A DNA stretch of 63,511 bases, counting the filler. It is 6 parts of 6 records of this genome, joined end to end, with 100 filler letters (N's around TTAATTAATTAA, not from the genome) between each part and the next. Parts side by side here need not be neighbours in the genome. Positions count along the whole stretch, not along the records: positions 1 to 18,039 come from SRR20825019_2037; 5 more parts are not named here. One strand, 5' to 3'. Each line of letters begins with the position of its first letter. Position 1 is the first letter of the stretch. The translations under genes and the position numbers were made by a program. This document shows positions 1 to 63,511 of this stretch, in pieces. The notes beneath the pieces were generated by a model. The model was not told where the DNA came from, made no database searches, and was given only the letters and a program-made list of their open reading frames with translations.

Positions 1-729
1 CCATCCGTTGGCTTGGGATGGGGAAAATGCAATCCGAAAAATCCGAAAAACCGTCGTCTGAGAAGTTCAATCCTGATCGAGCAGGCAGGTAAAAAAATCC
101 TTGTCGATGTGACACCGGATTTTCGTGAACAGGCATTGCGCCATGACATCAATCATGTTGATGCGGTGCTGTTCACACATGCACATGCTGATCATGTCCA
201 TGGCATAGATGAGCTTCGCTGGATCAATGTCGCGATGCATCGACCGATCAATATTTACGCGTCTGCCGAAACCATCTCCGACATTGATCATCGTTTTGCC
301 TATGTGTTTGAACCATTGGCCAACGGCACAGACTTTTATTACAAACCTGTGCTGATCCCGCATGTAATATCCGGGCCGTTTGAAGCGGCAGGGGTTCCGA
401 TAACCGTTTTCCTTCAGGATCACGGTTACGGTGAAACACTTGGCTTCAAAGTTGGGAAATTTGCCTATTCAACGGACGTGGTCAATTTCCCGGAAGAATC
501 TCGAGAACATCTTTACGGGCTGGATGTCTGGGTTGTTGATTGCCTTCGTCATAAACCGCATGCGACGCACGCACATCTTGAAAAAGCGTTGCAGTGGGTT
601 GAGGAATTCAAACCCAAACAAACTTACTTCACGCACATGAGCATTCTTTTTGATTACGATGAAGCAATGGCAGATACGCCGGATCATGTCGCGCCAGCGT
701 ATGATGGGCTGGTTATTGATCTGGATTGA
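1..729 (+). CDS. MBL-fold metallo-hydrolase (PhnP/YycJ-like), 5'-truncated by window edge
   Basis: THAHADHVHG metallo-beta-lactamase motif, AYSTD, HATHAHL, THMS, AYDG; frame is open from base 1. Confidence 0.9.
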   Translation, partial: PSVGLGWGKCNPKNPKNRRLRSSILIEQAGKKILVDVTPDFREQALRHDINHVDAVLFTHAHADHVHGIDELRWINVAMHRPINIYASAETISDIDHRFAYVFEPLANGTDFYYKPVLIPHVISGPFEAAGVPITVFLQDHGYGETLGFKVGKFAYSTDVVNFPEESREHLYGLDVWVVDCLRHKPHATHAHLEKALQWVEEFKPKQTYFTHMSILFDYDEAMADTPDHVAPAYDGLVIDLD

Positions 730-763
730 AGGTCGGAAAGGTTGTTCGTTCTCCTATATCACA

Positions 764-791
764 AAGTTCTATAATATATATTAGCCGCAAA
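764..791 (-). other. dif-like XerC/XerD recombination site; probable left attachment site of the prophage
   Basis: Minus strand reads TTTGCGGCTAA-TATATA-TTATAGAACTT: 11-6-11 architecture with TAA/TTA inner triplets. One arm resembles alphaproteobacterial XerD arms (TTATGGAAC-type); the other is degenerate. It lies between a host gene and the phage repressor. Confidence 0.65.
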
Positions 792-877
792 TCATGTGTT
801 AATCCGTTGCTATCCTGTTCGCTACTCTAGGGTAGGGCGCAAAATCACGTAGGATATACACAAAGGTAGGATTGCGA

Positions 878-1171
878 TCAGGCCGCAATCCCGTCCATTG
901 CTTTGTGAATATTGTCATGCATCTTAATATAATAAGTCTCGGCGTCCGTTCCTTTGGTGCGCCAGTAATTGAGGTCTAGTAAAGCCTCAAATGGATCATT
1001 GCCGCCAAGCAAGGCTAACTTGATCATTATTTCATCACCGGGCAGGCCATGCCCGCGATGATAACGCGTCATGTTGATGCTATTGATGCCAAGTTCGCGG
1101 GCGACCGCATTGTTCGAATGCAGGTTTGAATGCCGTCTGGCGTCGTCAATGTAACCGCTGATTGATTTCAT
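878..1171 (-). CDS. Phage HTH repressor (DUF3693-like, Xre fold)
   Basis: SNNAVARELGINSINMTRYHRG helix-turn-helix; GGAG RBS upstream; divergent from the phage operon and pointing toward the dif-like site. Confidence 0.7.
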   Translation of the reverse strand: MKSISGYIDDARRHSNLHSNNAVARELGINSINMTRYHRGHGLPGDEIMIKLALLGGNDPFEALLDLNYWRTKGTDAETYYIKMHDNIHKAMDGIAA

Positions 1172-1220
1172 CGCTCATATCTCCGTTTCCCGCAAAGATT
1201 GTATCTCCAAAAAAACCCAT

Positions 1221-1306
1221 TTGACAACATACGGGGAGTTGTGGAGTTCTATTTGCAAGTTGCATAGTGATACTGTGCAATGTGCGATCCGTACCCATAG
1301 GGGTAC
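1221..1306. promoter_or_regulatory. Divergent control region with candidate operators
   Basis: TTGACA at 1221; imperfect dyad TTGCATAG-TGATA-CTGTGCAA (1260-1280) overlapping an extended -10-like TGATACTGT; dyad GTACCC-ATAG-GGGTAC (1291-1306). Confidence 0.4.
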
Positions 1307-1620
1307 CCCGTTTCCCAAAGCTCGGTGCCCCGTCCGGTACAGAGGATCGCCGGACAAAGGGAAACGAAGATGACGCAATTAGAGCAAGATCAGGGCATTA
1401 CGTCCGGGCCGTGCATATCCCCTTCAAAAAAAACCAGTTCGGCGCGTATGCGTTCTTTCCGGGCACTGGCCCAAAGGACAAGCGTTGCGCCGACTGCATG
1501 TATTGCCGCGATCCCGAAAAGAAGCCGACCTGCAATATGGTTGCGGCCTTTCCGGGCCGGTACAAGTCGGGGCCGATAAAGTCGGGTTCGGCAAGCTGCA
1601 AGTATTTCCGGCAGCGATAG
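1267..1620 (+). CDS. Small Cys-rich phage protein (start uncertain)
   Basis: PGTGPKDKRCADCMYC...C...SCKYF putative metal-binding pattern; true start is probably downstream of 1267. Confidence 0.5.
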   Translation: MILCNVRSVPIGVPRFPKLGAPSGTEDRRTKGNEDDAIRARSGHYVRAVHIPFKKNQFGAYAFFPGTGPKDKRCADCMYCRDPEKKPTCNMVAAFPGRYKSGPIKSGSASCKYFRQR

Positions 1621-1628
1621 CAGTTTCG

Positions 1629-1729
1629 CCCGTGTGAGGCTGGGGAGCCAAAATTCACGGGGGTTTGGAAGGGGCTTCTGCCTCTCCACAAGTGGGGAAG
1701 GTGGTTTTTGTCAAAATTCTGCCTTCCCC
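1629..1729. other. Cluster of three hairpins; candidate single-strand origin
   Basis: CCCGTG..GGCT-GGGG-AGCC..CACGGG; TGGAAGGGGC-TTCT-GCCTCTCCA; GGGGAAGG...CCTTCCCC, all in an intergenic gap of a rolling-circle element. Confidence 0.45.
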
Positions 1730-1795
1730 TTCTAAACCTCAAGAAAACCCTCTGCGCGAAGCGCCAATTTCCACATTCCACGAGGATGACGAACG

Positions 1796-2176
1796 ATGAA
1801 CCAGCTTAAATTTTCCGATGATCGCAAGCATGCATCCGGGCAGTTCTCGACGCTGCATTTCGGCCTTGATATTGAAATTCATGCCATTGATGGCAATTGG
1901 GATAAAGGCAAGCCGCCAGTCGGCACCGGCAAAGAGCCGGGGCGTCCGGCCTATGATGTGTTCGGCGCTGGCCGGGGTGGCGCGGTCAAGCTGGGCGCGG
2001 CATGGCTCAAAACCATTCAGAACGGCCCGAACACAGGGAAGCAGTTCCTTACCATGTCACTTGATGATCCCAGCTTCCCATCAGCGTTGAACCTGTCGGC
2101 GTTCGAAGGTGACGCGCCGGGTATCTATAATCTGAAATGGGAGCGCCCGCGTCAGGCGACCCAAGATGCCGCATAA
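1796..2176 (+). CDS. DUF736-family protein (putative ssDNA-binding)
   Basis: PAYDVF...KLGAAW...FLTMSLDDPSFPSALN...LKWERP matches the DUF736 pattern; GAGG RBS. Confidence 0.75.
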   Translation: MNQLKFSDDRKHASGQFSTLHFGLDIEIHAIDGNWDKGKPPVGTGKEPGRPAYDVFGAGRGGAVKLGAAWLKTIQNGPNTGKQFLTMSLDDPSFPSALNLSAFEGDAPGIYNLKWERPRQATQDAA

Positions 2177-2555
2177 GGGCAACGAGCAAGCCGGGGTTAA
2201 CGCCCCGGCCTTTCGTATTCCAGACGGTTTTTCGCATGAGACAATGCCGATTTTTGGCGGTGCGTTCTCTCATGCGAAACACTGTTTCGTGGAATGGTCA
2301 GAAGATGGCGAGGAATACGCGGCTTTTCTGCCGACTGATCGCGCTTTCGACTGTCTGGCGGCATGTGAAGCCATGATGAAGGCTAAGAACCCGCCGATAG
2401 AGAGCGCGGAAATCTGGCCTATGTGCCGGTCTGTCACCAAAGGAAACCTTGACCGCCTTTGGAAGCAGGTGCGGCGGCTGCGTGAGCCGGGAAATCAGAA
2501 AACATGGTCAATCGAGTTTGCCCGGTTCGGGTATGGCGGAGGGTTTGAACGATAA
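2166..2555 (+). CDS. Hypothetical phage protein
   Basis: Overlaps the DUF736 stop; TAATG-coupled to the next ORF. Confidence 0.5.
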   Translation: MPHKGNEQAGVNAPAFRIPDGFSHETMPIFGGAFSHAKHCFVEWSEDGEEYAAFLPTDRAFDCLAACEAMMKAKNPPIESAEIWPMCRSVTKGNLDRLWKQVRRLREPGNQKTWSIEFARFGYGGGFER

Positions 2556-2815
2556 TGGGTGGTTGTCTTTTTACAGGTCCGGCAGGAAGTCAAAACAGCG
2601 CGAAAATTGTTTACCCGTCCGCGTGGGTGCTTGTTGATATTGACTTGAAAACTGGCGATGTCGCCGGGGTTGTGGGGCCGTTTTTCTCTGAATTTGAGGC
2701 GGATAATTTTGACCGGCAACGTGCTCAGGTGCGGTCCTTCCGTCGGACGCATAAGACGCGGATTTTTTCCGTGACATCACCATACGACGAAATGCGGAAA
2801 GGATGCGAACGATGA
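2555..2815 (+). CDS. Hypothetical phage protein
   Basis: Translational coupling on both sides (TAATG, ATGA); GGAGG RBS. Confidence 0.55.
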   Translation: MGGCLFTGPAGSQNSAKIVYPSAWVLVDIDLKTGDVAGVVGPFFSEFEADNFDRQRAQVRSFRRTHKTRIFSVTSPYDEMRKGCER

Positions 2816-2916
2816 GCGGCGTAACGATAATTGCCTTTTTCGTTGGTGTTGTGATCGGTGCGGCGGTTGTTGCTGCCGTGTTCGCGGGCATCATTGATGG
2901 CTGGTTTAACAACTGA
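2812..2916 (+). CDS. 34-aa single-pass membrane peptide (not in ORF track)
   Basis: MSGVTIIAFFVGVVIGAAVVAAVFAGIIDGWFNN; ATGA overlap with the upstream ORF; AAAGGA RBS. Confidence 0.6.
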   Translation: MSGVTIIAFFVGVVIGAAVVAAVFAGIIDGWFNN

Positions 2917-2924
2917 GGTGAAAC

Positions 2925-3185
2925 ATGGGTAACGGAATGGATGCACTGAGCCGGGAAGAACGCGAAGAAATGCGCGGTAATCGCTTTCCTGAATGTTGGT
3001 GCGTAATGGTTTCTCGGTCCAAAACCAGTTGGGGCTGGGGTGTTGTCGTTGTTTACGGGCCGGTTGCGCGGCAAGGCGCAGAGGCGCTTGAAAAGGTTTT
3101 GACTGGCGCGGGATTTTTGGCAGAAGCGGTCAAGATGTCAGGGCACACCGTTGATATTGCCGATTTGAGGAAACTGGTTGATTGA
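2925..3185 (+). CDS. Hypothetical phage protein
   Basis: GAGGTG RBS 4 nt before the ATG; fits the operon. Confidence 0.55.
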   Translation: MGNGMDALSREEREEMRGNRFPECWCVMVSRSKTSWGWGVVVVYGPVARQGAEALEKVLTGAGFLAEAVKMSGHTVDIADLRKLVD

Positions 3186-3190
3186 CGGGC

Positions 3191-3237
3191 GAAGGGGGCA
3201 TTTTTGTATCACGCCCCCTTCTGATTACAGGGTAGGG
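3191..3237 (+). other. Candidate rolling-circle double-strand origin
   Basis: Perfect 9-bp IR GAAGGGGGC-N13-GCCCCCTTC followed by TGATTACAGGG, immediately 5' of rep, where Rep_trans origins are typically found. Confidence 0.45.
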
Positions 3238-3240
3238 AAA

Positions 3241-4449
3241 ATGGATTTAATCTACGCAGGGTTTGACGGTCTTGATGTGACGTTTCAGGGAGTCATCCCG
3301 CTTCGGGCGGTTGATGCTTTCGAAGCGGCCAAGGTGGCAGCACAGGAAACCAAACAGGAAACCTTTGCACAGGTCGGCAAATTCAAGGGTCATGTTGCCG
3401 AAACCGGGGCGCGTGGCGGCTATACGTATCGGGTTGATACCGGCAATCTTGGCTTTACGTGGTTCTTTTCCAAATCCCAGAAGCGCGAAGGCTGGAATAT
3501 CCGGGTTTCCTGCAAGTCGGCAACCCTTGCGACATACGGCTTTGAGGGGGCCATAGGGCTTATGTATGCCGATCTTGAGGCCGTGGGGGCGACGGTCCTG
3601 CAAGAGGCCATTGCAAGGGTCGATTTCGCGATGGATTGGCGCATGCCCGGTGATTTCCGGCTTGATCCGCACCGCTTCGCGCTCCATGGGACAACCAAGG
3701 CCGACATGCACGGCGAGGAAATCGGGCAGCACTGGCAGAAACGTCAATGCACCGGCTTGACAATCGGTAAAATGCCGGGGCGGCAAATCTGCATCTATGA
3801 CAAGCGCCGCGATATCGTCGCCAAACGCAAAGACGAATGGTGGAAAATCTGGGGGATTGACCGGGACGAATTTGAGAGGTCCGGGGATCAGATGTGGCGC
3901 ATCGAATTGCGGGCCGGAAAGAAGCATTTAAAGGAACAATGGGGCGTTACGTCATGGGCCGATCTTCGCGCCAAATTGGGCGATATCTATGCGCATGCGC
4001 TCCTACGTATACGTTACAAGGCCCGGACATGGGATGAAGACGAAAATATCACCCGCATTGAGGACGATCATATGTGGGAACGCTGCCGGGCTGTAACGGG
4101 TGGAAGCCTGTTTGAGTACACGAGCAATTGCGGGCCGGGTGTCGTCAAACAGGTCATGCAGGAACAACAGCGCCAGACCATCGCCGCGATGATGATCGGC
4201 TTGTCAGCAAACCTTGCAGTTCTGTCCGGGGTGGACAAAGACCAGCTATGGGAATTGCCGCCCCTGATTTCAAAAATGATTGCCAGCAACATCCACGGGG
4301 AGGAAAGCGGAAAAGAGTTCAAATCGAAAATGAAGAAGGTCTATCGCCGATATGAAATCTATGACGAAGATGGAGTGATCCTAGATGAAAGAACGATTGG
4401 ACAAATTGGTGGCGGCACAGGAAGCTGCACAGAAAGCGCCTTTGTTTAA
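3241..4449 (+). CDS. Rolling-circle replication initiator (Rep_trans / RstA-like family)
   Basis: GFDGLDV, IARVDFAMD, ICIYDK (catalytic Tyr) and WRIELR motifs; ATG 3241 has an AGGG RBS (track start is TTG 3178). Confidence 0.8.
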   Translation: MDLIYAGFDGLDVTFQGVIPLRAVDAFEAAKVAAQETKQETFAQVGKFKGHVAETGARGGYTYRVDTGNLGFTWFFSKSQKREGWNIRVSCKSATLATYGFEGAIGLMYADLEAVGATVLQEAIARVDFAMDWRMPGDFRLDPHRFALHGTTKADMHGEEIGQHWQKRQCTGLTIGKMPGRQICIYDKRRDIVAKRKDEWWKIWGIDRDEFERSGDQMWRIELRAGKKHLKEQWGVTSWADLRAKLGDIYAHALLRIRYKARTWDEDENITRIEDDHMWERCRAVTGGSLFEYTSNCGPGVVKQVMQEQQRQTIAAMMIGLSANLAVLSGVDKDQLWELPPLISKMIASNIHGEESGKEFKSKMKKVYRRYEIYDEDGVILDERTIGQIGGGTGSCTESAFV

Positions 4450-4546
4450 CAAGGCCCATCTGATCGACAAAGCATTAGTCGAATTGGGCGGGCTGTTGAA
4501 CGAAATGGTCGAGCGGATCGAGCGGCTGGAAAATGGCAACCGTTGA
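4385..4546 (+). CDS. 53-aa coiled-coil protein; positional analogue of PM2 P13 (not in ORF track)
   Basis: MKERLDKLVAAQEAAQKAPLFNKAHLIDKALVELGGLLNEMVERIERLENGNR; GGAG RBS; overlaps the rep stop and the Zn-ribbon gene start. Confidence 0.6.
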   Translation: MKERLDKLVAAQEAAQKAPLFNKAHLIDKALVELGGLLNEMVERIERLENGNR

Positions 4547-4904
4547 TCCGGGCACTGTGATTGAAGTTCGCGCTTGTTCAGGGTGTGGGAACCCGGTCTA
4601 CGTCAAGGCGAACAAAAATCAGATTGCATATTACTTTTGCACACCTAACGACGACAACAACGGTCAAGGGTGTTCGCATCATGAAAAATGGGGACGGGTC
4701 GCATCAAACCAGAAATTGAGGGCGTATTGGGAAGCCAGACGCGCCCACGAGCGTAAGGGGGTTGATGATGACCGAAAAGACCGATTGGCTACCGGGAGCC
4801 AGCCAGACGAAGCCGAAAGCCGGGCCGACGAAAGCCAGCCTGAACCAGTCCACGAGCCTCAACGGGCCATCCTCGCCGGATTTGCCGAATACATCCGATC
4901 ATGA
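4533..4904 (+). CDS. Zn-ribbon protein; PM2 P14-like transcription activator
   Basis: CSGCG...YYFC...GC pattern with an acidic tail, located between rep and the ATPase. Confidence 0.6.
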   Translation: MATVDPGTVIEVRACSGCGNPVYVKANKNQIAYYFCTPNDDNNGQGCSHHEKWGRVASNQKLRAYWEARRAHERKGVDDDRKDRLATGSQPDEAESRADESQPEPVHEPQRAILAGFAEYIRS

Positions 4905-5409
4905 CGATATTGATGCGGGTGCTGAACATCTGGCGTCGTTCACGGTTGATCCGCTAGAAGGCGAGGCCGACGAATTTGGCGGGCTGGATGGCCTGTCAAA
5001 TCTGGCCGATGACAGCGGCGAATTTATCAGTTCGGACGTGTTCTTTTCGTCCTTCTGTACCGCCTTCCAGATCGGCGCATGTGTGCCGCCATATCTGACC
5101 AGCCTCAAGATTGATGACAGCGAAATGGATCAGGCGCGCGCCGCGTCCGATGCGCTGTATGATATCTGTCTTGATACACCTTCCATGCATTTCCTTGTTA
5201 AGCCCGGTGGTGTGTGGTTTCAGCGCGTTGCCGCGATTTCGGCCTTTGCCTTGCCTAAGGCAATGGGGGTTGTTTCGGAAATCAAGGCGAAGAAGGCAAG
5301 GCCGGTCAATCAATCCCCTGGACAAGATAAAAAAGCCGAAAGGGCCAAGCCGGAACCAGCCAAAGAACCGCCTGCAAATGGTGGTCAATATGACTGGGCT
5401 CCGACGTAA
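4765..5409 (+). CDS. Acidic protein with hydrophobic helices, coupled to the packaging ATPase
   Basis: AAGGGGG RBS before ATG 4765/4768; hydrophobic stretches VFFSSFCTAFQIGACV and VAAISAFALPKAMGVV; TAATG coupling to the ATPase. Confidence 0.6.
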   Translation: MMTEKTDWLPGASQTKPKAGPTKASLNQSTSLNGPSSPDLPNTSDHDDIDAGAEHLASFTVDPLEGEADEFGGLDGLSNLADDSGEFISSDVFFSSFCTAFQIGACVPPYLTSLKIDDSEMDQARAASDALYDICLDTPSMHFLVKPGGVWFQRVAAISAFALPKAMGVVSEIKAKKARPVNQSPGQDKKAERAKPEPAKEPPANGGQYDWAPT

Positions 5410-6050
5410 TGGCGGCGTTTTCAGAAGCGGGCCGGATTGGCATCTGGGGTCGATCCGGGTCCGGCAAATCGACGCGGGCAAAGCGTTTGATTGCGAAACG
5501 AAAGCGGGCCGTTGTCTTTGATCCTCAGGACGAATACCAGCACGAGCGCGGCTTTTTCCGGGTAACAACGATTGATCAGGTCCGGGCCTATATGGCGCGA
5601 AACTGGCGGCGCAATTTCCGGGTGGCTTATGTGCCGCCAGCCGGGCAGGAAATGGCCGCGCTTGATCGGCTATCAAAGTTGTTGAAAGTCGCCCAACGGC
5701 CATTTTTCGACGGGCACGACGAACGGCAAATCTGTTTGCTGGTCGAGGAAATGAACGAATGTTTCCCCGTGACAGGGATACCACGCGCATTCGGTGGGTT
5801 TGGTGATCTCTGTTCGCGGGGGCGGCATTCGGGGATTGAATTGATCGGCGTTTCACAGCGAATTGCAGAAGTCAATACCCGGTTTCGAGGTAATTGCACC
5901 GAAACTTATGTTTTCCGGCAAAAAGGGCCGCGTGATCTTAAGGCGGCAAGTGACGAGTTGGGCGGCGTGTCAACCGCAGAAATCCAAGCGTTACAGCCGC
6001 ACCATTACATTCACGAGAAAAACGGGACCATTACCAAAGGGAAAAACTGA
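5409..6050 (+). CDS. Genome-packaging ATPase, FtsK/HerA superfamily (PM2 P9/A32-like)
   Basis: Walker A GRSGSGKS, VVFDPQDEY, Walker B LLVEE, arginine finger RGRH, sensor GVSQR; only 213 aa, no TM segment. Confidence 0.82.
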   Translation: MAAFSEAGRIGIWGRSGSGKSTRAKRLIAKRKRAVVFDPQDEYQHERGFFRVTTIDQVRAYMARNWRRNFRVAYVPPAGQEMAALDRLSKLLKVAQRPFFDGHDERQICLLVEEMNECFPVTGIPRAFGGFGDLCSRGRHSGIELIGVSQRIAEVNTRFRGNCTETYVFRQKGPRDLKAASDELGGVSTAEIQALQPHHYIHEKNGTITKGKN

Positions 6051-6120
6051 AAAATCGTGAATTTTCCTACGTAAGGTAATGTAACGTTACCTAGATTTGC
6101 CGCCCCCGAAATTGCGGCGT

Positions 6121-6153
6121 AACCCGGTTGTCAGACAGGCGACCGGGTTTTTT
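6121..6153 (+). terminator. Intrinsic terminator after the ATPase gene
   Basis: AACCCGGTTGTC-AGACA-GGCGACCGGGTT hairpin followed by a T-run. Confidence 0.6.
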
Positions 6154-6180
6154 GTTTCCCCGGCTGTCACACAGGAAAAA

Positions 6181-6226
6181 GAGGGTCGGCAACGATTCTG
6201 ACGCAATCCTCCAAAATTTGCCTTAA
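6181..6226 (+). repeat. Terminal inverted repeat of a Tn3-family transposon (GAGGGTCGGC type, TnXax1-like)
   Basis: GAGGGTCGGCAACGATTC... begins 56 bp from the tnpA stop; preceded by AAAAA (candidate 5-bp target); inner boundary approximate. Confidence 0.65.
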
Positions 6227-6236
6227 CCTATTGTAT

Positions 6237-9209
6237 TTAAATTATTTTGGCGTTGTAGCTCATGGGTGAAACCTGCCGATCAAAATCAAGCGTATAATCG
6301 CCAAATCGGTTGATATGGTCCGTGCGGTATGGGGCCAGCCCTTTGAGAATATCGTGATCAATATGATGACCGCGCTCTTTGAGATCTTTAAGGGTTAACG
6401 TCATCGACTCCACATTGTGAAGAATGACCAGGTTGGCCACCAAGTGGTTATATTTGATCACCTTCCGTTGCTCGTGACGGATATTCTCGGCGATCACCCC
6501 CTCGCCGCCGAAGAACAGCCATTTCACGAACTGGTTGAACTCTTCCGTTTTGTTCGTCTCCGCATGAATGGTTCGCCGCAACTCCACGCTGCCAATGTAG
6601 TCCAGAAGAAAGGTTGTCCGAACGACCCTCCCCAGTTCCCGGAAAGCAAAGTAGAGTTTGTTCTTGAGGCTTGCGGTACCTAAACGTCGCAGTACCGTAG
6701 ACGGTGCGATTTTTCCAGCCTTAATCGATAGCGCCACCCGGAGCATGTCCGGCACATGGGTTTCAATCAGTTTCCAGTTGATAGTCTCGCTGAACAAAGC
6801 ATTGATGTGCTCATACCGTTGGCGTTTGTCAGACTTGTAGAACACCAGCTGCTTCAGATTCCGGATGCGGGGCATCAGGTTGATACCCAGCAGGTAAGCC
6901 AACCCGAAGACGGGCGCACTTTGCGCCTGAGTATCGCCATGCAAGGTGTCAGGCTGGATATCGGAGTCGTTTTTGATCAGTCCATCAAGGATGTAAATGG
7001 CCTCATAAACGCCGCAAGGAATGAAGTGGCTGAACAGCGCGATGTATTTGTCCGAGACGTGGTAGTAGCCCACCCCGCCATAGCCACCGTACCGTATGTG
7101 GTATTCCGATAGCAGATTCTGTTCGTACAGGTTCCATTTTGTGCCATCGGCGGCGGCCCGCTGGCCAGTTCCCCAGTGTCGCGGCAGCCGGTAGCGGTTG
7201 TAGGCATTGATAACCTGTACAATCGCCTGCTCCAGGCGCTCTTCGGTGACGTGCCGCAGGTTGAGCCAGGACACCTGCCGGCGATTAAGCGTCGTGATGG
7301 ATCGCGCGGTCTGAGTTGGCCCGAGATTGCAGCCATAGCAAAATAAGGTCGAAACAAAGCGGGTACGGGGGTCGTCCAGCTTGCCCTCAAATCCGGAAAG
7401 TGGCCCAAAGCGTTTGTGGAGGCCCAGCCATTTTTCGGCTTCCACCAGGATGTCGAGAATGTTCTTTTCGGGCATATTTTGGGATAACTGCTTATCAATC
7501 TCAGCTAACCCATCCGGAGGCGCTCTACGGCGGTGCTTCCGGATCACCAGATCTTCACCATGGAAGACGGCGTATTCATTCTCCGGGAAGCCACGGTCAA
7601 TGCGGTCGGCCGTTTCGCTCAACCGGGAGTGGGCTTGTACCACAAAAGCGGCTGGGTCGGATTCGATATCAATCATCGCACTGTAGTCCGCTATCTGGGC
7701 ATCATAGACACTCCAATCCACCAGCTGATCGCGGTAGTCACTGTACTGGTCGCTATTCGCGACCGCGAGATCGCCGGAAATCAGTTCACGCTTCACCTGT
7801 GTCAGTACGCCCAGCTCGAAATACTTCCGGTAGACCATCCCGGGGGGCAGCTGGCTTGGCCCGGTCCCCAATACCAAACGGCGCCAACGCTCCGGTAGCC
7901 AGGACACGTCGACGGGTTGACTACTGAGGACAAGGCATTCCTTACGGCTGTGCCGGTGCTTTTTCAGAGTCGCAATCGCCTCAATCAAAGATTGATCGTG
8001 GCTGGTTGCCGCCAGATCCAGTAGTTCAAGGCAATTGAATAACAGGGGGCGTAACGGGCGGTAGGGTTGCAGCATGAACGGGATGAAGTTATTGCCAGCA
8101 TAGGCCATGTGTTCCTCACACTCTGCCAGTAATTCATCAGGATCGCTCTGGATGGCAGCCGCCACTCGGGCACCTCGCTCGGAGTCCGTTGGCGCTTCCT
8201 GGACGGCGGTCAGTACGTCACGCAGTTGAGCCACCAGCCTGTCCATGCGTTTCATGTGATCCAGGTGATACTGGTTCAGGTTGGCTTCTGCCTTGGTTTT
8301 GATGTTGCGCATCTTGCGAACAAAGATGTCGACCGCATCGTCCATCGCGCGACGCAATTGGGCATGGACCAGCAGAACCATCAAAGCGTAGCGTTTGGTG
8401 CTTTGCATGGCCTTGATGTTGGCCGCGCCCAGCGCTCGTGCTTCCAGTATGAAGTGGTGATATTTGGCGGCGGGAATGTGATCAACAGCGGGCAATTGTT
8501 GACACCAACCCTGAAGCCATTCCAGGTGCTGAAGATACTTCTTCACTTCCGTATTGGTCGGCTTTTTGGGTTCCTGTTTCAACTTATGCCAACTGGTATG
8601 AGGGGAATCATCCGGCACTTGCAGCAACTGGTCAAATTCGTTTTTTTGATGCGCTGTCAAACCCACATTGAGCGTCCGAAAGTAACCGGTATTGACCGTG
8701 CTGCGAGCCTGACGCGCGGTCCGTTGCAACGTTGAAAAACCCGGTAACTCAAAACGCTGGCGCACCAGCTCTTCAATCACCACATTGATGATGTCCGCCA
8801 GGTCCTGCTTGGTGGTGGCCGCTTCACGCGCTAGTTCCCGTACAATTGCCTTGCCTTCAACGGTGAACGCCTTGATGCCCACCTGTTGACGAACCGTCTC
8901 CAGCATCCGCTGACGGGCGCCGCCATTGCGGTCGTAGACCCTGAGCTGGCTCAATGCGAGATGTGAAAGGTCGTCGCACGCCAGAATGTGCGTTGTAATG
9001 GATTGGGGAACGGCTTTGAGATGGACAAAGTAGCCCAGACGCTGCACTGTTTTCAGGAGAATGAGTAGGGCGCCACGAGCAGCCGGAGTTCGACCGTGCT
9101 TTCGGGCAAAGGATCGTTCCTGGGTAGAGGGTGTATAAATTTCTGCCAGTTCTTGATCCGAGACCACCGCCTTCAATCGCGGATAGGCGGTTTCATGGAG
9201 GCTACTCAT
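6237..9209 (-). CDS. tnpA: Tn3-family transposase, apparently intact
   Basis: 990 aa; HETAYPRL N-terminus; DDE-region motifs AADGT, YHIRYGGYGG, HGDTQ, TNKTEE, HINRFGDY. Confidence 0.95.
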   Translation of the reverse strand: MSSLHETAYPRLKAVVSDQELAEIYTPSTQERSFARKHGRTPAARGALLILLKTVQRLGYFVHLKAVPQSITTHILACDDLSHLALSQLRVYDRNGGARQRMLETVRQQVGIKAFTVEGKAIVRELAREAATTKQDLADIINVVIEELVRQRFELPGFSTLQRTARQARSTVNTGYFRTLNVGLTAHQKNEFDQLLQVPDDSPHTSWHKLKQEPKKPTNTEVKKYLQHLEWLQGWCQQLPAVDHIPAAKYHHFILEARALGAANIKAMQSTKRYALMVLLVHAQLRRAMDDAVDIFVRKMRNIKTKAEANLNQYHLDHMKRMDRLVAQLRDVLTAVQEAPTDSERGARVAAAIQSDPDELLAECEEHMAYAGNNFIPFMLQPYRPLRPLLFNCLELLDLAATSHDQSLIEAIATLKKHRHSRKECLVLSSQPVDVSWLPERWRRLVLGTGPSQLPPGMVYRKYFELGVLTQVKRELISGDLAVANSDQYSDYRDQLVDWSVYDAQIADYSAMIDIESDPAAFVVQAHSRLSETADRIDRGFPENEYAVFHGEDLVIRKHRRRAPPDGLAEIDKQLSQNMPEKNILDILVEAEKWLGLHKRFGPLSGFEGKLDDPRTRFVSTLFCYGCNLGPTQTARSITTLNRRQVSWLNLRHVTEERLEQAIVQVINAYNRYRLPRHWGTGQRAAADGTKWNLYEQNLLSEYHIRYGGYGGVGYYHVSDKYIALFSHFIPCGVYEAIYILDGLIKNDSDIQPDTLHGDTQAQSAPVFGLAYLLGINLMPRIRNLKQLVFYKSDKRQRYEHINALFSETINWKLIETHVPDMLRVALSIKAGKIAPSTVLRRLGTASLKNKLYFAFRELGRVVRTTFLLDYIGSVELRRTIHAETNKTEEFNQFVKWLFFGGEGVIAENIRHEQRKVIKYNHLVANLVILHNVESMTLTLKDLKERGHHIDHDILKGLAPYRTDHINRFGDYTLDFDRQVSPMSYNAKII

Positions 9210-9441
9210 ACGCAGTTCTTCGCTATGGGGTTCCAGTGAAAGGCATTAGCCCACAGTACTTTCGCTCTTGAGGGGGGCATTGCTTATAGTAGGCAGCAAT
9301 TCGTCAAGACCAAAGGAACCGCCCGTTATTTTGTGAACGCCACGCTCGCTTTACGTTACGGGATTATTCGGTCATCGATCGCCGGTTCCCCGATTTATTG
9401 AATCGTTACACCACACCGCAGACTGATTCGAGCTATGGCCA

Positions 9442-9728
9442 TTGAGCATCTTTCCCCCCCCACTGATCATTCACACCTACCAACGCCTTTCTAGTGCCCA
9501 GCTAATCGCTCTGGCAGGGACCGGGCTAACGACGGTGGCGCTGGCGCCGCTGGCCCATGACTGACGGGCGGCAGTGCGGGCCAGGTGCTCGGCATTGCGC
9601 TGGCCCTGAAGATGATTGCCTACGCCCTAATAGCACCTCTGTTTGGGGCTGTTGCCCAAAAACTTCCCCGCCGTACTCTGCTGGTCACACTGGACATTCT
9701 GAGGGCCTGCGGGGTTGCCCTTTGTCAC
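9442..9728 (+). pseudogene. NreB-like MFS transporter, 5' fragment, frameshifted
   Basis: TYQRLSSAQLIALAGTGLTTVALAPLAHD*, then in another frame GGSAGQVLGIALALKMIAYALIAPLFGAVAQKLPRRTLLVTLDILRA; matches the N-terminus of NreB-type nickel MFS exporters. Confidence 0.65.
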
Positions 9729-10189
9729 TGAGGTTTGGCAGGGGGCCCACTCTGGCTAGGGTAGGTACAAAATTTTCGCCCAACCCCTTCATGTAATGAC
9801 GCAATTAAGGGGCACGAGATATTGCCCTCTTGGGCGCAGCACCGATCAACCATGGCGCTCAGTAAAACCTCAATTTGCTGTAGCTTTTCGATCTTCCCAC
9901 GTACGTCGTGCAACTTGCGCTCCGCGAGAGTGCTGGCTTCCTGGCAGTGGGTGCCGTCTTCGAGTCGGAGCAGGTCGCTGACCTCATCGAGACTGAAGCC
10001 TAACTGCTGCGATGTTTTCACAAAGCTCAACCTGCCGATATCGCTGGGACCGTAGCGTCGAATACCCCCGAGAGGACGCTGGGGCTCAGGTATTAACCCA
10101 CGTCGCTGGTAGTAGCGGATGGTCTCAACTGAGACGTTCGCCGCCTTAGCCAGCCCCCCGATGGTCAATGAGTTCATTTCATCCGGCAT
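9725..10189 (-). CDS. merR: Hg(II)-responsive regulator MerR
   Basis: [28 protein letters not shown]; Hg-ligand cysteines in GTHC, RCC and SCPLI; divergent mer operator. Confidence 0.9.
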
Positions 10190-10194
10190 TTGCC

Positions 10195-10225
10195 TTGACT
10201 CCGTAGTTGACTACGGCCTCAAGCT
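10195..10225 (+). promoter_or_regulatory. mer operator/promoter
   Basis: -35 TTGACT; dyad CCGTAG-TTGA-CTACGG inside a 19-bp spacer; -10 position reads CAAGCT (degenerate). Confidence 0.85.
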
Positions 10226-10262
10226 TAACCTATCGAACAAGGCCGTAGAAGGTGTAATTGCA

Positions 10263-10408
10263 ATATCAGAGTTGAATTCCGAGTCACAATCCGGTCGCGA
10301 GTCGTTAATCGCAGGCGGGGTTGCAGCCTGCTCGCGTCGGCCTGCTGTCTGGGCACCTTGGCCCTGATCGCCCTGGGGGGTTCCGGTGCCTGGATCGGCA
10401 ACCTGGCG
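10263..10408 (+). pseudogene. merT: merT 5' remnant
   Basis: SGRESLIAGGVAA / frameshift / LASACCLGTLALIALGGSGAWIGNL; no ATG (ATA follows the RBS); truncated by ISL3 sequence. Confidence 0.8.
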
Positions 10409-11089
10409 AAGTCTGCGAGGTACCGCAAGTGCGCACCGCTTCGAGACACCCCGCTACCTAGGTATCGACGAGCTGTACCTGAACCGCCGCTACCTCTGCA
10501 TCCTGACCAACCTGGAGGAGCGTACCTTGTTAGACCTGCTGCCCGGTCGTCAGCAGGAGGCAGTGACGAAGCGGCTCATGAGCATGACCGAGCGCGACAA
10601 GATCGAGATCGTCAGCATGGACATGTGGAAGCCATATCGCCGTGCCGTCCAGGCGGCGCTGCCACAGGCCCGCATCGTGGTCGATAAGTTCCATGTTGTG
10701 CGTATGGCCAACGAAGCCCTGGAGAAGGTCCGCAAGGGGCTCAGGAAGGAGCTGAAGGCCAACCAACGCCGAACCCTCAAGGGTGACCGGAAGACCTTGC
10801 TGAAGCGGGCTCACGACGTCTCCGACCGCGAACGTCTCATCATGGAAACCTGAATGGGGGCCTTCCCCCAGCTCCTGGCAGCCTACGAGCACAAGGAGCG
10901 GTTCTACCACATCTGGGACTGTGCCAGCCGGCGAGATGCTGAGCAGGCGCTGGCTGCCTGGATTGACGACATCCCAGTCACCAATGCCTTCACGGAGTCG
11001 ATCAACCGGCTGGCCAAGGACAAGAACCGCGATGGCCGGGGCTACTCATTCGAGGTGATGCGGGCCCGGATGCTCTACACCACCAAGCA
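10409..11089 (+). pseudogene. ISL3-family transposase fragment (ISPpu12-like)
   Basis: LGIDELYL, SMDMW, VVDKFHVV and TNAFTESIN motifs; in-frame TGA at 10851; apparent internal deletion; cut by the Tn3 IR at 11090. Confidence 0.85.
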
Positions 11090-11127
11090 GGGGTCAGTTC
11101 ACGAAACGGAAAAAATTGTACGCTAAG
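11090..11127 (+). repeat. 38-bp Tn21/Tn501-type terminal inverted repeat
   Basis: GGGGTCAGTTCACGAAACGGAAAAAATTGTACGCTAAG: exactly 38 bp, GGGG start and CGCTAAG end. Confidence 0.9.
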
Positions 11128-11371
11128 CCTTTGGCATCAATGATATCGACACCATTTTTTCCACAATTCATAAAGTTGCGCAGTAATTAGTCGACGACTG
11201 GCCCTTGCTAAATAATTTTCATTTCAGCATGAGTTGTGCTTTAAAAATTCAATTCTGCAACTACACTCATTGGGCGAACAGAGCGAGAAATCCGCCGTTA
11301 ATTCCAATAGCGGGTACGCGAATGAATATCAGGGTAATCCCCCCATTTTTAGCGGGGTTCAAAAGTAGACC

Positions 11372-12199
11372 TTAGGCCATCATGGCCAACTTCTGTTGAG
11401 GGGTAATCCCTCCGAGTCCCATATTGGGTCGTTCGTGATTGTAGTGCCAGAGCCAGCGAGTGGCATAGTCCTGGACTTCTTCAGTGCTGTCGAACAAATA
11501 CTGCGCCAGCCAATCGTAACGGACTGTTCGGTTGTAGCGTTCAATATAGGCATTCTGCTGCGGTTTGCCCGGCTGGATAAACGCCAGCTTGATGTCTTGT
11601 TTGTCGGCCCAGGCTGACAGCTTGCCGCTGATGTACTCAGGACCGTTGTCACAGCGAATAGAGCGCGGTTTCCCACGCCACTCAATGATCTGCTCCAGTG
11701 ATCGGATAACCCGCTCTGCCGGAAGCGAGAAGTCCACTTCGATGCCAAGGCCTTCCCGGTTAAAGTCATCAATCACATTCAGCAGTCGGTAACTGCGACC
11801 GTCGTTAAGCTGGTCGTGCATGAAGTCCATCGACCAACTGTCATTGATGATTTCCGGCACGGCCAAGGGTTCAGGCTTTTCACGAACCAGGCGCTTTTTA
11901 GGTTTGATTCGCAGATTCAGTTCCAGCTCCCGATAAATCCGGTAAACCCGTTTGTGATTCCAGGCAAAGCCTTTCACATTGCGCAAATGCAGGAAACACA
12001 GACCAAAGCCCCAGTTCCGCTGGTTATGGGTCAGTCGGATCAGCCAGTCCGCGATTTCGGCATTCTCGCTGCTGAGCTTTGCCCGGTAGCGATAGCAGGT
12101 CTCGCTGATGCTGAACATCCAGCAAGCCAGGCGAATACTGACGTGCTTCTCATTGACGGCTTTCTGCGCCATCTCACGGCGACGAGACGGCTTTACCAC
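11372..12199 (-). CDS. IS3 transposase OrfB (DDE integrase core)
   Basis: WSMDF, DNGPEY and [14 protein letters not shown] motifs. Confidence 0.92.
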
Positions 12200-12459
12200 T
12201 TTTTTTCGATAGCTTCCTTGAGGATGTCAGCCTTCAATCGTTCCTCGGCATACATCTTCTTGAGCCGGCGGTTTTCATCCTCCAGCTCTTTCAAGCGAGC
12301 CATCATGGACGCGTCCATGCCACCGAACTTGGCCCGCCATTTATAAAAACTGGCGTTGCTCATGCCGTGCTCTCGGCACAGCTCCGGGACCGGCACGCCG
12401 TTCTCGGCTTGCTTGAGGATCGACAGGATCTGGCTGTCGGAAAAACGTGACTTCTTCAT
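12193..12459 (-). CDS. IS3 transposase OrfA
   Basis: [21 protein letters not shown]...[15 protein letters not shown]; ends at the AAAAAAAG -1 frameshift motif. Confidence 0.9.
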
Positions 12460-12532
12460 GCAGAATCTCCCTGCGTCTAGCTTACGGAAAATTCTACTTT
12501 TGATCACCGCTGTTTTTCGGGGGGATTACCGC

Positions 12533-12697
12533 CCGTTATCGCCAGTTCTGGCAAACCTGTTTCTGCATTATGCATTGGATCGTTGGCTGACCGTTCGTCA
12601 TCCGGATATCCCATTCTGCCGATATGCAGATGACGGAATACTGCGTTGTCGAAGTGAGCGTGAGGCTCAGTATCTGCATTCCCAGCTAGATATGCGT
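12533..12697 (+). pseudogene. Group II intron reverse transcriptase fragment
   Basis: LSPVLANLFLHYALDRW...FCRYADDG (RT domains 4-5; YADD at 12623-12634); cut on the left by the IS3. Confidence 0.82.
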
Positions 12698-12713
12698 GAG
12701 GTGGACCCAATAG

Positions 12714-13574
12714 CTATTCACAGAGATGCCCAACAAACGAGTATACTGGCCTGTGTTTGTCCAGGCTGCTCGGATAAATCACCATCAGCTCCTTGCTAAG
12801 GCCAGGCTCACTCACGGGAATAGCCACCAGACTTCCATTTTGGACCTCCTCCCGTACAGAACTTTCAAGCACCAACGATGCGCCAAGTCCGACCTTAACC
12901 GCTTGCTTGACGGCTTCGGTGCTACCCAGCTGCATAGATACCGTCGGAAATGGCCCATGCTCACCGAAGTAGGTCGCCAAAAGCCGGCCAGTGCCGGTGC
13001 CGGGTTCGCCGCCGATCAGAGCCATGTTAGACAGCGTATCGCGGTCGATATCGGTTCGACGGGCTAACGGGTGACCAGGCGGAACGATTAGAACAACGGG
13101 CTCGTTACGCCACGCCTGAGCATGGAATCCGGGTAGATCATGCCACCACTCCATAATCGCCACGTCCAGCTCACCGTCCGATAAATGCCGTGCAATAGTC
13201 GGATTGGAATCTATTACCACATCCACCTCGGGCCCTACGCCCAGCTCCTTGTAACGACGGATGTAGGGCTGGAGCATATAAATCCCAATATTGGAGCTCG
13301 CCCCAACGCGAAGTCGAGCCTCCATAATGGAAGATCTCGCCTGCTCCTCCAGCCGGAGCAGACTTCGGGCAAAAGGCAACAAGGTTAAGGCAGCCCGGGT
13401 TGGCTCACAGCCAGAGCGCCCCCTGTGGACCAATAAAACGCCAAGTTGGTTTTCGAGTTTTTGAAGGTGCTGGGACAGTGTGGGTTGTGCGATGTCCAAC
13501 TGGCGGGCTGCGGCCTGAAACCCGTTGTGGTCCAGCACCGCCACGAAACTCTTCAGCCAGACAAGATTCAGCAT
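12714..13574 (-). CDS. ptxE: LysR-family regulator PtxE
   Basis: LysR HTH ([20 protein letters not shown]); overlaps the ptxD stop. Confidence 0.88.
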
Positions 13575-14578
13575 GGGCCGCTCTCGCGGCCACTGGGATC
13601 ATTGATCGCATCATCCGGCCGCTCACCCCGAAGCACTTGCAGAATGTTCCGAGCAGCGCGTTGCTCGATAGCCAGACGCACCTGGCTGACTGCCGATCCG
13701 ATGTGAGCAGTAAACAGCGTGTTGGGGTGGGCCCTGAGCCCCTGGGCGATCTCCCTCGGACGATCTTCTCTCGCCCAATCTTCCATCTCAAACACATCAG
13801 CGGCGTACCCCCCCAACTGACCGGATTGAAGCGCTTGCAGAACACTACCCTCATCCACCACAGATCCACGGCAGGGATTGATAAGGAATGCGCCCGGTTT
13901 CATTCCTGTTAGCGTTTCGCGATTAATGGTGTGGAGGGTTTGCTCATTGAGCGCCAGTGCCAGGATCACAATATCTGACTGGGCCAGCAGCATCTTGAGG
14001 GGAGTATGGGACAAACCCAGTGCCTGCTCATGCTGCACGGGTAAACGTTCCGGCTGGGAATAGATTAAATCCGCTCCCCATCCGTTCAGGCGCTGCGCCA
14101 CCGCTTGGCCGATGGCCCCCATACCCACAATACCAATCCGTGAGCCTTCGATCCCCTGCCCATAGAAGCGTGGTGTCCAGCCAGTAAATTCACCGGATCG
14201 AACGAAGTGGTCCGCCGCCTTGACTTGTCGGGTGAGACTGATCGTCAGCCCGACCGTTAGCTCTGCAGTAGGCACGGTTAGCAAATCCGGTACAAATGTC
14301 AGCCAAACCCCATGACGCGTGCAGGCATCCACATCAAAGTTGTCATAGCCTTTCAGGGCTGCACCAATCACCTTCAAGCGCGGACACCCCTGTAGGAACT
14401 CCACTCCAACTCGGTCTGGCATGAACGCCATCATCGCATCAGCGTCTGCAACGCGCGCAGCCACTTCCTCCTGGGGCAACGTGGCGCCGGATTGGTTGGT
14501 GACCAGCTCGCAATCTTGGGCAAGTTCATCCAGAACACTGTCATGGATCTTATGGGTTATCACAACCTTGGGTTTCAT
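13568..14578 (-). CDS. ptxD: Phosphite dehydrogenase
   Basis: 336 aa; K76, R237, E266 and H292 at canonical PtxD positions; GMGAIG Rossmann motif; DVFEMEDW. Confidence 0.96.
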
Positions 14579-14587
14579 CGACGTTCC

Positions 14588-15418
14588 TTATTTGAATTTC
14601 TTACGAAGGCGGCCACTGAGACTGTCCACGACGGTGACCATCAACAAGATGACAATGAGAATGGCGCTGACTTCCTGATACTGCATGATTCTCAGCGAGC
14701 CCATCAATTCGAAGCCAATACCACCGGCACCCACCATGCCCATTACGGTCGAGGCACGGAAATTGTATTCCCAGCGATAAATGGACACGTCCGCGAATTG
14801 AGGAAGTGCTTGTGGCAGCACGGCGTGATAGAGCACCTGCAAGCGAGTAGCGCCGGCAGCATCGGCCGCTTCCACTGGCGCCTCATCTACATGCTCAATC
14901 GCTTCGGCAAAAAACTTTCCAACCATGCCAATGGAGTGAAGACCGAGCGCCAGTACGCCAGGCAACGCCCCAAAACCAACAGCAGCCACGAAGATGATGC
15001 CCATGATCAGTTCCGGGACTGAACGCAAACCGTTTAAAAGGGTTCGAGTTACTTGGAACACCACCGGATGTGGAGAGGTGTTGCGCGCAGCCAGGAATGC
15101 CAGTGGCACAGACAAGGTTACTGCAATGGCAGTACCGGCAATGCTCATCGCAAGCGTGTCGATTAACGGCGACACCCAGCTGGCCACATTGGTGAAGTCA
15201 GGTGGAAGAGATTCGCCAATGAGTGTGCCTATGGCTGGCACGCCATTGGCAAGTGTATTGAAATTGAGCAGCCCTACGTACCAACTTGCGACAAAAATGA
15301 TGAGCAGCACTAACAGCGACTGTCCGAGTTTTTTCCGCCAGCCTTTCGCGTGCTCATCCAGCACGGAGGCCGACGGGGCCGGCGACAGAGTCGCCGGTTC
15401 CGTCGTTGTATAGTTCAT
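14588..15418 (-). CDS. ptxC: Phosphite ABC transporter permease (PhnE family)
   Basis: RSVPEL, GKFFAEAIEHVD, YRWEYNFRAS; start at MNYTT with GAGGAG RBS. Confidence 0.92.
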   Translation of the reverse strand: MNYTTTEPATLSPAPSASVLDEHAKGWRKKLGQSLLVLLIIFVASWYVGLLNFNTLANGVPAIGTLIGESLPPDFTNVASWVSPLIDTLAMSIAGTAIAVTLSVPLAFLAARNTSPHPVVFQVTRTLLNGLRSVPELIMGIIFVAAVGFGALPGVLALGLHSIGMVGKFFAEAIEHVDEAPVEAADAAGATRLQVLYHAVLPQALPQFADVSIYRWEYNFRASTVMGMVGAGGIGFELMGSLRIMQYQEVSAILIVILLMVTVVDSLSGRLRKKFK

Positions 15419-15428
15419 GGGGCACTCC

Positions 15429-17134
<1,706 letters not shown>

Positions 17135-17185
17135 AGGATCACCTTTTGCAATAAATAAGCTCGCCGTATTGCGAGTTACAATTGA

Positions 17186-17230
17186 ACGGTAAAGCTGAGA
17201 GATGACACTGTCGTGTCACTGACGTGACAG
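17186..17230 (-). promoter_or_regulatory. Pho-box promoter of ptxABCDE
   Basis: Minus strand CTGTCAC-GTCA-GTGACAC-GACA-GTGTCAT (three heptamers at 11-bp period), then exactly 10 nt to a -10-like TACCGT. Confidence 0.8.
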
Positions 17231-17330
17231 GTTGATGAAGTGCTTTTGGTTCGCAAGGATTTTCCGAAGGGCTCTGTGAAATACATGGAGCTCAGCCAAA
17301 GTGGAACGAGCCACCCAGGAGCTTAAGCAA

Positions 17331-17560
17331 CAAAAATTGCGTTCCACCGTCAGTCGGCGAATCTCACGGTACAGTTCGTCCGTGCTGAGTTCATCGAATT
17401 GCTTACCGACTATACTCTTGCCTTCGAGGAGGTCGGACGCGCTCTCCAATAGGTCGCGCTTCCAGGTGCTGACTATGGTGGGGTGGATCTGGAAACGGGC
17501 AGCAATTCAAGGTGTGGCCTTAAGGGTGGGCAAGGACAGCCTTGCACTTACTAATTCGAA
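17331..17560 (-). pseudogene. Degenerate IS3-family OrfA remnant
   Basis: IAARFQIHPTIVSTWKRDLLESASDLL...DELYREIRRLTVERNF resembles OrfA HTH plus leucine zipper; stop upstream, no orfB. Confidence 0.65.
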
Positions 17561-17567
17561 ATAAAGT

Positions 17568-17996
17568 AAGCAGGGCACTGTCACCGCATCACTGATGCTG
17601 CGCAAGCTCGGGAGCTATCCGCGTCAGAATGGCCTCGCGATCGCATTGCGCGAGCTGGGCCGCATTGAGCGAACATTATTCGCACTCGACTGGATGCAAA
17701 ACGTCGAACTGCGTCGCCGCGTGCAGGTTGGTTTGAATAAGGGCGAGGCTAAGAACGCGCTGGCTCGTGCCGTCTTCCTGAACCGGCTCGGTGAACTCCG
17801 CGATCGCAGTTACGAGAATCAACGCTACCGTGCAAGCGGACTCAATCTCGTCGTCAGCGCTATTATCCTTTGGAATACGGTTTATATGGAGCGGGCGGTT
17901 CAAGCACTGCGCGAAGACGGCCGGGATATCGACGAGACGCTTCTGCGGCATCTTTCTCCCTTGGGCTGGGAGCACATCAACCTGACCGGCGACTAT
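17568..17996 (+). pseudogene. tnpA: Tn21-subgroup Tn3 transposase, C-terminal fragment
   Basis: [24 protein letters not shown]...[13 protein letters not shown]...[14 protein letters not shown]; lacks the N-terminal portion and diverges after GDY. Confidence 0.9.
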
Positions 17997-18039
17997 AAAG
18001 GATGTCAAACAACTATCCTGCTGCGCGGGATAAGGCAAG

Positions 18040-18139
18040 NNNNNNNNNNNNNNNNNNNNNNNNNNNNNNNNNNNNNNNNNNNNTTAATTAATTAANNNNN
18101 NNNNNNNNNNNNNNNNNNNNNNNNNNNNNNNNNNNNNNN
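18040..18139. other. Artificial contig spacer
   Basis: N44-TTAATTAATTAA-N44, stops in all six frames. Confidence 0.99.
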
Positions 18140-18919
18140 TAACTGCTCATCATCTAAATTTCTACTATGATCGCAAAGCGCTCTGGCAGATGAGTGTGAA
18201 GCTATTATTGGCGCTTCGGTTAAATTTATCATTTGTCGCATGGCTTCTTTAGATGGATGAGATACATCTATCATCATACCGACACGATTCATCTCAGAAA
18301 CCACTTCTTTTCCTAATTCACTTAACCCATTATGTAACCAGACATCATCTTCTTCTCCAGTGTTAGAGTCTGATAATTGGCTGTGCCCATTATGTGATAA
18401 AGACATATAGCGTGCACCCATATCGTAAAATGTCTTGACGTTACTAAGATCTGTACCTATTGGGTAACCGTTTTCTATACCTATCATCGCAACAAGTTTG
18501 CCTGATTCGTGTATATCTTTTACTTCTTTAGAGGTTGTTGCTAAAGCAATATCATTAGGAGCAATACTGTCTACTAACCTATGTATAGCTTCAAATTTGC
18601 TAATAGCATTATCGTATGCGTTTTTATAACCTATGTCATTTAAAGAGTCTTGTCCTGTATAGACAATAAACCAAGCCACATCTAAACCACCTTCTTTCAT
18701 ATTAGGAAGATTAACTTGTGTTTCTAGTTTTTGTGTATAGTTAATGGAGTCTGTGAAATTTCGAATATTTATATCACAATGTGTATCTAAAGTGATAACT
18801 TCTAAATGAATAGACATGGCCTTTGCAAGCAGTTGATTTTCGGTTAGTTCTTTAGGTTCAATTTCTTTACAACTTATTGAAATAAAGACTAATAATACTA
18901 GTGAAAGGACATTTCTCAT
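18140..18919 (-). CDS. Membrane dipeptidase (peptidase M19) lipoprotein, 3'-truncated
   Basis: DTHCD, IGIENG, IDVSH, ASHS, RNLDD motifs; lipobox ISC. Confidence 0.9.
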
Positions 18920-19026
18920 TGGTGGTAGTTTGTAGCTAAAGTACAACTATTCACTAAAATATGATTCTTTAGTGGTTTAAGCTTTCTCAATTTTTGGTAT
19001 CTTAGATGGCTAAATCTTACTATATA

Positions 19027-21483
19027 ATGAAATACCCATTAGTTGTATTAACCGCGCTACTAGTAGTATTAGGGTGCGCCAATCAAAAACCAACCACAAA
19101 AAAATCAACCAATACACCTACATCTTCAGCTTCAAAAGACGATAAGATAAAACCTTATTCAAAAGTCATTACGAGTGCTGCAAAAACAGATGATGGTCTA
19201 TTTAAAGTTCATCAAATAGGTGAAAAATATTACTATGAAATACCGAATGCTGTCCTGCAAAAAGATATGCTTTGGGTAAGTAGGATAGCTCAAATACCAT
19301 CAAATTTAGGCGGTGGTTATATGAATGCTGGAAGTAAAACTAATGAGCAAGTGGTACATTGGGTTAGGTTTCAAGACAAAATCTTATTAAAGGTAAAAAG
19401 CTACTCAGAAGTTGCTTTGGATACGTCTGCAGCAATTAATAATTCTGTCTTAGTAAATAATTATGAGCCTACACTTTATGCATTTGATATTGAAGCCTTG
19501 AGTGCAGATAGTACAGCTACGGTTATTGATGTTACTAAATTCTTATCTTCAGATGTTCAGGCTATAAGTGGGTTAAGCTCAAGACTAAGAAAATCTTATA
19601 AAGTAAAAAACCTTGATAAGGATAGAAGCTTTATTAATAACATAAAGTCATTCCCTGAAAATATAGAGGTTAAACAGGATTTTACTTACAATGCTTCTGA
19701 GCCACCATCAAACTCAGCTACAGAATCAATAAGTCTTCAAATGAATCAATCTATGATTTTGTTGCCAGAAGAACCAATGCAACCAAGATTGTTTGATCCT
19801 CGTGTAGGTTGGTTTACAACAAGCCAGATAGATTACTCGAGTGAAGCTTTGAAAGCAGATAAGAAAACTTATATAAGACGTTGGAGATTGGAACCTAAAG
19901 ATCCTGCTGCTTATGAGAGAGGAGAATTGGTGGAGCCTATTAAACCAATAGTTTATTATTTAGATCCTGGTACGCCAGAGAGTTTAAAAACCTATATAAA
20001 ACAAGGTATTGAAGATTGGCAAAAACCTTTTGAAACTGCAGGTTTTAAAAATGCAATTATAGCTAAAGATGCTCCAACCAAAGAAGAAGATCCAGATTTT
20101 AGTCCAGAAGATATAAGATATTCTGTAGTGCGTTATGTTGCTAGTACCACCAGAAATGCTGTTGGGCCAAGTGTGAGTGATCCTCGTTCTGGAGAAATTA
20201 TAGAAAGTGATATTATCTGGTACCATAACCACCTTAGGTCTTACAGAAATAGATATTTATTAGAAACTGGCGCAGCAAATCCTTCAGCTAGAACTTTAGA
20301 TACTAATGCAGAAGAAATAGGAGAGATGATGCGTCAAGTTATTGCACATGAAGTAGGTCATGCCTTAGGTTTTCCTCACAATATGGCAGCCAGCTATGCA
20401 TATAATGTTGAAGATTATAGAGATGGAGAGTTTACTCAAAACAATGGTATAGCTGCCAGTCTTATGGATTATGCGCGTTATAACTATATAGCACAACCTG
20501 GAGATGAAAATATAAGATTTGTACGCCAAATGGGACCATATGACCACTATGCTGCAAACTGGGGTTATCGTGTTATTCCTAATGCAAATTCTCCAGAAGC
20601 AGAGTTGCAAACTTTAAATTCTTGGATACTTGAAAAAGCAAATGATCCAAAATATAAATTTGGAAAACAAAGCAGTAGTTTTGATCCACAATCTCAAACC
20701 GAAGCTATAGGGAACAATCCTATAAAAGCAAGTACATATGGTATAAAAAACTTAAAGTATGTTGCTGAAAATTTACCAAAGTGGACATCAGATCAAACTA
20801 ATGATTATGCAGATTTAGAAGAACTGTATGGAGAACTTTTAGGGGTTATGTCTCGTTACGTAGGACACGTAGTTACTAATGTTGGTGGTGTTTATGAAAA
20901 TTTAAAAACACCAGAGCAAGAAGGTAGTGTTTATACTGTTGTAGATAAAGACACGCAAAAACAGTCAGTATCTTGGTTACACAATACAATTTTTGAGACA
21001 CCACAATGGCTAATTGATAAAGCTATTGTTCAAAATATATCTGAATCTGGTTATTTTGAACGCCTACGTAGTTTACAAACAAGACATTTAAACAACCTCT
21101 TAAGCTTTGATAGAATAGGACGCTTAATTAATGCTGAAACTACAGAGAATGAGTATTATTCTGCTTTAGAGATGTTACAGGATGTTAGAAAAGGAATCTT
21201 TAATGAAGTTACTTCTGGAAAGCCAACAGATTTATATAGAAGAAACTTACAACGTGCTTTTGTAGAGCAAATGGAATATTTACTAACTGAAGAAATGAGT
21301 AGAGGAAGATATGGCGAGGTATATTATACAGTTGATCAAAGTGATGTGCGCGCTTTAGTAAGAGGAGAACTTAAGTTATTAGAACGCCAGTTAAAATCTG
21401 CAAGATCGTCTAACACATTAACAAAATACCACTATGATGATTTAGAGGATCGTATTAGTTTAATCCTTAATCCAGAAGGTTAA
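19027..21483 (+). CDS. Zinc metalloprotease lipoprotein (DUF5117/DUF4953-type metzincin)
   Basis: HEVGHALGFPH, SLMDY Met-turn, DPRVGWF, lipobox LGC. Confidence 0.88.
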   Translation: MKYPLVVLTALLVVLGCANQKPTTKKSTNTPTSSASKDDKIKPYSKVITSAAKTDDGLFKVHQIGEKYYYEIPNAVLQKDMLWVSRIAQIPSNLGGGYMNAGSKTNEQVVHWVRFQDKILLKVKSYSEVALDTSAAINNSVLVNNYEPTLYAFDIEALSADSTATVIDVTKFLSSDVQAISGLSSRLRKSYKVKNLDKDRSFINNIKSFPENIEVKQDFTYNASEPPSNSATESISLQMNQSMILLPEEPMQPRLFDPRVGWFTTSQIDYSSEALKADKKTYIRRWRLEPKDPAAYERGELVEPIKPIVYYLDPGTPESLKTYIKQGIEDWQKPFETAGFKNAIIAKDAPTKEEDPDFSPEDIRYSVVRYVASTTRNAVGPSVSDPRSGEIIESDIIWYHNHLRSYRNRYLLETGAANPSARTLDTNAEEIGEMMRQVIAHEVGHALGFPHNMAASYAYNVEDYRDGEFTQNNGIAASLMDYARYNYIAQPGDENIRFVRQMGPYDHYAANWGYRVIPNANSPEAELQTLNSWILEKANDPKYKFGKQSSSFDPQSQTEAIGNNPIKASTYGIKNLKYVAENLPKWTSDQTNDYADLEELYGELLGVMSRYVGHVVTNVGGVYENLKTPEQEGSVYTVVDKDTQKQSVSWLHNTIFETPQWLIDKAIVQNISESGYFERLRSLQTRHLNNLLSFDRIGRLINAETTENEYYSALEMLQDVRKGIFNEVTSGKPTDLYRRNLQRAFVEQMEYLLTEEMSRGRYGEVYYTVDQSDVRALVRGELKLLERQLKSARSSNTLTKYHYDDLEDRISLILNPEG

Positions 21484-21502
21484 GAGTTTTAATTATAGAA
21501 TA

Positions 21503-21540
21503 TAAAAAAGCCGCTTTATTAATTTAAAGCGGCTTTTTTA
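21503..21540. terminator. Bidirectional intrinsic terminator
   Basis: TAAAAAAGCCGCTTTA / TAAAGCGGCTTTTTTA between convergent genes. Confidence 0.9.
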
Positions 21541-21561
21541 TAAATAAACAGAGTCGTAAAA

Positions 21562-22428
21562 CTACCCTAAGTATTTCTTTAAGATCTTACTCTTACTTTC
21601 GTGACGTAAACGTCTAATTCCTTTTTCACGAATTTGACGAACACGTTCTCTACTTAAATCAAAAGTTTCACCTATTTCTTGTAAAGTTAACGGCTGTTGT
21701 CCTCCAAGACCATAGTTAAGTCTAATAACATCTGCTTCACGTTCTGTAAGGGTATCTAGAGCACGCTCTATCTCAACACTTAAAGAATCTTGCATTAAGT
21801 TATTATCTGGGCTTGGGCTTTCTCCACTCTTTAATACATCGTATAAGTTAGAGTCGTTTTCACCTTCTTGAAATGGCGCATCCATAGAAAGGCTACGTCC
21901 AGAGTTTTTCATTGCAGTTTTTACCTTGCTTACAGGCATATCTAACTCCTTTGCAATTTCTGCAGCAGAAGGCGGACGCTCATAAGCTTGCTCTAAATAA
22001 GAGAATGTTTTATTAATCTTGTTAATAACACCAATCTTATTTAAAGGTAAACGTACAACTCTAGAATGTTCTGCTAGTGCTTGTAGTATAGATTGACGAA
22101 TCCACCATACGGCGTAAGAGATAAATTTAAAACCACGAGTTTCATCAAAACGTTTAGCGGCTTTAACTAAACCAACATTTCCTTCGTTAATTAAATCTGG
22201 TAATCTTAATCCTTGATTTTGGTATTGCTTGGCAACAGATACCACAAAACGTAAGTTAGCTTTCGTTAACTTCTCTAATGCTATCTGATCACCTTCTCGT
22301 ATTCTTTGTGCTAACTCAACTTCTTCTTCAGCCGTTATTAAATCTAGTTTACTAACGTCTTGCAGGTAGTTATTTAAAGATTTAGATTCTCTGTTTGTAA
22401 CCTGCTTGGTAATCTTGAGTTGTCTCAT
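21562..22428 (-). CDS. RpoD/SigA-family sigma factor (Bacteroidota short type)
   Basis: [36 protein letters not shown]. Confidence 0.93.
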
Positions 22429-22630
22429 ATATTCTAGGGATATTTTCGTTTAACACCACATAATGCATTAAATTTTTGGATTTTCCAAATTTTTAACATT
22501 TTATTTTAAATTTAGTAACTTAATAAACGGTAAAATGTGATGTGTTTTACAGTTTTCATTTCTTTGTTATATAACGCAAAAACTATACCTTTTGTTGTTT
22601 ATATTTGCGCAATAAAACCAATTCAATATC

Positions 22631-22786
22631 ATGTCAGATAAAAAGCAAAAACAAGAGTTTGAAGAAAACGATTATATACTTCAAGATACACCTAAAACTA
22701 AAGTAGGAGCCACTATCATAATAGTAGCTGTTATTATCTGTATTATCGCTATTATACTTTCTGGAATTTACTTTGAACTTTGGTAG
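22631..22786 (+). CDS. 51-aa single-pass membrane protein (not in ORF track)
   Basis: MSDKKQKQEFEENDYILQDTPKTKVGATIIIVAVIICIIAIILSGIYFELW; overlaps the start of the next gene. Confidence 0.6.
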   Translation: MSDKKQKQEFEENDYILQDTPKTKVGATIIIVAVIICIIAIILSGIYFELW

Positions 22787-24015
22787 AAGCTTCTCAGTTT
22801 ACACATTTACCAAAAATTAAAACACAGCGTATTGCTGTAAAACTTAACAAAACCGCCCAAGGTTTAGTTAAACAAGGTCATCCTTGGGTATTTTCAGATA
22901 GTATTGTAAAAGAAAGTCATTCTCCTAAATCTGGAGATTTGGCCATTATTTATGACAATCATACTAATAAGCTTATTGCCTTAGGATTGTATGACATAGA
23001 TTCTCCCATAAAAATAAAGGTCTTACACAATGGCAGTCCTGCTAATATAAATTCCTCTTTTTTTGAATCTAAAATACATACTGCCTACGCTAAACGATTA
23101 GACCTTTTAGATACCAACACAAACGCTTACAGACTCCTTTTTGGGGAGAATGACAATATGCCAAGTTTTATTGCAGATGTATATGCAAATGTCCTGGTTA
23201 TTAAACTGTATTCTGAAATGTGGTTACCTTATTTAAGTGATATTCTTCCACATATAATTAATACAACTCAAGTAAAAACAGTTGTGCTTAGGTTAAGTAG
23301 AAAACTTGACCAGCTTTTAACAGCTAAAGGTTTGTCTGATGGATCTATTCTGTATGGAAACCTAGAAGATGAAGAGGTGCACTTTTTTGAACACGGTATT
23401 AATTTTAAGGCCAATGTTATAAAAGGCCATAAGACAGGATATTTCCTAGATCACAGATACAATAGAAAATGTGTTGGAGAGTTAAGCAAAGGAAAATCTG
23501 TTCTCGATGTGTTTAGCTATGCTGGAGGTTTTTCTGTTCATGCATTAGCTAAAGGAGCAAAAGATGTTACTAGTTTGGATATTAGTGCACAGGCATTGGC
23601 AGTAGCTAAGGAAAATGCAACTTTAAATGACCATAAAGGTACACATCATATAATTGAAGGAGACGCTTTTGAAAAACTACAACAACTCATACAAAAGAAC
23701 AGAAAGTTTGATGTTGTAGTTATTGATCCTCCAAGTTTTGCAAAGAAAGCAACAGACGTAGAAAAAGCTTTAAAAAAATATGCGCAACTTGCTAAAATGG
23801 GTGTACAACTTGTATCTAAAAATGGCATACTTGTATTGGCATCTTGTAGCAGTAGAGTAGAGGCTCAAGATTTTTATGCTATGGCAGAAAAAGCTTTAAA
23901 ACAACAAAATGTTACTTATAAAATTATAGATAGAACAGCTCACGATGACGATCATCCTATAGCGTTTGCAGAAGGTGCTTACCTTAAAACTATATATTTT
24001 AAAATATCACAATAA
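22780..24015 (+). CDS. RlmI/RlmK-family 23S rRNA methyltransferase
   Basis: PUA GHPWVF, GHKTGYFLDHR, VLDVFSYAGGF, IDPPSF, YLK. Confidence 0.9.
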   Translation: MVEASQFTHLPKIKTQRIAVKLNKTAQGLVKQGHPWVFSDSIVKESHSPKSGDLAIIYDNHTNKLIALGLYDIDSPIKIKVLHNGSPANINSSFFESKIHTAYAKRLDLLDTNTNAYRLLFGENDNMPSFIADVYANVLVIKLYSEMWLPYLSDILPHIINTTQVKTVVLRLSRKLDQLLTAKGLSDGSILYGNLEDEEVHFFEHGINFKANVIKGHKTGYFLDHRYNRKCVGELSKGKSVLDVFSYAGGFSVHALAKGAKDVTSLDISAQALAVAKENATLNDHKGTHHIIEGDAFEKLQQLIQKNRKFDVVVIDPPSFAKKATDVEKALKKYAQLAKMGVQLVSKNGILVLASCSSRVEAQDFYAMAEKALKQQNVTYKIIDRTAHDDDHPIAFAEGAYLKTIYFKISQ

Positions 24016-24048
24016 AAAAAGGCTTTCTAAAATTTAGAAAGCCTTTTT
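24016..24048. terminator. Bidirectional intrinsic terminator
   Basis: AAAAAGGCTTTCTAA-AAT-TTAGAAAGCCTTTTT. Confidence 0.9.
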
Positions 24049-24068
24049 AAATTAAAATTGAATTGTGA

Positions 24069-24911
24069 TTATCCTTCTTTACTCATTAGTGCAAAGAACT
24101 TATCAAGATTTGGAAGAATTAAAATTCTTGTACGTCTGTTAGCAGCTCTGTTTTCATTAGAGTCATTAGTCACTAAAGGTTTATAAGAACTACGACCAGC
24201 AGCAATCATTTTTTCTGGAGCAACATTATAGTCGTCTGCCAGTTTTCTAATAATAGCTGTAGCACGTTCTGTACTTAAATCCCAGTTGTCTTTAATATAA
24301 CTTCCTTGTTTTACTGTACGATCATCTGTATGACCTTCAATCATTACCTCAATAGCTGGTTCTGAGTTTATAACAGCAGCTAAACGCTCTAACAAGCTAT
24401 TAGCTTTATTACTAACTCTATAACTACCACTATTAAATAATAATTTGTCTGACACAGAGATCATTACCACAGTCTCGTCGATATTAACATCAATATCTTC
24501 GTCGTTACCATCAAAATTCTCTCTCATAGACTTGGTTAAGCTATAACCTACAGCTAAGTTAATTGAGTCTTGTAAGGTTTTTGCATTTGCTAGTTTTTGA
24601 GGATCAACGTTTTGCAATGTCTTTCTCATTTGCTTTTTCTGATTTTCAGAAATTACAGCGACATCACCAACTGTTTCAAATTTAGCATCACTCTCGTCTT
24701 TAAGAGAATTAATTTTAGTGTTGTAAGCTTCAACACGATCCTGAATAGAATTGTATTTTGCTTGTAACTCTTCTTTTTCAACTTGAGTTTTAGTTAAAGT
24801 AGATCTTGTATTGTCATATTCGTTTTGTAATTGAACATACTTTTTCTTAGATACACATGATGTTGCTAAGATTCCTATAGAAAGTGCTGAAAGCACCATA
24901 ACTTTTTTCAT
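24069..24911 (-). CDS. OmpA/MotB-domain lipoprotein
   Basis: Lipobox TSC, coiled coil, IEGHTD, NWDLSTERA, NRR. Confidence 0.88.
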   Translation of the reverse strand: MKKVMVLSALSIGILATSCVSKKKYVQLQNEYDNTRSTLTKTQVEKEELQAKYNSIQDRVEAYNTKINSLKDESDAKFETVGDVAVISENQKKQMRKTLQNVDPQKLANAKTLQDSINLAVGYSLTKSMRENFDGNDEDIDVNIDETVVMISVSDKLLFNSGSYRVSNKANSLLERLAAVINSEPAIEVMIEGHTDDRTVKQGSYIKDNWDLSTERATAIIRKLADDYNVAPEKMIAAGRSSYKPLVTNDSNENRAANRRTRILILPNLDKFFALMSKEG

Positions 24912-25033
24912 TGTTTTAGTTTTTGGTTTGAACCATGATAACAGAGATTGCATGGCTTTGGTATTTCAGATTACTTATTGTTATGTTAAATGATGTGAAG
25001 GTTTGTTAATTAAAATGAGGGCGCGTATAAACT

Positions 25034-25067
25034 AAAAAAACCTTCAGTAATTAAGTGACTGAAGGTT
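25034..25067 (-). terminator. Intrinsic terminator after photolyase
   Basis: AACCTTCAGT / ACTGAAGGTT stem with a T-run on the minus strand. Confidence 0.75.
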
Positions 25068-25095
25068 AGTTGTATAAGTAAAATTGTTGTTGCTT

Positions 25096-26400
25096 TTAAT
25101 TTAAAGCAGATTTATAAGCATTTAAACAACGCTCTCTAGCTTCTTTATGGTCTACCATCTTTTCTGGATACTTATCTGTGTTGTACTCCTTAACCCAATG
25201 GTTAATGTATGTTTTATTTTTATCAAACTTATCTATTTGAGTTGTTGGGTTAAAAATTCTAAAGTACGGAGCAGCATCTACACCAGAGCCTGCAACCCAT
25301 TGCCAATTACCAACGTTGCTGGACATTTCATAATCTAACAGTTTTTCTGCAAAATATGCTTCGCCCCAACGCCAATCTATTAATAAGTGTTTACACAAAA
25401 AGCTTCCTACTACCATACGAACACGGTTATGCATTAAGCCAGTTTCATTTAACTGGCGCATACCTGCATCTACTAAAGGATAACCAGTAGTACCAGTTTT
25501 CCATTTTTCAAATTCGTCTTCATTATTACGCCACTCTATACGGTCGTACTTCTTTTTAAAAGCATTATTTACAGTTTCCGGAAAATGATAAAGTATCTGC
25601 ATGAAGAATTCTCGCCAAATTAATTCGTTCCAGAATGTCTCGTCTTTAGCATCTATAGCTTTCTTGTATATTTTTCTAATACCAACTGTACCAAACCTTA
25701 AATGCGGACTTAGATTAGATGTACCATCCTTGGCTGGAAAGTTTCTAGTATCGTTGTAGTTTTCAATTAATGTTGGAGAAGTATCGTACTCAGGAAATGA
25801 AATTGAGGATTTTTTAAACCCCATTTCAGATAAAGACACATTTGGAAGTCTTGTGTTTTTTACGGTATTATCTAAATGTTGAGATGTATAATGAATCTTT
25901 AAAGTGTGGTCTTTAAAATTCTCTTTCCACGTATTCTTGTAAGGCGTGTACACTAAGTAAGGATCGCCATCCTTTTTAACTACTTCGTCTTTTTCAAATA
26001 TTACTTGATCTTTATATGTTTTAAATGAAATATCATTCTTGCTTAGTAATTCCTTAATATTTGTGTCTCTCTCTTTTGCATATGGCTCGTAATCTCTGTT
26101 GGTAAACACCTCTTGAACCTGATAATCTTTCACTAAAGATTTAAATACTTTTTCAGGTGTATCGTGAAACATTGCTAAACTACTATCATAGTCATCCTGT
26201 AGCTCTTTACGCATTTCTTGTAGGGTTTCAAAAATAAACGTGACGCGAGCATCATTTTCAGGAAGTTTATCTAATATGTCTTTATCAAAAATAAATAAGG
26301 GTAAAACAGGATAATCGCCTTTTAAAGCTTCTAGAAAACCTACATTATCATCTAAGCGTAAATCTCTTCTAAACCAGAATATTGAAACTTTTTTTGACAT
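25096..26400 (-). CDS. phrB: Deoxyribodipyrimidine photolyase
   Basis: WFRRDLRLDDN, TSNLSPHLRFG, TGYPLVDAGMRQL, MHNRVRM, RIFNP. Confidence 0.93.
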   Translation of the reverse strand: MSKKVSIFWFRRDLRLDDNVGFLEALKGDYPVLPLFIFDKDILDKLPENDARVTFIFETLQEMRKELQDDYDSSLAMFHDTPEKVFKSLVKDYQVQEVFTNRDYEPYAKERDTNIKELLSKNDISFKTYKDQVIFEKDEVVKKDGDPYLVYTPYKNTWKENFKDHTLKIHYTSQHLDNTVKNTRLPNVSLSEMGFKKSSISFPEYDTSPTLIENYNDTRNFPAKDGTSNLSPHLRFGTVGIRKIYKKAIDAKDETFWNELIWREFFMQILYHFPETVNNAFKKKYDRIEWRNNEDEFEKWKTGTTGYPLVDAGMRQLNETGLMHNRVRMVVGSFLCKHLLIDWRWGEAYFAEKLLDYEMSSNVGNWQWVAGSGVDAAPYFRIFNPTTQIDKFDKNKTYINHWVKEYNTDKYPEKMVDHKEARERCLNAYKSALN

Positions 26401-26401
26401 T

Positions 26402-27100
26402 TTAATTAATGTTTAAAGTACTCATACCTCCATCAACTCCAAAAACTTGACCTGTAATCCAAGCACTTTGATCTGTGAGAAGAAACTTTGCTATTGCAGC
26501 TATATCTTCAGTTGTTCCTACGCGTTTTAGAGGATGCCTATCATTCATTTTTTCTCGTTTCTTGTCATTATTAAGAAGTTGAGCGGCTAGTGGTGTATCT
26601 GTGAGTGATGGTGCTATTACATTTACTCTAAATGTTGGTGCATACTCTGCAGCTAATGCTTTTGCAAAACCTTCGATTGCGCCTTTTGCGGCTGCTACAC
26701 TGGTATGAAATGGCATTCCTACTTTTACAGCAACAGTACTAAAAAATACAAGACTAGCTTGCTCACTCTTTTTTAGCTTTGGTAACAATGCATGAACAGC
26801 TTTGACTAAAGACATGAAGTTAATGTTTATGTCTTCTTCAAAATCTGAAGGTTTCAGCATTTTAAATGGCTTAAGGTTTATACTGCCAGGACAGAATACC
26901 AAACCATCTATTTGATCTGGTAAATTTAATGAAGTGATGTCATCCTTTTGTACATCAAACTCTAAATGGGTAACTAAAGAGGTGTCTAATTCACCTGTAG
27001 TTCTAGATGCAACAAAAAGGTTGTGGTCGTCCTGCAATAGTTCAGTTATACTTAAACCAATTCCTTTTGAGCCACCAATTAATAAAATATTCTTTTTCAA
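26402..27100 (-). CDS. SDR-family oxidoreductase
   Basis: GGSKGIG, VNVIAP, ITGQVFGVDGG. Confidence 0.9.
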   Translation of the reverse strand: MKKNILLIGGSKGIGLSITELLQDDHNLFVASRTTGELDTSLVTHLEFDVQKDDITSLNLPDQIDGLVFCPGSINLKPFKMLKPSDFEEDININFMSLVKAVHALLPKLKKSEQASLVFFSTVAVKVGMPFHTSVAAAKGAIEGFAKALAAEYAPTFRVNVIAPSLTDTPLAAQLLNNDKKREKMNDRHPLKRVGTTEDIAAIAKFLLTDQSAWITGQVFGVDGGMSTLNIN

Positions 27101-27163
27101 AACAATTTTTTGTTTAAATATACGAAGAAATAATTAAACAGAATATTGAATAGTAGATATGAA

Positions 27164-27190
27164 AAAAGGGATTCGTATTGAATCCCTTTT
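27164..27190 (-). terminator. Intrinsic terminator
   Basis: AAAAGGGATTC-GTATT-GAATCCCTTTT. Confidence 0.75.
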
Positions 27191-27215
27191 AATTTATATA
27201 ATTTACTAATGTAGC

Positions 27216-27413
27216 TTAGTTGTCAGCATCTATTTGATCTGTGTCTTTTCTCGTTTTAAGCATGCCTACTCCTGCAAAGAAAAATACGATACCAATTATT
27301 AATAATGCCCAAGGACTTAAACCTACATTCATACTTCCAAAAGCTCCTAAAACGCCAATTACTAAACCTATGGCACCAGCTATGGTAAGTATTAAAGCTA
27401 AAATCTTAATCAT
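27216..27413 (-). CDS. Small two-TM membrane protein
   Basis: Two hydrophobic helices; followed by a terminator. Confidence 0.7.
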   Translation of the reverse strand: MIKILALILTIAGAIGLVIGVLGAFGSMNVGLSPWALLIIGIVFFFAGVGMLKTRKDTDQIDADN

Positions 27414-27491
27414 AATATTTAAATTTTGGTTAGATGTTAAATATACTGAGAATAGCTAGTATTAGTAGTATAGTTAAGAATACTTTAGGGA

Positions 27492-28442
27492 TTACTCGTC
27501 ATAAATGTTAGAGTAACTGTTACCTTCTGTCACAAAGAATTCGCCATCAATAAATCTGTAGTTTTTACCAATATTAGCTATATCTTCTAAGTCTTCTTTG
27601 CTTAGCTCAATATTATCACTCTCGAGGTTTTCCTTAATCCTACCTTCATTTGTAGATTTAGGAATAACCGCTGTACCGCGTTGTTTTGCCCAAGCAATTA
27701 AAGTTTGACCTTTTGAAATATTATTTCGTTCTGCAACTTTCTTAATAGTATCATCTTCAAATAATGATGGCTCATCGTCTGCTTTCATTCCTTCAGATCT
27801 GTCACCACTTCCTAATGGAGAATATCCTGTAAGTAAAATACCTTCTTTAGAACAATAAGAATATAAATCGTTTTGAGGTAAGTAAGGATGTAACTCAACT
27901 TGATTCATTTCTGGCATTTCTTCAACTTTACCTTTTAAGCTTTCTAGCTTTTCTTTGCTAAAGTTTGAGACACCAACATGTTTAATTAAACCTTGTTTCT
28001 TCGCTTCAATCATTGCATTTAATGTTTCATGAAGTGGTGCTTCTTCTAAAGATAAATAGTCTTCATCTTTTTCTGGAAAGCCATTTACACTTGGTTTAAA
28101 TGCAACTGGCCAGTGCATAAGATAAAGGTCTAAATAATCAAGATTTAAATCGTTTAGCGTCTTTTTAAGTGCAGGAATTACATCTTCTTTTTTATGAGCG
28201 TTATTCCATAGTTTAGATGTAACAAAAATATCTTCTCGCTTAACATTTCCGCTTTCAAAAGATTCTTTAAAAGCTTCTCCTACAGCATCTTCATTGTCAT
28301 AAGCGGCGGCGCAATCTATATGCTTGTAACCATTTTCTAACGCAATTTTTACAGCTTTTTTTACATCTTCTGGATCAGATTTCCAAGTACCCAATCCTAT
28401 TGATGGTATACTGTCTCCGTCTCTAAATTTTAAGGTTGTCAT
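27492..28442 (-). CDS. Aldo/keto reductase
   Basis: GLGTW, IDCA..Y, TSKLW, LYLMHWP, NQVELHP, IPKS. Confidence 0.93.
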   Translation of the reverse strand: MTTLKFRDGDSIPSIGLGTWKSDPEDVKKAVKIALENGYKHIDCAAAYDNEDAVGEAFKESFESGNVKREDIFVTSKLWNNAHKKEDVIPALKKTLNDLNLDYLDLYLMHWPVAFKPSVNGFPEKDEDYLSLEEAPLHETLNAMIEAKKQGLIKHVGVSNFSKEKLESLKGKVEEMPEMNQVELHPYLPQNDLYSYCSKEGILLTGYSPLGSGDRSEGMKADDEPSLFEDDTIKKVAERNNISKGQTLIAWAKQRGTAVIPKSTNEGRIKENLESDNIELSKEDLEDIANIGKNYRFIDGEFFVTEGNSYSNIYDE

Positions 28443-28572
28443 AGTTTTTTCTTTTAAAGTTAAGAATTGAAAATCATAGAGATTTAGAAAATATTGACTT
28501 TAGGATTATTTTAAGCTTAATTCTTTACAAACGTTAATTAGAGGTGTAGCTAACTCTAAAATTTTGTAAAAA

Positions 28573-29022
28573 TTAGTCCAAATTATACATTGGAAGCTCT
28601 TTTAAAAAGGTGTAGGATTCGGTATCCACATTCATTTGGCAGTAATAGTGTTGTAACCCATTAGTAACCATAAGATACTTAGCATTTAAAGTGAGATTGT
28701 ATCTTGCAATTTGATCGAAAGTTTCTTGGTTAATTTTTATATGTGGTGCCTTGCACTCCACAATTAAATGAATACTGGTATCTTTATTAAAAGAGATAAT
28801 ATCGTATCGTTTAGACATACTATTAACCTTCACTTCTTTCTCAACATTAATATAAGATTTAGGAATGTTAAGATCATCAATTAAAAATTGCACACAATGT
28901 TGTCTTACCCATTCTTCTGGTGTAAGAACAAAGAATCTTTTGCGAATCTCATCGAAGATATGCACCTTTTTTTCGGTACTTTTGAATCGGAACGCGTAGC
29001 GTGGAAAGTTAAGTGGCATCAT
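28573..29022 (-). CDS. HsdR N-terminal-like (HSDR_N_2) domain protein
   Basis: LTPEEWVRQH, IVECKAP, QIARYN, TNGL; start at MMPLNFP. Confidence 0.8.
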   Translation of the reverse strand: MMPLNFPRYAFRFKSTEKKVHIFDEIRKRFFVLTPEEWVRQHCVQFLIDDLNIPKSYINVEKEVKVNSMSKRYDIISFNKDTSIHLIVECKAPHIKINQETFDQIARYNLTLNAKYLMVTNGLQHYYCQMNVDTESYTFLKELPMYNLD

Positions 29023-29066
29023 TACAATACAAAGGTAAACTACCATATACAAACGACAAGATAATT

Positions 29067-30077
29067 TTGGCATTACAAGATTTACAAACAATACTAACTG
29101 ATATAAAGAATAGAAAGTTTAAGCCTTTCTATTTTCTATATGGCGAAGAAGCTTTTTTTATAGATCAGATTTCAGATTATATAGAAGATAATGTTTTAAC
29201 TGAAGAAGAACGAGGTTTTAACCAAATGACGCTATATGGCCGTGATGTCTCTGTAGAGGATATTGTAAGCAATGCCAAGCGTTACCCGATGATGGCCGAG
29301 CGACAGGTAATTATTGTAAAAGAAGCTCAAGATTTATCTAGAACTATTGAAAAGTTGGTAAGCTATGCGGAAAATCCGCAGCCTACAACATTACTTGTTG
29401 TTTGTTACAAGTATAAAAAACTTGATAAACGAAAAAAACTATACAAAGCGCTTAATAAAGAAGGCGTATTGTTTGAAGGTAAAAAACTATATGACAACCA
29501 AATTAGTCCTTGGATTATACGTACATTAAAATCTCAAGGTTATGGTATAACTCAAAAGGCGTCTCATATGCTGGCAGAGTTCTTGGGATCAGATTTAGGT
29601 AAAGTAAGTAACGAGTTAAATAAATTGAAACTTATATTACCTAAGGGTACAGAAATTACACCAGAACATATTGAAGAAAATATTGGGATAAGTAAAGACT
29701 TCAATAATTTTGAATTACAAAATGCAATAGGAGAGAAGAATAAATTAAAAGCACACCGCATAATTAATTACTTTTCGCAAAACCCTAAAGACAATCCTAT
29801 TGTACTCACTAGTGCATTGTTATTCAGTTTTTTTAGCAAACTTTTACAAGTTCACAGCTTATCTAATATAAACGACAAATCTGTGGCAACAGCTTTAGGA
29901 ATAAGTCCTTACTTTTCTAAAGATTATATTACTGCGGCTAGAAATTACTCAATGAGAGATTCTAGTAAGGCTATATCTTTACTAAGAGTTATGGATTTAA
30001 AAAGTAAGGGCGTAGACTCTAATGCAATACCAAGCGGAGATCTCTTGAAAGAATTTTTAGTAAAAATAATGGATTAA
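29067..30077 (+). CDS. holA: DNA polymerase III delta subunit
   Basis: YFLYGEEAFFID, AKRYPMMAERQVIIVKEAQ, IGISKDFNNFEL; start probably TTG 29067. Confidence 0.9.
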   Translation: MALQDLQTILTDIKNRKFKPFYFLYGEEAFFIDQISDYIEDNVLTEEERGFNQMTLYGRDVSVEDIVSNAKRYPMMAERQVIIVKEAQDLSRTIEKLVSYAENPQPTTLLVVCYKYKKLDKRKKLYKALNKEGVLFEGKKLYDNQISPWIIRTLKSQGYGITQKASHMLAEFLGSDLGKVSNELNKLKLILPKGTEITPEHIEENIGISKDFNNFELQNAIGEKNKLKAHRIINYFSQNPKDNPIVLTSALLFSFFSKLLQVHSLSNINDKSVATALGISPYFSKDYITAARNYSMRDSSKAISLLRVMDLKSKGVDSNAIPSGDLLKEFLVKIMD

Positions 30078-30078
30078 T

Positions 30079-31011
30079 ATGTCTACATCTTTATTTACGT
30101 CTTGGGTTATGGCAGCAAGACTTAGAACATTGCCATTATCATTATCAGGTATAATAGTAGGAGCTTCGTTAGGCATTAAAGCAACTCAATTTTCTTCTAA
30201 CTTAATATTATCTTCAATATTTTGGCTTGCTATAGCAACTACTTTAGGCTTACAGGTACTTTCTAATTTTGCCAATGATTATGGTGATGGTGTAAAAGGT
30301 ACAGACAATGAAGAGCGTATTGGTCCTAAACGCGCAATACAAAGTGGCTTAATATCTCATAAGGCCATGAAAAATGGAATTATTCTTACATCTTTAGTTA
30401 CACTCGTACTGGCACTGCTACTTATTTACACAGCTTTTGGAAAGGATAATTTTATATTATCTGTAGTGTTTTTTGCATTAGGCATTGCAGCAATTGTTGC
30501 AGCTATTAAATATACAGTAGGAAACTCTGCCTATGGTTATAAAGGATTAGGAGATGTTTTTGTGTTTATATTTTTTGGACTGGTGAGTGTTGTAGGTTGT
30601 TATTTTCTTTACACTAAGGCTTTAAATTTTACAGTTTTCCTACCTGCAATAACTATAGGCTGTTTAAGTACAGCAGTTTTAAATTTAAATAACTTGAGAG
30701 ATATTAATAGTGACAAAAACTCTGGTAAACACACGCTCGTTGTAAAAATGGGATGGCATAAAGCTAAAGTGTATCATCAATGTTTAGGGATTTTAGCATT
30801 GCTATCTTTTTTAGTATATACCTGCTTAACCTATAATACATTATGGAGTTTACTGCCATTAGTTTCCTTTATTATATTGGCTATTCACTTTAATAAAGTT
30901 AGACAAACAGAAGAACCTATGTTCTTAGATCCAGAACTTAAAAAAGTAGCACTAAGTACGTTTTTGTTTGCAATACTATTTGCAGTGAAGCTTTTAGTTT
31001 TTAATGCATAG
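30079..31011 (+). CDS. menA: 1,4-dihydroxy-2-naphthoate polyprenyltransferase
   Basis: ARLRTLPLS, NFANDYGDGVKGTD, NNLRD..SD..SGK; multiple TMs. Confidence 0.92.
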   Translation: MSTSLFTSWVMAARLRTLPLSLSGIIVGASLGIKATQFSSNLILSSIFWLAIATTLGLQVLSNFANDYGDGVKGTDNEERIGPKRAIQSGLISHKAMKNGIILTSLVTLVLALLLIYTAFGKDNFILSVVFFALGIAAIVAAIKYTVGNSAYGYKGLGDVFVFIFFGLVSVVGCYFLYTKALNFTVFLPAITIGCLSTAVLNLNNLRDINSDKNSGKHTLVVKMGWHKAKVYHQCLGILALLSFLVYTCLTYNTLWSLLPLVSFIILAIHFNKVRQTEEPMFLDPELKKVALSTFLFAILFAVKLLVFNA

Positions 31012-31045
31012 CTAATAGAGTATATTTACTAAAAATGTAGAGTAG

Positions 31046-32992
31046 TTGAGAATCTTTTTAACGTGTTTATTTGTTTTAATTTTTAGCTTTCAGAATTTAC
31101 TGGGGCAAGACACTTCTTTGTCAGAGACCAAAAAAGACACTCTTTTAAAACAACATGAAAATGTAGAGAAACTTCTAGGCATGTGGTATGATAAGCGCCA
31201 AGGAGACACTTCTGTTTTCACCTATTTAACACCACAAGAATGGGAGACTGTATTAGAACACCATTATCACCAAACTGCTATAGATGCTAATCTAAAAGAC
31301 AAAATAGGTTTTCCCTTAGCATCAACTTATCATAGTCTAACAAAGTTTAGTAAGGCATTACCAATTCTTGAAACTTTAAAAACTAAGAAAGATAATTTTA
31401 GTTTTGAGAACTACAGTTATATTTTAATAATGCTTGAGGAGATATATAGAGCTAATGTAGATCTTGCGAAAGCCATTGAAATAAGGGAAGAGAGAATTAG
31501 GTTAGGATACATTAAAACGTTTTATGATTTATATGCAGATGTTGGCCTTTATGATATAGCTGTTCAGGATTTTAAAGATTTAGCTTATAAGCCAGAAAAT
31601 GGTTCGTTTTCTAAAATGACTTACTATAAGAAATTAGGTGAGCTGTTTTTTAAAGCTTATAAAATTGATAGTGCTAGAGCAAATTTTAAAAAAGGGCTTA
31701 AAGCTCTTGAGCCAATTTTAAACACTAAAGACTACGAAGAGAAATCGTGGTATATAGAATATACCAAACAGTTTTATTACAACCAGTTAAAAGGTAACAT
31801 TATTGCTTGTAATATTGAGCAAGATAATTTTAATAATGCTATCCCTATACTTAAAGAAGATATTGAAGAAAGCTATACCATTAATGATGTAGATAATAGA
31901 ATTCACAAGTGGTTGTTGATGGCTAAAGTTTATTTGCACGAACAAGATCTTAATGAAGCTAATAAGGTTTTAGACAGTGTTTTTGAACGAAAGAGACAAA
32001 AATCGATTTATAATGCAGACCTTACATATCTTAAACTAAGAGGAGATTATTATAAACAACTTAATAAAGTAGATTCTTCGGCATTTTACTATAGAAATTT
32101 TATTGATTTACGAGATTCCTTAGATATCATAAGCAAGAAAAATCAATCTATAGTGTTATTATCTTCATTAGAAAATAGCACCCAACGCACAATAATTAAG
32201 AAACAACGATTAGAGTTATTAAACCAAGCTGCTAAACGAGATTTAAAACAACTTCAAACAGTTTTAATGATTTTTGTATTGGTTACTTTAATTATACTTA
32301 TAGTAGTTTTCTATAAAAATTACAGTTTTAAAGTAAAAGCACGATCAAAGATTAAGACTCAAAATGAAGAGCTAATCATTAAAAATGAAGAAAATGAACT
32401 GTTACTAAAAGAGGTTCACCATCGTGTAAAAAACAACTTGCAAACAATTTCTAGTCTATTAGGGTTGCAAAGTAATACGGTGGAAGATGAAGCTACCAAA
32501 AAAGCCTTTCTTGAAGGGCAAAATAGAGTACACTCTATGGCACTTATTCATAAACGATTATATGAATCTGATCAATTTGGTGAAATAACCTTTAAGGATT
32601 ATGTAGAGCAACTATGTAGTAACCTTATTTCATCTTTCGGAAAAACAGATGTTACTAATTATATTATTTCATCAATAGATAAGTTAGATGTAGAAAAAGC
32701 GGTTCCTATAGGTCTTATTGTAAATGAGATATTAACCAATACCTTTAAATACGGTCAATCTAAAGACGGATCTGTAAAGTTTAATATCACATTAACCTCA
32801 AATGAAACTCATTACACATTAAGCTTTCAAGACTTTGGTAAAGGGTTTAATATTAAAGATGTCCAGAAATCAAACTCTTTAGGACACCGTTTAATTGAGT
32901 TACTCTCAAGACAGCTTGATGGTGAGCTTAAAGTAAAATCTAGTTCAAAAGGAACTTCTTACAAACTTATATTCCCTAAGGAAATTCAATAA
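31046..32992 (+). CDS. TPR-like sensor histidine kinase (HisKA_2/HWE type)
   Basis: Signal peptide, helical repeats, one TM, EVHHRVKNNLQ H-box, NE..TN, DFGKG. Confidence 0.88.
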   Translation: MRIFLTCLFVLIFSFQNLLGQDTSLSETKKDTLLKQHENVEKLLGMWYDKRQGDTSVFTYLTPQEWETVLEHHYHQTAIDANLKDKIGFPLASTYHSLTKFSKALPILETLKTKKDNFSFENYSYILIMLEEIYRANVDLAKAIEIREERIRLGYIKTFYDLYADVGLYDIAVQDFKDLAYKPENGSFSKMTYYKKLGELFFKAYKIDSARANFKKGLKALEPILNTKDYEEKSWYIEYTKQFYYNQLKGNIIACNIEQDNFNNAIPILKEDIEESYTINDVDNRIHKWLLMAKVYLHEQDLNEANKVLDSVFERKRQKSIYNADLTYLKLRGDYYKQLNKVDSSAFYYRNFIDLRDSLDIISKKNQSIVLLSSLENSTQRTIIKKQRLELLNQAAKRDLKQLQTVLMIFVLVTLIILIVVFYKNYSFKVKARSKIKTQNEELIIKNEENELLLKEVHHRVKNNLQTISSLLGLQSNTVEDEATKKAFLEGQNRVHSMALIHKRLYESDQFGEITFKDYVEQLCSNLISSFGKTDVTNYIISSIDKLDVEKAVPIGLIVNEILTNTFKYGQSKDGSVKFNITLTSNETHYTLSFQDFGKGFNIKDVQKSNSLGHRLIELLSRQLDGELKVKSSSKGTSYKLIFPKEIQ

Positions 32993-33014
32993 ACTTAAAA
33001 ATTTATAATTCTTA

Positions 33015-34055
33015 ATGACAGCGCAATATTTTAAACATACTTTACAATTTAAACAAGCTAGCGGAACCTCAAGAGGTATCCTAAAAACAAAGGATTCATG
33101 GTTTATAAAAATCACAAATGGCGATGTTATAGGAATTGGAGAATGTGGATTATTAAAAGGTTTAAGTGTAGATGACAGAAAGGATTATGAGTATACATTA
33201 AACTGGGTGTGCAGCAATATTCATTTAGGTTTGCCTAAACTATATAAAAAATTGGAAGAGTTTCCCTCTATACAATTTGGGTTAGAAATGGCATTTAAGT
33301 CTTTAGAATCAGAACATCCATATGAGCTTTTTCCATCTGATTTTACAAAAGGAAACGATAGTATTCCTATAAACGGATTGGTCTGGATGGGAGAAAAAAG
33401 CTTTATGAAATCTCAGATAGAAACTAAGATTAAAGAAGGTTTTAAGTGTATTAAATTAAAAATAGGTGCAATCGATTTTCAATCTGAAATAGAGTTATTG
33501 AAATATATACGATCTCAATTTTCTGAAAAAGATATAGAGATTAGAGTAGATGCCAATGGAGCATTTTCTGCTAAAGATGCTTTAGAAAAGCTAAAGACTC
33601 TTAGTGAGTTTAAATTACATAGCATAGAGCAACCTATACAACAAGGCCAGTGGCAAGAGATGGCTAAACTTTGTGAAAAAACGCCGTTAGATATAGCATT
33701 AGATGAGGAGTTAATAGGTGTTTTTAAATCTGAGAATAAATCTAAGTTACTTAATACAATAAAACCACAATATATTATTCTTAAGCCTAGCTTAATAGGT
33801 GGTTTTAAAGGTTCAAAGTCTTGGATTTCATTAGCCAAGTCTCTTAAAGTTGGATGGTGGTTAACAAGTGCTCTAGAAAGTAATGTTGGATTAAATGCAA
33901 TTTCTCAATTCACCTATAATCTAGATACCTCTATGTATCAAGGATTAGGTACAGGTAGCTTATACACCAATAATTTTGAATCTCCTTTATATATAATAAA
34001 GGGCCATATATGTTATGACCCTAATTTAAATTGGAATGTGTCTTTTAGGGATTAA
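33015..34055 (+). CDS. menC: o-succinylbenzoate synthase
   Basis: IKLKIG, RVDANG, IEQP, LDEE, ILKP, SALES enolase-superfamily motifs; near menA. Confidence 0.88.
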   Translation: MTAQYFKHTLQFKQASGTSRGILKTKDSWFIKITNGDVIGIGECGLLKGLSVDDRKDYEYTLNWVCSNIHLGLPKLYKKLEEFPSIQFGLEMAFKSLESEHPYELFPSDFTKGNDSIPINGLVWMGEKSFMKSQIETKIKEGFKCIKLKIGAIDFQSEIELLKYIRSQFSEKDIEIRVDANGAFSAKDALEKLKTLSEFKLHSIEQPIQQGQWQEMAKLCEKTPLDIALDEELIGVFKSENKSKLLNTIKPQYIILKPSLIGGFKGSKSWISLAKSLKVGWWLTSALESNVGLNAISQFTYNLDTSMYQGLGTGSLYTNNFESPLYIIKGHICYDPNLNWNVSFRD

Positions 34056-35047
34056 ACCTTTACAATCATCTTACCTTGATTTTTCCCGTCAAATAAGTCA
34101 ATAAAAGCTTGTGGAATATTATCAAAACCTTCAACTATAGTTTCAGAATAGGTTAATTTATCTTCTTTTAACCATTTACCTAATTGTTGCATACCTTCCT
34201 TAAATTGAGACTGGTAATTACCAATTGTAAATCCTTGCATAGACACACTATTTTTTATTAAGATAGGTTCAACTCTTGGTCCTGTAGGTGTTTCGGTATC
34301 ATTATAAACTGAAATTGCACCACAGTTTATCACTCTTGCGTTTCTAGCAATGTTAGCTAAAACAGCATCTGTAATATCTCCGCCAACGTTATCAAAATAA
34401 ACATCAACGCCATTAGGAGCTGCAGAAGCTATGGCTTCTTTCATATTGTCTGTGGTCTTATAATTAATAGCCTCATCATAACCAAACTTGTCTTTTAAAA
34501 GCTCAACTTTATCATCTGTACCAGCTGTACCAATTACTTTGCAACCTTTAATTTTTCCAATCTGTCCTACAACTGTACCAACTGCACCAGCTGCGCCAGA
34601 CACAACTAAGGTTTCGCCATCTTTTGGCTCACCAATTTTAGTTAAACCAAAATAGGCAGTAAGACCTGTCATACCTAAAATTCCTAAATAAGCCGTTGCT
34701 GGCGCTAAATCTGTATCAATTTTATTTAGTTGTTCTCCAGAAGTAGTTTGATATTTTTTCCAAGCTAACATTCCAGTTACTAAATCACCTTTCTTAAAGT
34801 TATCGTTTTTAGTTTCTATAACTTCAGCAATAATGTGTGAGGTTATAGGCTCATTAAGTTCAAACGGTTCTATATATGATTTTTGATCTCTCATTCTTCC
34901 GCGTAAATAAGGATCTACAGAAACGTACTTTGTTTCTAATAAAATCTCACCATCTTTTGCAGTAGGTTTCTCGCTTTCTACAAATTTAAAGTCAGATTCT
35001 TGTGGGCGACCTTCTGGTCTGTTATTCAATAATATAGTAGAATTCAT
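34052..35047 (-). CDS. NADP-dependent oxidoreductase (CurA/PTGR1 family)
   Basis: SVDPYLRGRM, GMTGLTAYFGL, VSGAAGAVG, YFDNVGG. Confidence 0.9.
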   Translation of the reverse strand: MNSTILLNNRPEGRPQESDFKFVESEKPTAKDGEILLETKYVSVDPYLRGRMRDQKSYIEPFELNEPITSHIIAEVIETKNDNFKKGDLVTGMLAWKKYQTTSGEQLNKIDTDLAPATAYLGILGMTGLTAYFGLTKIGEPKDGETLVVSGAAGAVGTVVGQIGKIKGCKVIGTAGTDDKVELLKDKFGYDEAINYKTTDNMKEAIASAAPNGVDVYFDNVGGDITDAVLANIARNARVINCGAISVYNDTETPTGPRVEPILIKNSVSMQGFTIGNYQSQFKEGMQQLGKWLKEDKLTYSETIVEGFDNIPQAFIDLFDGKNQGKMIVKV

Positions 35048-35253
35048 AATTATAGTTTTTTGTGTATTTCAAAGTTATCTAGGATAATCTTCTTCCGCCA
35101 AAATTGGGTCCTAAAATTTAGTTAAGCCTTATTTTATAAATGCTAACCTATGTTATTATAAAATATAACAATTATATAATAGTAACATACCATAATCCCT
35201 TTGTAAGTTTTACCTACAAAACCCTACTTTTGTATTAGACTATTACAAGAACT

Positions 35254-36111
35254 ATGAGCGAAACAACTGAAAGAATTAAATGCCTGATTATTGGTTCTGG
35301 ACCAGCAGGATATACAGCAGCAATTTATGCAGCTAGAGCAGATATGAACCCTATCATGTATACTGGTATGGAACCTGGAGGACAATTAACTACAACAACA
35401 GAAGTAGATAATTTCCCTGGATACCCAGAAGGTATAGATGGACCTACTATGATGGTACAATTACAACAACAAGCAGAACGTTTTGGTACACAGGTGCGTA
35501 TAGGTATGATTACTGAAGTAAAGTTTGCTACTGAAAAAGGTGGTATTCATAAAGCACAAGTAGATGGTGATAAGTGGATTGAAGCAGATACTGTTATAAT
35601 TTCGACAGGAGCATCTGCTAAATACTTAGGTTTAGAAAGTGAACAACGCCTACGTGGCGGTGGTGTATCTGCATGTGCAGTGTGCGATGGTTTCTTCTAT
35701 AAAGGTCAAGATGTGGCTATAGTTGGTGGTGGAGATACTGCTGCAGAAGAAGCTACATACTTATCTAAAATATGTAATAAAGTAACAATGCTAGTGCGTA
35801 AAGATGAAATGCGTGCAAGTAAAGCTATGCAACATAGAGTAACAAATACAAAGAACATAGATTTACGTTACAACACAGAGATTGATGAAGTTTTAGGCGA
35901 GCAAGTTGTTGAAGGTTTAAGAATGAAAAACAACCAAACTGGCGAAAAAGAAACTATTGATATTACAGGTCTTTTTATCGCTATTGGCCATAAGCCAAAT
36001 ACAGATATCTTTAAAGGACAAATAGATATGGATAATACAGGTTATATTGTTACTAAGCCAAAAACTACAGAAACTAATATTCCTGGTGTATTTGCAAGTG
36101 GAGATGTTCAA
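35254..36111 (+). CDS. trxB: Thioredoxin reductase, 3'-truncated
   Basis: IIGSGPAGYTAA, CAVC, GGGDTA, GVFASGDV. Confidence 0.95.
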
Positions 36112-36211
36112 NNNNNNNNNNNNNNNNNNNNNNNNNNNNNNNNNNNNNNNNNNNNTTAATTAATTAANNNNNNNNNNNNNNNNNNNNNNNNNNNNNNNNN
36201 NNNNNNNNNNN
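36112..36211. other. Artificial contig spacer
   Basis: N44-TTAATTAATTAA-N44. Confidence 0.99.
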
Positions 36212-36713
36212 GCATAATGAAAATCCAAATACCGATAATTAAAACAAAAGGTAATAATGTGAGTAGGATGTCTCCCCAAACATTGCTTTCTGTTTTATAA
36301 GTTACGACAGTAGAAATACTGTTGTTTTTCTTAGCATCGGAAATCATGTTCTCAAAATTCTGCAGGTCACCAAACTCAAAGGTGTAGTCTGGAGTACCAG
36401 CAGCTGGTAAGAATTTAGAATCTTCTGTCTTTTTATGGGTGTCTTTAGCTTTAGCTTCATCTGTTAAAAACACTTGAGCCATTTTGCGGTTAACAATAAC
36501 CACACGCTTTACATCTCCATTTTCAAGATAGGTTTCAAACTCTGCAGGATTTGTTTTAGATGGTTCGTTAAAACCACCACCAGCAAAGAATTGTATGCCT
36601 AGAAATATTAATATGATACCTGCGTAAATCCAGTAAGGACTAAACTTAGGTTTTTTAGGTTCCTGCGAGTTTTTTCCAGCAGGTTTTGCTTTATTAGGTT
36701 GCTCTTTAGCCAT
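36212..36713 (-). CDS. ftsH: FtsH protease, N-terminal part (truncated)
   Basis: TM-periplasmic-TM layout ending LLPFVLIIGIWIFIM; downstream of rsfS as usual in Bacteroidota. Confidence 0.85.
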
Positions 36714-36730
36714 GTTGTAGGATCAAAAAA

Positions 36731-37102
36731 TTAATAGGCAGTTTCAATAGATGTAACTTTGGCATCTCCCCAAAGTCCTTCTATATCGTAGTATTCTCTT
36801 ATATGTTTTTGGAATACGTGAACAACAACGTTCACATAGTCTATAAGAACCCATTCACCGTTTTCACTGCCTTCTACGTGCCAAGGCTTATCTTTAATTG
36901 CCTTGCTTACGGTTTTTTGGATAGAGCCAACTAATGCGTTGACCTGTGTGTTGGATGTACCATTGCAAATGACAAAATAATCGCAAACGGTGTTTTCTAT
37001 CTCTCTTAGGTCCAAAATATCTATATCTTGCCCCTTTACATTTTCAATACCTTCAACAATATATGAAATCAGTTCGTCTGTCTTTATTTCTTTTTTCGCC
37101 AT
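36731..37102 (-). CDS. rsfS: Ribosome silencing factor
   Basis: KGQDIDILDL, DYFVIC.G.SNTQV, WVLIDY, YYDIEGLW. Confidence 0.93.
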   Translation of the reverse strand: MAKKEIKTDELISYIVEGIENVKGQDIDILDLREIENTVCDYFVICNGTSNTQVNALVGSIQKTVSKAIKDKPWHVEGSENGEWVLIDYVNVVVHVFQKHIREYYDIEGLWGDAKVTSIETAY

Positions 37103-37194
37103 TAAATTATTTTCTTTCGACAAAGTTATTCTTTTTATGCTTATTTTTCAGTAGTTAGCCGTACAATAAACGTGCCTTTAATCTTAATTTAACA

Positions 37195-37923
37195 ATGCGC
37201 ATCATACGTGTCAGTCAAACAGCTTCAACAAATTCTTTTTTAAAGGAGCTTCATAGAGAACAATCATTTAAAGAATCTGTTTGTGTAATTGCAGAACAAC
37301 AAACTGCTGGAAGAGGACAAAAAGGTAATGTCTGGCTTACAGAACCCTTTCAAAATCTAACATTTAGTGTGTTGTTGCCAGATATTTTAATTCCGCTTGA
37401 AAAACAATATCAGTTAAATATGCAATTGTCATTAGGCTTATTAAAAAGCTTACAGGCATTAAATGTCCCGAAGCTTTCTTTAAAATGGCCCAACGACATT
37501 ATGTCAGACTCCAAAAAAATAGGAGGCATTTTAATTGAAAACTCAATAACAGGAACACATTTAAAACATAGTGTGATTGGAGTAGGTTTAAATGTAAATC
37601 AAACAAATTTTGAAGGCCTGCCTAAAGCAAGTTCATTAAAATTATGTAGCAATACAGCATTTATTTTAGATGAAGTCTTGCAGACAATTCTCAATGAGTT
37701 AGATAAATTGACTGAGTATTTAAACACCTTACCATTAAGAGTAACAAAAAGAAATTATGAAGAAGCTTTATTTAGGAAAGATGTAATTTCTGTGTTTGAA
37801 GATTTAGAGGGCTTTAAATTTAATGGTGTAATTAAAGGCGTTACAGATAGTGGTCTTTTAAAAGTAGAGACAGATGATGCTCTTAAACTCTTTGATCTTA
37901 AAGAGGTGAAGCTTTTATTTTAA
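37195..37923 (+). CDS. birA: Biotin--acetyl-CoA-carboxylase ligase
   Basis: STN, QTAGRGQ, LKWPND, KIGGILIE. Confidence 0.92.
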   Translation: MRIIRVSQTASTNSFLKELHREQSFKESVCVIAEQQTAGRGQKGNVWLTEPFQNLTFSVLLPDILIPLEKQYQLNMQLSLGLLKSLQALNVPKLSLKWPNDIMSDSKKIGGILIENSITGTHLKHSVIGVGLNVNQTNFEGLPKASSLKLCSNTAFILDEVLQTILNELDKLTEYLNTLPLRVTKRNYEEALFRKDVISVFEDLEGFKFNGVIKGVTDSGLLKVETDDALKLFDLKEVKLLF

Positions 37924-37928
37924 AATAA

Positions 37929-37960
37929 AACGCCAACCCTTTAATAATGAGGTTGGCGTT
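37929..37960. terminator. Terminator hairpin between convergent genes
   Basis: AACGCCAACC / GGTTGGCGTT stem. Confidence 0.7.
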
Positions 37961-37986
37961 ATTTAAGTAATGTAAATATTTTGAAA

Positions 37987-38376
37987 CTATAGTTTTCCCA
38001 TATTTTCGCTAAGTGTAGCTATAAATTTCTTAATAGGTCCTTTTATCATCATACCCATCATAGCATTAAACTCACCGTTAAATTGTAACTGTACGTCGCT
38101 GCCTTCTTGAGCCTCTTCAATATCTGCAGTTAATGTAAATGGAAGTTTGTCACTTTTAGCACCAAGTACAACTTGGTTGTGAGGTGTTGTTTCCTTAATT
38201 ACAAGCATAATTTCTGGCATTCCTTTTAATTGAAACAGGAAGCTTTCATCGTCTATCTTCTTGAAGTTTTCAAGAGATTCTGGCATAATGCTTTTATAAT
38301 TGTCTACGTTGCTCAAAAAATTAAATAGTTCTTCTTGAGATTTTTGAGTATGTGTTTTTGGTGATTCTAAAGTCAT
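37987..38376 (-). CDS. SRPBCC-like hypothetical protein
   Basis: Clean ORF downstream of pyrE; family call from overall pattern only. Confidence 0.65.
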   Translation of the reverse strand: MTLESPKTHTQKSQEELFNFLSNVDNYKSIMPESLENFKKIDDESFLFQLKGMPEIMLVIKETTPHNQVVLGAKSDKLPFTLTADIEEAQEGSDVQLQFNGEFNAMMGMMIKGPIKKFIATLSENMGKL

Positions 38377-38422
38377 AATTGTAGGTCTTAGTGTAGGTTA
38401 AATGCTATTAAAGTGCGGAAAT

Positions 38423-39076
38423 TTATTTAGACACTGTTGGTGCCCAGTTAGAAGGATCTTTTCTCCAATTTTGAAGTGTTTCTGCCTGATCTTGGTAAAT
38501 GTAATTTGTTTGGCTTGCTTGCTCAATTAAATGTTCATAATCACTAAGTGTATGTAGCTCTACATTCGCAGATTTAAAGTTTTCTTTTGAAACATCGAAA
38601 CCGTAAGAAAAAATGGCCAGCATTCCTTTTACATTTGCGTTTGCCTCATGCAATGCATCTACAGCTTTAAGACTACTCATACCTGTACTAATAAGGTCTT
38701 CTATAACCACCACTGTTTGTCCTTCTTCTAACTGGCCTTCAATTTTGTTTTGGCGACCGTGTTTTTTAGCTTCTGGACGAATATATATAAATGGCAGGTT
38801 TAAATAATCTGCCACAAGCATACCAATACCAATAGCACCAGTAGCTACACCAGCAATAACATCTGGCTTGCCATAAAGCTCTTCTACTTGTCGAGCCATA
38901 TGCTCACGAATAAAATTTCGAATTGTTGGGAATGACAATACAATGCGGTTATCGCAGTAAATAGGGGATTTCCATCCGCTAGCCCAAGTAAACGGTTCTT
39001 GTGGTTTCAATTTTATTGCGTTTATTTGCAACAATAACTCAGCCGTTTTCTTGGCGGTTTCTTTATCTAAAATCAT
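38423..39076 (-). CDS. pyrE: Orotate phosphoribosyltransferase
   Basis: FTWASGWKSPIYCDNR, KKHG, VVIEDLISTG; start at MILDKET. Confidence 0.94.
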   Translation of the reverse strand: MILDKETAKKTAELLLQINAIKLKPQEPFTWASGWKSPIYCDNRIVLSFPTIRNFIREHMARQVEELYGKPDVIAGVATGAIGIGMLVADYLNLPFIYIRPEAKKHGRQNKIEGQLEEGQTVVVIEDLISTGMSSLKAVDALHEANANVKGMLAIFSYGFDVSKENFKSANVELHTLSDYEHLIEQASQTNYIYQDQAETLQNWRKDPSNWAPTVSK

Positions 39077-39083
39077 ACTGCAA

Positions 39084-39710
39084 ATGTATAAAGTTTTTGT
39101 GAATGATGTGCCAATAATGCTTTCTACTGAAAAGCAAATAGGCAAGGAGTATACCAATATTCCCATAAAGATTGCTAGGCTTAAGAAAATTATTAAAAAA
39201 ATAAAGAAAGGAAAACTTACCTACGTTAACCTTTACCATAAAAAAGAGGAGAAACTCTTTAAGCATTTAAAGCGAAAACTACCTGTAGTTGTTGCTGGAG
39301 GTGGACTGGTTTATAATGACAATCAAGAAATTTTATTTATTTATCGAAATGATAAGTGGGATCTTCCTAAAGGTAAAATCGAGAAAAACGAATCAATCGA
39401 AGAGTGCGCTATTAGGGAAGTTTGGGAAGAAACTGGCGTAGAAGACCTAAAGATTACCAAACTTATTACTAAGACCTATCACGTTTTTAAACGTAATGGC
39501 AAGTTAAAGCTTAAAGAGACTTGGTGGTATGAGATGCACACCTCTTATAATGGCGAACTTACACCACAGCCAAGTGAAGGTATAGAAAAGGTAAAGTGGA
39601 AAAACTTTGCAAAGTCTCAGAAAGCATTGCAAGGCTCCTATGAAAATATAAAACTATTGTTCCCTAAAGAGTATCTTACAATGCATCCTAATGACCGTGT
39701 TGGTATTTAA
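39084..39710 (+). CDS. NUDIX hydrolase
   Basis: Nudix box GKIEKNESIEECAIREVWEETGV; start at MYKVFVND. Confidence 0.9.
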   Translation: MYKVFVNDVPIMLSTEKQIGKEYTNIPIKIARLKKIIKKIKKGKLTYVNLYHKKEEKLFKHLKRKLPVVVAGGGLVYNDNQEILFIYRNDKWDLPKGKIEKNESIEECAIREVWEETGVEDLKITKLITKTYHVFKRNGKLKLKETWWYEMHTSYNGELTPQPSEGIEKVKWKNFAKSQKALQGSYENIKLLFPKEYLTMHPNDRVGI

Positions 39711-40651
39711 GCTTCTGTAGAGTCTGACTTGCTACCGAAAATCTTTTTCTTAAAGATTCCGAAAGCGCCAACTACACCAATGGCTATAACTTTCCAGAAT
39801 TTTAGTATTAATGCAAAAAAGCCAGCTTTAGCTAAAATTTTACCAGCAATTAATCCACCTATACCGTAAGCGGCAACAGTATCTATGTCTGGATTAAAAT
39901 CTGCATATCTGTTTCCTTCATTAAACTCTACACTACTTAGTATAGGATCTAAATCATTTTGAACCATAGGTAAAACATTCATTTCTCCAATAACATTCAT
40001 AGTTAGAAACCCTTTTCTACCTAAAACTCTAATGTTATAGTTTAATGTGTTAGTTTCATAATTTTCAAAATGAAGTTCTTTAGCCCAATGTAATTTTTTG
40101 GTAGTATTGTCATAATATGGTGGTTGTGCCCAACCAATAAGTTCAATACCGTCATAGCCTAATTTTTTACGTTCTTCATTCATAGCTTCAGACTCTTCTT
40201 GCATGGTTTCTAAAAGCTCATCATAATCTATATCTTCTGCATCTTCATCTTCGATAAAGCCATCTTCTGTATAGGTAATTTCTACAGCGTATGTAAAGTT
40301 GTCTGAAAGTGGATCTATATCTTCTGGGAAAAGTAAGCCTAAAGTTTCTTCAGGCATATTTCCCCACAGGTCTTCTAAAACGTATTTAGATTGCTCTGCA
40401 TTTAAAAATTTATAACCACTAGGCACTTGTAATGTGGCTAGGTCTTCATTTAATGAAATTGATCCGTATTCATAGTTAAACGATGCGTGAATACTGTCTA
40501 CAAGAATTTCGTATTCTTCATCTGATAGTTCATCAGACTCAACTTCTGTGTCGTCTAAAATTGTAGTTTCGGTAAGTGTTTCCACATCATCCTGTGCAAT
40601 GGCAGCGTAGGAAAATGTAATTAATGCAATAGAGAGTAAAAAATGTTTCAT
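39707..40651 (-). CDS. DUF2167-family membrane-anchored protein
   Basis: WAQPPYYD, LNYNIRVLGRKG, RYADF, AAYGIGGLIAG; C-terminal TM. Confidence 0.8.
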   Translation of the reverse strand: MKHFLLSIALITFSYAAIAQDDVETLTETTILDDTEVESDELSDEEYEILVDSIHASFNYEYGSISLNEDLATLQVPSGYKFLNAEQSKYVLEDLWGNMPEETLGLLFPEDIDPLSDNFTYAVEITYTEDGFIEDEDAEDIDYDELLETMQEESEAMNEERKKLGYDGIELIGWAQPPYYDNTTKKLHWAKELHFENYETNTLNYNIRVLGRKGFLTMNVIGEMNVLPMVQNDLDPILSSVEFNEGNRYADFNPDIDTVAAYGIGGLIAGKILAKAGFFALILKFWKVIAIGVVGAFGIFKKKIFGSKSDSTEA

Positions 40652-40752
40652 GTTGATATATGGTAAGTTAGGTTATAAATATATATCAAATTGAAACCCT
40701 TAATTTTCTACAAGATTATTTTTTGTGAAAATTTAAAGAGTTGTTGTGCTAT

Positions 40753-42507
40753 TTACTCTAATCTGTAAACAGGATACTGTAAATGAGCACTTTCGTAATT
40801 TGGGGATTGTTTGTGTAACCAATCTAACTGCAAATACCAATTGCTTCTAAATGATTTATCTGATGCTTTTTTAGCTTCAAATTCTTCTTTAAGTTTTGGG
40901 TTATCTTTTAATAGTTTTTCAGCAACCTCTTCAAAAACATAAGGTGAAAACCCTTCTTTTTGTTGAAGTATACTATCAAAGAAATTCCAATTAAAAAACG
41001 AATCGATAGCAGATGGTTCTAAGGTTTCTAATACATACCTAATTCCTGGCTGGTCGGTATCAATTTTATAATCACCTTTCCTAAATGTAATTTGTTTTTC
41101 AGTACCAGTTACTTTTGTATTTGAATGAAGGTAATGACCTTCATAAGCACTATTACGTGTTTTATAATCATCTATTCGGTAAGCTGTTACTGTTAGCGTT
41201 GTATCTTTATCGAATCTCTCTAGCTTAATTTTATTTAAACGTAGTAGCGAGATGACCTCTTGCCAACCTTGTGGTATAATATAAGATTTAGGAACAGATA
41301 CAGTACGTGTTGGTGTAATGTTATTGTAATAAGATACTTCTTTTGTAAACGGTTTGTCGCGATCATACTTTAAGCGTTGTAATCCTGTAACCTTGCTTTT
41401 AATACGTTCTGCCTCATACCCTTTAAAATTTAATGAAGATTTAGACGTGCTGTCTGTTTTATATTCTAGCGGATATTCGGTTAAACCTCTATAATAGTCT
41501 TCATTTTCTTGTCTTAATTTTTTAATTGTTTCACCATCTTCTTCAAGCATATCGATTACGGTTCGCATAAACTCATAAGTACCTTCCACACGTTGCTTAT
41601 AAGGTTTAAGCATATGCGTTTCAACCATCATTCCTAATGAATTGAATAGAGTAGTATACCCTGTAGAATATCTTGGATGATCCATAAATTGAGAAAACCC
41701 AGTTTCAGGAACTTGATTAAATACATTTACGTAGGGAGTAATAGGCCAATTCTTCTTTTCTAATTGATCTTCTAATTTTGGCATAAAACTGTTGTGTAAA
41801 TAATTACCCAAACTGCCACCTAATTTATTATGCTGTGTAAATAAATGTGTTAAAGTATATTGGTAGTCTGCGCCGTTGCTCACATGATTGTCAATAAATA
41901 CATCTGGCTTTAAGGTGTGGTAAATTTTTGCAAATGCCTTTGCATTTTTTGTGTCAGACTTTATAAAATCTCTGTTTAAGTCATAGTTTCTTGCGTTACC
42001 TCTAAACCCGTATTCTTTAGGACCGTTTTGGTTGGTTCTTGTTGTACTGTTTCTATTTAACGAACCTCCAATATTATAAACTGGTATTACTGCGACTATA
42101 CTATTTTCTGGAGCTTTAATTCTGTTTTCGGCAAAGTCCCTTAGTAACATCATAGTGGCATCTATACCGTCACTTTCTCCTGGATGAATACCATTATTAA
42201 TTAAGATTATATTTTGTTTTTCACCATCATTAAACTCAGACTCAAATGTGCGATTGGCATTGTAGGTAACAATATGTAGAGGTTCACCAGAATCTGTGTC
42301 ATCCATTTCATAAATGGCTATAGCTTGATGAGATTCTGCTAAATTTTGATAATACGTTATAACCTCTTCATAAGTAGCGGTTTCAGTTCCGTTAGAATTT
42401 TCAAATCGTGTTTCAAAATCAAATTCTGTAGATAGCTTGTATTTTGAAAAGTCGCAACTGCTCAAACTAAAGATGCACAACATTAGAAGTGAAAAGCGTA
42501 AGATCAT
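40753..42507 (-). CDS. M14 zinc carboxypeptidase lipoprotein
   Basis: IHPGE (HxxE), DLNRDF, IDNH; lipobox SSC. Confidence 0.85.
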   Translation of the reverse strand: MILRFSLLMLCIFSLSSCDFSKYKLSTEFDFETRFENSNGTETATYEEVITYYQNLAESHQAIAIYEMDDTDSGEPLHIVTYNANRTFESEFNDGEKQNIILINNGIHPGESDGIDATMMLLRDFAENRIKAPENSIVAVIPVYNIGGSLNRNSTTRTNQNGPKEYGFRGNARNYDLNRDFIKSDTKNAKAFAKIYHTLKPDVFIDNHVSNGADYQYTLTHLFTQHNKLGGSLGNYLHNSFMPKLEDQLEKKNWPITPYVNVFNQVPETGFSQFMDHPRYSTGYTTLFNSLGMMVETHMLKPYKQRVEGTYEFMRTVIDMLEEDGETIKKLRQENEDYYRGLTEYPLEYKTDSTSKSSLNFKGYEAERIKSKVTGLQRLKYDRDKPFTKEVSYYNNITPTRTVSVPKSYIIPQGWQEVISLLRLNKIKLERFDKDTTLTVTAYRIDDYKTRNSAYEGHYLHSNTKVTGTEKQITFRKGDYKIDTDQPGIRYVLETLEPSAIDSFFNWNFFDSILQQKEGFSPYVFEEVAEKLLKDNPKLKEEFEAKKASDKSFRSNWYLQLDWLHKQSPNYESAHLQYPVYRLE

Positions 42508-42615
42508 AATTGTAATTTTAAATGCTAAAGATATTGATTATATAAAAAAGTGACGATAGCAGACGCATTTCATTTCAAAAACGTAGTTTAGTCTTATTAA
42601 TTCTATTCTTAACTT

Positions 42616-43734
42616 ATGAAGAAGGCGCTTTCTATCTTGATGCTTTTATTTATAAATGCCATTTTTAGTTATAAATATCTTTCTAGGGAGTTTGATAATG
42701 CTTGGATTGTAGCGGCTATTTTAGTTGTAATACAACTCTTTGGTTTTCTTTATTTGAGTAAAATTAATATACCTAAGAAATTGTTTAATAGTGCTGTTAT
42801 AATAACAGGTTTAGGTATAATAGCTTTAGTTGTAATTGCTTATCTAAAAATTCCATTAGACACATTAAATGTAGACAGATGGAGTGTTATAGATTCATTT
42901 TGGTCTTTTTATTTTGATGGTAAGTACCCTTATTTGGCAAGTTCTCATATGGGAAATCCGCCAGGATCTATGCCAATGTACTTTATACTATCCTTGCCTT
43001 TTTGGTGGTTGGGCGAGTTAAGTATTTTTAGTAGTCTTGGCTATTTATCTATACTCTATCTATTAGTATATAGGTATAACGATTTAAAAACTCGCAAAGG
43101 TATATTGTTATATATAATGACCTCTGTTTTTATGGTTTGGGAACTTACAGTAAGAAGTAATATAATTACAAACACAGTGCTAATTATGATTGCTTTATAT
43201 TGGTTACAGCACGCAGATATTAAGAACTTAAAGAAGAGTTGGCCCCTTGCAGTAATATTAGGACTATTATTAGCAACGAGAGGGAATTTTGCAGTTGTTT
43301 ACATTTTATTCTTCATGTTTCCATTAGTGAAAAAGCAAGTAACATTTTTACAGTTATTTAAATTTACAGCACTTTCTGCAACTGCATTTGCTTCTGTTTT
43401 TTTAATTATTATAGCAATATATGGTACAGTGTTTTTTGAGGCAAACCCATTTATATTTCACTCTACATTGTTTGTGCCTACATCATATATTATAGCATTT
43501 TTTGTAATTGCATTTGTACTTTCATTCTTCTCAAAAACCCAAGACGACTTGTATTTTTATAGTGGTTTAACTTTGTTTAGCATTATCTTACTTTATGCTA
43601 TTAACCTAGTAAATATTTACGGTTTTACAGAAGCTTATATAGAGCGCAGTTGGATAGATATTTCTTATTTTTTATTTTCTGTGCCATTCTTATTGTTCTA
43701 TTTACTTAAAAGCCAGCCAATAGCTTTAAAATAA
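42616..43734 (+). CDS. Polytopic membrane protein (possibly GT-C glycosyltransferase-like)
   Basis: About ten hydrophobic segments with an early loop VDRWS...YPY...P. Confidence 0.6.
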   Translation: MKKALSILMLLFINAIFSYKYLSREFDNAWIVAAILVVIQLFGFLYLSKINIPKKLFNSAVIITGLGIIALVVIAYLKIPLDTLNVDRWSVIDSFWSFYFDGKYPYLASSHMGNPPGSMPMYFILSLPFWWLGELSIFSSLGYLSILYLLVYRYNDLKTRKGILLYIMTSVFMVWELTVRSNIITNTVLIMIALYWLQHADIKNLKKSWPLAVILGLLLATRGNFAVVYILFFMFPLVKKQVTFLQLFKFTALSATAFASVFLIIIAIYGTVFFEANPFIFHSTLFVPTSYIIAFFVIAFVLSFFSKTQDDLYFYSGLTLFSIILLYAINLVNIYGFTEAYIERSWIDISYFLFSVPFLLFYLLKSQPIALK

Positions 43735-43742
43735 AATCTTTT

Positions 43743-43776
43743 AACTAAAAAATTAGTTTAAACTAAATATTTAGTT
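43743..43776. promoter_or_regulatory. Two tandem palindromic operators
   Basis: AACTAA-AAAA-TTAGTT (43743-43758) and AACTAA-ATAT-TTAGTT (43761-43776). Confidence 0.5.
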
Positions 43777-43781
43777 ATATT

Positions 43782-43881
43782 NNNNNNNNNNNNNNNNNNN
43801 NNNNNNNNNNNNNNNNNNNNNNNNNTTAATTAATTAANNNNNNNNNNNNNNNNNNNNNNNNNNNNNNNNNNNNNNNNNNNN
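43782..43881. other. Artificial contig spacer
   Basis: N44-TTAATTAATTAA-N44. Confidence 0.99.
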
Positions 43882-46800
43882 CCGTCAAAGGGGGAACTAC
43901 TATATTTCAGAGACGTCACACCCCACATCGAGTCCGAAATGCCCCTCATTTTCTCCAAACTTGAAACAGCAACAACAACCAAAGTTATAGAGCTGTCTGG
44001 GAAGCGTGATGTGGCGAACGGTGTCGCTATGAGGAGGCCCTTGGTAGTATCGTCGTTGTCAGGCCGTATCGACGCCTGCATGAAGACTGCACTTAAACGC
44101 GTCTTACACCTCCTCAAAGTCATACAATTCATTGAAGAGGGGGTCGGAAATAGGATGCCCAAAAATACTCTAACAAAAACAACAACAACTGCTACTGGTG
44201 AGGATCATAATGAGGACGATGTATCACCATCTAAGCCAGCTTCTCCCATCTTCCGCAAGAAGGCAGCAACTGCCAAGGCATCTCTCGATTCCAGACGTCG
44301 TCGCCGTCAGCAAAAGACAATCTCTTTCCATCCAGTAGATGCCATACTTGCCAAAGTGTTGGAGGGAGCCTACACCGACGTCGAGACAATTCTGGTTAGG
44401 ATTTCCCTAGTTTCACCAACAATGTCTGCCAATAACCTGAATAGCTCTGCGGCGTGGTTGAAGAGTCGTACTAGCTCCTCTCAGCGTCTTTCCGAGTTTA
44501 ACAACTCATCTACGTCGGGATCCCCTCGCTCCCACAGGAAATCCAGCGTAGAATTTACCAGCGATGTGATATTTGATGATTCTGTTCGAGGTCCTGCTGG
44601 TGGAAGTGGTGGTGGGCACCCTGCCTCCTCTTCTCTACCATTTATGCTTCCATCAGCCCACAATACGCCCCCCAATACTACAAGCCATCCCCCAATCCTC
44701 CTGACCACCTCATCTAGTCGTCAGGATGTTATTATTGCGTCTGGACGTGCATCCAGGCAACCGACAGCTCCTCCTGGTGCTACATTTACCCGCGAAGGTG
44801 GGAGGCCCCTGGCAGGGTTTGATACACGACGAACCTCTGCCTTCTCCAACAATTCATCCATGTTCCAAAGAACCACTTCTCAGATCGGTTGTGATGATTC
44901 CGACGAGCAACCATCCTCCATCTTCCAACCTGTTCCCAATCCGAATAGGCGAGGAACCGTCACCAGCCCATACGACAACAACGCACGACCCTCCACCTCT
45001 ACACCCAACACCAATGCATCGGATGGAAGCATTCACTCCCTATCTCGCCTACAGCCCAACAATGGTAGTGGGGCTAATTTGCTGGCTACACACACGACAT
45101 GTGTCACAAGTACTTCCCCATCGTCCTCACCACCCCAGTCCGCCATCATCCCCTCCCCTCCTCCTCATCCGAATAATAGCGTTGGCAATGAGCGGCCTGT
45201 ACTTGCTAGCTTCCCTACAATAACCGTCCAACGTGGTAGTGTTGGAGCGGTAGATGTAGGTAAGGGCGAAGAACATCAACAAGGGGGAGGGAGAGTTGAG
45301 GAGGAGCCAGCATCCCCCACCTTGGCTGTCGATGGTACCGCCCAGGAGCAATCCACCAGCAGCACAATTGGCGATCCCTTAACCGCGAAAAAGATGATTG
45401 CGACCACCGCCCTGACCAAACTCCTTCAACCTCCTCCTGCATACCACCACTCTACCCCTGGGGGAGGAGCAGCTGCGAGCGCTAGTTGTGACGATTCAAC
45501 ATCTAAGTCGATTAGCGTCGTACCGTCGATTATGTTCCCAGCAGGATTGTATGGCGAAGGCTCTAGATCATCCCCTATTACAACCAATACTCCTGTATGC
45601 ACTGGTGGTGAGGATGCTATGAGTAGTGCTGCTGCAAGGTGGGGTGCACTTCCGCACACGTACGTTGAGGGTGGGTTGATGATGCAACCACCCATCCCCT
45701 CTTCTTCTGGTGGGGACAGCCCTCCCTACAGCGGCACCTACACTGTAGACGGTAGTTTCCATCCTCCCTCTCCTGCTATTGCCATCACTGCAACTACTAC
45801 ATCACCCCTAACAACATCCTATCACCAAAACAACAACCATAATGTAGGGGGCAGTTTGGGCTCGTCCCCGTCGCAACCTGTATTTAAAGGACCAAACTCA
45901 GAGAGTCTATTTGAGGTAGTGACCACGCATCGACGCCGAGGCCCGAAGACGAGATCCAAGGCCATCAACCGCAACAACTCCGCCGAGAGCACCCCTACGG
46001 AAACAACCACCACCGATACCAACAATCATCACATATCAGAGTTCATGATGGCGCAAAATGACGATGTCGTTGGTGAAGAATTCTCTACCCCTGCTGTTGT
46101 GGGGTGTGGTGGTGGTATTGGTGCCAGCACTAGTTACTTTAGTGGGCTGCACCCCTCCACAGGTACCAGCATGCAGAACAGCATTAGCGGTGCCCCCGAC
46201 ACTTCACCCAGCCTCCTACCCTCACCAAACACAGCACCACTAGCACCACATCAACTCCAATCACGTATCAGCGGTGGCCTACACAACGTCGTCAACAGCG
46301 GCGCCAATAGGACGATGTCGGTTGGGAGCCTGTTCAACTCCCCCCAGGCCACAAGCCTGTCTCAGCCGTCATCTACTAATATGGCAAGTATCCTACCATC
46401 AACAAGCATCGGAAGCGCCATCCACAACAACAATAATACGACCAATATTACTTCTGCTACTAAGAATCTACCACAACCCTTGTCCCGATACGCGCCAATC
46501 AACACATTACCACCGCCAGCACGGACAGGGAGTCTACCATCTCATGTTGACTCATCTACGCCAGCCACTCCCAATAGTTTTGGCAACAGTACCCCAAGCG
46601 GTGGAGCTGGAAAGGGCGCTCCACCAGGGGGTGGTGCGAAGTCGGGAAGTACGTCCCAGCAATGGGCTCTTGGCTCCTACAACAGCGAGCACTCTTACCT
46701 GGCTAAGATGTACGGGAATATGTCACAGGTGTCGTCCACAAGCATCCAACCATCCCATCATCACTTGTCGGCAACCCATCATATTACTGCCACTGGTGAG

Positions 46801-49800
46801 GGTGGTGTAGGGGGAGGAGGTGATAGTGGATCAGCCCCATCCATCTCAACACCTCCCCATCAAGGGGTGTCTATCTCCTCTGCGAATGGTACAAGAGGCA
46901 CCTCCTCATCGTCCATTGCCGTGATGGCTAATGCTGTCATGATGGGTCCTTCTTCCTCTTCCACCCCTCCCCGATCCCGATCCTCGGCTATCATGGAAAT
47001 CCTGGGTAAATCCCCACCCCAACGCCATACATCTGAATCCAGTGGTGGTGCAGAAGCAGGTGGAACGGCCACCGTCTCACCCACCAGGCAGGGGAATCCA
47101 CTCTCATGTGCAACCGAAGCCCGCCATGTCCTGGTCAACATTGTTACAGCCAATGGGGAGACGGTGAACGTGTTGGCGAAGGGGGAGGAGTGTTGGGGAG
47201 TGTCGGACGATGATCGGTCCTACGCATCAGGTACCTCAAGCAACGGCCCCGCATCGACGGGAACCGGAGCTACCCAATCCGTCATTGTGCCAAGTGGCCA
47301 GAATATCTCCCGTCACGATGTCCTCAGAGGTATATTAGCGGACCGTACCCGCTCCCGTCCAGCAAGTGAATTCAGGGAGGAGTTGGAGATGTGTGTGTAT
47401 GAGCCCATCTCGCTTGCAGACTTCTCTGGACGGCGGCAGAGCGTAAGTAGTGCCGCGGGGGCTGACAGCTTCAGGCAGCGATCAGCATCATCACGAGTAT
47501 ACCCTACCCCCAGATCCCAAAAAACTTCCCCAGCCGTCGCTTTATTGGATGCTGCAGTTGTAACAACAAAACAGAAGAGTTCAGATGGTAGCAGTAGTTT
47601 CAGGTCAGATAGTTTATGTACTCCTGTACTACATTCATCGGTGAAGGCCACCTCCGGTACCTTCTCCCCCTCTGCTCTCGCTGGAGCTATTCAGCACAAT
47701 CCACCCAACAACAACAACAACAACAGCATACAGCGTTTATATCCCGTTGTTATGGTGCCACCTTCCAACAACAACAACTCACCACAACACCAATCCGGAT
47801 CAGGGACTCCATCTTCATCTATTCCATCCTTTGATAGTGATGGGGTAGTTGGCGGTCCAAATCGTCACCACGATGTTATTTTTGTCGAGAAGTCGTTGTC
47901 GCCCCGTGGTAGGCGTATCGGGAGTGGGAATCATCACTCGCCCCTTAACCAGCCCGACTATTCCGCATCGAGAACTCCATCCACTGCACCATCCAGCACT
48001 GTCAATCGAACCCCCCTCCGTACCACAACCCCTGCCGCCTACAACCACCCTCACCGCAACCATCCCGAGCTCTCAGGTACGCCACCTTCTCTCTCCCAAA
48101 CAGAGCTTAGCCGGGCATGTAGTAAAGGAAGCAGCTCCCAGCGGGGCGGTGAAAATGACGGTGCACCTCCCAACGCACTCTTCTTCCTCCACACAAACAA
48201 CAATACCGCAAACCCCAACCACACAGGCAGTACCAACCTTGGATCGACCACCTCCACAAATCCCAACCATAGAAGCTTAGCCGCGCTTCTAAATAACAGT
48301 AGTCTTGCTGAGCTCTTCCCAGTGGTGCTTCCTTCGTTCGACTCCGACCGCACCGTCGCGATGATGGGCCGCCCCTCGCCACTTCTACTTCCAAGCACTG
48401 CATCAACACCCGCGGCTGCGGTCAACAGTGCTACCAGTACTAAACATAATGCTGCTGTTACTGCTACTAATTCTGGTCGTCTAAATGAGATTATTTCCAA
48501 GATTACTAAACAGTATATGGGCAGTGTGGGATCCTCCAGTCTCCCTGCTGACACTACCACACACATCCCCACCGTGAGTTCAAGTTGTGCTGCGAGTCAT
48601 ATACCCCTCATCTCGGAATCTACCCCAAGCGAGCCGAACCTTTCTGTCTCAGCACTCACCTCACATCACCGCACGGTGCATCATCCTACTCGTGGAAGGA
48701 ACAGCAACAACAACAACCCTCACAGAACGAAGAGTCCCATGAGGGGCGTCGATATCTTTAAGACTCCGCAATCGACCACGTACGACTATTCCATATCCCC
48801 AGAGAACGATAGTGCTACAGGAGGAGTTCACGCGAGTGCATCTACCACATCCACTTCACAACACAACACCTACCACCAATATAATCAACAGCATGGTAGC
48901 ACGTCCTCGTCGCTTTTCCGCCCCGCAGCAAGGTCGTTATCGACAGTTCCACCCTTTGGACACACCCCTAACAACAAGACGTTCATGTCGACCTTCGGGG
49001 ATAGTGATACACTACCACCACCCGAGGCAATCCTCACTCTCCACGGGGCCAACCAACTACACCCCTTTGCCAGATCACCCACCACATCACCCACTACTAC
49101 TGCTACTACGACTCCCAGCAACCCATCCCCCCGACACGCCCCTCGGGAATTTGTCCGACGGGTATCATCGTCCTCCAGTGGAAACAACAAAGACATCACA
49201 TTCGTCCCCTCAGATGTCACCGCCCCATCAGCGGCCGCGTTGCGAAAGCAACAACACACTCCCCTGGCCATGGCCACTCCTGCGATCCCTATGGACACCC
49301 TAAACGTGTCGTCTGAGGCAGGTGGTGCCGGTGAGAGTGTTGTTGGAAGTGGGGGCAGTACCATTATGCTACATCACATAGCCACCATCCCCATCTCTGG
49401 GTCATCCCACAACAATTTACTTTTAACTGGAAGTGTTGGAAGTGAGGTTGCCATCTCGACGAGCACTGCCGTGGGTGCAACATCTACTACCAATACCGTT
49501 GCCTCCAACACCTCCGCTGCAGCGATAACACCACCACAGCAACCTGCCAGTAGCGGTAACGTGTTTCAACACGGCACAGCAACGACATCATCCTCTCAAA
49601 ATAATGGTGATAAAACTGAGGAGAATTGGTATTCCCCTGACGGATCGGTAGAGAATCACAGCAACATTCATCAACACCAGCATATCATCAGCAACTACAA
49701 TACCCACAACACAAATGTCTCCTCTTCGCCATCTCCTTCCACCGCGACAGGCTTCACGAATGACAGCTTCTTAGCTCGATGCGCCTTGAATCTTACACCA

Positions 49801-52147
49801 CCTAACAGTAGTGTACTTCCTGCGATGTCATCGAGGAGTGTTGCAGCTGCTGCTACTAGGAGTGCGTCGGCGGGGAAGCATTCCAGCGCGCCCTCGGCTA
49901 TATCCGTATCTCCACCTTCAGCTCCCCTGACACCCTATCAGATTCAAACACCCCCTCATGCTACTCAACTCAGTGGAAATGCGAACTCACAAAGAACAAC
50001 CACGCCTACCTCCAATAGTAGTTTTGCATCTCATGCAGACGCATTAAATAAAATGTTTGGGGGTAAACTTCCCACATACCAAAACCACATGCACCCCCAC
50101 AACCAGGCCCCTACTACTGTTGGTACCACCCTCGCCACCAACAACAGTGGAAGTATACCTACCAGTCCCACTCCTCTTACCTCCAACACTACCCCACCCT
50201 CTCAGCTATCACCCCCTACAACTCCAGCAGCAACCCAGGAAACCGCAACAACAACCACCACCAATAATACCTCCTCGACGGCGGTTGGGGTATCCTCCTC
50301 ACATCACTCGTCGAATTTTGCTACATCCTTCCCAACGGTACGGTCCCCAATTCTCTCCATCCCAGCGCCTGTCATTGACTCTTGCTCCATGTCCTCGGGC
50401 CCCGTATCGGTCACAACCACCGGCAACAACCCCCTATCAGGGGATGCAACTGCTGACACGAGCGGGTCAACGAATGGAGGAGGAGGAGGTGGTCCTCATC
50501 AGTTCCAGCTACAAAATCCTGGATCTAGTGGCTTAGGAGCCCCACCTCCTCCCATCGGTGGTGCCGCCTCGGATTGTTTCTCTAGACTATCATCACTATC
50601 AGGTATGAGTCCAGGAGGTGGCGGCGGGGGTCCCCTAAAGCTACCATCCCTCTCCCCCAACAGCGACCACATCCAATCAATTCCATCCGGCACTTTTACG
50701 TCACCCCCTGGTAGTGGTGCTAGTAGTAGTGCCCGACGAAGCCTTGGCAGCGATAAGGCATCGTCCTTAATCATCGGCGGGGGAGGCCAACAACAACACA
50801 TTGGTGTAGCCTCATCAACAGTAGCAGTAGGAACAGGTGGTGGCAGTGGTGGTGGAAGTGGTTTGCAGCAGCTGGTGTCCAACAGTACACGAAACAGTCT
50901 TAACTCCGACTCGAGTGATACTGGCACTAATCTTACCAATAGTAAGGGTGGCACAAGCACTATGAAAAATAGAGAGACGATGATGGGACTCCCTCCCCAA
51001 CATCCTAGCCCCACTACACCTAAAAACAACACCATGCCAGGTGGAATCGGGACGAGTTGGAGCAGCGGCCATTTTACATCCTTTGATTCTGTAGGCGAAC
51101 ATAAGTCTACGCATTTGTTCTCCTTCCCACCGCTACTAGGAAGTGACAGATCACGAACCCCTTCCAGTGGAGACTGTGGTGGCGACAAGAACGGCACACT
51201 TGGTCCAGCCTCAGGAGGAGGTCCCCTCCGCAATAATAACCACAATCACATCCGACGTCAATCTATGATGTCGTCTGTGTCGGTTACATCAGGTCGGCAG
51301 GTAAGCTCCTCCAGAAGCATTGCGGTTGGGGAGCCACTCATCGCGTTTGATACGGCTGCAGCATGTGGCAGCACCTCCGGAGCAGGTGGTGGGGTGCATA
51401 CTAGTAATATGATAGGGAGTCAGAATTCATCCATGGGGCATCCGCTGATGGGCCCCGGTATGTACTCATTATTTGCCAGTGGATTCGGTTCGTCGATGCA
51501 ACAGGCGAACGATAGTACTGCATCTCTTGTTACAAAGGCTGGGATGCTGATTGAACTATTTATTACATCGGTCACGTCCGCGCCCTCAACCAGTACCCCA
51601 CAGCACCCCTCAAACAGCAACATCATTGGGGTAGGTGGAAGAGGATCCGATTCGTCGTCATTACATCCACAACCCAGTGGGGGTGCCGTTCAGCCTACTA
51701 CATCCACCGGCACCATCAACACCACTACAAGTAACAGTCACAGTGGTACTGGCATCTCTTCGACATTGAATGCAAATTTGGTATCACATCCTGCGGGTTC
51801 GGGAGCCGCATCGTCATCAGCCTTTACACATCATCTCGGCATTGGGGCGGGAAGCACGGTGGGTGGTACCAGCAGCTCTGCCAATACAGCAGCGTCATCG
51901 CTACTTCCACACCATTCATTTACTGCGGCAGACTTGTCTGCTGTTACTGGTGTTCCGGTGAGGGAGGTGCGGGAGGCACTGGGGGCAATGTCGTCAGTCC
52001 ATCGTCATCGACTACAGGTCATACGGGGCGAGAGCCCCCCAAGTCTCTCCTTCACAAACCAACAACATGGCAGTAACAATGGCAACTACAACCGACCCCC
52101 ACTTCTTGGAGGATCGTCCTCGCTACCTGGGGGGTCCCCCCACAGTA
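43882..52147 (+). CDS. Very large low-complexity eukaryotic protein, internal fragment
   Basis: One frame is open across the whole 8.27-kb contig; S/T/P/G/N/H-rich with homopolymer runs; no recognisable domain. Confidence 0.75.
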
Positions 52148-52247
52148 NNNNNNNNNNNNNNNNNNNNNNNNNNNNNNNNNNNNNNNNNNNNTTAATTAAT
52201 TAANNNNNNNNNNNNNNNNNNNNNNNNNNNNNNNNNNNNNNNNNNNN
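52148..52247. other. Artificial contig spacer
   Basis: N44-TTAATTAATTAA-N44. Confidence 0.99.
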
Positions 52248-55200
52248 GAGCTACTCCCAGACATTCGTGCAGGAGTCGTATCACGACCTGGCTTCTTTTT
52301 CGACTTTTTTGTCGATTTGCTACCTGCCTTTTCCTTATCTTTCTTGCTTCTTTTTGACCTCTTGGTTTTCTTGGAAGACTTGTCCCGCTTCTCTTTCGTT
52401 GGGGTTGCTACTGGGGGTGATGTGGATGTGGGTGTGGCGGGTGAGGTTATGGCCGTCATCCTCCGAGGACGCGCCTCCTCTCTAATTCTGGTCAATGACC
52501 GCAAGCCTAGACCTCCCTCCATCAATCCTGTCCCCCTAGTAAAATCGAAATAATCATCGTCATCCTCCTCATCATCGTTGTCCGTGACGGCCTTAGAGTT
52601 ACCCGTAGTGGCAGTATGTTGCGTGGAATGTGGAGAAGAGAGTGGAAGTGGGTTCATGGAGGAGTGAGCCGTTGCTCCCAAAGCGGAGTTGTTGTTGTTG
52701 TTGATATTGCTACTATTATATTGGGGAACAGAGACAAATGCAGTGTAGGAGGGACTGATAGAGTGACGACGTTGGGCCTGTATGTGATGGGAAGTATTGT
52801 GCGCGTGTGTGCTTTGCGAGGATGTCTCGTTTTGTGGCGGCGGTGGGAACATACCAGTATCTAAAAACATAGAGCCGTTCAAGGCAGTATTCCCAAATCC
52901 ATTTTCACTTCCAGTATCGACTTGATTTTCATCATCGGAACCAACCGGAGTCATCAGGCCGAGTAGTGGGGGTTGATGTCCATGTATATCACCGCCCACC
53001 ATGGTCCCTATGGACCCGCCGCTTTGGCGCCTTGGTGCTGACAAGGATGGCAGTGGGGCATGCACTGGCGTACCTGCCTGCAAAGGGTTCTGTCCCGAAC
53101 TAATGCTGCCTCTACGGCCGCCCTCCGCAGTTCTAGGTAACACCGACGGACGGGGTGATCTATGGGGGTCGAGTAGTGGAGGAGGAGAAGCAAGAGGGGG
53201 AGGAGGGATGGCCTGAGGAGGAGGATGGTGATCAATATCTCGAACTTTAATTAAGGGGACGCTCTCAAATAGTGTTGTATCTAGGTAGCTTGGGTGGTAG
53301 CGAGGAGGTCGGCCCTGCACAGCACTTCCTTTTCTGCCAACATTCTGATAATTATCGTCTGGTGAGTTCTCACCACCACTGCCAATATCATGATCATCAT
53401 GATCCATATCATCAGCGAAACCTACAATTCGTAAGACGCGAGTAGATACAGATCGTGGAGCCTGTACTCCTGGAAATACCGACGTCATAGTGGAGGACAG
53501 CCCTCGACCACGACTCAATACACTATCATTCCTCACCGTCGAATTATTATTATTATTTTCGCTGGCAAGAGTAAAAGAGCCACCAATCCCTCCACTACCA
53601 TGTCGAGCGCTTGCCATGACACCCCCACCACCGACATAGGTAGGAAGTGGTGGGTTGCCGTTGCTTTGTAGCACGGATGAGGTGATTCCAGAGGGGACGG
53701 TGGACATCAAATGCCGGGATACTTCCACCTGCTTACCCCCTTTTGAAGATAACACCTCAGTCTGCATTGTATTGCCCACTAATACCCTCGTTTCTTGTGT
53801 CACAAGTGCCTGATTTGGTGCACCAAGACTAATGCACTTCTTTGCAAGGTCAACACCATCACCGCAGACAATATACTGTACACGCGCATACCCCACCGCC
53901 TTTCCCATAATGTCTCCCGTGTGCACTCCTGCTCGCAGCTGGAAGCTAGCCCCTCCCCCCACTACTAACCGTGTGGGAGGAGAGGAGGGACCGCTGATCG
54001 ATGCACCAGCACTTTGGGGCTGTGGTAGCTGATTATGGTGTGATACTGAGTGAGAGTTAGCTCCTGATGACGATGTTGTTAGTCCAGTATCAGGGGGAGG
54101 TTGGGGGTGCTGAGCGGAGGTGGAGAGGGAGTCACCACCACCTCGTACCGACATCGAGGCCTTGTATGTAAATGAGGTGCTAGAGTTGAAGTGGGCTGAT
54201 GCCATATTAGACGAGTTTACCCCTCCGGCAGTTATACTTTTGGCGGCATCCTCCAAGAACTCTTCGAGGCCCAATCCGGCAAAAATAGGTGTACAGAACT
54301 CCTTCTTGACTGCCGCGAATGCCATCTTACAACCTCGAAGGGGATGATCGTGAATTCCGGTGGTTAGATGATTGCAGGTAGCGATAAAGGAATCGCCACT
54401 AAATGCAATCTTCTCACACCCAAACTCCTCACTTAGAGCTGTAAGGGCAACATTAAGCCGCATAAGGGCCACGATGCCGGCTGCGGTAGGGGGTGGGAGT
54501 TGTTTTTCGGAGGGTAGAGAGTTGGAGAGGCGTTTTGGGGATGGTCGAGTGTTCTTGGAGGTGCTCCCATCCCCCCCTGACACACACAGGGATTCCTGCT
54601 GGGCAAGTGGATATCTACTTGAAGATTGGAAGTCAGCGGAGCCCCAGTCCACGTAACTATTAGCCCCTGAGACAAGCTCCCCACTGTACAGATCTCGCCC
54701 CTGGTACTCACCCGATGGGCGTCCAGGAAGGCGTTGTTGTTGAAAAATACTGCTGGAGTTGGCCACATCGATAATAATGCATGTGGCCCGCATCGACCCA
54801 CCACCACCTCCTCCTCCACGATATGTACCGCGGTTACCACTAGTAGGTAATAATCGTGTCTTTGTGCCAAAGATCTTCTGACGGATACCGACAGTTGTTA
54901 GCACCTCTACTTGCCTAAACAGCCTATCCTGCTCCCGCTTAAACGCATAAAAACGCTCCGATGAAAATACATACGCCTCGAATTCTAATCGCTGCTGTAA
55001 TTCCATCATGTAGTTCGCGGTTAGGTAGTAGATTCCCATGACGACTCCAGCAATATACACAGACGCCGTATGACGGGTGGAATCGTACGGATAGCGCATG
55101 TACGACGCGCCAAACACCATCATGGCAATAATGAACAACGAAAAAGAAAAGAAGAATCGACACTGGGATATGACAATGACGATGCAACATCCAAGAGTTC

Positions 55201-56593
55201 GGAAGGGGATGATGAGGGGGCAGAACTCCTCCCTAAACACCTCATCGCTCAGTGATGTCCATGCGAAGGACGCCCCCTTTGTTTTACAAAAGTCAAGCAT
55301 CATGAAGGTGGAGTAGTAGACGCAACACAAGAAAACAGCAATACTGGTCACAAAGATCGCCTCTGCTGTTCTTGCAGATGTAGTATCTCTGTTGTTTAGG
55401 TGGAACTGCTTCCCTCCTTCTAGACATATCAGCAATGCATACACTACCAACAATAGTATTGTAACAAAAGACCCAAGTCTCATGATGCCCTCGTCGTAGA
55501 AGGTGACGGTCTGAGCGAGGGCAAAATGTAGCAAAGTAACAGCAGATATGACCATAATGATGGCAATTTGCTTCCAATGAGATCTACGTAAATGACGAAT
55601 ATATTCCCCCTCCACAGATCTGTTTTTATAACACAAGAAAAACATGTGCCGTCGGTACGTTGTTTTCCTATCCCATCGGATAGAAGGATCGAAAACTGGG
55701 GGCTGGAAGGGAAGGACTCCAAGCTGACGATGGGCCTGTCGAAGTCGTTGATCTTCGCTTTGATATTTAGTTGAATGTGTGGTACTCTCCATTAGACCAC
55801 CACCTCCACCGCCACCCCCATTTGCGTGATTGTGATTATGATGGTGAGGCGACTCGGAATTATCTGAGACCATCGCAAACATATTGGATGCCGAGAAGCG
55901 GTAGCTTGTAGCCCCATTAGTATGCTGGAAATGGCTGTTTTCAGCAGAGGGGGAGTACTGCTGTGGATCTCCCCAAAGTTTAGATCTATCCCCCAGCTCG
56001 AAGGAAACCTCTACCCCTTGGCTTCGTCCCGCATCGCTTGTTGCACGAAATATGGGAATATGGTGAGGGTAGGGATCCTGGGCGGCACTGAAGCTAATGT
56101 TATTGGGGTCAGCCTCGGTGGAGAAGGGTTTATCGTCGTTGAACGAGACGCTGATGGGAGGGGAAGCTGCTGCTGAGGCTGTTCCTCCGCTAAAACCACC
56201 CCCACCACCCCCAACATCATTACCCGACCGTGAATGAACTCCACCACTACTCCCACCCACAGATGGCGATGATGTTGTTTTTCGGTGTAGACCTGGCATC
56301 GCCGAGGGGATGAATTGGACGAGTGGTGGAGCTGGAGAAGAGGGGAGGGAGGCTACGATGGAGGAAGAGGTATCATCAGCTGGTGAAAGGGCGGAATGAG
56401 TGGTAGGGATGTTATTGTGATTGTTGCTGGCGGGGTCGATATTTTGATTGGTGGGAGTCGTGTTGTTGTTATTGTTGTTGATATTGCTTGGCGAGGCGGT
56501 AGTGTCGTATCCCACTGCGGTTCCCTGGTTGTGAAGTGATGGTGCAGGGGGCGACTGGGACAGGGAGTAGCAACTGTTGGTTTTGTTTTCCAT
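52248..56593 (-). CDS. Eukaryotic multi-TM class III adenylate/guanylate cyclase, 3'-truncated
   Basis: About six TM helices, then split cyclase motifs CIIIDVA, CEKIAFSGDSFIA, LRAGVHTG...YIVCGDGVDLA...ALVTQET with low-complexity inserts. Confidence 0.78.
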
Positions 56594-56688
56594 AATGTTG
56601 TTTATATTGCTAAAGATGTAGTGTGTCTGTGTGTGTGAATGTTGGATAGAGGAGGTGTTTAATGATGACTCTCTAAACTGTTGTCTCC

Positions 56689-56727
56689 CTGTTGTGGAAG
56701 GAAGAATGAATAAATATAGGTGAAGAC
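56689..56727 (-). promoter_or_regulatory. Polypyrimidine tract plus AG; candidate trans-splice acceptor
   Basis: Minus strand TCTTCACCTATATTTATTCATTCTTCCTTCCACAACAG about 95 nt upstream of the cyclase ATG. Confidence 0.45.
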
Positions 56728-57041
56728 TATATGGATATGCCTTTTATATTTATTGTTCCCACGCGCAGCTTTTTAATTAAAAGTGTCAGCTGGATATTGG
56801 GGATGAATTGGGTGTTTTTCCTTTGAAAACTGTGTGGGATGAAAATATATGATCAGACAGCTCACTTCACGGACAAAATAAAACAAAGGTCTAGATCCTC
56901 AAAATCAAGAAAAGTAAAGATACAGAAATGATAATGTGTGAAAGTGTACAAATTGTTTGGTGGAGAAAATCCCTTCGGATACATATCATGTTGTGACAAT
57001 ATTATATGTATCCCAGAGTAGTGGATGATCCAATACAATAA

Positions 57042-57638
57042 TTAGTGGTAGTATCGTATTTCTCGCTCAATAGCCCCAAAGCACATCCGTGCACTAGTAA
57101 ACGTAGGGAATACAAATGTAATGTACACACTCGCTGTACCACCCCCATCATAATCAGCATTGGTACCGGTCCCTTGAAGTAGAAGGGATTGGAAGGGCTG
57201 TGGGAGCTTGGTATTATTGCCTACGCCACCTCCTCCTCCTCCTGCCACTAGGGATATTGGTAGTCGTAACAGGTAGCATCCGTGACAGGGAGCCCCCCTT
57301 ACACCCTCACCCCCATCACTACCACCATGATGACCCTCATCAGAATCATCCCCAATACTTGCAGAGAATAGCTGTGGATTTAGGGAGATGAGCTCGTGTA
57401 GGGAGATGCGGGTAATGGGGACATAGTAGCGGCCTTGGGTAATTAAGCCTCTTGTCGACGAATTGGGTGATGGGGAGTACACAGAGAGGTTGGGGTCGGT
57501 GGATCCACTTTTGGATGTTACTGATGATGATGCTTCTCTCCCCCATAGCGTCCTAGGAGCTACAGCCATAACTCGCACATCGGATACATCACCATCACCA
57601 CCACTACGACCATCCACTACAGTAGATACGGTAGTAAT
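57042..57638 (-). CDS. Eukaryotic hypothetical protein, C-terminal fragment
   Basis: Frame runs from the contig edge to the stop at 57042; same strand and composition as the cyclase gene. Confidence 0.55.
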   Translation of the reverse strand: MTTVSTVVDGRSGGDGDVSDVRVMAVAPRTLWGREASSSVTSKSGSTDPNLSVYSPSPNSSTRGLITQGRYYVPITRISLHELISLNPQLFSASIGDDSDEGHHGGSDGGEGVRGAPCHGCYLLRLPISLVAGGGGGGVGNNTKLPQPFQSLLLQGTGTNADYDGGGTASVYITFVFPTFTSARMCFGAIEREIRYYH

Positions 57639-57738
57639 NNNNNNNNNNNNNNNNNNNNNNNNNNNNNNNNNNNNNNNNNNNNTTAATTAATTAANNNNNN
57701 NNNNNNNNNNNNNNNNNNNNNNNNNNNNNNNNNNNNNN
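57639..57738. other. Artificial contig spacer
   Basis: N44-TTAATTAATTAA-N44. Confidence 0.99.
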
Positions 57739-57917
57739 ATTACTCATCACTTGCGGGTCTTTTCTATTTTGTCGTCTGCGGGAAATCTTGTGCTGCGGCT
57801 TCTATCACAGCCTGCTGCCTGTGCCGATTAAAATCGCATATTTGCGCTATGTTGCATAGGAGCATTGCTGCGCAACAGCCATGTCCTTGCATTACGCAGT
57901 GTTGCTGTCACTCTCTA

Positions 57918-58706
57918 TCAGGCGACGGTGATGCAGACCCCTGCCTGTTCAAAGGCATCATTGATGTGGGGCGGTGGGATCATGTCGGTAACGAAATCAC
58001 TGAAATCCGTGGTTTCGGCAATTCGCATGAAGGGATGGGCTTGGAATTTCGATTGATCCGCAATCAGGATGCTGTGCCGTGACGAGCGGATCGCTGCATT
58101 CTTGATCGCGACTTTTTGCCTGTCATGATCGAGCGGGGTGCCATTTTTATCAAAACCCGAACACCCGATCACGCAGTAATCAAAGGCAAAGCGTCGAATG
58201 GCTGCGGGGGCGTCGTTGCTGACCAAGGATCCGTCGCTGCCATATATAAGGCCACCGATAACGTGAATCTCCTGATGCGATTGCGCCGAGGCGATTGAAG
58301 CGCACAGCAAGCTGTTGGTCACCAGTCGCAGGTTACGATGTTTACCAAGGGCACGAGCAAGGGCTTCGACCGTGGTGCCGACATCAAGAAATACAGATGC
58401 CCCGTTCGGGATCATGCGTGCTGCACGCTCTCCGATACGTTGTTTGGCTTCTGGCGAAAGGCGGTTTTTCTGTTCATGCCCCAGACGGACCATGCTGTTG
58501 GGCAGGCCTGCGCCGCCATGAAAACGTTGCAAAAATCCCTGTTTGCTGAGATCGATGACATCGCGACGAATGGTTTGTGTCGACACGTCAAAAATGTCGG
58601 CCAAAGCTTCAAGAGTTGCAAATCCCTGATCACGGATGATGTGAAGGATTTCATTTTGTCTGGGGCTCAGATCGACTGGAATATCGTGCGTCGTCGGCGA
58701 TGTCAT
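57918..58706 (-). CDS. DeoR/GlpR-family transcriptional regulator
   Basis: VSTQTIRRD HTH, RFHGGA, FLDVGTT, VTNS, ADQSKF. Confidence 0.92.
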   Translation of the reverse strand: MTSPTTHDIPVDLSPRQNEILHIIRDQGFATLEALADIFDVSTQTIRRDVIDLSKQGFLQRFHGGAGLPNSMVRLGHEQKNRLSPEAKQRIGERAARMIPNGASVFLDVGTTVEALARALGKHRNLRLVTNSLLCASIASAQSHQEIHVIGGLIYGSDGSLVSNDAPAAIRRFAFDYCVIGCSGFDKNGTPLDHDRQKVAIKNAAIRSSRHSILIADQSKFQAHPFMRIAETTDFSDFVTDMIPPPHINDAFEQAGVCITVA

Positions 58707-58796
58707 TCTTCTGCCTTGTAATCTTTTCTGGTTTCGAATTGTAAATTAGTTTACATAACGGGCCAGTTTATTGCGATGGAAAAAGGATATTGCAAC

Positions 58797-59450
58797 ATGC
58801 AATTGCATATTGATACGGGAAACTCTGTCCTGCGCTGTGCGGGCAAAGTATTTGATCCTTGGACACTTTGCTGGAAAGCTCGGGACTATGAGGTCGCCGG
58901 TTTGGTTGCGATATCCGAGGTGAACTTACAGGCGGTTACCCCACAAGAGGCTGTGCGCTGGTTGTTTCAGAATCAAAAAGTGCGTCAGGTTCCGGTTGCG
59001 GTCATTGGCGCAAAGATTGCTAGTGACGCTGAGTGCGCGGATGCCGAAGCGCTGGGGAAGGGGTTGGCTGAAATTGGCTATACCCTGCTGACTGGCGGGC
59101 GCACTGGTGTTATGGAAGCCGCGTCACGCGGGGCTTATGAGGCGGGGGGGCTGGTCCTTGGTCTGTTGCCCGGTGATGAGTTCGAGACGGCAAATCCATA
59201 TGTCACAATCCCGTTGGCAACCGGTATTGGTCCGACGCGTAATTCCGTTATTGCAAGGTCCGCACGGCTTTTGATTGCTGTGGGCGGTGGATATGGCACG
59301 ATCACGGAAATGGCTTATGGACTGCATTATGATCGTCCTGTTTTCGCTCTGCCCAGTGCGCCTGTTGTGCCCGGCGTCGTGCGTTGCGAGGATGTCGATG
59401 CTGTTTTGTCAAAGATCGCCAGTGCATTTTTGGGGCTGGGTGTGAATTGA
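58797..59450 (+). CDS. LOG-superfamily (TIGR00725-like) protein with N-terminal extension
   Basis: VAVIG, TGGRTGVMEAASRGA, ANPYV..PLATG.G..RN, GGGYGTITE; ATG 58797 has an AAAGGA RBS. Confidence 0.82.
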   Translation: MQLHIDTGNSVLRCAGKVFDPWTLCWKARDYEVAGLVAISEVNLQAVTPQEAVRWLFQNQKVRQVPVAVIGAKIASDAECADAEALGKGLAEIGYTLLTGGRTGVMEAASRGAYEAGGLVLGLLPGDEFETANPYVTIPLATGIGPTRNSVIARSARLLIAVGGGYGTITEMAYGLHYDRPVFALPSAPVVPGVVRCEDVDAVLSKIASAFLGLGVN

Positions 59451-59606
59451 TAGGTGCGGCGATTTTTGTGTTCGCAAATGTCATTAAACTTACATTTGTG
59501 TAAATTTTCAGACTCGCATAGCTTGGCCCTCGGACGATGTTCGGTGGGCCATTTTTTTGGCCGCGATATCGTTTCCCTTCTAGTCTTGCCACTCTGGAAT
59601 TTTTTT

Positions 59607-60392
59607 ATGGGTCTGGTGACTTTTTTATATTGTTTGTATCTGGTGACACCGATTCTTCTGTTGGTGGTAGGGTCATTTGGCACGAGCTGGACCAACAGCC
59701 TGCTGCCCAGCGGTATGACATTCGATTGGTACCTTGAGGTCGCCGGGGATTCCAGTTTTCAGCGAGCCTTTCTGACCAGTTTGCAGGTCGTTGTTGCTAC
59801 ATGTGTTATCAACGTTCTGCTTGGGGTGCCGTTTGCTTACGCTGTGTTTTCGGCAGCTAACCGTGGCATTCGACTGGCCGCGCGTATTTTCACCTTATTG
59901 CCCGTTGCTGTACCTGAGCTTGTCTTGGGTTTTGGATTTATTATCGTATTTTCAAGCAATTATACCCCTTGGCTCGGTACGACCTGGCTTCTGGTCTGTG
60001 CGCATGTGGTGTTGACGCTGCCATATCTGGTGGGAACCCTCCTTGGGGATATGGATCGGCTTGGTATTGCTGGAATGGAAAGGGTCGCCGAAACGCTTGG
60101 TGCAGGTTTCTGGCAGCGTTTTCGCGATATCGTTATCCCCTCGCTCCGCTACAGCCTCTTGTCCGGTCTGATGATGGTTACAGCGATTTCCATTGGTGAA
60201 TTCCAGATTTCCAACCTTGTGGCGGGCTTTCTTTCGCGAACCTATCCGGTTGTCCTGTTGCAGGCATTTTATGGTGCGACCGGGTTGGCTTGTGCGGCCA
60301 CGGTGGTTTTGATCTTTCTTGCCTTGATGGCGGCATGTGCCAGTGCTGCCGGGGCGCATTTCTCACATTTTCGTCAAAAGGCACGCCCATGA
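59607..60392 (+). CDS. ABC transporter permease (PotC/FbpB-like); start uncertain
   Basis: LPVAVP, EAA-like ERVAETLGA, SIGEF; ATGA overlap with the ATPase. Confidence 0.85.
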   Translation: MGLVTFLYCLYLVTPILLLVVGSFGTSWTNSLLPSGMTFDWYLEVAGDSSFQRAFLTSLQVVVATCVINVLLGVPFAYAVFSAANRGIRLAARIFTLLPVAVPELVLGFGFIIVFSSNYTPWLGTTWLLVCAHVVLTLPYLVGTLLGDMDRLGIAGMERVAETLGAGFWQRFRDIVIPSLRYSLLSGLMMVTAISIGEFQISNLVAGFLSRTYPVVLLQAFYGATGLACAATVVLIFLALMAACASAAGAHFSHFRQKARP

Positions 60393-61441
60393 CCATCCGT
60401 TTTGAAAATGTCACCTATCGTTATGCGGATGGCAAAGGCGGTCTTACTGATATCAATTTTGATGTCAAAACCGGAGAACTGCTGGCGGTGATCGGTCCCT
60501 CCGGTTCCGGGAAGAGTACGCTTTTGAAGCTTCTCGCCGGATTTATGGACCCGCAGCAGGGACGCATTGAGATCAGCGGTCGCGATATGAAAGGTGTTGC
60601 TGCACGGCATCGTGATCTTGGTATTGTGTTTCAGTCCTACGCCCTGTTCCCGCACATGACGGTGCTTGAAAACATAGCCTACCCGCTTCAGCTTCGCCGT
60701 GTTGCACGCGATGAACGAATTGAGCGCGCATGCAAAGCCTTGCAGGAGGTCGGTCTGGCTCATGCCGGTGATCGCCTGCCCGCGACCCTTTCTGGAGGGC
60801 AGCAGCAGCGTGTTGCGCTTGCACGTGCGCTTGTCTATCAGCCAAAGGCGCTTTTGCTTGATGAACCGTTGTCAGCGCTTGATGCTTCTTTGCGTGGCGA
60901 GATGCGTGATCTGATTACCCATATCCAGCGCACGGCCAACATCGCTGCGATCCTTGTTACTCACGATCAGGAAGAAGCCTTGTCCATGGCAGACAGGGTC
61001 GCCGTCATTCATGAAGGCAGTTTGCTTCAGCTTGCCGCGCCGCGTGATCTTTACGACAATCCGGTTGATAAAACAGTCGCCGCCTTTGTCGGCAAGGCCA
61101 ATCTGTGGCCGGGCAAAGTGCTGTGCCCCAACCGGGTGTTGACCGAGCTTGGCGAAGTCGTCTGTAACGCAGAGGATTGGCAAGTCGGCGCATCCGTGAC
61201 GCTGCTTGTTCGCCCCGAAGCCGTTATGCCGGTGATCAGTGCGCACTCCGCCGCAGAGGGTGGGACGCATCATAGCGTAAATTATTTCCAAGGTGATCTT
61301 GTTCAGGACAGGTTCCTTGGCGCAGTACGTCGATACGACATTGCCCTTGGAGACCAGATCATAACTGGTGAAACAGGATATCGTGGCACTGTTGCGGGTG
61401 TCTCGATTGCTCCGGACCAGGTTCGGATTCTTCGCTCATAG
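60389..61441 (+). CDS. ABC transporter ATPase (PotA/FbpC-like)
   Basis: GPSGSGKS, FQSYALFPH, LSGGQQQR, VTHDQEEA; C-terminal TOBE region. Confidence 0.92.
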   Translation: MTIRFENVTYRYADGKGGLTDINFDVKTGELLAVIGPSGSGKSTLLKLLAGFMDPQQGRIEISGRDMKGVAARHRDLGIVFQSYALFPHMTVLENIAYPLQLRRVARDERIERACKALQEVGLAHAGDRLPATLSGGQQQRVALARALVYQPKALLLDEPLSALDASLRGEMRDLITHIQRTANIAAILVTHDQEEALSMADRVAVIHEGSLLQLAAPRDLYDNPVDKTVAAFVGKANLWPGKVLCPNRVLTELGEVVCNAEDWQVGASVTLLVRPEAVMPVISAHSAAEGGTHHSVNYFQGDLVQDRFLGAVRRYDIALGDQIITGETGYRGTVAGVSIAPDQVRILRS

Positions 61442-61478
61442 TCCATTCCGATATCCCCCCCCCTCAAGGAGACATTCG

Positions 61479-62549
61479 ATGAATTTCAAGTTCAAGGCGG
61501 CGCTGGTTGCTGCTCTATCTCTTGCGCCGTTTACCGCCAGCGCCTTTGACGGGCCTGAGCTTTATGATGGTGAACAGGCCCTTTATGAAAAAGCGCAGGA
61601 AGAAGGTCTTATTGTATCATTTGATACCGGGCCGACCTGGGCAAACTGGTCATCACAATTCAAGAATTTCAAGGCCCGCTATCCGGGGGTTGAAATGGTC
61701 TATAACGATCTAGGCTCGGCTGCGACTGTTGTTGCGCTGGACAAGTCGCGCAATCGTCCGCAAGCCGATACTGCCTATTACTTTGCCGGTTCTGCACTTG
61801 ATGCGGTTGCCAAGGATGTCGTTGCGCCGTTTGAGCCTGTCAATTTTGACAAGCTGCCGGATGAGCTTCGTGAGAAAGACGGAAAATGGTTTACCGTTCA
61901 CAAGCTCAATATTGCATTTCTGGTAAACAAAAAGCTGGTCAAAGAAACGCCGGAAAGCTGGGCTGATCTTCTGAAATCCGAATACAAGAATTCGATTGTC
62001 TATCTTGATCCGCGCTCGACTGGTCAGGGGCAGGTTGTTGTTTTTGGTGCAGCATTTGGCAACGGCGGCGATATGGATAACATTCAGCCGGGTATCGATT
62101 ATCTTGCGCGTCTGCATAACAGCGGCAATGTCCTGCGCACCGTCGGGACGACGCCCTATGCGCAGTTTCTCAAAGGCGAAATTCCGATCTGGATTGGATA
62201 TGAAAATGATGGCTTGAAAGCGAAATACAAGGACGGCATGGGGGATGACATAGATGTCGTCATCCCGAAAGAAGCATCGGCGGCTGCGCCTTATGCGATC
62301 AGCATGGTTAAAAACGGTCCGAACCCTTCGTCTGCAAAGCTTTGGCTCAACTACATCATGACAGATGAGGGCCAGGCTACCTTTGCCGAAGGATATGTCC
62401 GTCCGTCGGTTCCAGGTGTCAAGCTGTCTCCGGAAGTGGCTGATAAAATGCCCGACGCCCCTCAGATTCGCCCGATTGATATCGTCAAGGCGACTGCGCT
62501 GAAGGCGGATATTGATACCGGTTGGTCCAAGGCCGTTCTTGGTGATTGA
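61479..62549 (+). CDS. ABC transporter substrate-binding protein (PotD/AfuA-like)
   Basis: Signal peptide, AAGGAG RBS, PESWADLL, DPRSTG. Confidence 0.88.
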   Translation: MNFKFKAALVAALSLAPFTASAFDGPELYDGEQALYEKAQEEGLIVSFDTGPTWANWSSQFKNFKARYPGVEMVYNDLGSAATVVALDKSRNRPQADTAYYFAGSALDAVAKDVVAPFEPVNFDKLPDELREKDGKWFTVHKLNIAFLVNKKLVKETPESWADLLKSEYKNSIVYLDPRSTGQGQVVVFGAAFGNGGDMDNIQPGIDYLARLHNSGNVLRTVGTTPYAQFLKGEIPIWIGYENDGLKAKYKDGMGDDIDVVIPKEASAAAPYAISMVKNGPNPSSAKLWLNYIMTDEGQATFAEGYVRPSVPGVKLSPEVADKMPDAPQIRPIDIVKATALKADIDTGWSKAVLGD

Positions 62550-62589
62550 CTGAGTTTCTAACGCAATAAAAAGACCTGAAAAGCGGAGA

Positions 62590-63435
62590 ATGAAGATAAT
62601 GGTTGGACGTCACAAGAGCACGTTGCTCTGGCTTGCATTACCGGCAACGGTGTTTCTCGGTGCGTTCTTCATTTTGCCGCTGGTTTTCGTGGTTGCTGAC
62701 TCGCTCTCGGATGGTGGCTCTGCCTATGGCAGGGTCGCCTCCGATCCCGTTTTCTGGGCCGGGTTGCGTGGCAGTCTGGTGATCGGATTGGCGGCACCGC
62801 TCTTTTCTTTGATCGTGGGCTATTTCGTCTCTTTGCATCTGTCGCAAAAATCAGAACGGTTTCGCTCAGCTTTGATGTTTCTGATCTCGCTGCCGCTGAC
62901 GTTTTCCGGGCTGATTATTGCTTATGGATTTATTCTGACCTTTGGCAGGGCGGGATTTGTTACAATGCTTTTGGCGGAAGTCGGGGCTGAGCCTTCTGTT
63001 GTTGGCGGATTTATTTTCTCGCCAATCGGCTTAGGATTTGCCTACTCATACTATCTGATACCGCGGGTAGTGATGATCTTGTTGCCACCACTTATAAATT
63101 TCGACCGAAGCCAGATTCAGGCGGCAAAGACTATGGGGGCATCAGGTTTTCGGGCGCATGTTGATGTTTTGGTGCCCCAACTTGTACCGGGTTTTGTCTC
63201 GGCATTCTGTCTTACATCGGCGGTGGCGTTTGGTGCGTACGGTACGGCGTTAGCTCTGGTTGGGACTCAAGTAAATATCCTGCCTCTGGTGCTCTACTCC
63301 AAAATTGCGGAAACGGGCAGTGATTTGCCTGCTGCATCGGCGATTTCAGTTGTTTTGATGTCGATTTGTGTACTGGTGATTTCGGTCGCGGAAACGGTCA
63401 CTACGGAAAAGAAGCCTGCGCGCATGGATGCATAG
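62590..63435 (+). CDS. ABC transporter permease (PotB-like)
   Basis: Multiple TMs; QAAKTMGA EAA loop. Confidence 0.88.
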   Translation: MKIMVGRHKSTLLWLALPATVFLGAFFILPLVFVVADSLSDGGSAYGRVASDPVFWAGLRGSLVIGLAAPLFSLIVGYFVSLHLSQKSERFRSALMFLISLPLTFSGLIIAYGFILTFGRAGFVTMLLAEVGAEPSVVGGFIFSPIGLGFAYSYYLIPRVVMILLPPLINFDRSQIQAAKTMGASGFRAHVDVLVPQLVPGFVSAFCLTSAVAFGAYGTALALVGTQVNILPLVLYSKIAETGSDLPAASAISVVLMSICVLVISVAETVTTEKKPARMDA

Positions 63436-63511
63436 CAAGGCGCGATTTTAATGTCTTACACATCTTGCAATCCTGTGTTGAATTTTAATCTTGACCAAAT
63501 GATCAGGATTG

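Follow-up and report, generated by a model that had tools for sequence, protein, structure and literature searches.

The left half of a Vinavirales prophage at the dif site of a Thalassospira chromosome

The DNA analysed here (63.5 kb, hereafter the window) very probably carries, at 764-6180, the left half of a Vinavirales phage, a temperate and tailless double-jelly-roll virus with a membrane, about 10-11 kb in length and integrated at the chromosomal dif of a Thalassospira. Genes for regulation, replication and packaging fill positions 784-6180, one half of a prophage similar to PM2 and NO16. The original prediction of a tailless PM2-like prophage holds in its main reading and in the placement of the genes. 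What the window contains is only a remnant of a Vinavirales member, not a complete one. Positions 1-783 are 98% identical to G099, a member of the genus set built around the genome with the Thalassospira record L002. Judged by this DNA identity, the host is a marine Thalassospira, in agreement with the marine alphaproteobacterium proposed initially. A search of 61 genomes around G001 did not recover the ATPase described below; G001 itself matches only an unrelated low-GC part of the window.

The packaging ATPase and the capsid genes of relatives

The gene at 5409-6050 (+ strand) encodes a 213-aa protein that was first described as an FtsK/HerA-type ATPase. The assignment agrees with its matches to Pfam DUF87 (26.4 bits, cut-off 23.2) and to phrog_2666 (6.6e-24). 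The same profile region of phrog_2666 also takes in the P9 ATPases of PM2 (2.6e-50), NO16 (6.6e-26) and Jorvik (7.7e-17), and BLASTP detects NO16 (5e-20), Jorvik (5e-8) and PM2 (3e-7). In tblastn against phages, the ATPase matched only NO16-like corticoviruses (11 records), while the PM2 record was not recovered at E 0.01 with the ATPase or the capsid protein as query. The four motifs compared with P9 at the outset all align with PM2 P9, and the PM2 gene order given there agrees with the PM2 record, P12-P13-P14-gp h-P9-P7-P2. The protein reaches neither the Zot nor the TrwB cut-off, with scores of 13.8 bits (cut-off 20.3) and 14 bits (cut-off 20.5), respectively, and the refutation that had been proposed with the original prediction therefore fails. 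These sequence comparisons support a P9-type packaging ATPase. It would package DNA into a P2-type capsid, which was seen in relatives only.

As anticipated, a P2-type double-jelly-roll capsid gene is located just downstream of the ATPase gene in 21 of the 22 related genomic loci; the remaining one, L021, ends at the ATPase. The corresponding protein of L002 matches Pfam P2_N (3.9e-18) and P2_C (2e-17), as well as the structures 9t9v (4.1e-19) and PM2 P2 (2vvf, 3.9e-9). Lysis genes are represented by a SleB-type Hydrolase_2 lysin in L002 (2e-23) and a GTA-type holin in L020. A complete relative, L048, belongs to the same genus, and its Rep is 88% identical to that of the window. It combines homologs of two early genes of the window (the DUF736 and 129-aa genes, see below) with a full structural module, including a P2-type capsid. 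Vinavirales are marked by a circular dsDNA genome of about 10 kb and an internal membrane. In size, the elements compare with this as follows: the att-to-att spans of relatives are 8.5-11.4 kb, and many of the homolog-bearing contigs measure 9-10.5 kb.

No capsid, spike or lysis gene is present anywhere in the window, and the viral identity of the element therefore rests on homologs elsewhere. The 10 window ORFs scanned against Pfam, PHROG and NCBIfam contained no integrase, terminase or tail family, as had been noted from the sequence. Since the structural half is missing, the absence of terminase and tail genes is uninformative by itself.

Three genes between Rep and the ATPase occupy the positions of PM2 genes. 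The first (4385-4546, + strand) encodes the predicted 53-aa protein at the position of P13. Its homologs occur only in L002 and L048, and the proposed relation to PM2 P13 is not borne out by sequence (E 0.22). The second (4533-4904, + strand; homologs in 13 of 22 loci) encodes a Cys4 zinc-ribbon protein at the position of P14, with C15, C18, C36 and C47 invariant in 13 aligned homologs. The zinc ribbon is thus as described. Its similarity to PM2 P14 is detectable, with a BLASTP E-value of 0.018, aligned cysteines and an hhalign E-value of 2.5e-4 (43% probability), but the equivalence is weak, as is that of the 53-aa protein to P13. Weak homology and gene position suggest that the zinc-ribbon protein is a possible late-gene activator, which, probably together with its 53-aa neighbour, would switch on the late operon in the manner of PM2 P13/P14. 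The third gene (4762-5409, + strand; homologs in 16 of 22 loci) encodes a 215-aa protein at the position of PM2 gp h and Jorvik Gp6, with no family match in the Pfam, PHROG and NCBIfam scans. Its earlier label as a membrane protein is not supported, as no 19-residue Kyte-Doolittle mean exceeds 1.48, short of the customary 1.6.

The transposon boundary

An intrinsic terminator with a 12-pair stem and a T run (6121-6149, + strand) follows the ATPase gene. It is conserved in L002, and no further conserved phage feature precedes the break; DNA homology to L002 extends to position 6157. Directly behind it, in the late-promoter region, the terminal repeat of a Tn3-family transposon begins at 6180/6181. 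This transposon end (6181-9209, - strand; tnpA at 6237-9209; Pfam DDE_Tnp_Tn3 1.4e-145), overlooked in the original description, truncates the prophage. Plasmid matches of 97.6% and 90.1% identity start at bases 82 and 81 of a query covering 6100-9700. Beyond the transposase, IS fragments and a phosphite cluster of plasmid type make up a mosaic. The contig, which ends at 18039, lacks the whole stretch from the P7/P2 genes to attR. As a consequence, this copy cannot make virions; the window lacks all structural and lysis genes, and in this respect the initial interpretation is not supported. At most, the copy could still express its repressor and Rep.

It is possible, though rather doubtful, that the prophage is whole but split, with the Tn3-family element and its cargo separating the ATPase gene from P7/P2, and with attR and the structural half beyond 18039. 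The break coincides exactly with the transposon terminus, an N linker at 18040 closes the first contig, and no second Tn3 terminal repeat was detected in the window (allowing up to 3 mismatches in 30), the other end of the element being out of view. On the other hand, all 63.5 kb are devoid of structural genes, and the IS/phosphite mosaic fits a rearrangement or deletion as well as a simple insertion.

Replication, regulation and the dif junction

The remnant of the Vinavirales prophage retains its early region. A run of coupled ORFs had been described and is found on the + strand, where overlapping ORFs at 1796-2176, 2166-2555, 2555-2815, 2925-3185 and 3178-4449 are continued by those at 4385-4546, 4533-4904, 4762-5409 and 5409-6050. 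The regulator gene (878-1171, - strand) is transcribed divergently from this early operon. It encodes an HTH protein matching phrog_638 ("transcriptional regulator", 2.4e-10) and phrog_4441 (1.5e-7), which is likely the lysogeny repressor, as predicted, and would hold the early operon off. Homologs are found at the same prophage end in L003, L020 and L048, and that of L003 matches Pfam Phage_CI_repr (9e-6). The first gene of the operon (1796-2176, + strand) encodes a DUF736 protein (Pfam, 8.6e-12). Its homolog in the complete Thalassospira prophage L048 is 62.5% identical and occupies the same position; another is present in L019. The following 129-aa product (2166-2555, + strand) has no family match in the Pfam, PHROG and NCBIfam scans and a 62% identical homolog in L048. 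Two ORFs of 86 aa each (2555-2815 and 2925-3185, + strand) have neither a family match nor a homolog in the loci searched.

The replication gene (3241-4449, + strand) encodes 402 aa from the ATG at 3241, while the longest ORF, from 3178, has 423 aa. The rolling-circle initiator proposed for this position is confirmed by the fold. The AlphaFold2 model (mean pLDDT 86.6) finds as its best Foldseek matches 4cij (1.2e-9) and 4cwc (1.1e-7), both rolling-circle initiators, with a TM-score of 0.54 on the target; the modelled protein has the Rep_trans initiator fold. The window Rep itself has no match in Pfam, PHROG or NCBIfam, nor in any phage record searched. Among 30 aligned homologs, 12 match Pfam Rep_trans (PF02486, best 4.2e-9) and 2 match Phage_CRI. 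Residues R126, D128, D132, Y186, K188, R220, E222 and R224 are invariant in the 30 sequences aligned. Among them, Y186, with K188, may be the counterpart of the catalytic tyrosine of RepC/RepD, and D128 and D132 are candidates for the acidic metal-binding residues. Upon induction, the early operon would produce this initiator, whose predicted activity would be to nick the circular dsDNA and start rolling-circle replication.

The chromosomal flank contains an MBL-fold hydrolase gene (13-729, + strand; Pfam Lactamase_B_2, 1.5e-35). In prophage-free Thalassospira genomes dif directly follows this gene, and the genus dif 28-mer is located downstream of it in 10 of 12 Thalassospira loci. Read against this genus dif, positions 764-791 (+ strand) are an attL that combines chromosomal dif with phage attP, a feature absent from the original description. 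It is identical to the genus dif in the XerD-side arm, the central TATATA and the three bases that follow, while phage sequence takes the place of the XerC-side arm (arms named after Table 1 of PMC2731167). Homology to the prophage-free G099, G084 and G068 stops at position 783, inside dif.

Complete relatives are bounded by a degenerate dif site and a full one. In L020 and L003, the flanking repeats comprise one arm and the central hexamer. Paired att sites are also present in L048 and 10 further loci, including L009, L015 and L016, whose left sites carry 4 mismatches in 17, a match estimated to arise by chance in about 1 locus in 8. The dif-derived sites thus comprise the attL of the window and both junctions in relatives, the window's own attR being outside view. 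In keeping with the integrase-less element proposed at the outset, no integrase Pfam family was detected among 20 att-flanking ORFs scanned in L002, L003 and L020, a scan that divergent recombinases below Pfam sensitivity could escape. From the anatomy of the sites we infer that insertion at dif through host XerC/XerD explains the integrase-less state. The attP would imitate one dif arm and the central hexamer, letting the host recombinases insert the phage, which would then be flanked by a degenerate hybrid on the repressor side and by a full dif on the structural side.

Integration at dif is shared with CTXphi-type IMEX (integrative mobile elements exploiting Xer), as are the missing integrase, the divergent repressor and the Rep_trans-type initiator. 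The attP anatomy, read from dsDNA junctions only, consists of one good arm, an identical central hexamer and one degenerate arm. As an alternative, a filamentous prophage or satellite of the CTXphi/RS1 kind at dif would account for an RstR-like repressor, a Rep_trans initiator and a Zot-like ATPase as an inovirus module. It could draw on the weak RstR match of the repressor (E 0.0028, far below the cut-off), on a Rep type also found in filamentous phages, on the Phage_CRI homologs, and on a Pfam Zot match (E 0.041), with one source labelling a homolog "zonular occludens toxin domain-containing". We nevertheless consider it very improbable. The Zot score is below its cut-off, the ATPase belongs to the P9 PHROG family, and the virion module of the relatives specifies an icosahedral double-jelly-roll capsid rather than a filament. 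No inovirus coat family is significant, the sole coat-family match in L002 being Phage_coatGP8 (E 0.17). The capsid genes of the relatives largely rule out a filamentous identity. Least probable of all is that the region derives from a plasmid or an integrative conjugative element, as a fragment holding a DUF736 protein, a replication initiator and an ATPase akin to VirB4/TraG. The DUF736 gene, the adjoining plasmid-like transposon DNA, the sub-threshold TrwB score and a P-loop-only match to an NCBIfam VirB4-type family (E 6.9e-6, 24 bits, cut-off 590) point that way, but every conjugation-family match is far below its cut-off, the DUF736 gene belongs to the complete prophage L048 between dif sites, and synteny with capsid, spike-region and lysin genes is kept in relatives.

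Relation to known Vinavirales

The element belongs to a virus group that is already in print. An undescribed alphaproteobacterial lineage had been suggested; however, alphaproteobacterial Vinavirales prophages and their dif/XerCD integration have been published (PMC9502842, PMC10589892, PMC9966536). As outlined in PMC9502842, a large, mainly alphaproteobacterial clade of Vinavirales has SleB-type lysins and Rep_trans initiators. By that description, its unclassified clade A resembles our elements in its alphaproteobacterial hosts, in the succession of ATPase, small gene and P2 capsid, in the SleB-superfamily lysin (the Hydrolase_2 protein of L002), in replication genes that differ from one element to the next, Rep_trans among them, and in short orphan ORFs upstream of rep. 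The copy in the window differs in lacking the whole structural half.

By its ATPase, the closest classified phage is Vibrio phage NO16 (Asemoviridae), with 35% identity (E 5e-20), while the capsid proteins of the relatives are 26-29% identical to that of NO16. These low sequence identities may point to a different family, and the NO16 host is a gammaproteobacterium. The main text on NO16 describes a circular, temperate genome of about 10.6 kb with no integrase and with dif-like sites, for which XerCD integration was proposed (PMC9966536).

Jorvik, a Rhodobacter phage of the Mestraviridae, shares the alphaproteobacterial host, the lack of an integrase, dif-like attP/attB sites with a proposed XerCD role, and P9 homology (E 5e-8). 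[quoted passage not shown] It further differs in its 212-aa replicase, an ATPase on the strand opposite the capsid operon and a capsid protein of 328 aa that is only locally similar. Membership of the Mestraviridae was rejected, as the layout of the window and L002 departs from the Jorvik plan of a short replicase and a reverse-strand packaging module.

PM2 (Pseudoalteromonas phage, Corticoviridae) shares the succession of Rep, small gene, zinc-ribbon gene, one further gene, P9, P7 and P2, together with P9 homology over 184 residues and, in relatives, P2 homology. In contrast, PM2 is lytic, its P12 Rep is unrelated (best E 0.76) and P13 is not detectably similar. Corticoviridae sensu stricto were excluded on the lack of P12 similarity and the P9 identity of only 23%.

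In marine bacteria, the number of tailless phages with a membrane is underestimated, and prophage finders miss them. The junction in the window is an unusually clean case for the published proposal that Vinavirales lacking an integrase use host XerCD for integration: the homology shared with prophage-free sister genomes breaks off within dif. As a dead remnant next to a mobile phosphite-oxidation cluster, the copy itself has little direct biological weight. We tentatively consider that the Thalassospira, Kiloniella and Rhodobacteraceae elements could form an unclassified family-level lineage of Vinavirales. Such a lineage would unite a double-jelly-roll capsid with a CTXphi-style module made up of a divergent repressor, a Rep_trans initiator and a dif-mimicking attP, and within it attP polarity would flip between sisters.

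The polarity of attP appears to differ among the loci. The window, L002, L003 and L020 retain the XerD-side arm, while L048, from the same genus as the window, and the Rhodobacteraceae loci retain the XerC-side arm; the orientation of the prophage at dif inverts along with it. Opposite polarity between sister Thalassospira phages may be a new observation and is the one point possibly worth an experiment. If true, phages as close as these would depend on two different Xer strand-exchange pathways, and the conserved small HTH protein beside attP could be an Xer-activating or directionality factor.

P9-type ATPase and capsid genes

The feature at window 764-6180 is genuine and has clear limits: it is the remnant of a Vinavirales prophage that integrates at dif, and this copy is defective. 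Its 213-residue ATPase (5409-6050, + strand) scores above the Pfam cut-off for DUF87/HerA (26.4 bits vs 23.2), but below those for Zot (13.8 vs 20.3) and TrwB (14 vs 20.5). The best PHROG family is phrog_2666 (6.6e-24), and the same region of this profile is also matched by the packaging ATPase P9 of PM2 (2.6e-50), NO16 (6.6e-26) and Jorvik (7.7e-17). Pairwise BLASTP gave E-values of 5e-20 for NO16 (35% identity), 5e-8 for Jorvik and 3e-7 for PM2, and the motifs cited in the original prediction align with PM2 P9 in this comparison. The ATPase family is large, with 291 proteins at E ≤0.001. Source names for these proteins cover Thalassospira, Kiloniellaceae and several Rhodobacteraceae; contigs of 9–10.5 kb encode many of them.

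A scan of species-representative genomes identified 22 loci related by the ATPase; a scan of IMG/VR led to only 4. The closest of the 22, L002 from a Thalassospira record, encodes an ATPase 77% identical to that of the window, followed by a small ORF and a 272-residue protein that matches Pfam P2_N (3.9e-18) and P2_C (2e-17). [quoted passage not shown] A SleB-type Hydrolase_2 lysin (2e-23) is found farther downstream. By tblastn, a capsid gene is located downstream of the ATPase in 21 of the 22 loci, the exception being L021, which stops at the ATPase. The observations that would have spoken against the original prediction were therefore not made. The combination of capsid genes with a P9-family ATPase upholds the viral reading, and the element had been correctly recognized as a PM2-like tailless prophage. 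Readings as a filamentous phage or as a plasmid or ICE fragment were rejected.

The proposal that the element represents an undescribed alphaproteobacterial lineage does not hold, since such Vinavirales are described in PMC9502842 and PMC10589892. In the former, the largest Vinavirales clade is mostly alphaproteobacterial and has no cultured members; it features SleB-type lysins, orphan ORFs upstream of rep, and replication genes that are often replaced, including by Rep_trans. The latter lists 849 prophage hits with P9 and P2 in Alpha-, Beta- and Gammaproteobacteria, and according to PMC12451628, five Vinavirales families are now listed by ICTV. The nearest classified phages are NO16 and its relatives (capsid 26–29% identical, ATPase 35%). 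The genome plan of Jorvik differs from that of the window element. The lineage thus represents a known type of virus that has no close relative among classified phages. Among the matches listed from the literature on Vinavirales, Corticoviridae or double jelly-roll, no main text mentions Thalassospira; the supplementary prophage lists of PMC10589892 and PMC9502842 may include it.

Early genes and the replication initiator

The element follows an MBL-fold hydrolase gene (13-729, + strand; Pfam Lactamase_B_2, 1.5e-35). Its first gene encodes a 97-residue HTH regulator on the − strand (878-1171; phrog_638, 2.4e-10), and the remaining genes are on the + strand: a DUF736 protein (1796-2176; Pfam DUF736, 8.6e-12), three small ORFs without a family match (2166-2555, 2555-2815 and 2925-3185), Rep (3178/3241-4449), a 53-residue ORF (4385-4546), a Cys4 zinc-ribbon protein (4533-4904), a 215-residue protein (4762-5409) and the ATPase, followed by a strong terminator (6121-6149, + strand). 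The ends of the + strand genes overlap, which confirms the coupled ORFs described in the original prediction. According to the ORF list of the window, its gene inventory is accurate apart from the 215-residue protein, which had been labeled a membrane protein; the best 19-residue hydropathy mean is 1.48, without a clear membrane span. An imperfect palindrome (6060-6100) separates the ATPase stop codon from the terminator; it is kept in L002 (3060-3100) and may be a late-promoter or origin element.

The ATPase is present in 3 of 37 Thalassospira genomes, one of which, G083, contains a complete prophage (L048). The Rep of this prophage shares 88% identity with the window Rep. In addition to the whole structural module, L048 carries homologs of the window DUF736 gene (62.5%) and of the 129-residue gene (62%), and the early genes of the window are therefore phage genes.

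In the PM2 record, the gene order is P12-P13-P14-gp h-P9-P7-P2, in agreement with the original prediction. Four cysteines of the zinc-ribbon protein are invariant among 13 homologs, and its comparison with PM2 P14 (BLASTP E 0.018; hhalign E 2.5e-4, 43% probability) is suggestive of a P14 equivalent. The 53-residue protein has no detectable likeness to PM2 P13, and its homologs were found in L002 and L048 only.

The window Rep matches no family in Pfam, PHROG or NCBIfam, has no tblastn match among phages and lacks similarity to the PM2 Rep, P12. A search of PDB sequences with a profile of its homologs gave two matches only, to a designed helical repeat (E 0.0044) and to 4cij (E 0.67). Placing the protein required a fold search. 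An AlphaFold2 model based on a 30-sequence homolog alignment has a mean pLDDT of 86.6, and its top Foldseek matches are the rolling-circle initiators 4cij (1.2e-9) and 4cwc/4cwe, with TATA-binding proteins next. Pfam Rep_trans is matched by 12 of the 30 aligned homologs (best 4.2e-9) and Phage_CRI by 2. The proposed assignment as a rolling-circle initiator is thus borne out through both homologs and fold. D128, D132, Y186, K188 and an R-x-E-x-R motif are among the invariant positions; Y186 would correspond to the nicking tyrosine of RepC/RepD.

Junctions at the chromosomal dif site

Direct repeats border the prophages L020 (Kiloniella spongiae; 19 nt) and L003 (18 nt). The copy on the right forms an intact dif-like 28-mer; the one on the left consists of one arm and the central hexamer, continuing into unrelated sequence. 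The window junction is built alike: at 764-791, a single dif arm is followed by the central TATATA and another three bases before non-dif sequence begins. A conserved 28-mer dif is located just downstream of the MBL gene in 10 of 12 Thalassospira loci retrieved with this gene, and the window agrees with it over the first 20 bases. Homology to the genomes G099 (98%), G084 (92%) and G068 (81%) ends at window 783. The dif pattern from the Kiloniella loci has no match in the window at ≤2 mismatches; the Thalassospira dif differs. With arms assigned by Table 1 of PMC2731167, the arm kept in the window is similar to the XerD-side arm of dif in Agrobacterium and Mesorhizobium. In G062, the genome of L002, the MBL gene is away from dif, and this genome is therefore unusable as an empty site.

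L002 has a full dif at its structural end, and in 16 of the 22 loci the distance from the ATPase to a full dif-like site downstream is 6.0–7.8 kb. A left partner with an identical central hexamer and ≤2 mismatches in 17 is found in L003, L020, L005, L008 and L013; partners at 3–4 mismatches are found in L007, L009, L012, L015, L016, L017 and L023, the three 4-mismatch cases being individually borderline by our estimate.

Twenty ORFs scanned in the flanks of L002, L003 and L020 matched no integrase family. We infer integration by host XerC/XerD, a mechanism likewise inferred for NO16 (PMC9966536) and Jorvik (PMC10589892). In the same three loci, a conserved opposite-strand protein of 139–170 residues with a C-terminal resolvase-type HTH adjoins the full dif at the structural end (L002 8135-8647, L003 16330-16749 and L020 15864-16289, all − strand). 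It does not match DUF3653 and may be a directionality or Xer-accessory factor.

The L048 prophage is inverted relative to the chromosome and to the orientation in the window, with dif-type sites at 7385-7412 and about 18323-18350. Its structural end abuts the full dif, and at the repressor end the hybrid site has retained the XerC-side arm. The phage site attP therefore has a polarity opposite to that in the window and L002. The Rhodobacteraceae loci, too, have kept the XerC-side arm. Such a reversal was not found in the excerpts of the literature compared.

One Amylibacter contig has three dif-like sites (L013 835, 6844 and 16139) and two ATPase-bearing elements, with L013 and L018 about 22 kb apart. 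This looks like a tandem insertion at dif.

Truncation by a Tn3-family transposon

DNA homology with L002 passes the terminator and ends at window 6157. Copies of the Tn3-family element on plasmids, with 97.6% and 90.1% identity, align with the window from 6181 and 6180 onward, and its transposase is encoded at 6237-9209 (− strand; Pfam DDE_Tnp_Tn3, 1.4e-145). The transposon end thus falls between genes IX and II, in the part that PMC1950889 describes as the late-promoter region. In the whole window, tblastn found no match to any of the 13 proteins that L002 encodes downstream of the ATPase. The first contig stops at the N linker (18040-18139), and the right half of the prophage has either been deleted or lies beyond the contig end. 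A second Tn3 terminal repeat was found neither in the window at ≤3 mismatches in 30 nor among the inverted repeats of 1-20000.

Window 6181-12507 is a mobile mosaic that starts with the Tn3-family element, itself matching a copy on a plasmid of Marinobacter salarius at 97.6% identity. Downstream of the transposase are a MerR regulator (9725-10189), two ISL3 transposase fragments (10386-11126) and an IS3-type orfA/orfB pair (11372-12507). A ptxABCDE-like phosphite/phosphonate cluster follows (12531-17998, − strand), comprising a LysR regulator, a 336-residue dehydrogenase of the 2-hydroxyacid type ('phosphonate dehydrogenase') and an ABC transporter. Copies with 99.8–99.9% identity occur on plasmids from Marinobacter and from Salmonella, Klebsiella and Citrobacter.

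The N run at 18040-18139 joins two contigs and contains a central six-frame stop linker, TTAATTAATTAA; the GC content changes from about 0.55 before it to about 0.32 after it. The genome G001 has no match to window 1-900, and its resemblance is evidently confined to the low-GC contig beyond the linker, so the absence of the ATPase from all 61 genomes around G001 is uninformative. The linker, the GC drop and the lack of a G001 match to 1-900 indicate that the window combines a Thalassospira-like contig with one from an unrelated low-GC organism. The low-GC contig carries very long ORFs at 43939-52203 (+ strand, 2754 residues) and 52196-56593 (− strand, 1465 residues).

Follow-up and report, generated by a model that had tools for sequence, protein, structure and literature searches.

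A Thalassospira prophage of the PM2/Jorvik-like type, integrated at dif, is split by a Tn3-family transposon carrying phosphite-oxidation genes

Introduction

Temperate Vinavirales of the Jorvik-like and NO16-like kinds, relatives of PM2, have genomes of ~9-11 kb that encode a P9-type ATPase, a P2 double-jelly-roll capsid protein and a cell-wall hydrolase but no integrase. An excerpt of PMC10589892 describes Jorvik-like prophages of Alphaproteobacteria as having no integrase and dif-like att sites, and XerCD integration at such sites is proposed (PMC10589892, PMC9966536). Among transposons, the Tn4651/TnXax1 type, whose TnpS+TnpT architecture is outlined in an excerpt of PMC7157771, has a large DDE TnpA at one end, cargo in between and inverted repeats (IRs) of about 38 bp. 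The closest described transposon to the one reported here is a 23.1 kb Tn3-family element on the Marinobacter salarius plasmid pSMR5 (NZ_CP020932.1, 110918-134063), which has, as in the Tn4651/TnXax1 type, a tyrosine recombinase and a divergent helper gene near its other end. Phosphite-oxidation modules (ptxABCD-ptxE) are found in accessory regions of Marinobacter nauticus VT8 pMAQU02 and of large enterobacterial plasmids. Here we describe a locus in which these three kinds of element meet.

Results

Prophage and host site

The window is the whole stretch of 63,511 nucleotides that was analysed. It consists of six contigs of a mixed-organism assembly, including contigs of 31% and 53% G+C, joined with N linkers (TTAATTAATTAA at 18084, 36156, 43826, 52192 and 57683). 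The interrupted prophage lies on contig 1 (1-18040), and the sequence breaks off at 18040, the last base of this contig. Contig 1 is chromosome of a marine Thalassospira. Its MBL-fold hydrolase gene (Table 1) is present in 37/37 Thalassospira genomes searched, with 98% identity in the closest one, G037. The 98% identity to G037 holds across 1-783 and ends at 783, within a dif-like 28-mer. G037 has the empty dif-like site (AAGTTCTATAATATATATTATGACAAAT) without a prophage, and contigs from runs X1, X3 and X4 contain a second copy of 763-783 beyond the prophage, followed by G037-type flank. The empty site and the similarity break inside the 28-mer bear out the dif anchoring that had been proposed for this prophage.

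The prophage (~10.8 kb) is a PM2/Jorvik-like, membrane-containing double-jelly-roll (DJR) virus of the Vinavirales type, known from its genes. It encodes no integrase and presumably used the host XerC/XerD for integration. Its packaging ATPase matches that of the corticovirus-like Vibrio phage NO16 (tblastn E 7e-6); 291 relatives were found. The Vibrio phages are distant in sequence from this prophage group (capsid 24-28%, ATPase 32% identity), and Jorvik itself is absent from the tblastn matches. The candidate replication initiator has no Pfam match, and its homologue in a related prophage, L003, matches Rep_trans below threshold (E 0.0054). Three related Thalassospira prophages show 67-73% DNA identity over 3192-6157 and carry small ORFs after the shared intergenic block, which is kept in 4/4 Thalassospira prophages aligned. 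In L003, the one of the three scanned with Pfam, these are followed by genes for a cell-wall hydrolase and for a 272-aa protein that passes P2_N and P2_C.

The TARA contig L058 contains the window's prophage at 99.97% identity over window 1-6184 and is uninterrupted at the window's insertion point. There a single AAAAA is followed by a 4.5 kb late module in which two small membrane ORFs accompany the gene of a 272-aa protein passing Pfam P2_N and P2_C; this gene has tblastn matches to phage DJR capsid genes.

Table 1. Features of contig 1 (window coordinates).
Feature	Coordinates	Strand	Evidence
Host MBL-fold hydrolase gene	1..729	+	5' end lost at contig end; PF12706 E 1.6e-35
attL, hybrid dif-like site	763..790	+	host XerC-type arm and TATATA centre, then phage-type arm TTAGCCGCAAAT
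Prophage HTH regulator, repressor-like	878..1171	-	phrog_638 transcriptional regulator E 2.4e-10
DUF736 protein, prophage early region	1796..2176	+	PF05284 E 8.6e-12
Candidate replication initiator, 423 aa	3178..4449	+	position and conservation in related prophages suggest function
Zn-ribbon protein	4533..4904	+	PF13408, weak, E 3.8e-4, below cutoff
Packaging ATPase, P9-like, FtsK/HerA type	5409..6050	+	Walker A GRSGSGKS; phrog_2666 E 6.6e-24; DUF87/HerA E 9e-6
Intergenic region, packaging/late genes	6051..6180	+	conserved block with palindrome GGTAAnGTAACGTTACC, then terminator-like hairpin
Terminator-like hairpin and T run	6121-6149		12 pairs; -25 kcal/mol; z -2.76
AAAAA, left copy of 5-bp target-site duplication	6176..6180	.	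single AAAAA in L058; AAAAA also after far IR in X15
Terminal IR, tnpA-proximal end	6181..6216	+	boundary from six contexts; inverted copy in X15, X1, X3, X4
tnpA, Tn3-family DDE transposase, 990 aa	6237..9209	-	PF01526 E 1.4e-145; DUF4158; NF033527 709 bits (cutoff 500)
merR (9725-10189, minus strand), mer operator region, frameshifted truncated merT remnant	9725..10410	.	TIGR02051 158 bits (cutoff 151); merT remnant called by reading the sequence
ISL3-family transposase gene fragments	10386..11126	+	PF01610 on two broken ORFs; pSMR5 similarity ends at 11089
IS3-family insertion sequence	11330..12532	-	orfA 12193-12507, orfB 11372-12199; NF033516 210 bits
Reverse-transcriptase (RT) gene fragment, ptx module edge	12533..12713	+	RVT_1 weak, E 2.4e-5; RT domain annotated in plasmids with same module
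ptxE, LysR-type regulator	12714..13574	-	PF03466 and PF00126; module 99.9% identical in Marinobacter/enterobacterial plasmids
ptxD, NAD-dependent phosphite dehydrogenase	13568..14578	-	E 1.2e-138 to solved phosphite dehydrogenases, residues 1-327
ptxC 14588-15418 or 15481, ptxB 15429-16292, ptxA 16289-17134	14588..17134	-	ABC importer for phosphite/phosphonate; TIGR01097 303, TIGR01098 276, TIGR02315 316 bits, all exceeding their NCBIfam cutoffs
3' fragment of second, different Tn3-family tnpA, ptx module edge	17595..17997	+	PF01526 profile positions 256-389, E 3.3e-55
Start of transposon right arm	17998..18040	+	42/42 bases identical to pSMR5 (L029 6039-6080)

Insertion point and target-site duplication

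The prophage is split by the transposon at 6180/6181. The sequence up to 6180 ends ...CACACAGGAAAAA and from 6181 reads GAGGGTCGGCAACG... Six independent contexts, namely the window and five other copies of the transposon end (plasmids L001, L026 and L027, the TARA contig L058 and the CERC contig L059), break in similarity exactly at G6181. A 24-mer of this end occurs once in the window and in none of 100 shuffles. The original prediction placed a matching IR, an AAAAA duplication and capsid genes at the far end, and all three are borne out, the capsid gene in L058. An inverted copy of exactly 6181-6216 is present in contigs from X15, X1, X3 and X4. Of the runs compared, X15 alone shares the arrangement of the window; in it the far IR is flanked on the outside by AAAAA and then GGGGTTTTCCGTGAGTG... 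(window orientation). This flank, AAAAA+GGGGTTTTCCGTGAGTGCAAAGAGT, equals L058 10768-10797, where it opens the late module with the P2_N/P2_C protein. For the window lineage 30 bases of late sequence are seen beyond the far IR, and the late genes are probably intact, as judged from the sister lineage.

Junctions, duplication and transposase thus confirm a Tn3-type transposon inserted between the ATPase and the late genes. At least 11.8 kb of transposon DNA had been noted after the junction; all 11,860 bases of 6181-18040 lie inside one transposon. The RBS-like AGGA described earlier lies in front of the IR, but it probably does not serve the next gene as its working ribosome-binding site: in uninterrupted L058, what precedes the start GTG is GGGG, a sequence located beyond the insertion. 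The evidence consists of assembled contigs, and rare transposon-free or excised forms are beyond their reach.

Transposon architecture and cargo

The transposon is 13,836 bp long, and 15,039 bp in the window lineage, where the unit was subsequently invaded by an IS3 element. Contigs from X1, X3 and X4 skip the element (joint 11329>12533), of which 100% identical copies exist in Thalassospira G036 and G038. The IRs measure 36-38 bp. Most Tn3-family IRs start with GGGG, whereas those of the window transposon start with GAGGG; its likeness to the Tn4651/TnXax1 subgroup is one of architecture.

The left arm is 98.2% identical to that of the pSMR5 transposon over window 6181-11089, which covers the IR, tnpA (98.2% DNA identity), merR, the merT remnant and the ISL3 fragment, and identity is complete over the first 42 bases of the right arm. 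In both transposons the IRs start GAGGGTCGGC and the insertion shows a 5-bp duplication; the duplications of complete relatives are TAGAG (pSMR5) and TATAA (Methylophaga). The pSMR5 transposon differs in its plasmid location, as opposed to a prophage, and in its middle, where ptx is missing and crcB, a P-type ATPase, sulfite oxidase genes and merTPA are found. The far IR follows at a distance of 3,222 bp in X4 and of 3,226 bp in pSMR5. From 42 + 66 matching bases and this match in length, the remaining right arm (~3.2 kb) is expected to carry tnpS, tnpT and the far IR. An NCBIfam search of the pSMR5 right-arm genes gave only a weak tyrosine-recombinase match (E 7e-7) and nothing specific for the partner gene.

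For PtxD, the next enzyme class is glyoxylate reductase (2.8e-63). The module is 99.8-99.9% identical in pMAQU02 and large enterobacterial plasmids over window 12531-17997. The RT fragment borders the module in all of these plasmids. The enterobacterial match reaches only 17307; the Marinobacter copies also end, at the opposite edge, in the same tnpA fragment as the window, and their similarity stops at 17997. In contrast to the accessory regions of these plasmids, the module is here carried between the IRs of a chromosomal transposon. That ptx is transposon cargo, as suggested earlier, is supported by recurrence of the whole unit at other sites. If the genes are expressed in the host, as we infer, the ~15 kb transposon would offer phosphite as a bacterial phosphorus source.

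Recurrence at other sites

In a sister lineage (X1, X3, X4, L058) the same transposon occupies another point of this prophage, 4.5 kb further on. A single 79 kb contig of X4 reads host flank, dif, 887 bp, far IR, 3,144 bp, window 18039>12533, window 11329>6181, 4,520 bp and window 6181>1. A third site is seen in L059, which has the same left arm (100% over 4,852 bp); there, in another Thalassospira species, the transposon lies within the ATPase gene of a related prophage.

Discussion

We consider a simple insertion of a ptx-carrying Tn3-family transposon into a Thalassospira dif-integrated PM2/Jorvik-like prophage the best explanation, with a probability of roughly 0.9. The mixed assembly with its disparate G+C contents, and the plasmids that are nearest relatives of both transposon arms, would fit an assembly chimera of a prophage contig and plasmid-borne transposon DNA. 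But a separately built X15 contig of 2,292 bp bridges 5704-7995, across the junction by 477 and 1,815 bases, the joint has no shared repeat, and word depth in X15 is alike on both sides (694 vs 663-683; contig depth is a rough guide). X15 may be the same data as the window, because 100% of sampled words and every variant are common to both; it rules out an assembler artefact and is not an independent sample. The complementary far junction, with far IR, matching AAAAA and native continuation into the late gene, together with the single AAAAA in L058, argues for a simple insertion with a 5-bp duplication, and we regard a chimera as extremely improbable. A local deletion deserves slightly more weight yet is still very unlikely: the IR could abut 6180 through transposon-mediated adjacent deletion of the 4.5 kb late module, leaving a prophage stump. 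In the sister lineage 6180 and this IR are indeed separated by 4,521 bp of late genes, and the window contig alone fits deletion or separate insertion. A deletion would, however, keep the old far-IR flank starting TACTT, while at the sole far-IR junction in X15 AAAAA leads into the first late gene, as expected of a simple insertion at 6180.

The mosaic interior (broken mer operon, ISL3, RT and second tnpA fragments), the lack of a resolvase gene adjoining tnpA and the presence of the same ptx module in a Tn7-like element of Thalassospira G007 could mean that IR and tnpA are an orphan end in a patchwork of dead mobile fragments, with ptx outside any unit-moving transposon. We give this very little credence, as the IR-to-IR unit including ptx occurs at the second site of the same prophage, the same left arm is at the third site in L059, and the duplication at the window insertion is perfect. 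It is likewise hard to believe that the prophage is a still working virus with the ptx transposon in its particles, even though no ORF is interrupted in the window lineage and related prophages of two species have the same transposon. Those prophage backbones are only 77-78% identical; therefore the transposon moved, not the virus. Phages and contigs of the group cluster near 9-11 kb versus about 25.8 kb for this unit, each of the other two insertions disrupts a gene of the prophage (a late ORF in one case, the ATPase gene in the other), and neither an ATPase relative nor an IR copy was found in IMG/VR viral contigs.

In this reading the transposon entered, by ordinary replicative transposition, the 30 bases that separate the terminator-like hairpin behind the ATPase gene from the first late gene, duplicating AAAAA. 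The transposon backbone is that of the 23 kb Marinobacter plasmid transposon, with tnpA and mer remnants in the left arm and a putative tyrosine recombinase plus divergent helper gene (TnpS/TnpT arrangement) in the right arm, its middle having been replaced by the widely travelled ptxABCD-ptxE module. The late genes would be severed from whatever upstream element drives them; a search for sigma-70-like promoters around the insertion came up empty. With the transposon, the stretch from one att site to the other measures about 25.8 kb, 2.4x the viral genome. The virus is most likely no longer able to package itself and would have lost infectivity. The interrupted prophage may continue to replicate via the candidate Rep. 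The host would retain a phosphite-utilisation island fixed at dif.

The nesting of one mobile element in another is nothing unusual, and the interest here lies in the recurrence of the insertions, which suggests a target bias of the transposon toward dif prophages. According to an excerpt of PMC12053914, citing Garsin et al. 2004, Tn917, a distant member of the Tn3 family, shows in Firmicutes an insertion bias toward the replication terminus, where dif lies.

Junctions of the transposon with the prophage

The phosphite (ptx) transposon that starts at 6181 has entered the prophage by simple insertion. A search of the window allowing up to 3 mismatches finds its terminal inverted repeat (IR) at 6181 alone, with no repeat partner on contig 1, and the far end is found in other data. 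The stretch 800-6400 is present in 18 public runs of 8 studies, four of which (X1, X3, X4 and X15) were compared with contig 1. X15, which is possibly the same data, contains every variant of the window and also its IS3 element. One X15 contig spans 5704-7995, across the left junction. A second X15 contig carries a copy of 6181-6216 with unlike flanks: on the inside it continues with sequence found inside the far IR of pSMR5, a Marinobacter salarius plasmid with a relative of the transposon, and its outer flank in window orientation is AAAAAGGGGTTTTCCGTGAGTGCAAAGAGT. An inverted copy of 6181-6216 is observed in contigs of all four runs.

A protein-guided scan of metagenome contigs with the packaging ATPase returned two loci, the TARA contig L058 and the CERC contig L059, neither of which was found via the transposon. 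L058 matches window 1-6184 at 99.97% identity. Its sequence at the insertion point, ...CACACAGGAAAAAGGGGTTTTCCGTGAGTGCAAAGAG..., has one AAAAA only and equals the left flank of the window plus the far flank of X15 minus one AAAAA. Thus, the window lineage results from a simple insertion with a 5-bp duplication. A far IR and an AAAAA duplication had been predicted, and AAAAA is indeed found on both sides (window and X15) versus once in L058. Capsid genes had also been expected beyond the far end. The X15 flank is the start of the L058 late module, which encodes a P2-type capsid protein; in the window lineage this module is read for its first 30 bases only and the capsid assignment rests on L058. 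The AGGA in front of the insertion, at first noted as RBS-like, is probably not the ribosome site of the first late gene; this role probably falls to GGGG, located six bases before the GTG start on the far side of the insertion. The insertion as first observed is confirmed, and its interpretation is supported overall.

Features of contig 1 and of the late module beyond the insertion point (window coordinates)
Feature	Coordinates	Content or remark
MBL-fold hydrolase ORF, host	1-729	Present in 37/37 Thalassospira genomes searched
Prophage, early part	784-6180	HTH regulator, DUF736 protein, 423-aa candidate Rep, Zn-ribbon protein, 213-aa P-loop ATPase
pSMR5-type left arm of the transposon	6181-11089	tnpA, merR, frameshifted merT stump, ISL3 fragments
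IS3-family element	11330-12532	Missing in X1, X3 and X4 (joint 11329>12533)
ptxE-D-C-B-A module	12531-17997	RT fragment at one edge, fragment of a different Tn3-type tnpA at the other
Late module after AAAAA (L058)		29-aa membrane ORF, 40-aa membrane ORF, 272-aa P2-type capsid protein, further late ORFs, cell-wall hydrolase

In X4 a single 79 kb contig runs through host flank, dif, 887 bp, far IR, 3,144 bp, window 18039>12533, then 11329>6181, followed by 4,520 bp absent from the window and by window 6181>1. X1 and X3 have the same layout; in X1 the window bins 12643-17458 are listed without cover. The transposon is 13,836 bp long without IS3 and 15,039 bp with IS3 (window lineage).

Integration site and identity of the prophage

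The transposon-in-prophage locus forms the right two thirds of contig 1 (1-18040), where its end coordinate is a mere contig end. The window itself is a mixed-organism assembly. The N linkers joining the six contigs of the 63.5 kb carry TTAATTAATTAA, and the G+C content changes from 54% to 31% at 18040 and returns at 43880, the contigs at 18141-43782 having about 31%. In the contig from 43883 a single open frame extends over 2,754 codons, and in the following contig one on the minus strand extends over 1,465 codons. No part of contig 1 is found in genome G001, the nearest to the window by shared words, so the 30% of words common to both must derive from contigs other than contig 1.

A comparison with G037, the closest Thalassospira genome, shows 98% identity over 1-783, with the similarity ending within a dif-like 28-mer. 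The site in G037 is AAGTTCTATAATATATATTA|TGACAAAT, and the window is identical as far as the bar and then reads GCCGCAAAT. This break inside the 28-mer identifies G037 as the empty site and the window as a hybrid attL. In contigs of X1, X3 and X4 the sequence of 763-783 recurs on the other side of the prophage and leads into a flank of the G037 type; the prophage is therefore bracketed by dif-like sites. Domain searches found no integrase domain in 784-6180 or in the late module. We infer that the prophage uses XerCD for its integration. Its architecture is that of the Jorvik-like prophages of Alphaproteobacteria, which passages of PMC10589892 describe as integrase-less, with dif-like att sites on which XerCD is proposed to act.

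Related prophages (L059 10929-10956; L056 in genome G021; window 763-790) do not all point the same way with respect to the conserved MBL gene beside dif; both orientations occur. The palindromic TATATA centre of the dif-like site may permit integration in both directions. In the Thalassospira MAG G002 (contig C82, 10690-17235) about 6.5 kb lie between the MBL gene and the prophage regulator region, and seemingly about 6.5 kb also lie in G021 between the MBL gene and an oppositely oriented prophage. This extra DNA may be another dif-integrated element in tandem.

The ATPase (5409-6050) is a P9-type FtsK/HerA packaging ATPase, with phrog_2666 at E 6.6e-24 and a DUF87 match, and it weakly matches the ATPase of the PM2-like Vibrio phage NO16 (E 7e-6). 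It has 291 database relatives, mostly in marine Alphaproteobacteria and many on contigs of 9-10.5 kb. The candidate Rep is without a Pfam match, and among IMG/VR viral contigs no relative of either protein is found. Related prophages with 67-73% DNA identity over 3192-6157 are present in three Thalassospira genomes. All three have a strongly conserved intergenic block 3' of the ATPase gene, and next come a GGGGG ribosome site and an ORF for a small membrane protein. The Pfam scan, run on L003, shows a P2_N + P2_C protein of 272 aa and a cell-wall hydrolase further on. In L058, which has the same prophage as the window, the capsid protein scores 72 bits for P2_N and 75 bits for P2_C against cutoffs of 25. 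In tblastn, annotated DJR capsid genes of Vibrio phages match this protein, which is absent from the window contig, with 24-28% identity.

The intergenic block (window 6051-6120; L003 3049-3118; also in L055 and L056) is near-invariant in four prophages that are otherwise 67-73% identical, and the palindrome GGTAAnGTAACGTTACC lies within it. Jorvik is reported to have a regulatory repeat and a CtrA site at the same position, and by comparison the block is a candidate for an operator or for late control.

Recurrence and target choice

In L058, X1, X3 and X4 the same transposon is located 4,521 bp further along the same prophage, in the same orientation, within a small late ORF and with the flank TACTT. 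Between this lineage and the window there are 1-2 base differences in 6.2 kb of prophage and 3 in the transposon, plus the IS3 element. A transposon-mediated deletion converting one arrangement into the other is ruled out, because the far junction in X15 is a fresh-insertion junction. A third insertion is found in L059, which belongs to another Thalassospira species (MBL gene 75% identical). Here the prophage, again beside a dif-like site, is a related one (77% protein and 78% DNA identity), and codon 30 of its ATPase gene adjoins the same left arm, which is 100% identical over 4,852 bp. The same unit at a second prophage site and the same left arm at a third, in another species, show that the transposon moves as an IR-to-IR unit.

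These three prophage insertions are the only copies of the transposon's tnpA found in Thalassospira; the gene is found in 0 of the 37 species genomes searched and in 0 of 401 sampled genomes of the order. Three separate events in targets of about 10.8 kb within genomes of about 4.7 Mb greatly exceed the number expected from random insertion. By our own arithmetic, the joint chance of the second and third events under random insertion is roughly 5e-6.

Possible causes of the recurrence are a preference for the replicative form, a bias to the terminus, or survival of harmless insertions alone. One possible reading, with a probability of about 0.35, is that small rolling-circle prophages at dif are preferred landing pads for the Tn3-family transposon. 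Their plasmid-like replicative form would attract a transposon that favours episomes, and XerCD would then anchor the loaded genome at dif. Alternatively, the transposase would target the replication terminus in the manner of Tn917, for which an insertion bias to the terminus is reported in passages of PMC12053914. If such prophages are preferred landing pads, by either cause, a plasmid-borne nutrient module would be fixed in the chromosome by killing the virus. A real target preference would connect the choice of targets in the Tn3 family with Xer/dif-integrating elements and with the way an under-studied, abundant prophage group decays.

Probable effect on the virus

The insertion interrupts no ORF in the window lineage. 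A terminator-like hairpin (12-bp stem and T run) is located 25 bases upstream of it and the first late gene downstream, and a promoter scan found no sigma-70-like promoter around the insertion point. The insertion separates the late genes by 15 kb from all sequence that precedes it. Without the transposon the prophage measures about 10.8 kb between its att sites (5,397 + 4,521 + about 883 bp), within the range of 9-11 kb at which the sizes of isolated phages and contigs of its group cluster; with it, the unit grows to about 25.8 kb. For PM2-type capsids, 2.4 genome lengths are unlikely to be packaged in the fixed icosahedral shell. We infer that the prophage has been disabled by its cargo transposon; as first suggested, it may still replicate via Rep.

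A transposon within a prophage is ordinary, and both components, a Tn3-family cargo transposon and a Vinavirales dif prophage, are of known kinds. What sets this locus apart is its full reconstruction and its threefold recurrence. For a cargo transposon in a non-tailed prophage integrated at dif, the case is fully resolved: the target without the insertion is available, as are the two junctions and another two independent insertions.

Transposon ends and the phosphite module

The window from 6181 onward is 98.2% identical to pSMR5 across 4.9 kb. An alignment of the tnpA end in six contexts (window, three plasmids, TARA contig and CERC contig) reveals that all diverge immediately outside GAGGGTCGGC.... 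The 990-aa TnpA matches PF01526 (E 1.4e-145) and DUF4158 in Pfam, and NF033527 in NCBIfam with 709.5 bits versus a cutoff of 500. Both IRs are present in pSMR5, the second 23.1 kb from the first, with TAGAG flanking each side, and the Methylophaga plasmid relative is flanked by TATAA. The far IR was not found within about 9 kb of tnpA in the three plasmid relatives and was found in two of them once longer sequence was searched; no copy of the IR is found in IMG/VR viral contigs. Adjoining the second IR, the right arm of pSMR5 encodes a tyrosine recombinase of 329 aa and, divergently, a protein of 351 aa, with weak NCBIfam matches. The ends of the pSMR5 and Methylophaga relatives thus define a family with IRs of about 38 bp, 5-bp duplications and a TnpS/TnpT-like right arm, an architecture described in passages of PMC7157771. 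The right arm is 3,222 bp long in X4 versus 3,226 bp in pSMR5. Its genes lie off the window contig, and the right arm of pSMR5 begins with the same 42 bases that end contig 1. By analogy, cointegrates of the window transposon would be expected to be resolved by TnpS and TnpT with a site between them.

Another Thalassospira genome (L061, G023:C134, 6706-7202) also contains the last 504 bp of a right arm of the pSMR5 type, IR included, at 97% identity. This piece is a further member or a remnant of the transposon group within Thalassospira.

The IS3 element is 100% identical to copies in two further Thalassospira species (G036 and G038); it therefore belongs to the resident ISs of the genus and joined the transposon once the latter had arrived. 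The ptx module shares 99.8-99.9% identity with Marinobacter plasmids and, up to 17307, with large enterobacterial plasmids too. Its genes are on the minus strand in the order A-B-C-D-E. PtxD matches solved phosphite/phosphonate dehydrogenases over residues 1-327 (E 1.2e-138), and other 2-hydroxyacid dehydrogenases score far lower; NCBIfam gave no match to a PtxD-specific model. These similarities identify it as a putative NAD-dependent phosphite dehydrogenase. Beside ptxD, the PtxABC importer exceeds the NCBIfam cutoffs of TIGR02315, TIGR01098 and TIGR01097, and LysR domains are found in the regulator.

The use of phosphite is advantageous in phosphate-poor sea water. The locus illustrates one concrete route by which a marine alphaproteobacterium gains, as a stable trait of its chromosome, a ptx module found elsewhere on plasmids. 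We found no publication linking ptxD with Thalassospira, and none on this transposon among the listed titles and abstract openings of the literature on ptxD, transposons and horizontal transfer. The same ptx module is also present in genome G007 of another Thalassospira species (L060, G007:C1:4058000-4077900), at 11713-16598 of that locus, with 99.8% identity over 4,886 bp. There its neighbours are genes of a Tn7-like element (TnsA-, TnsB- and TnsC/TniB-like), and transposase genes of the IS630 and IS5 types lie on either side. The module is carried by at least three kinds of vehicle.
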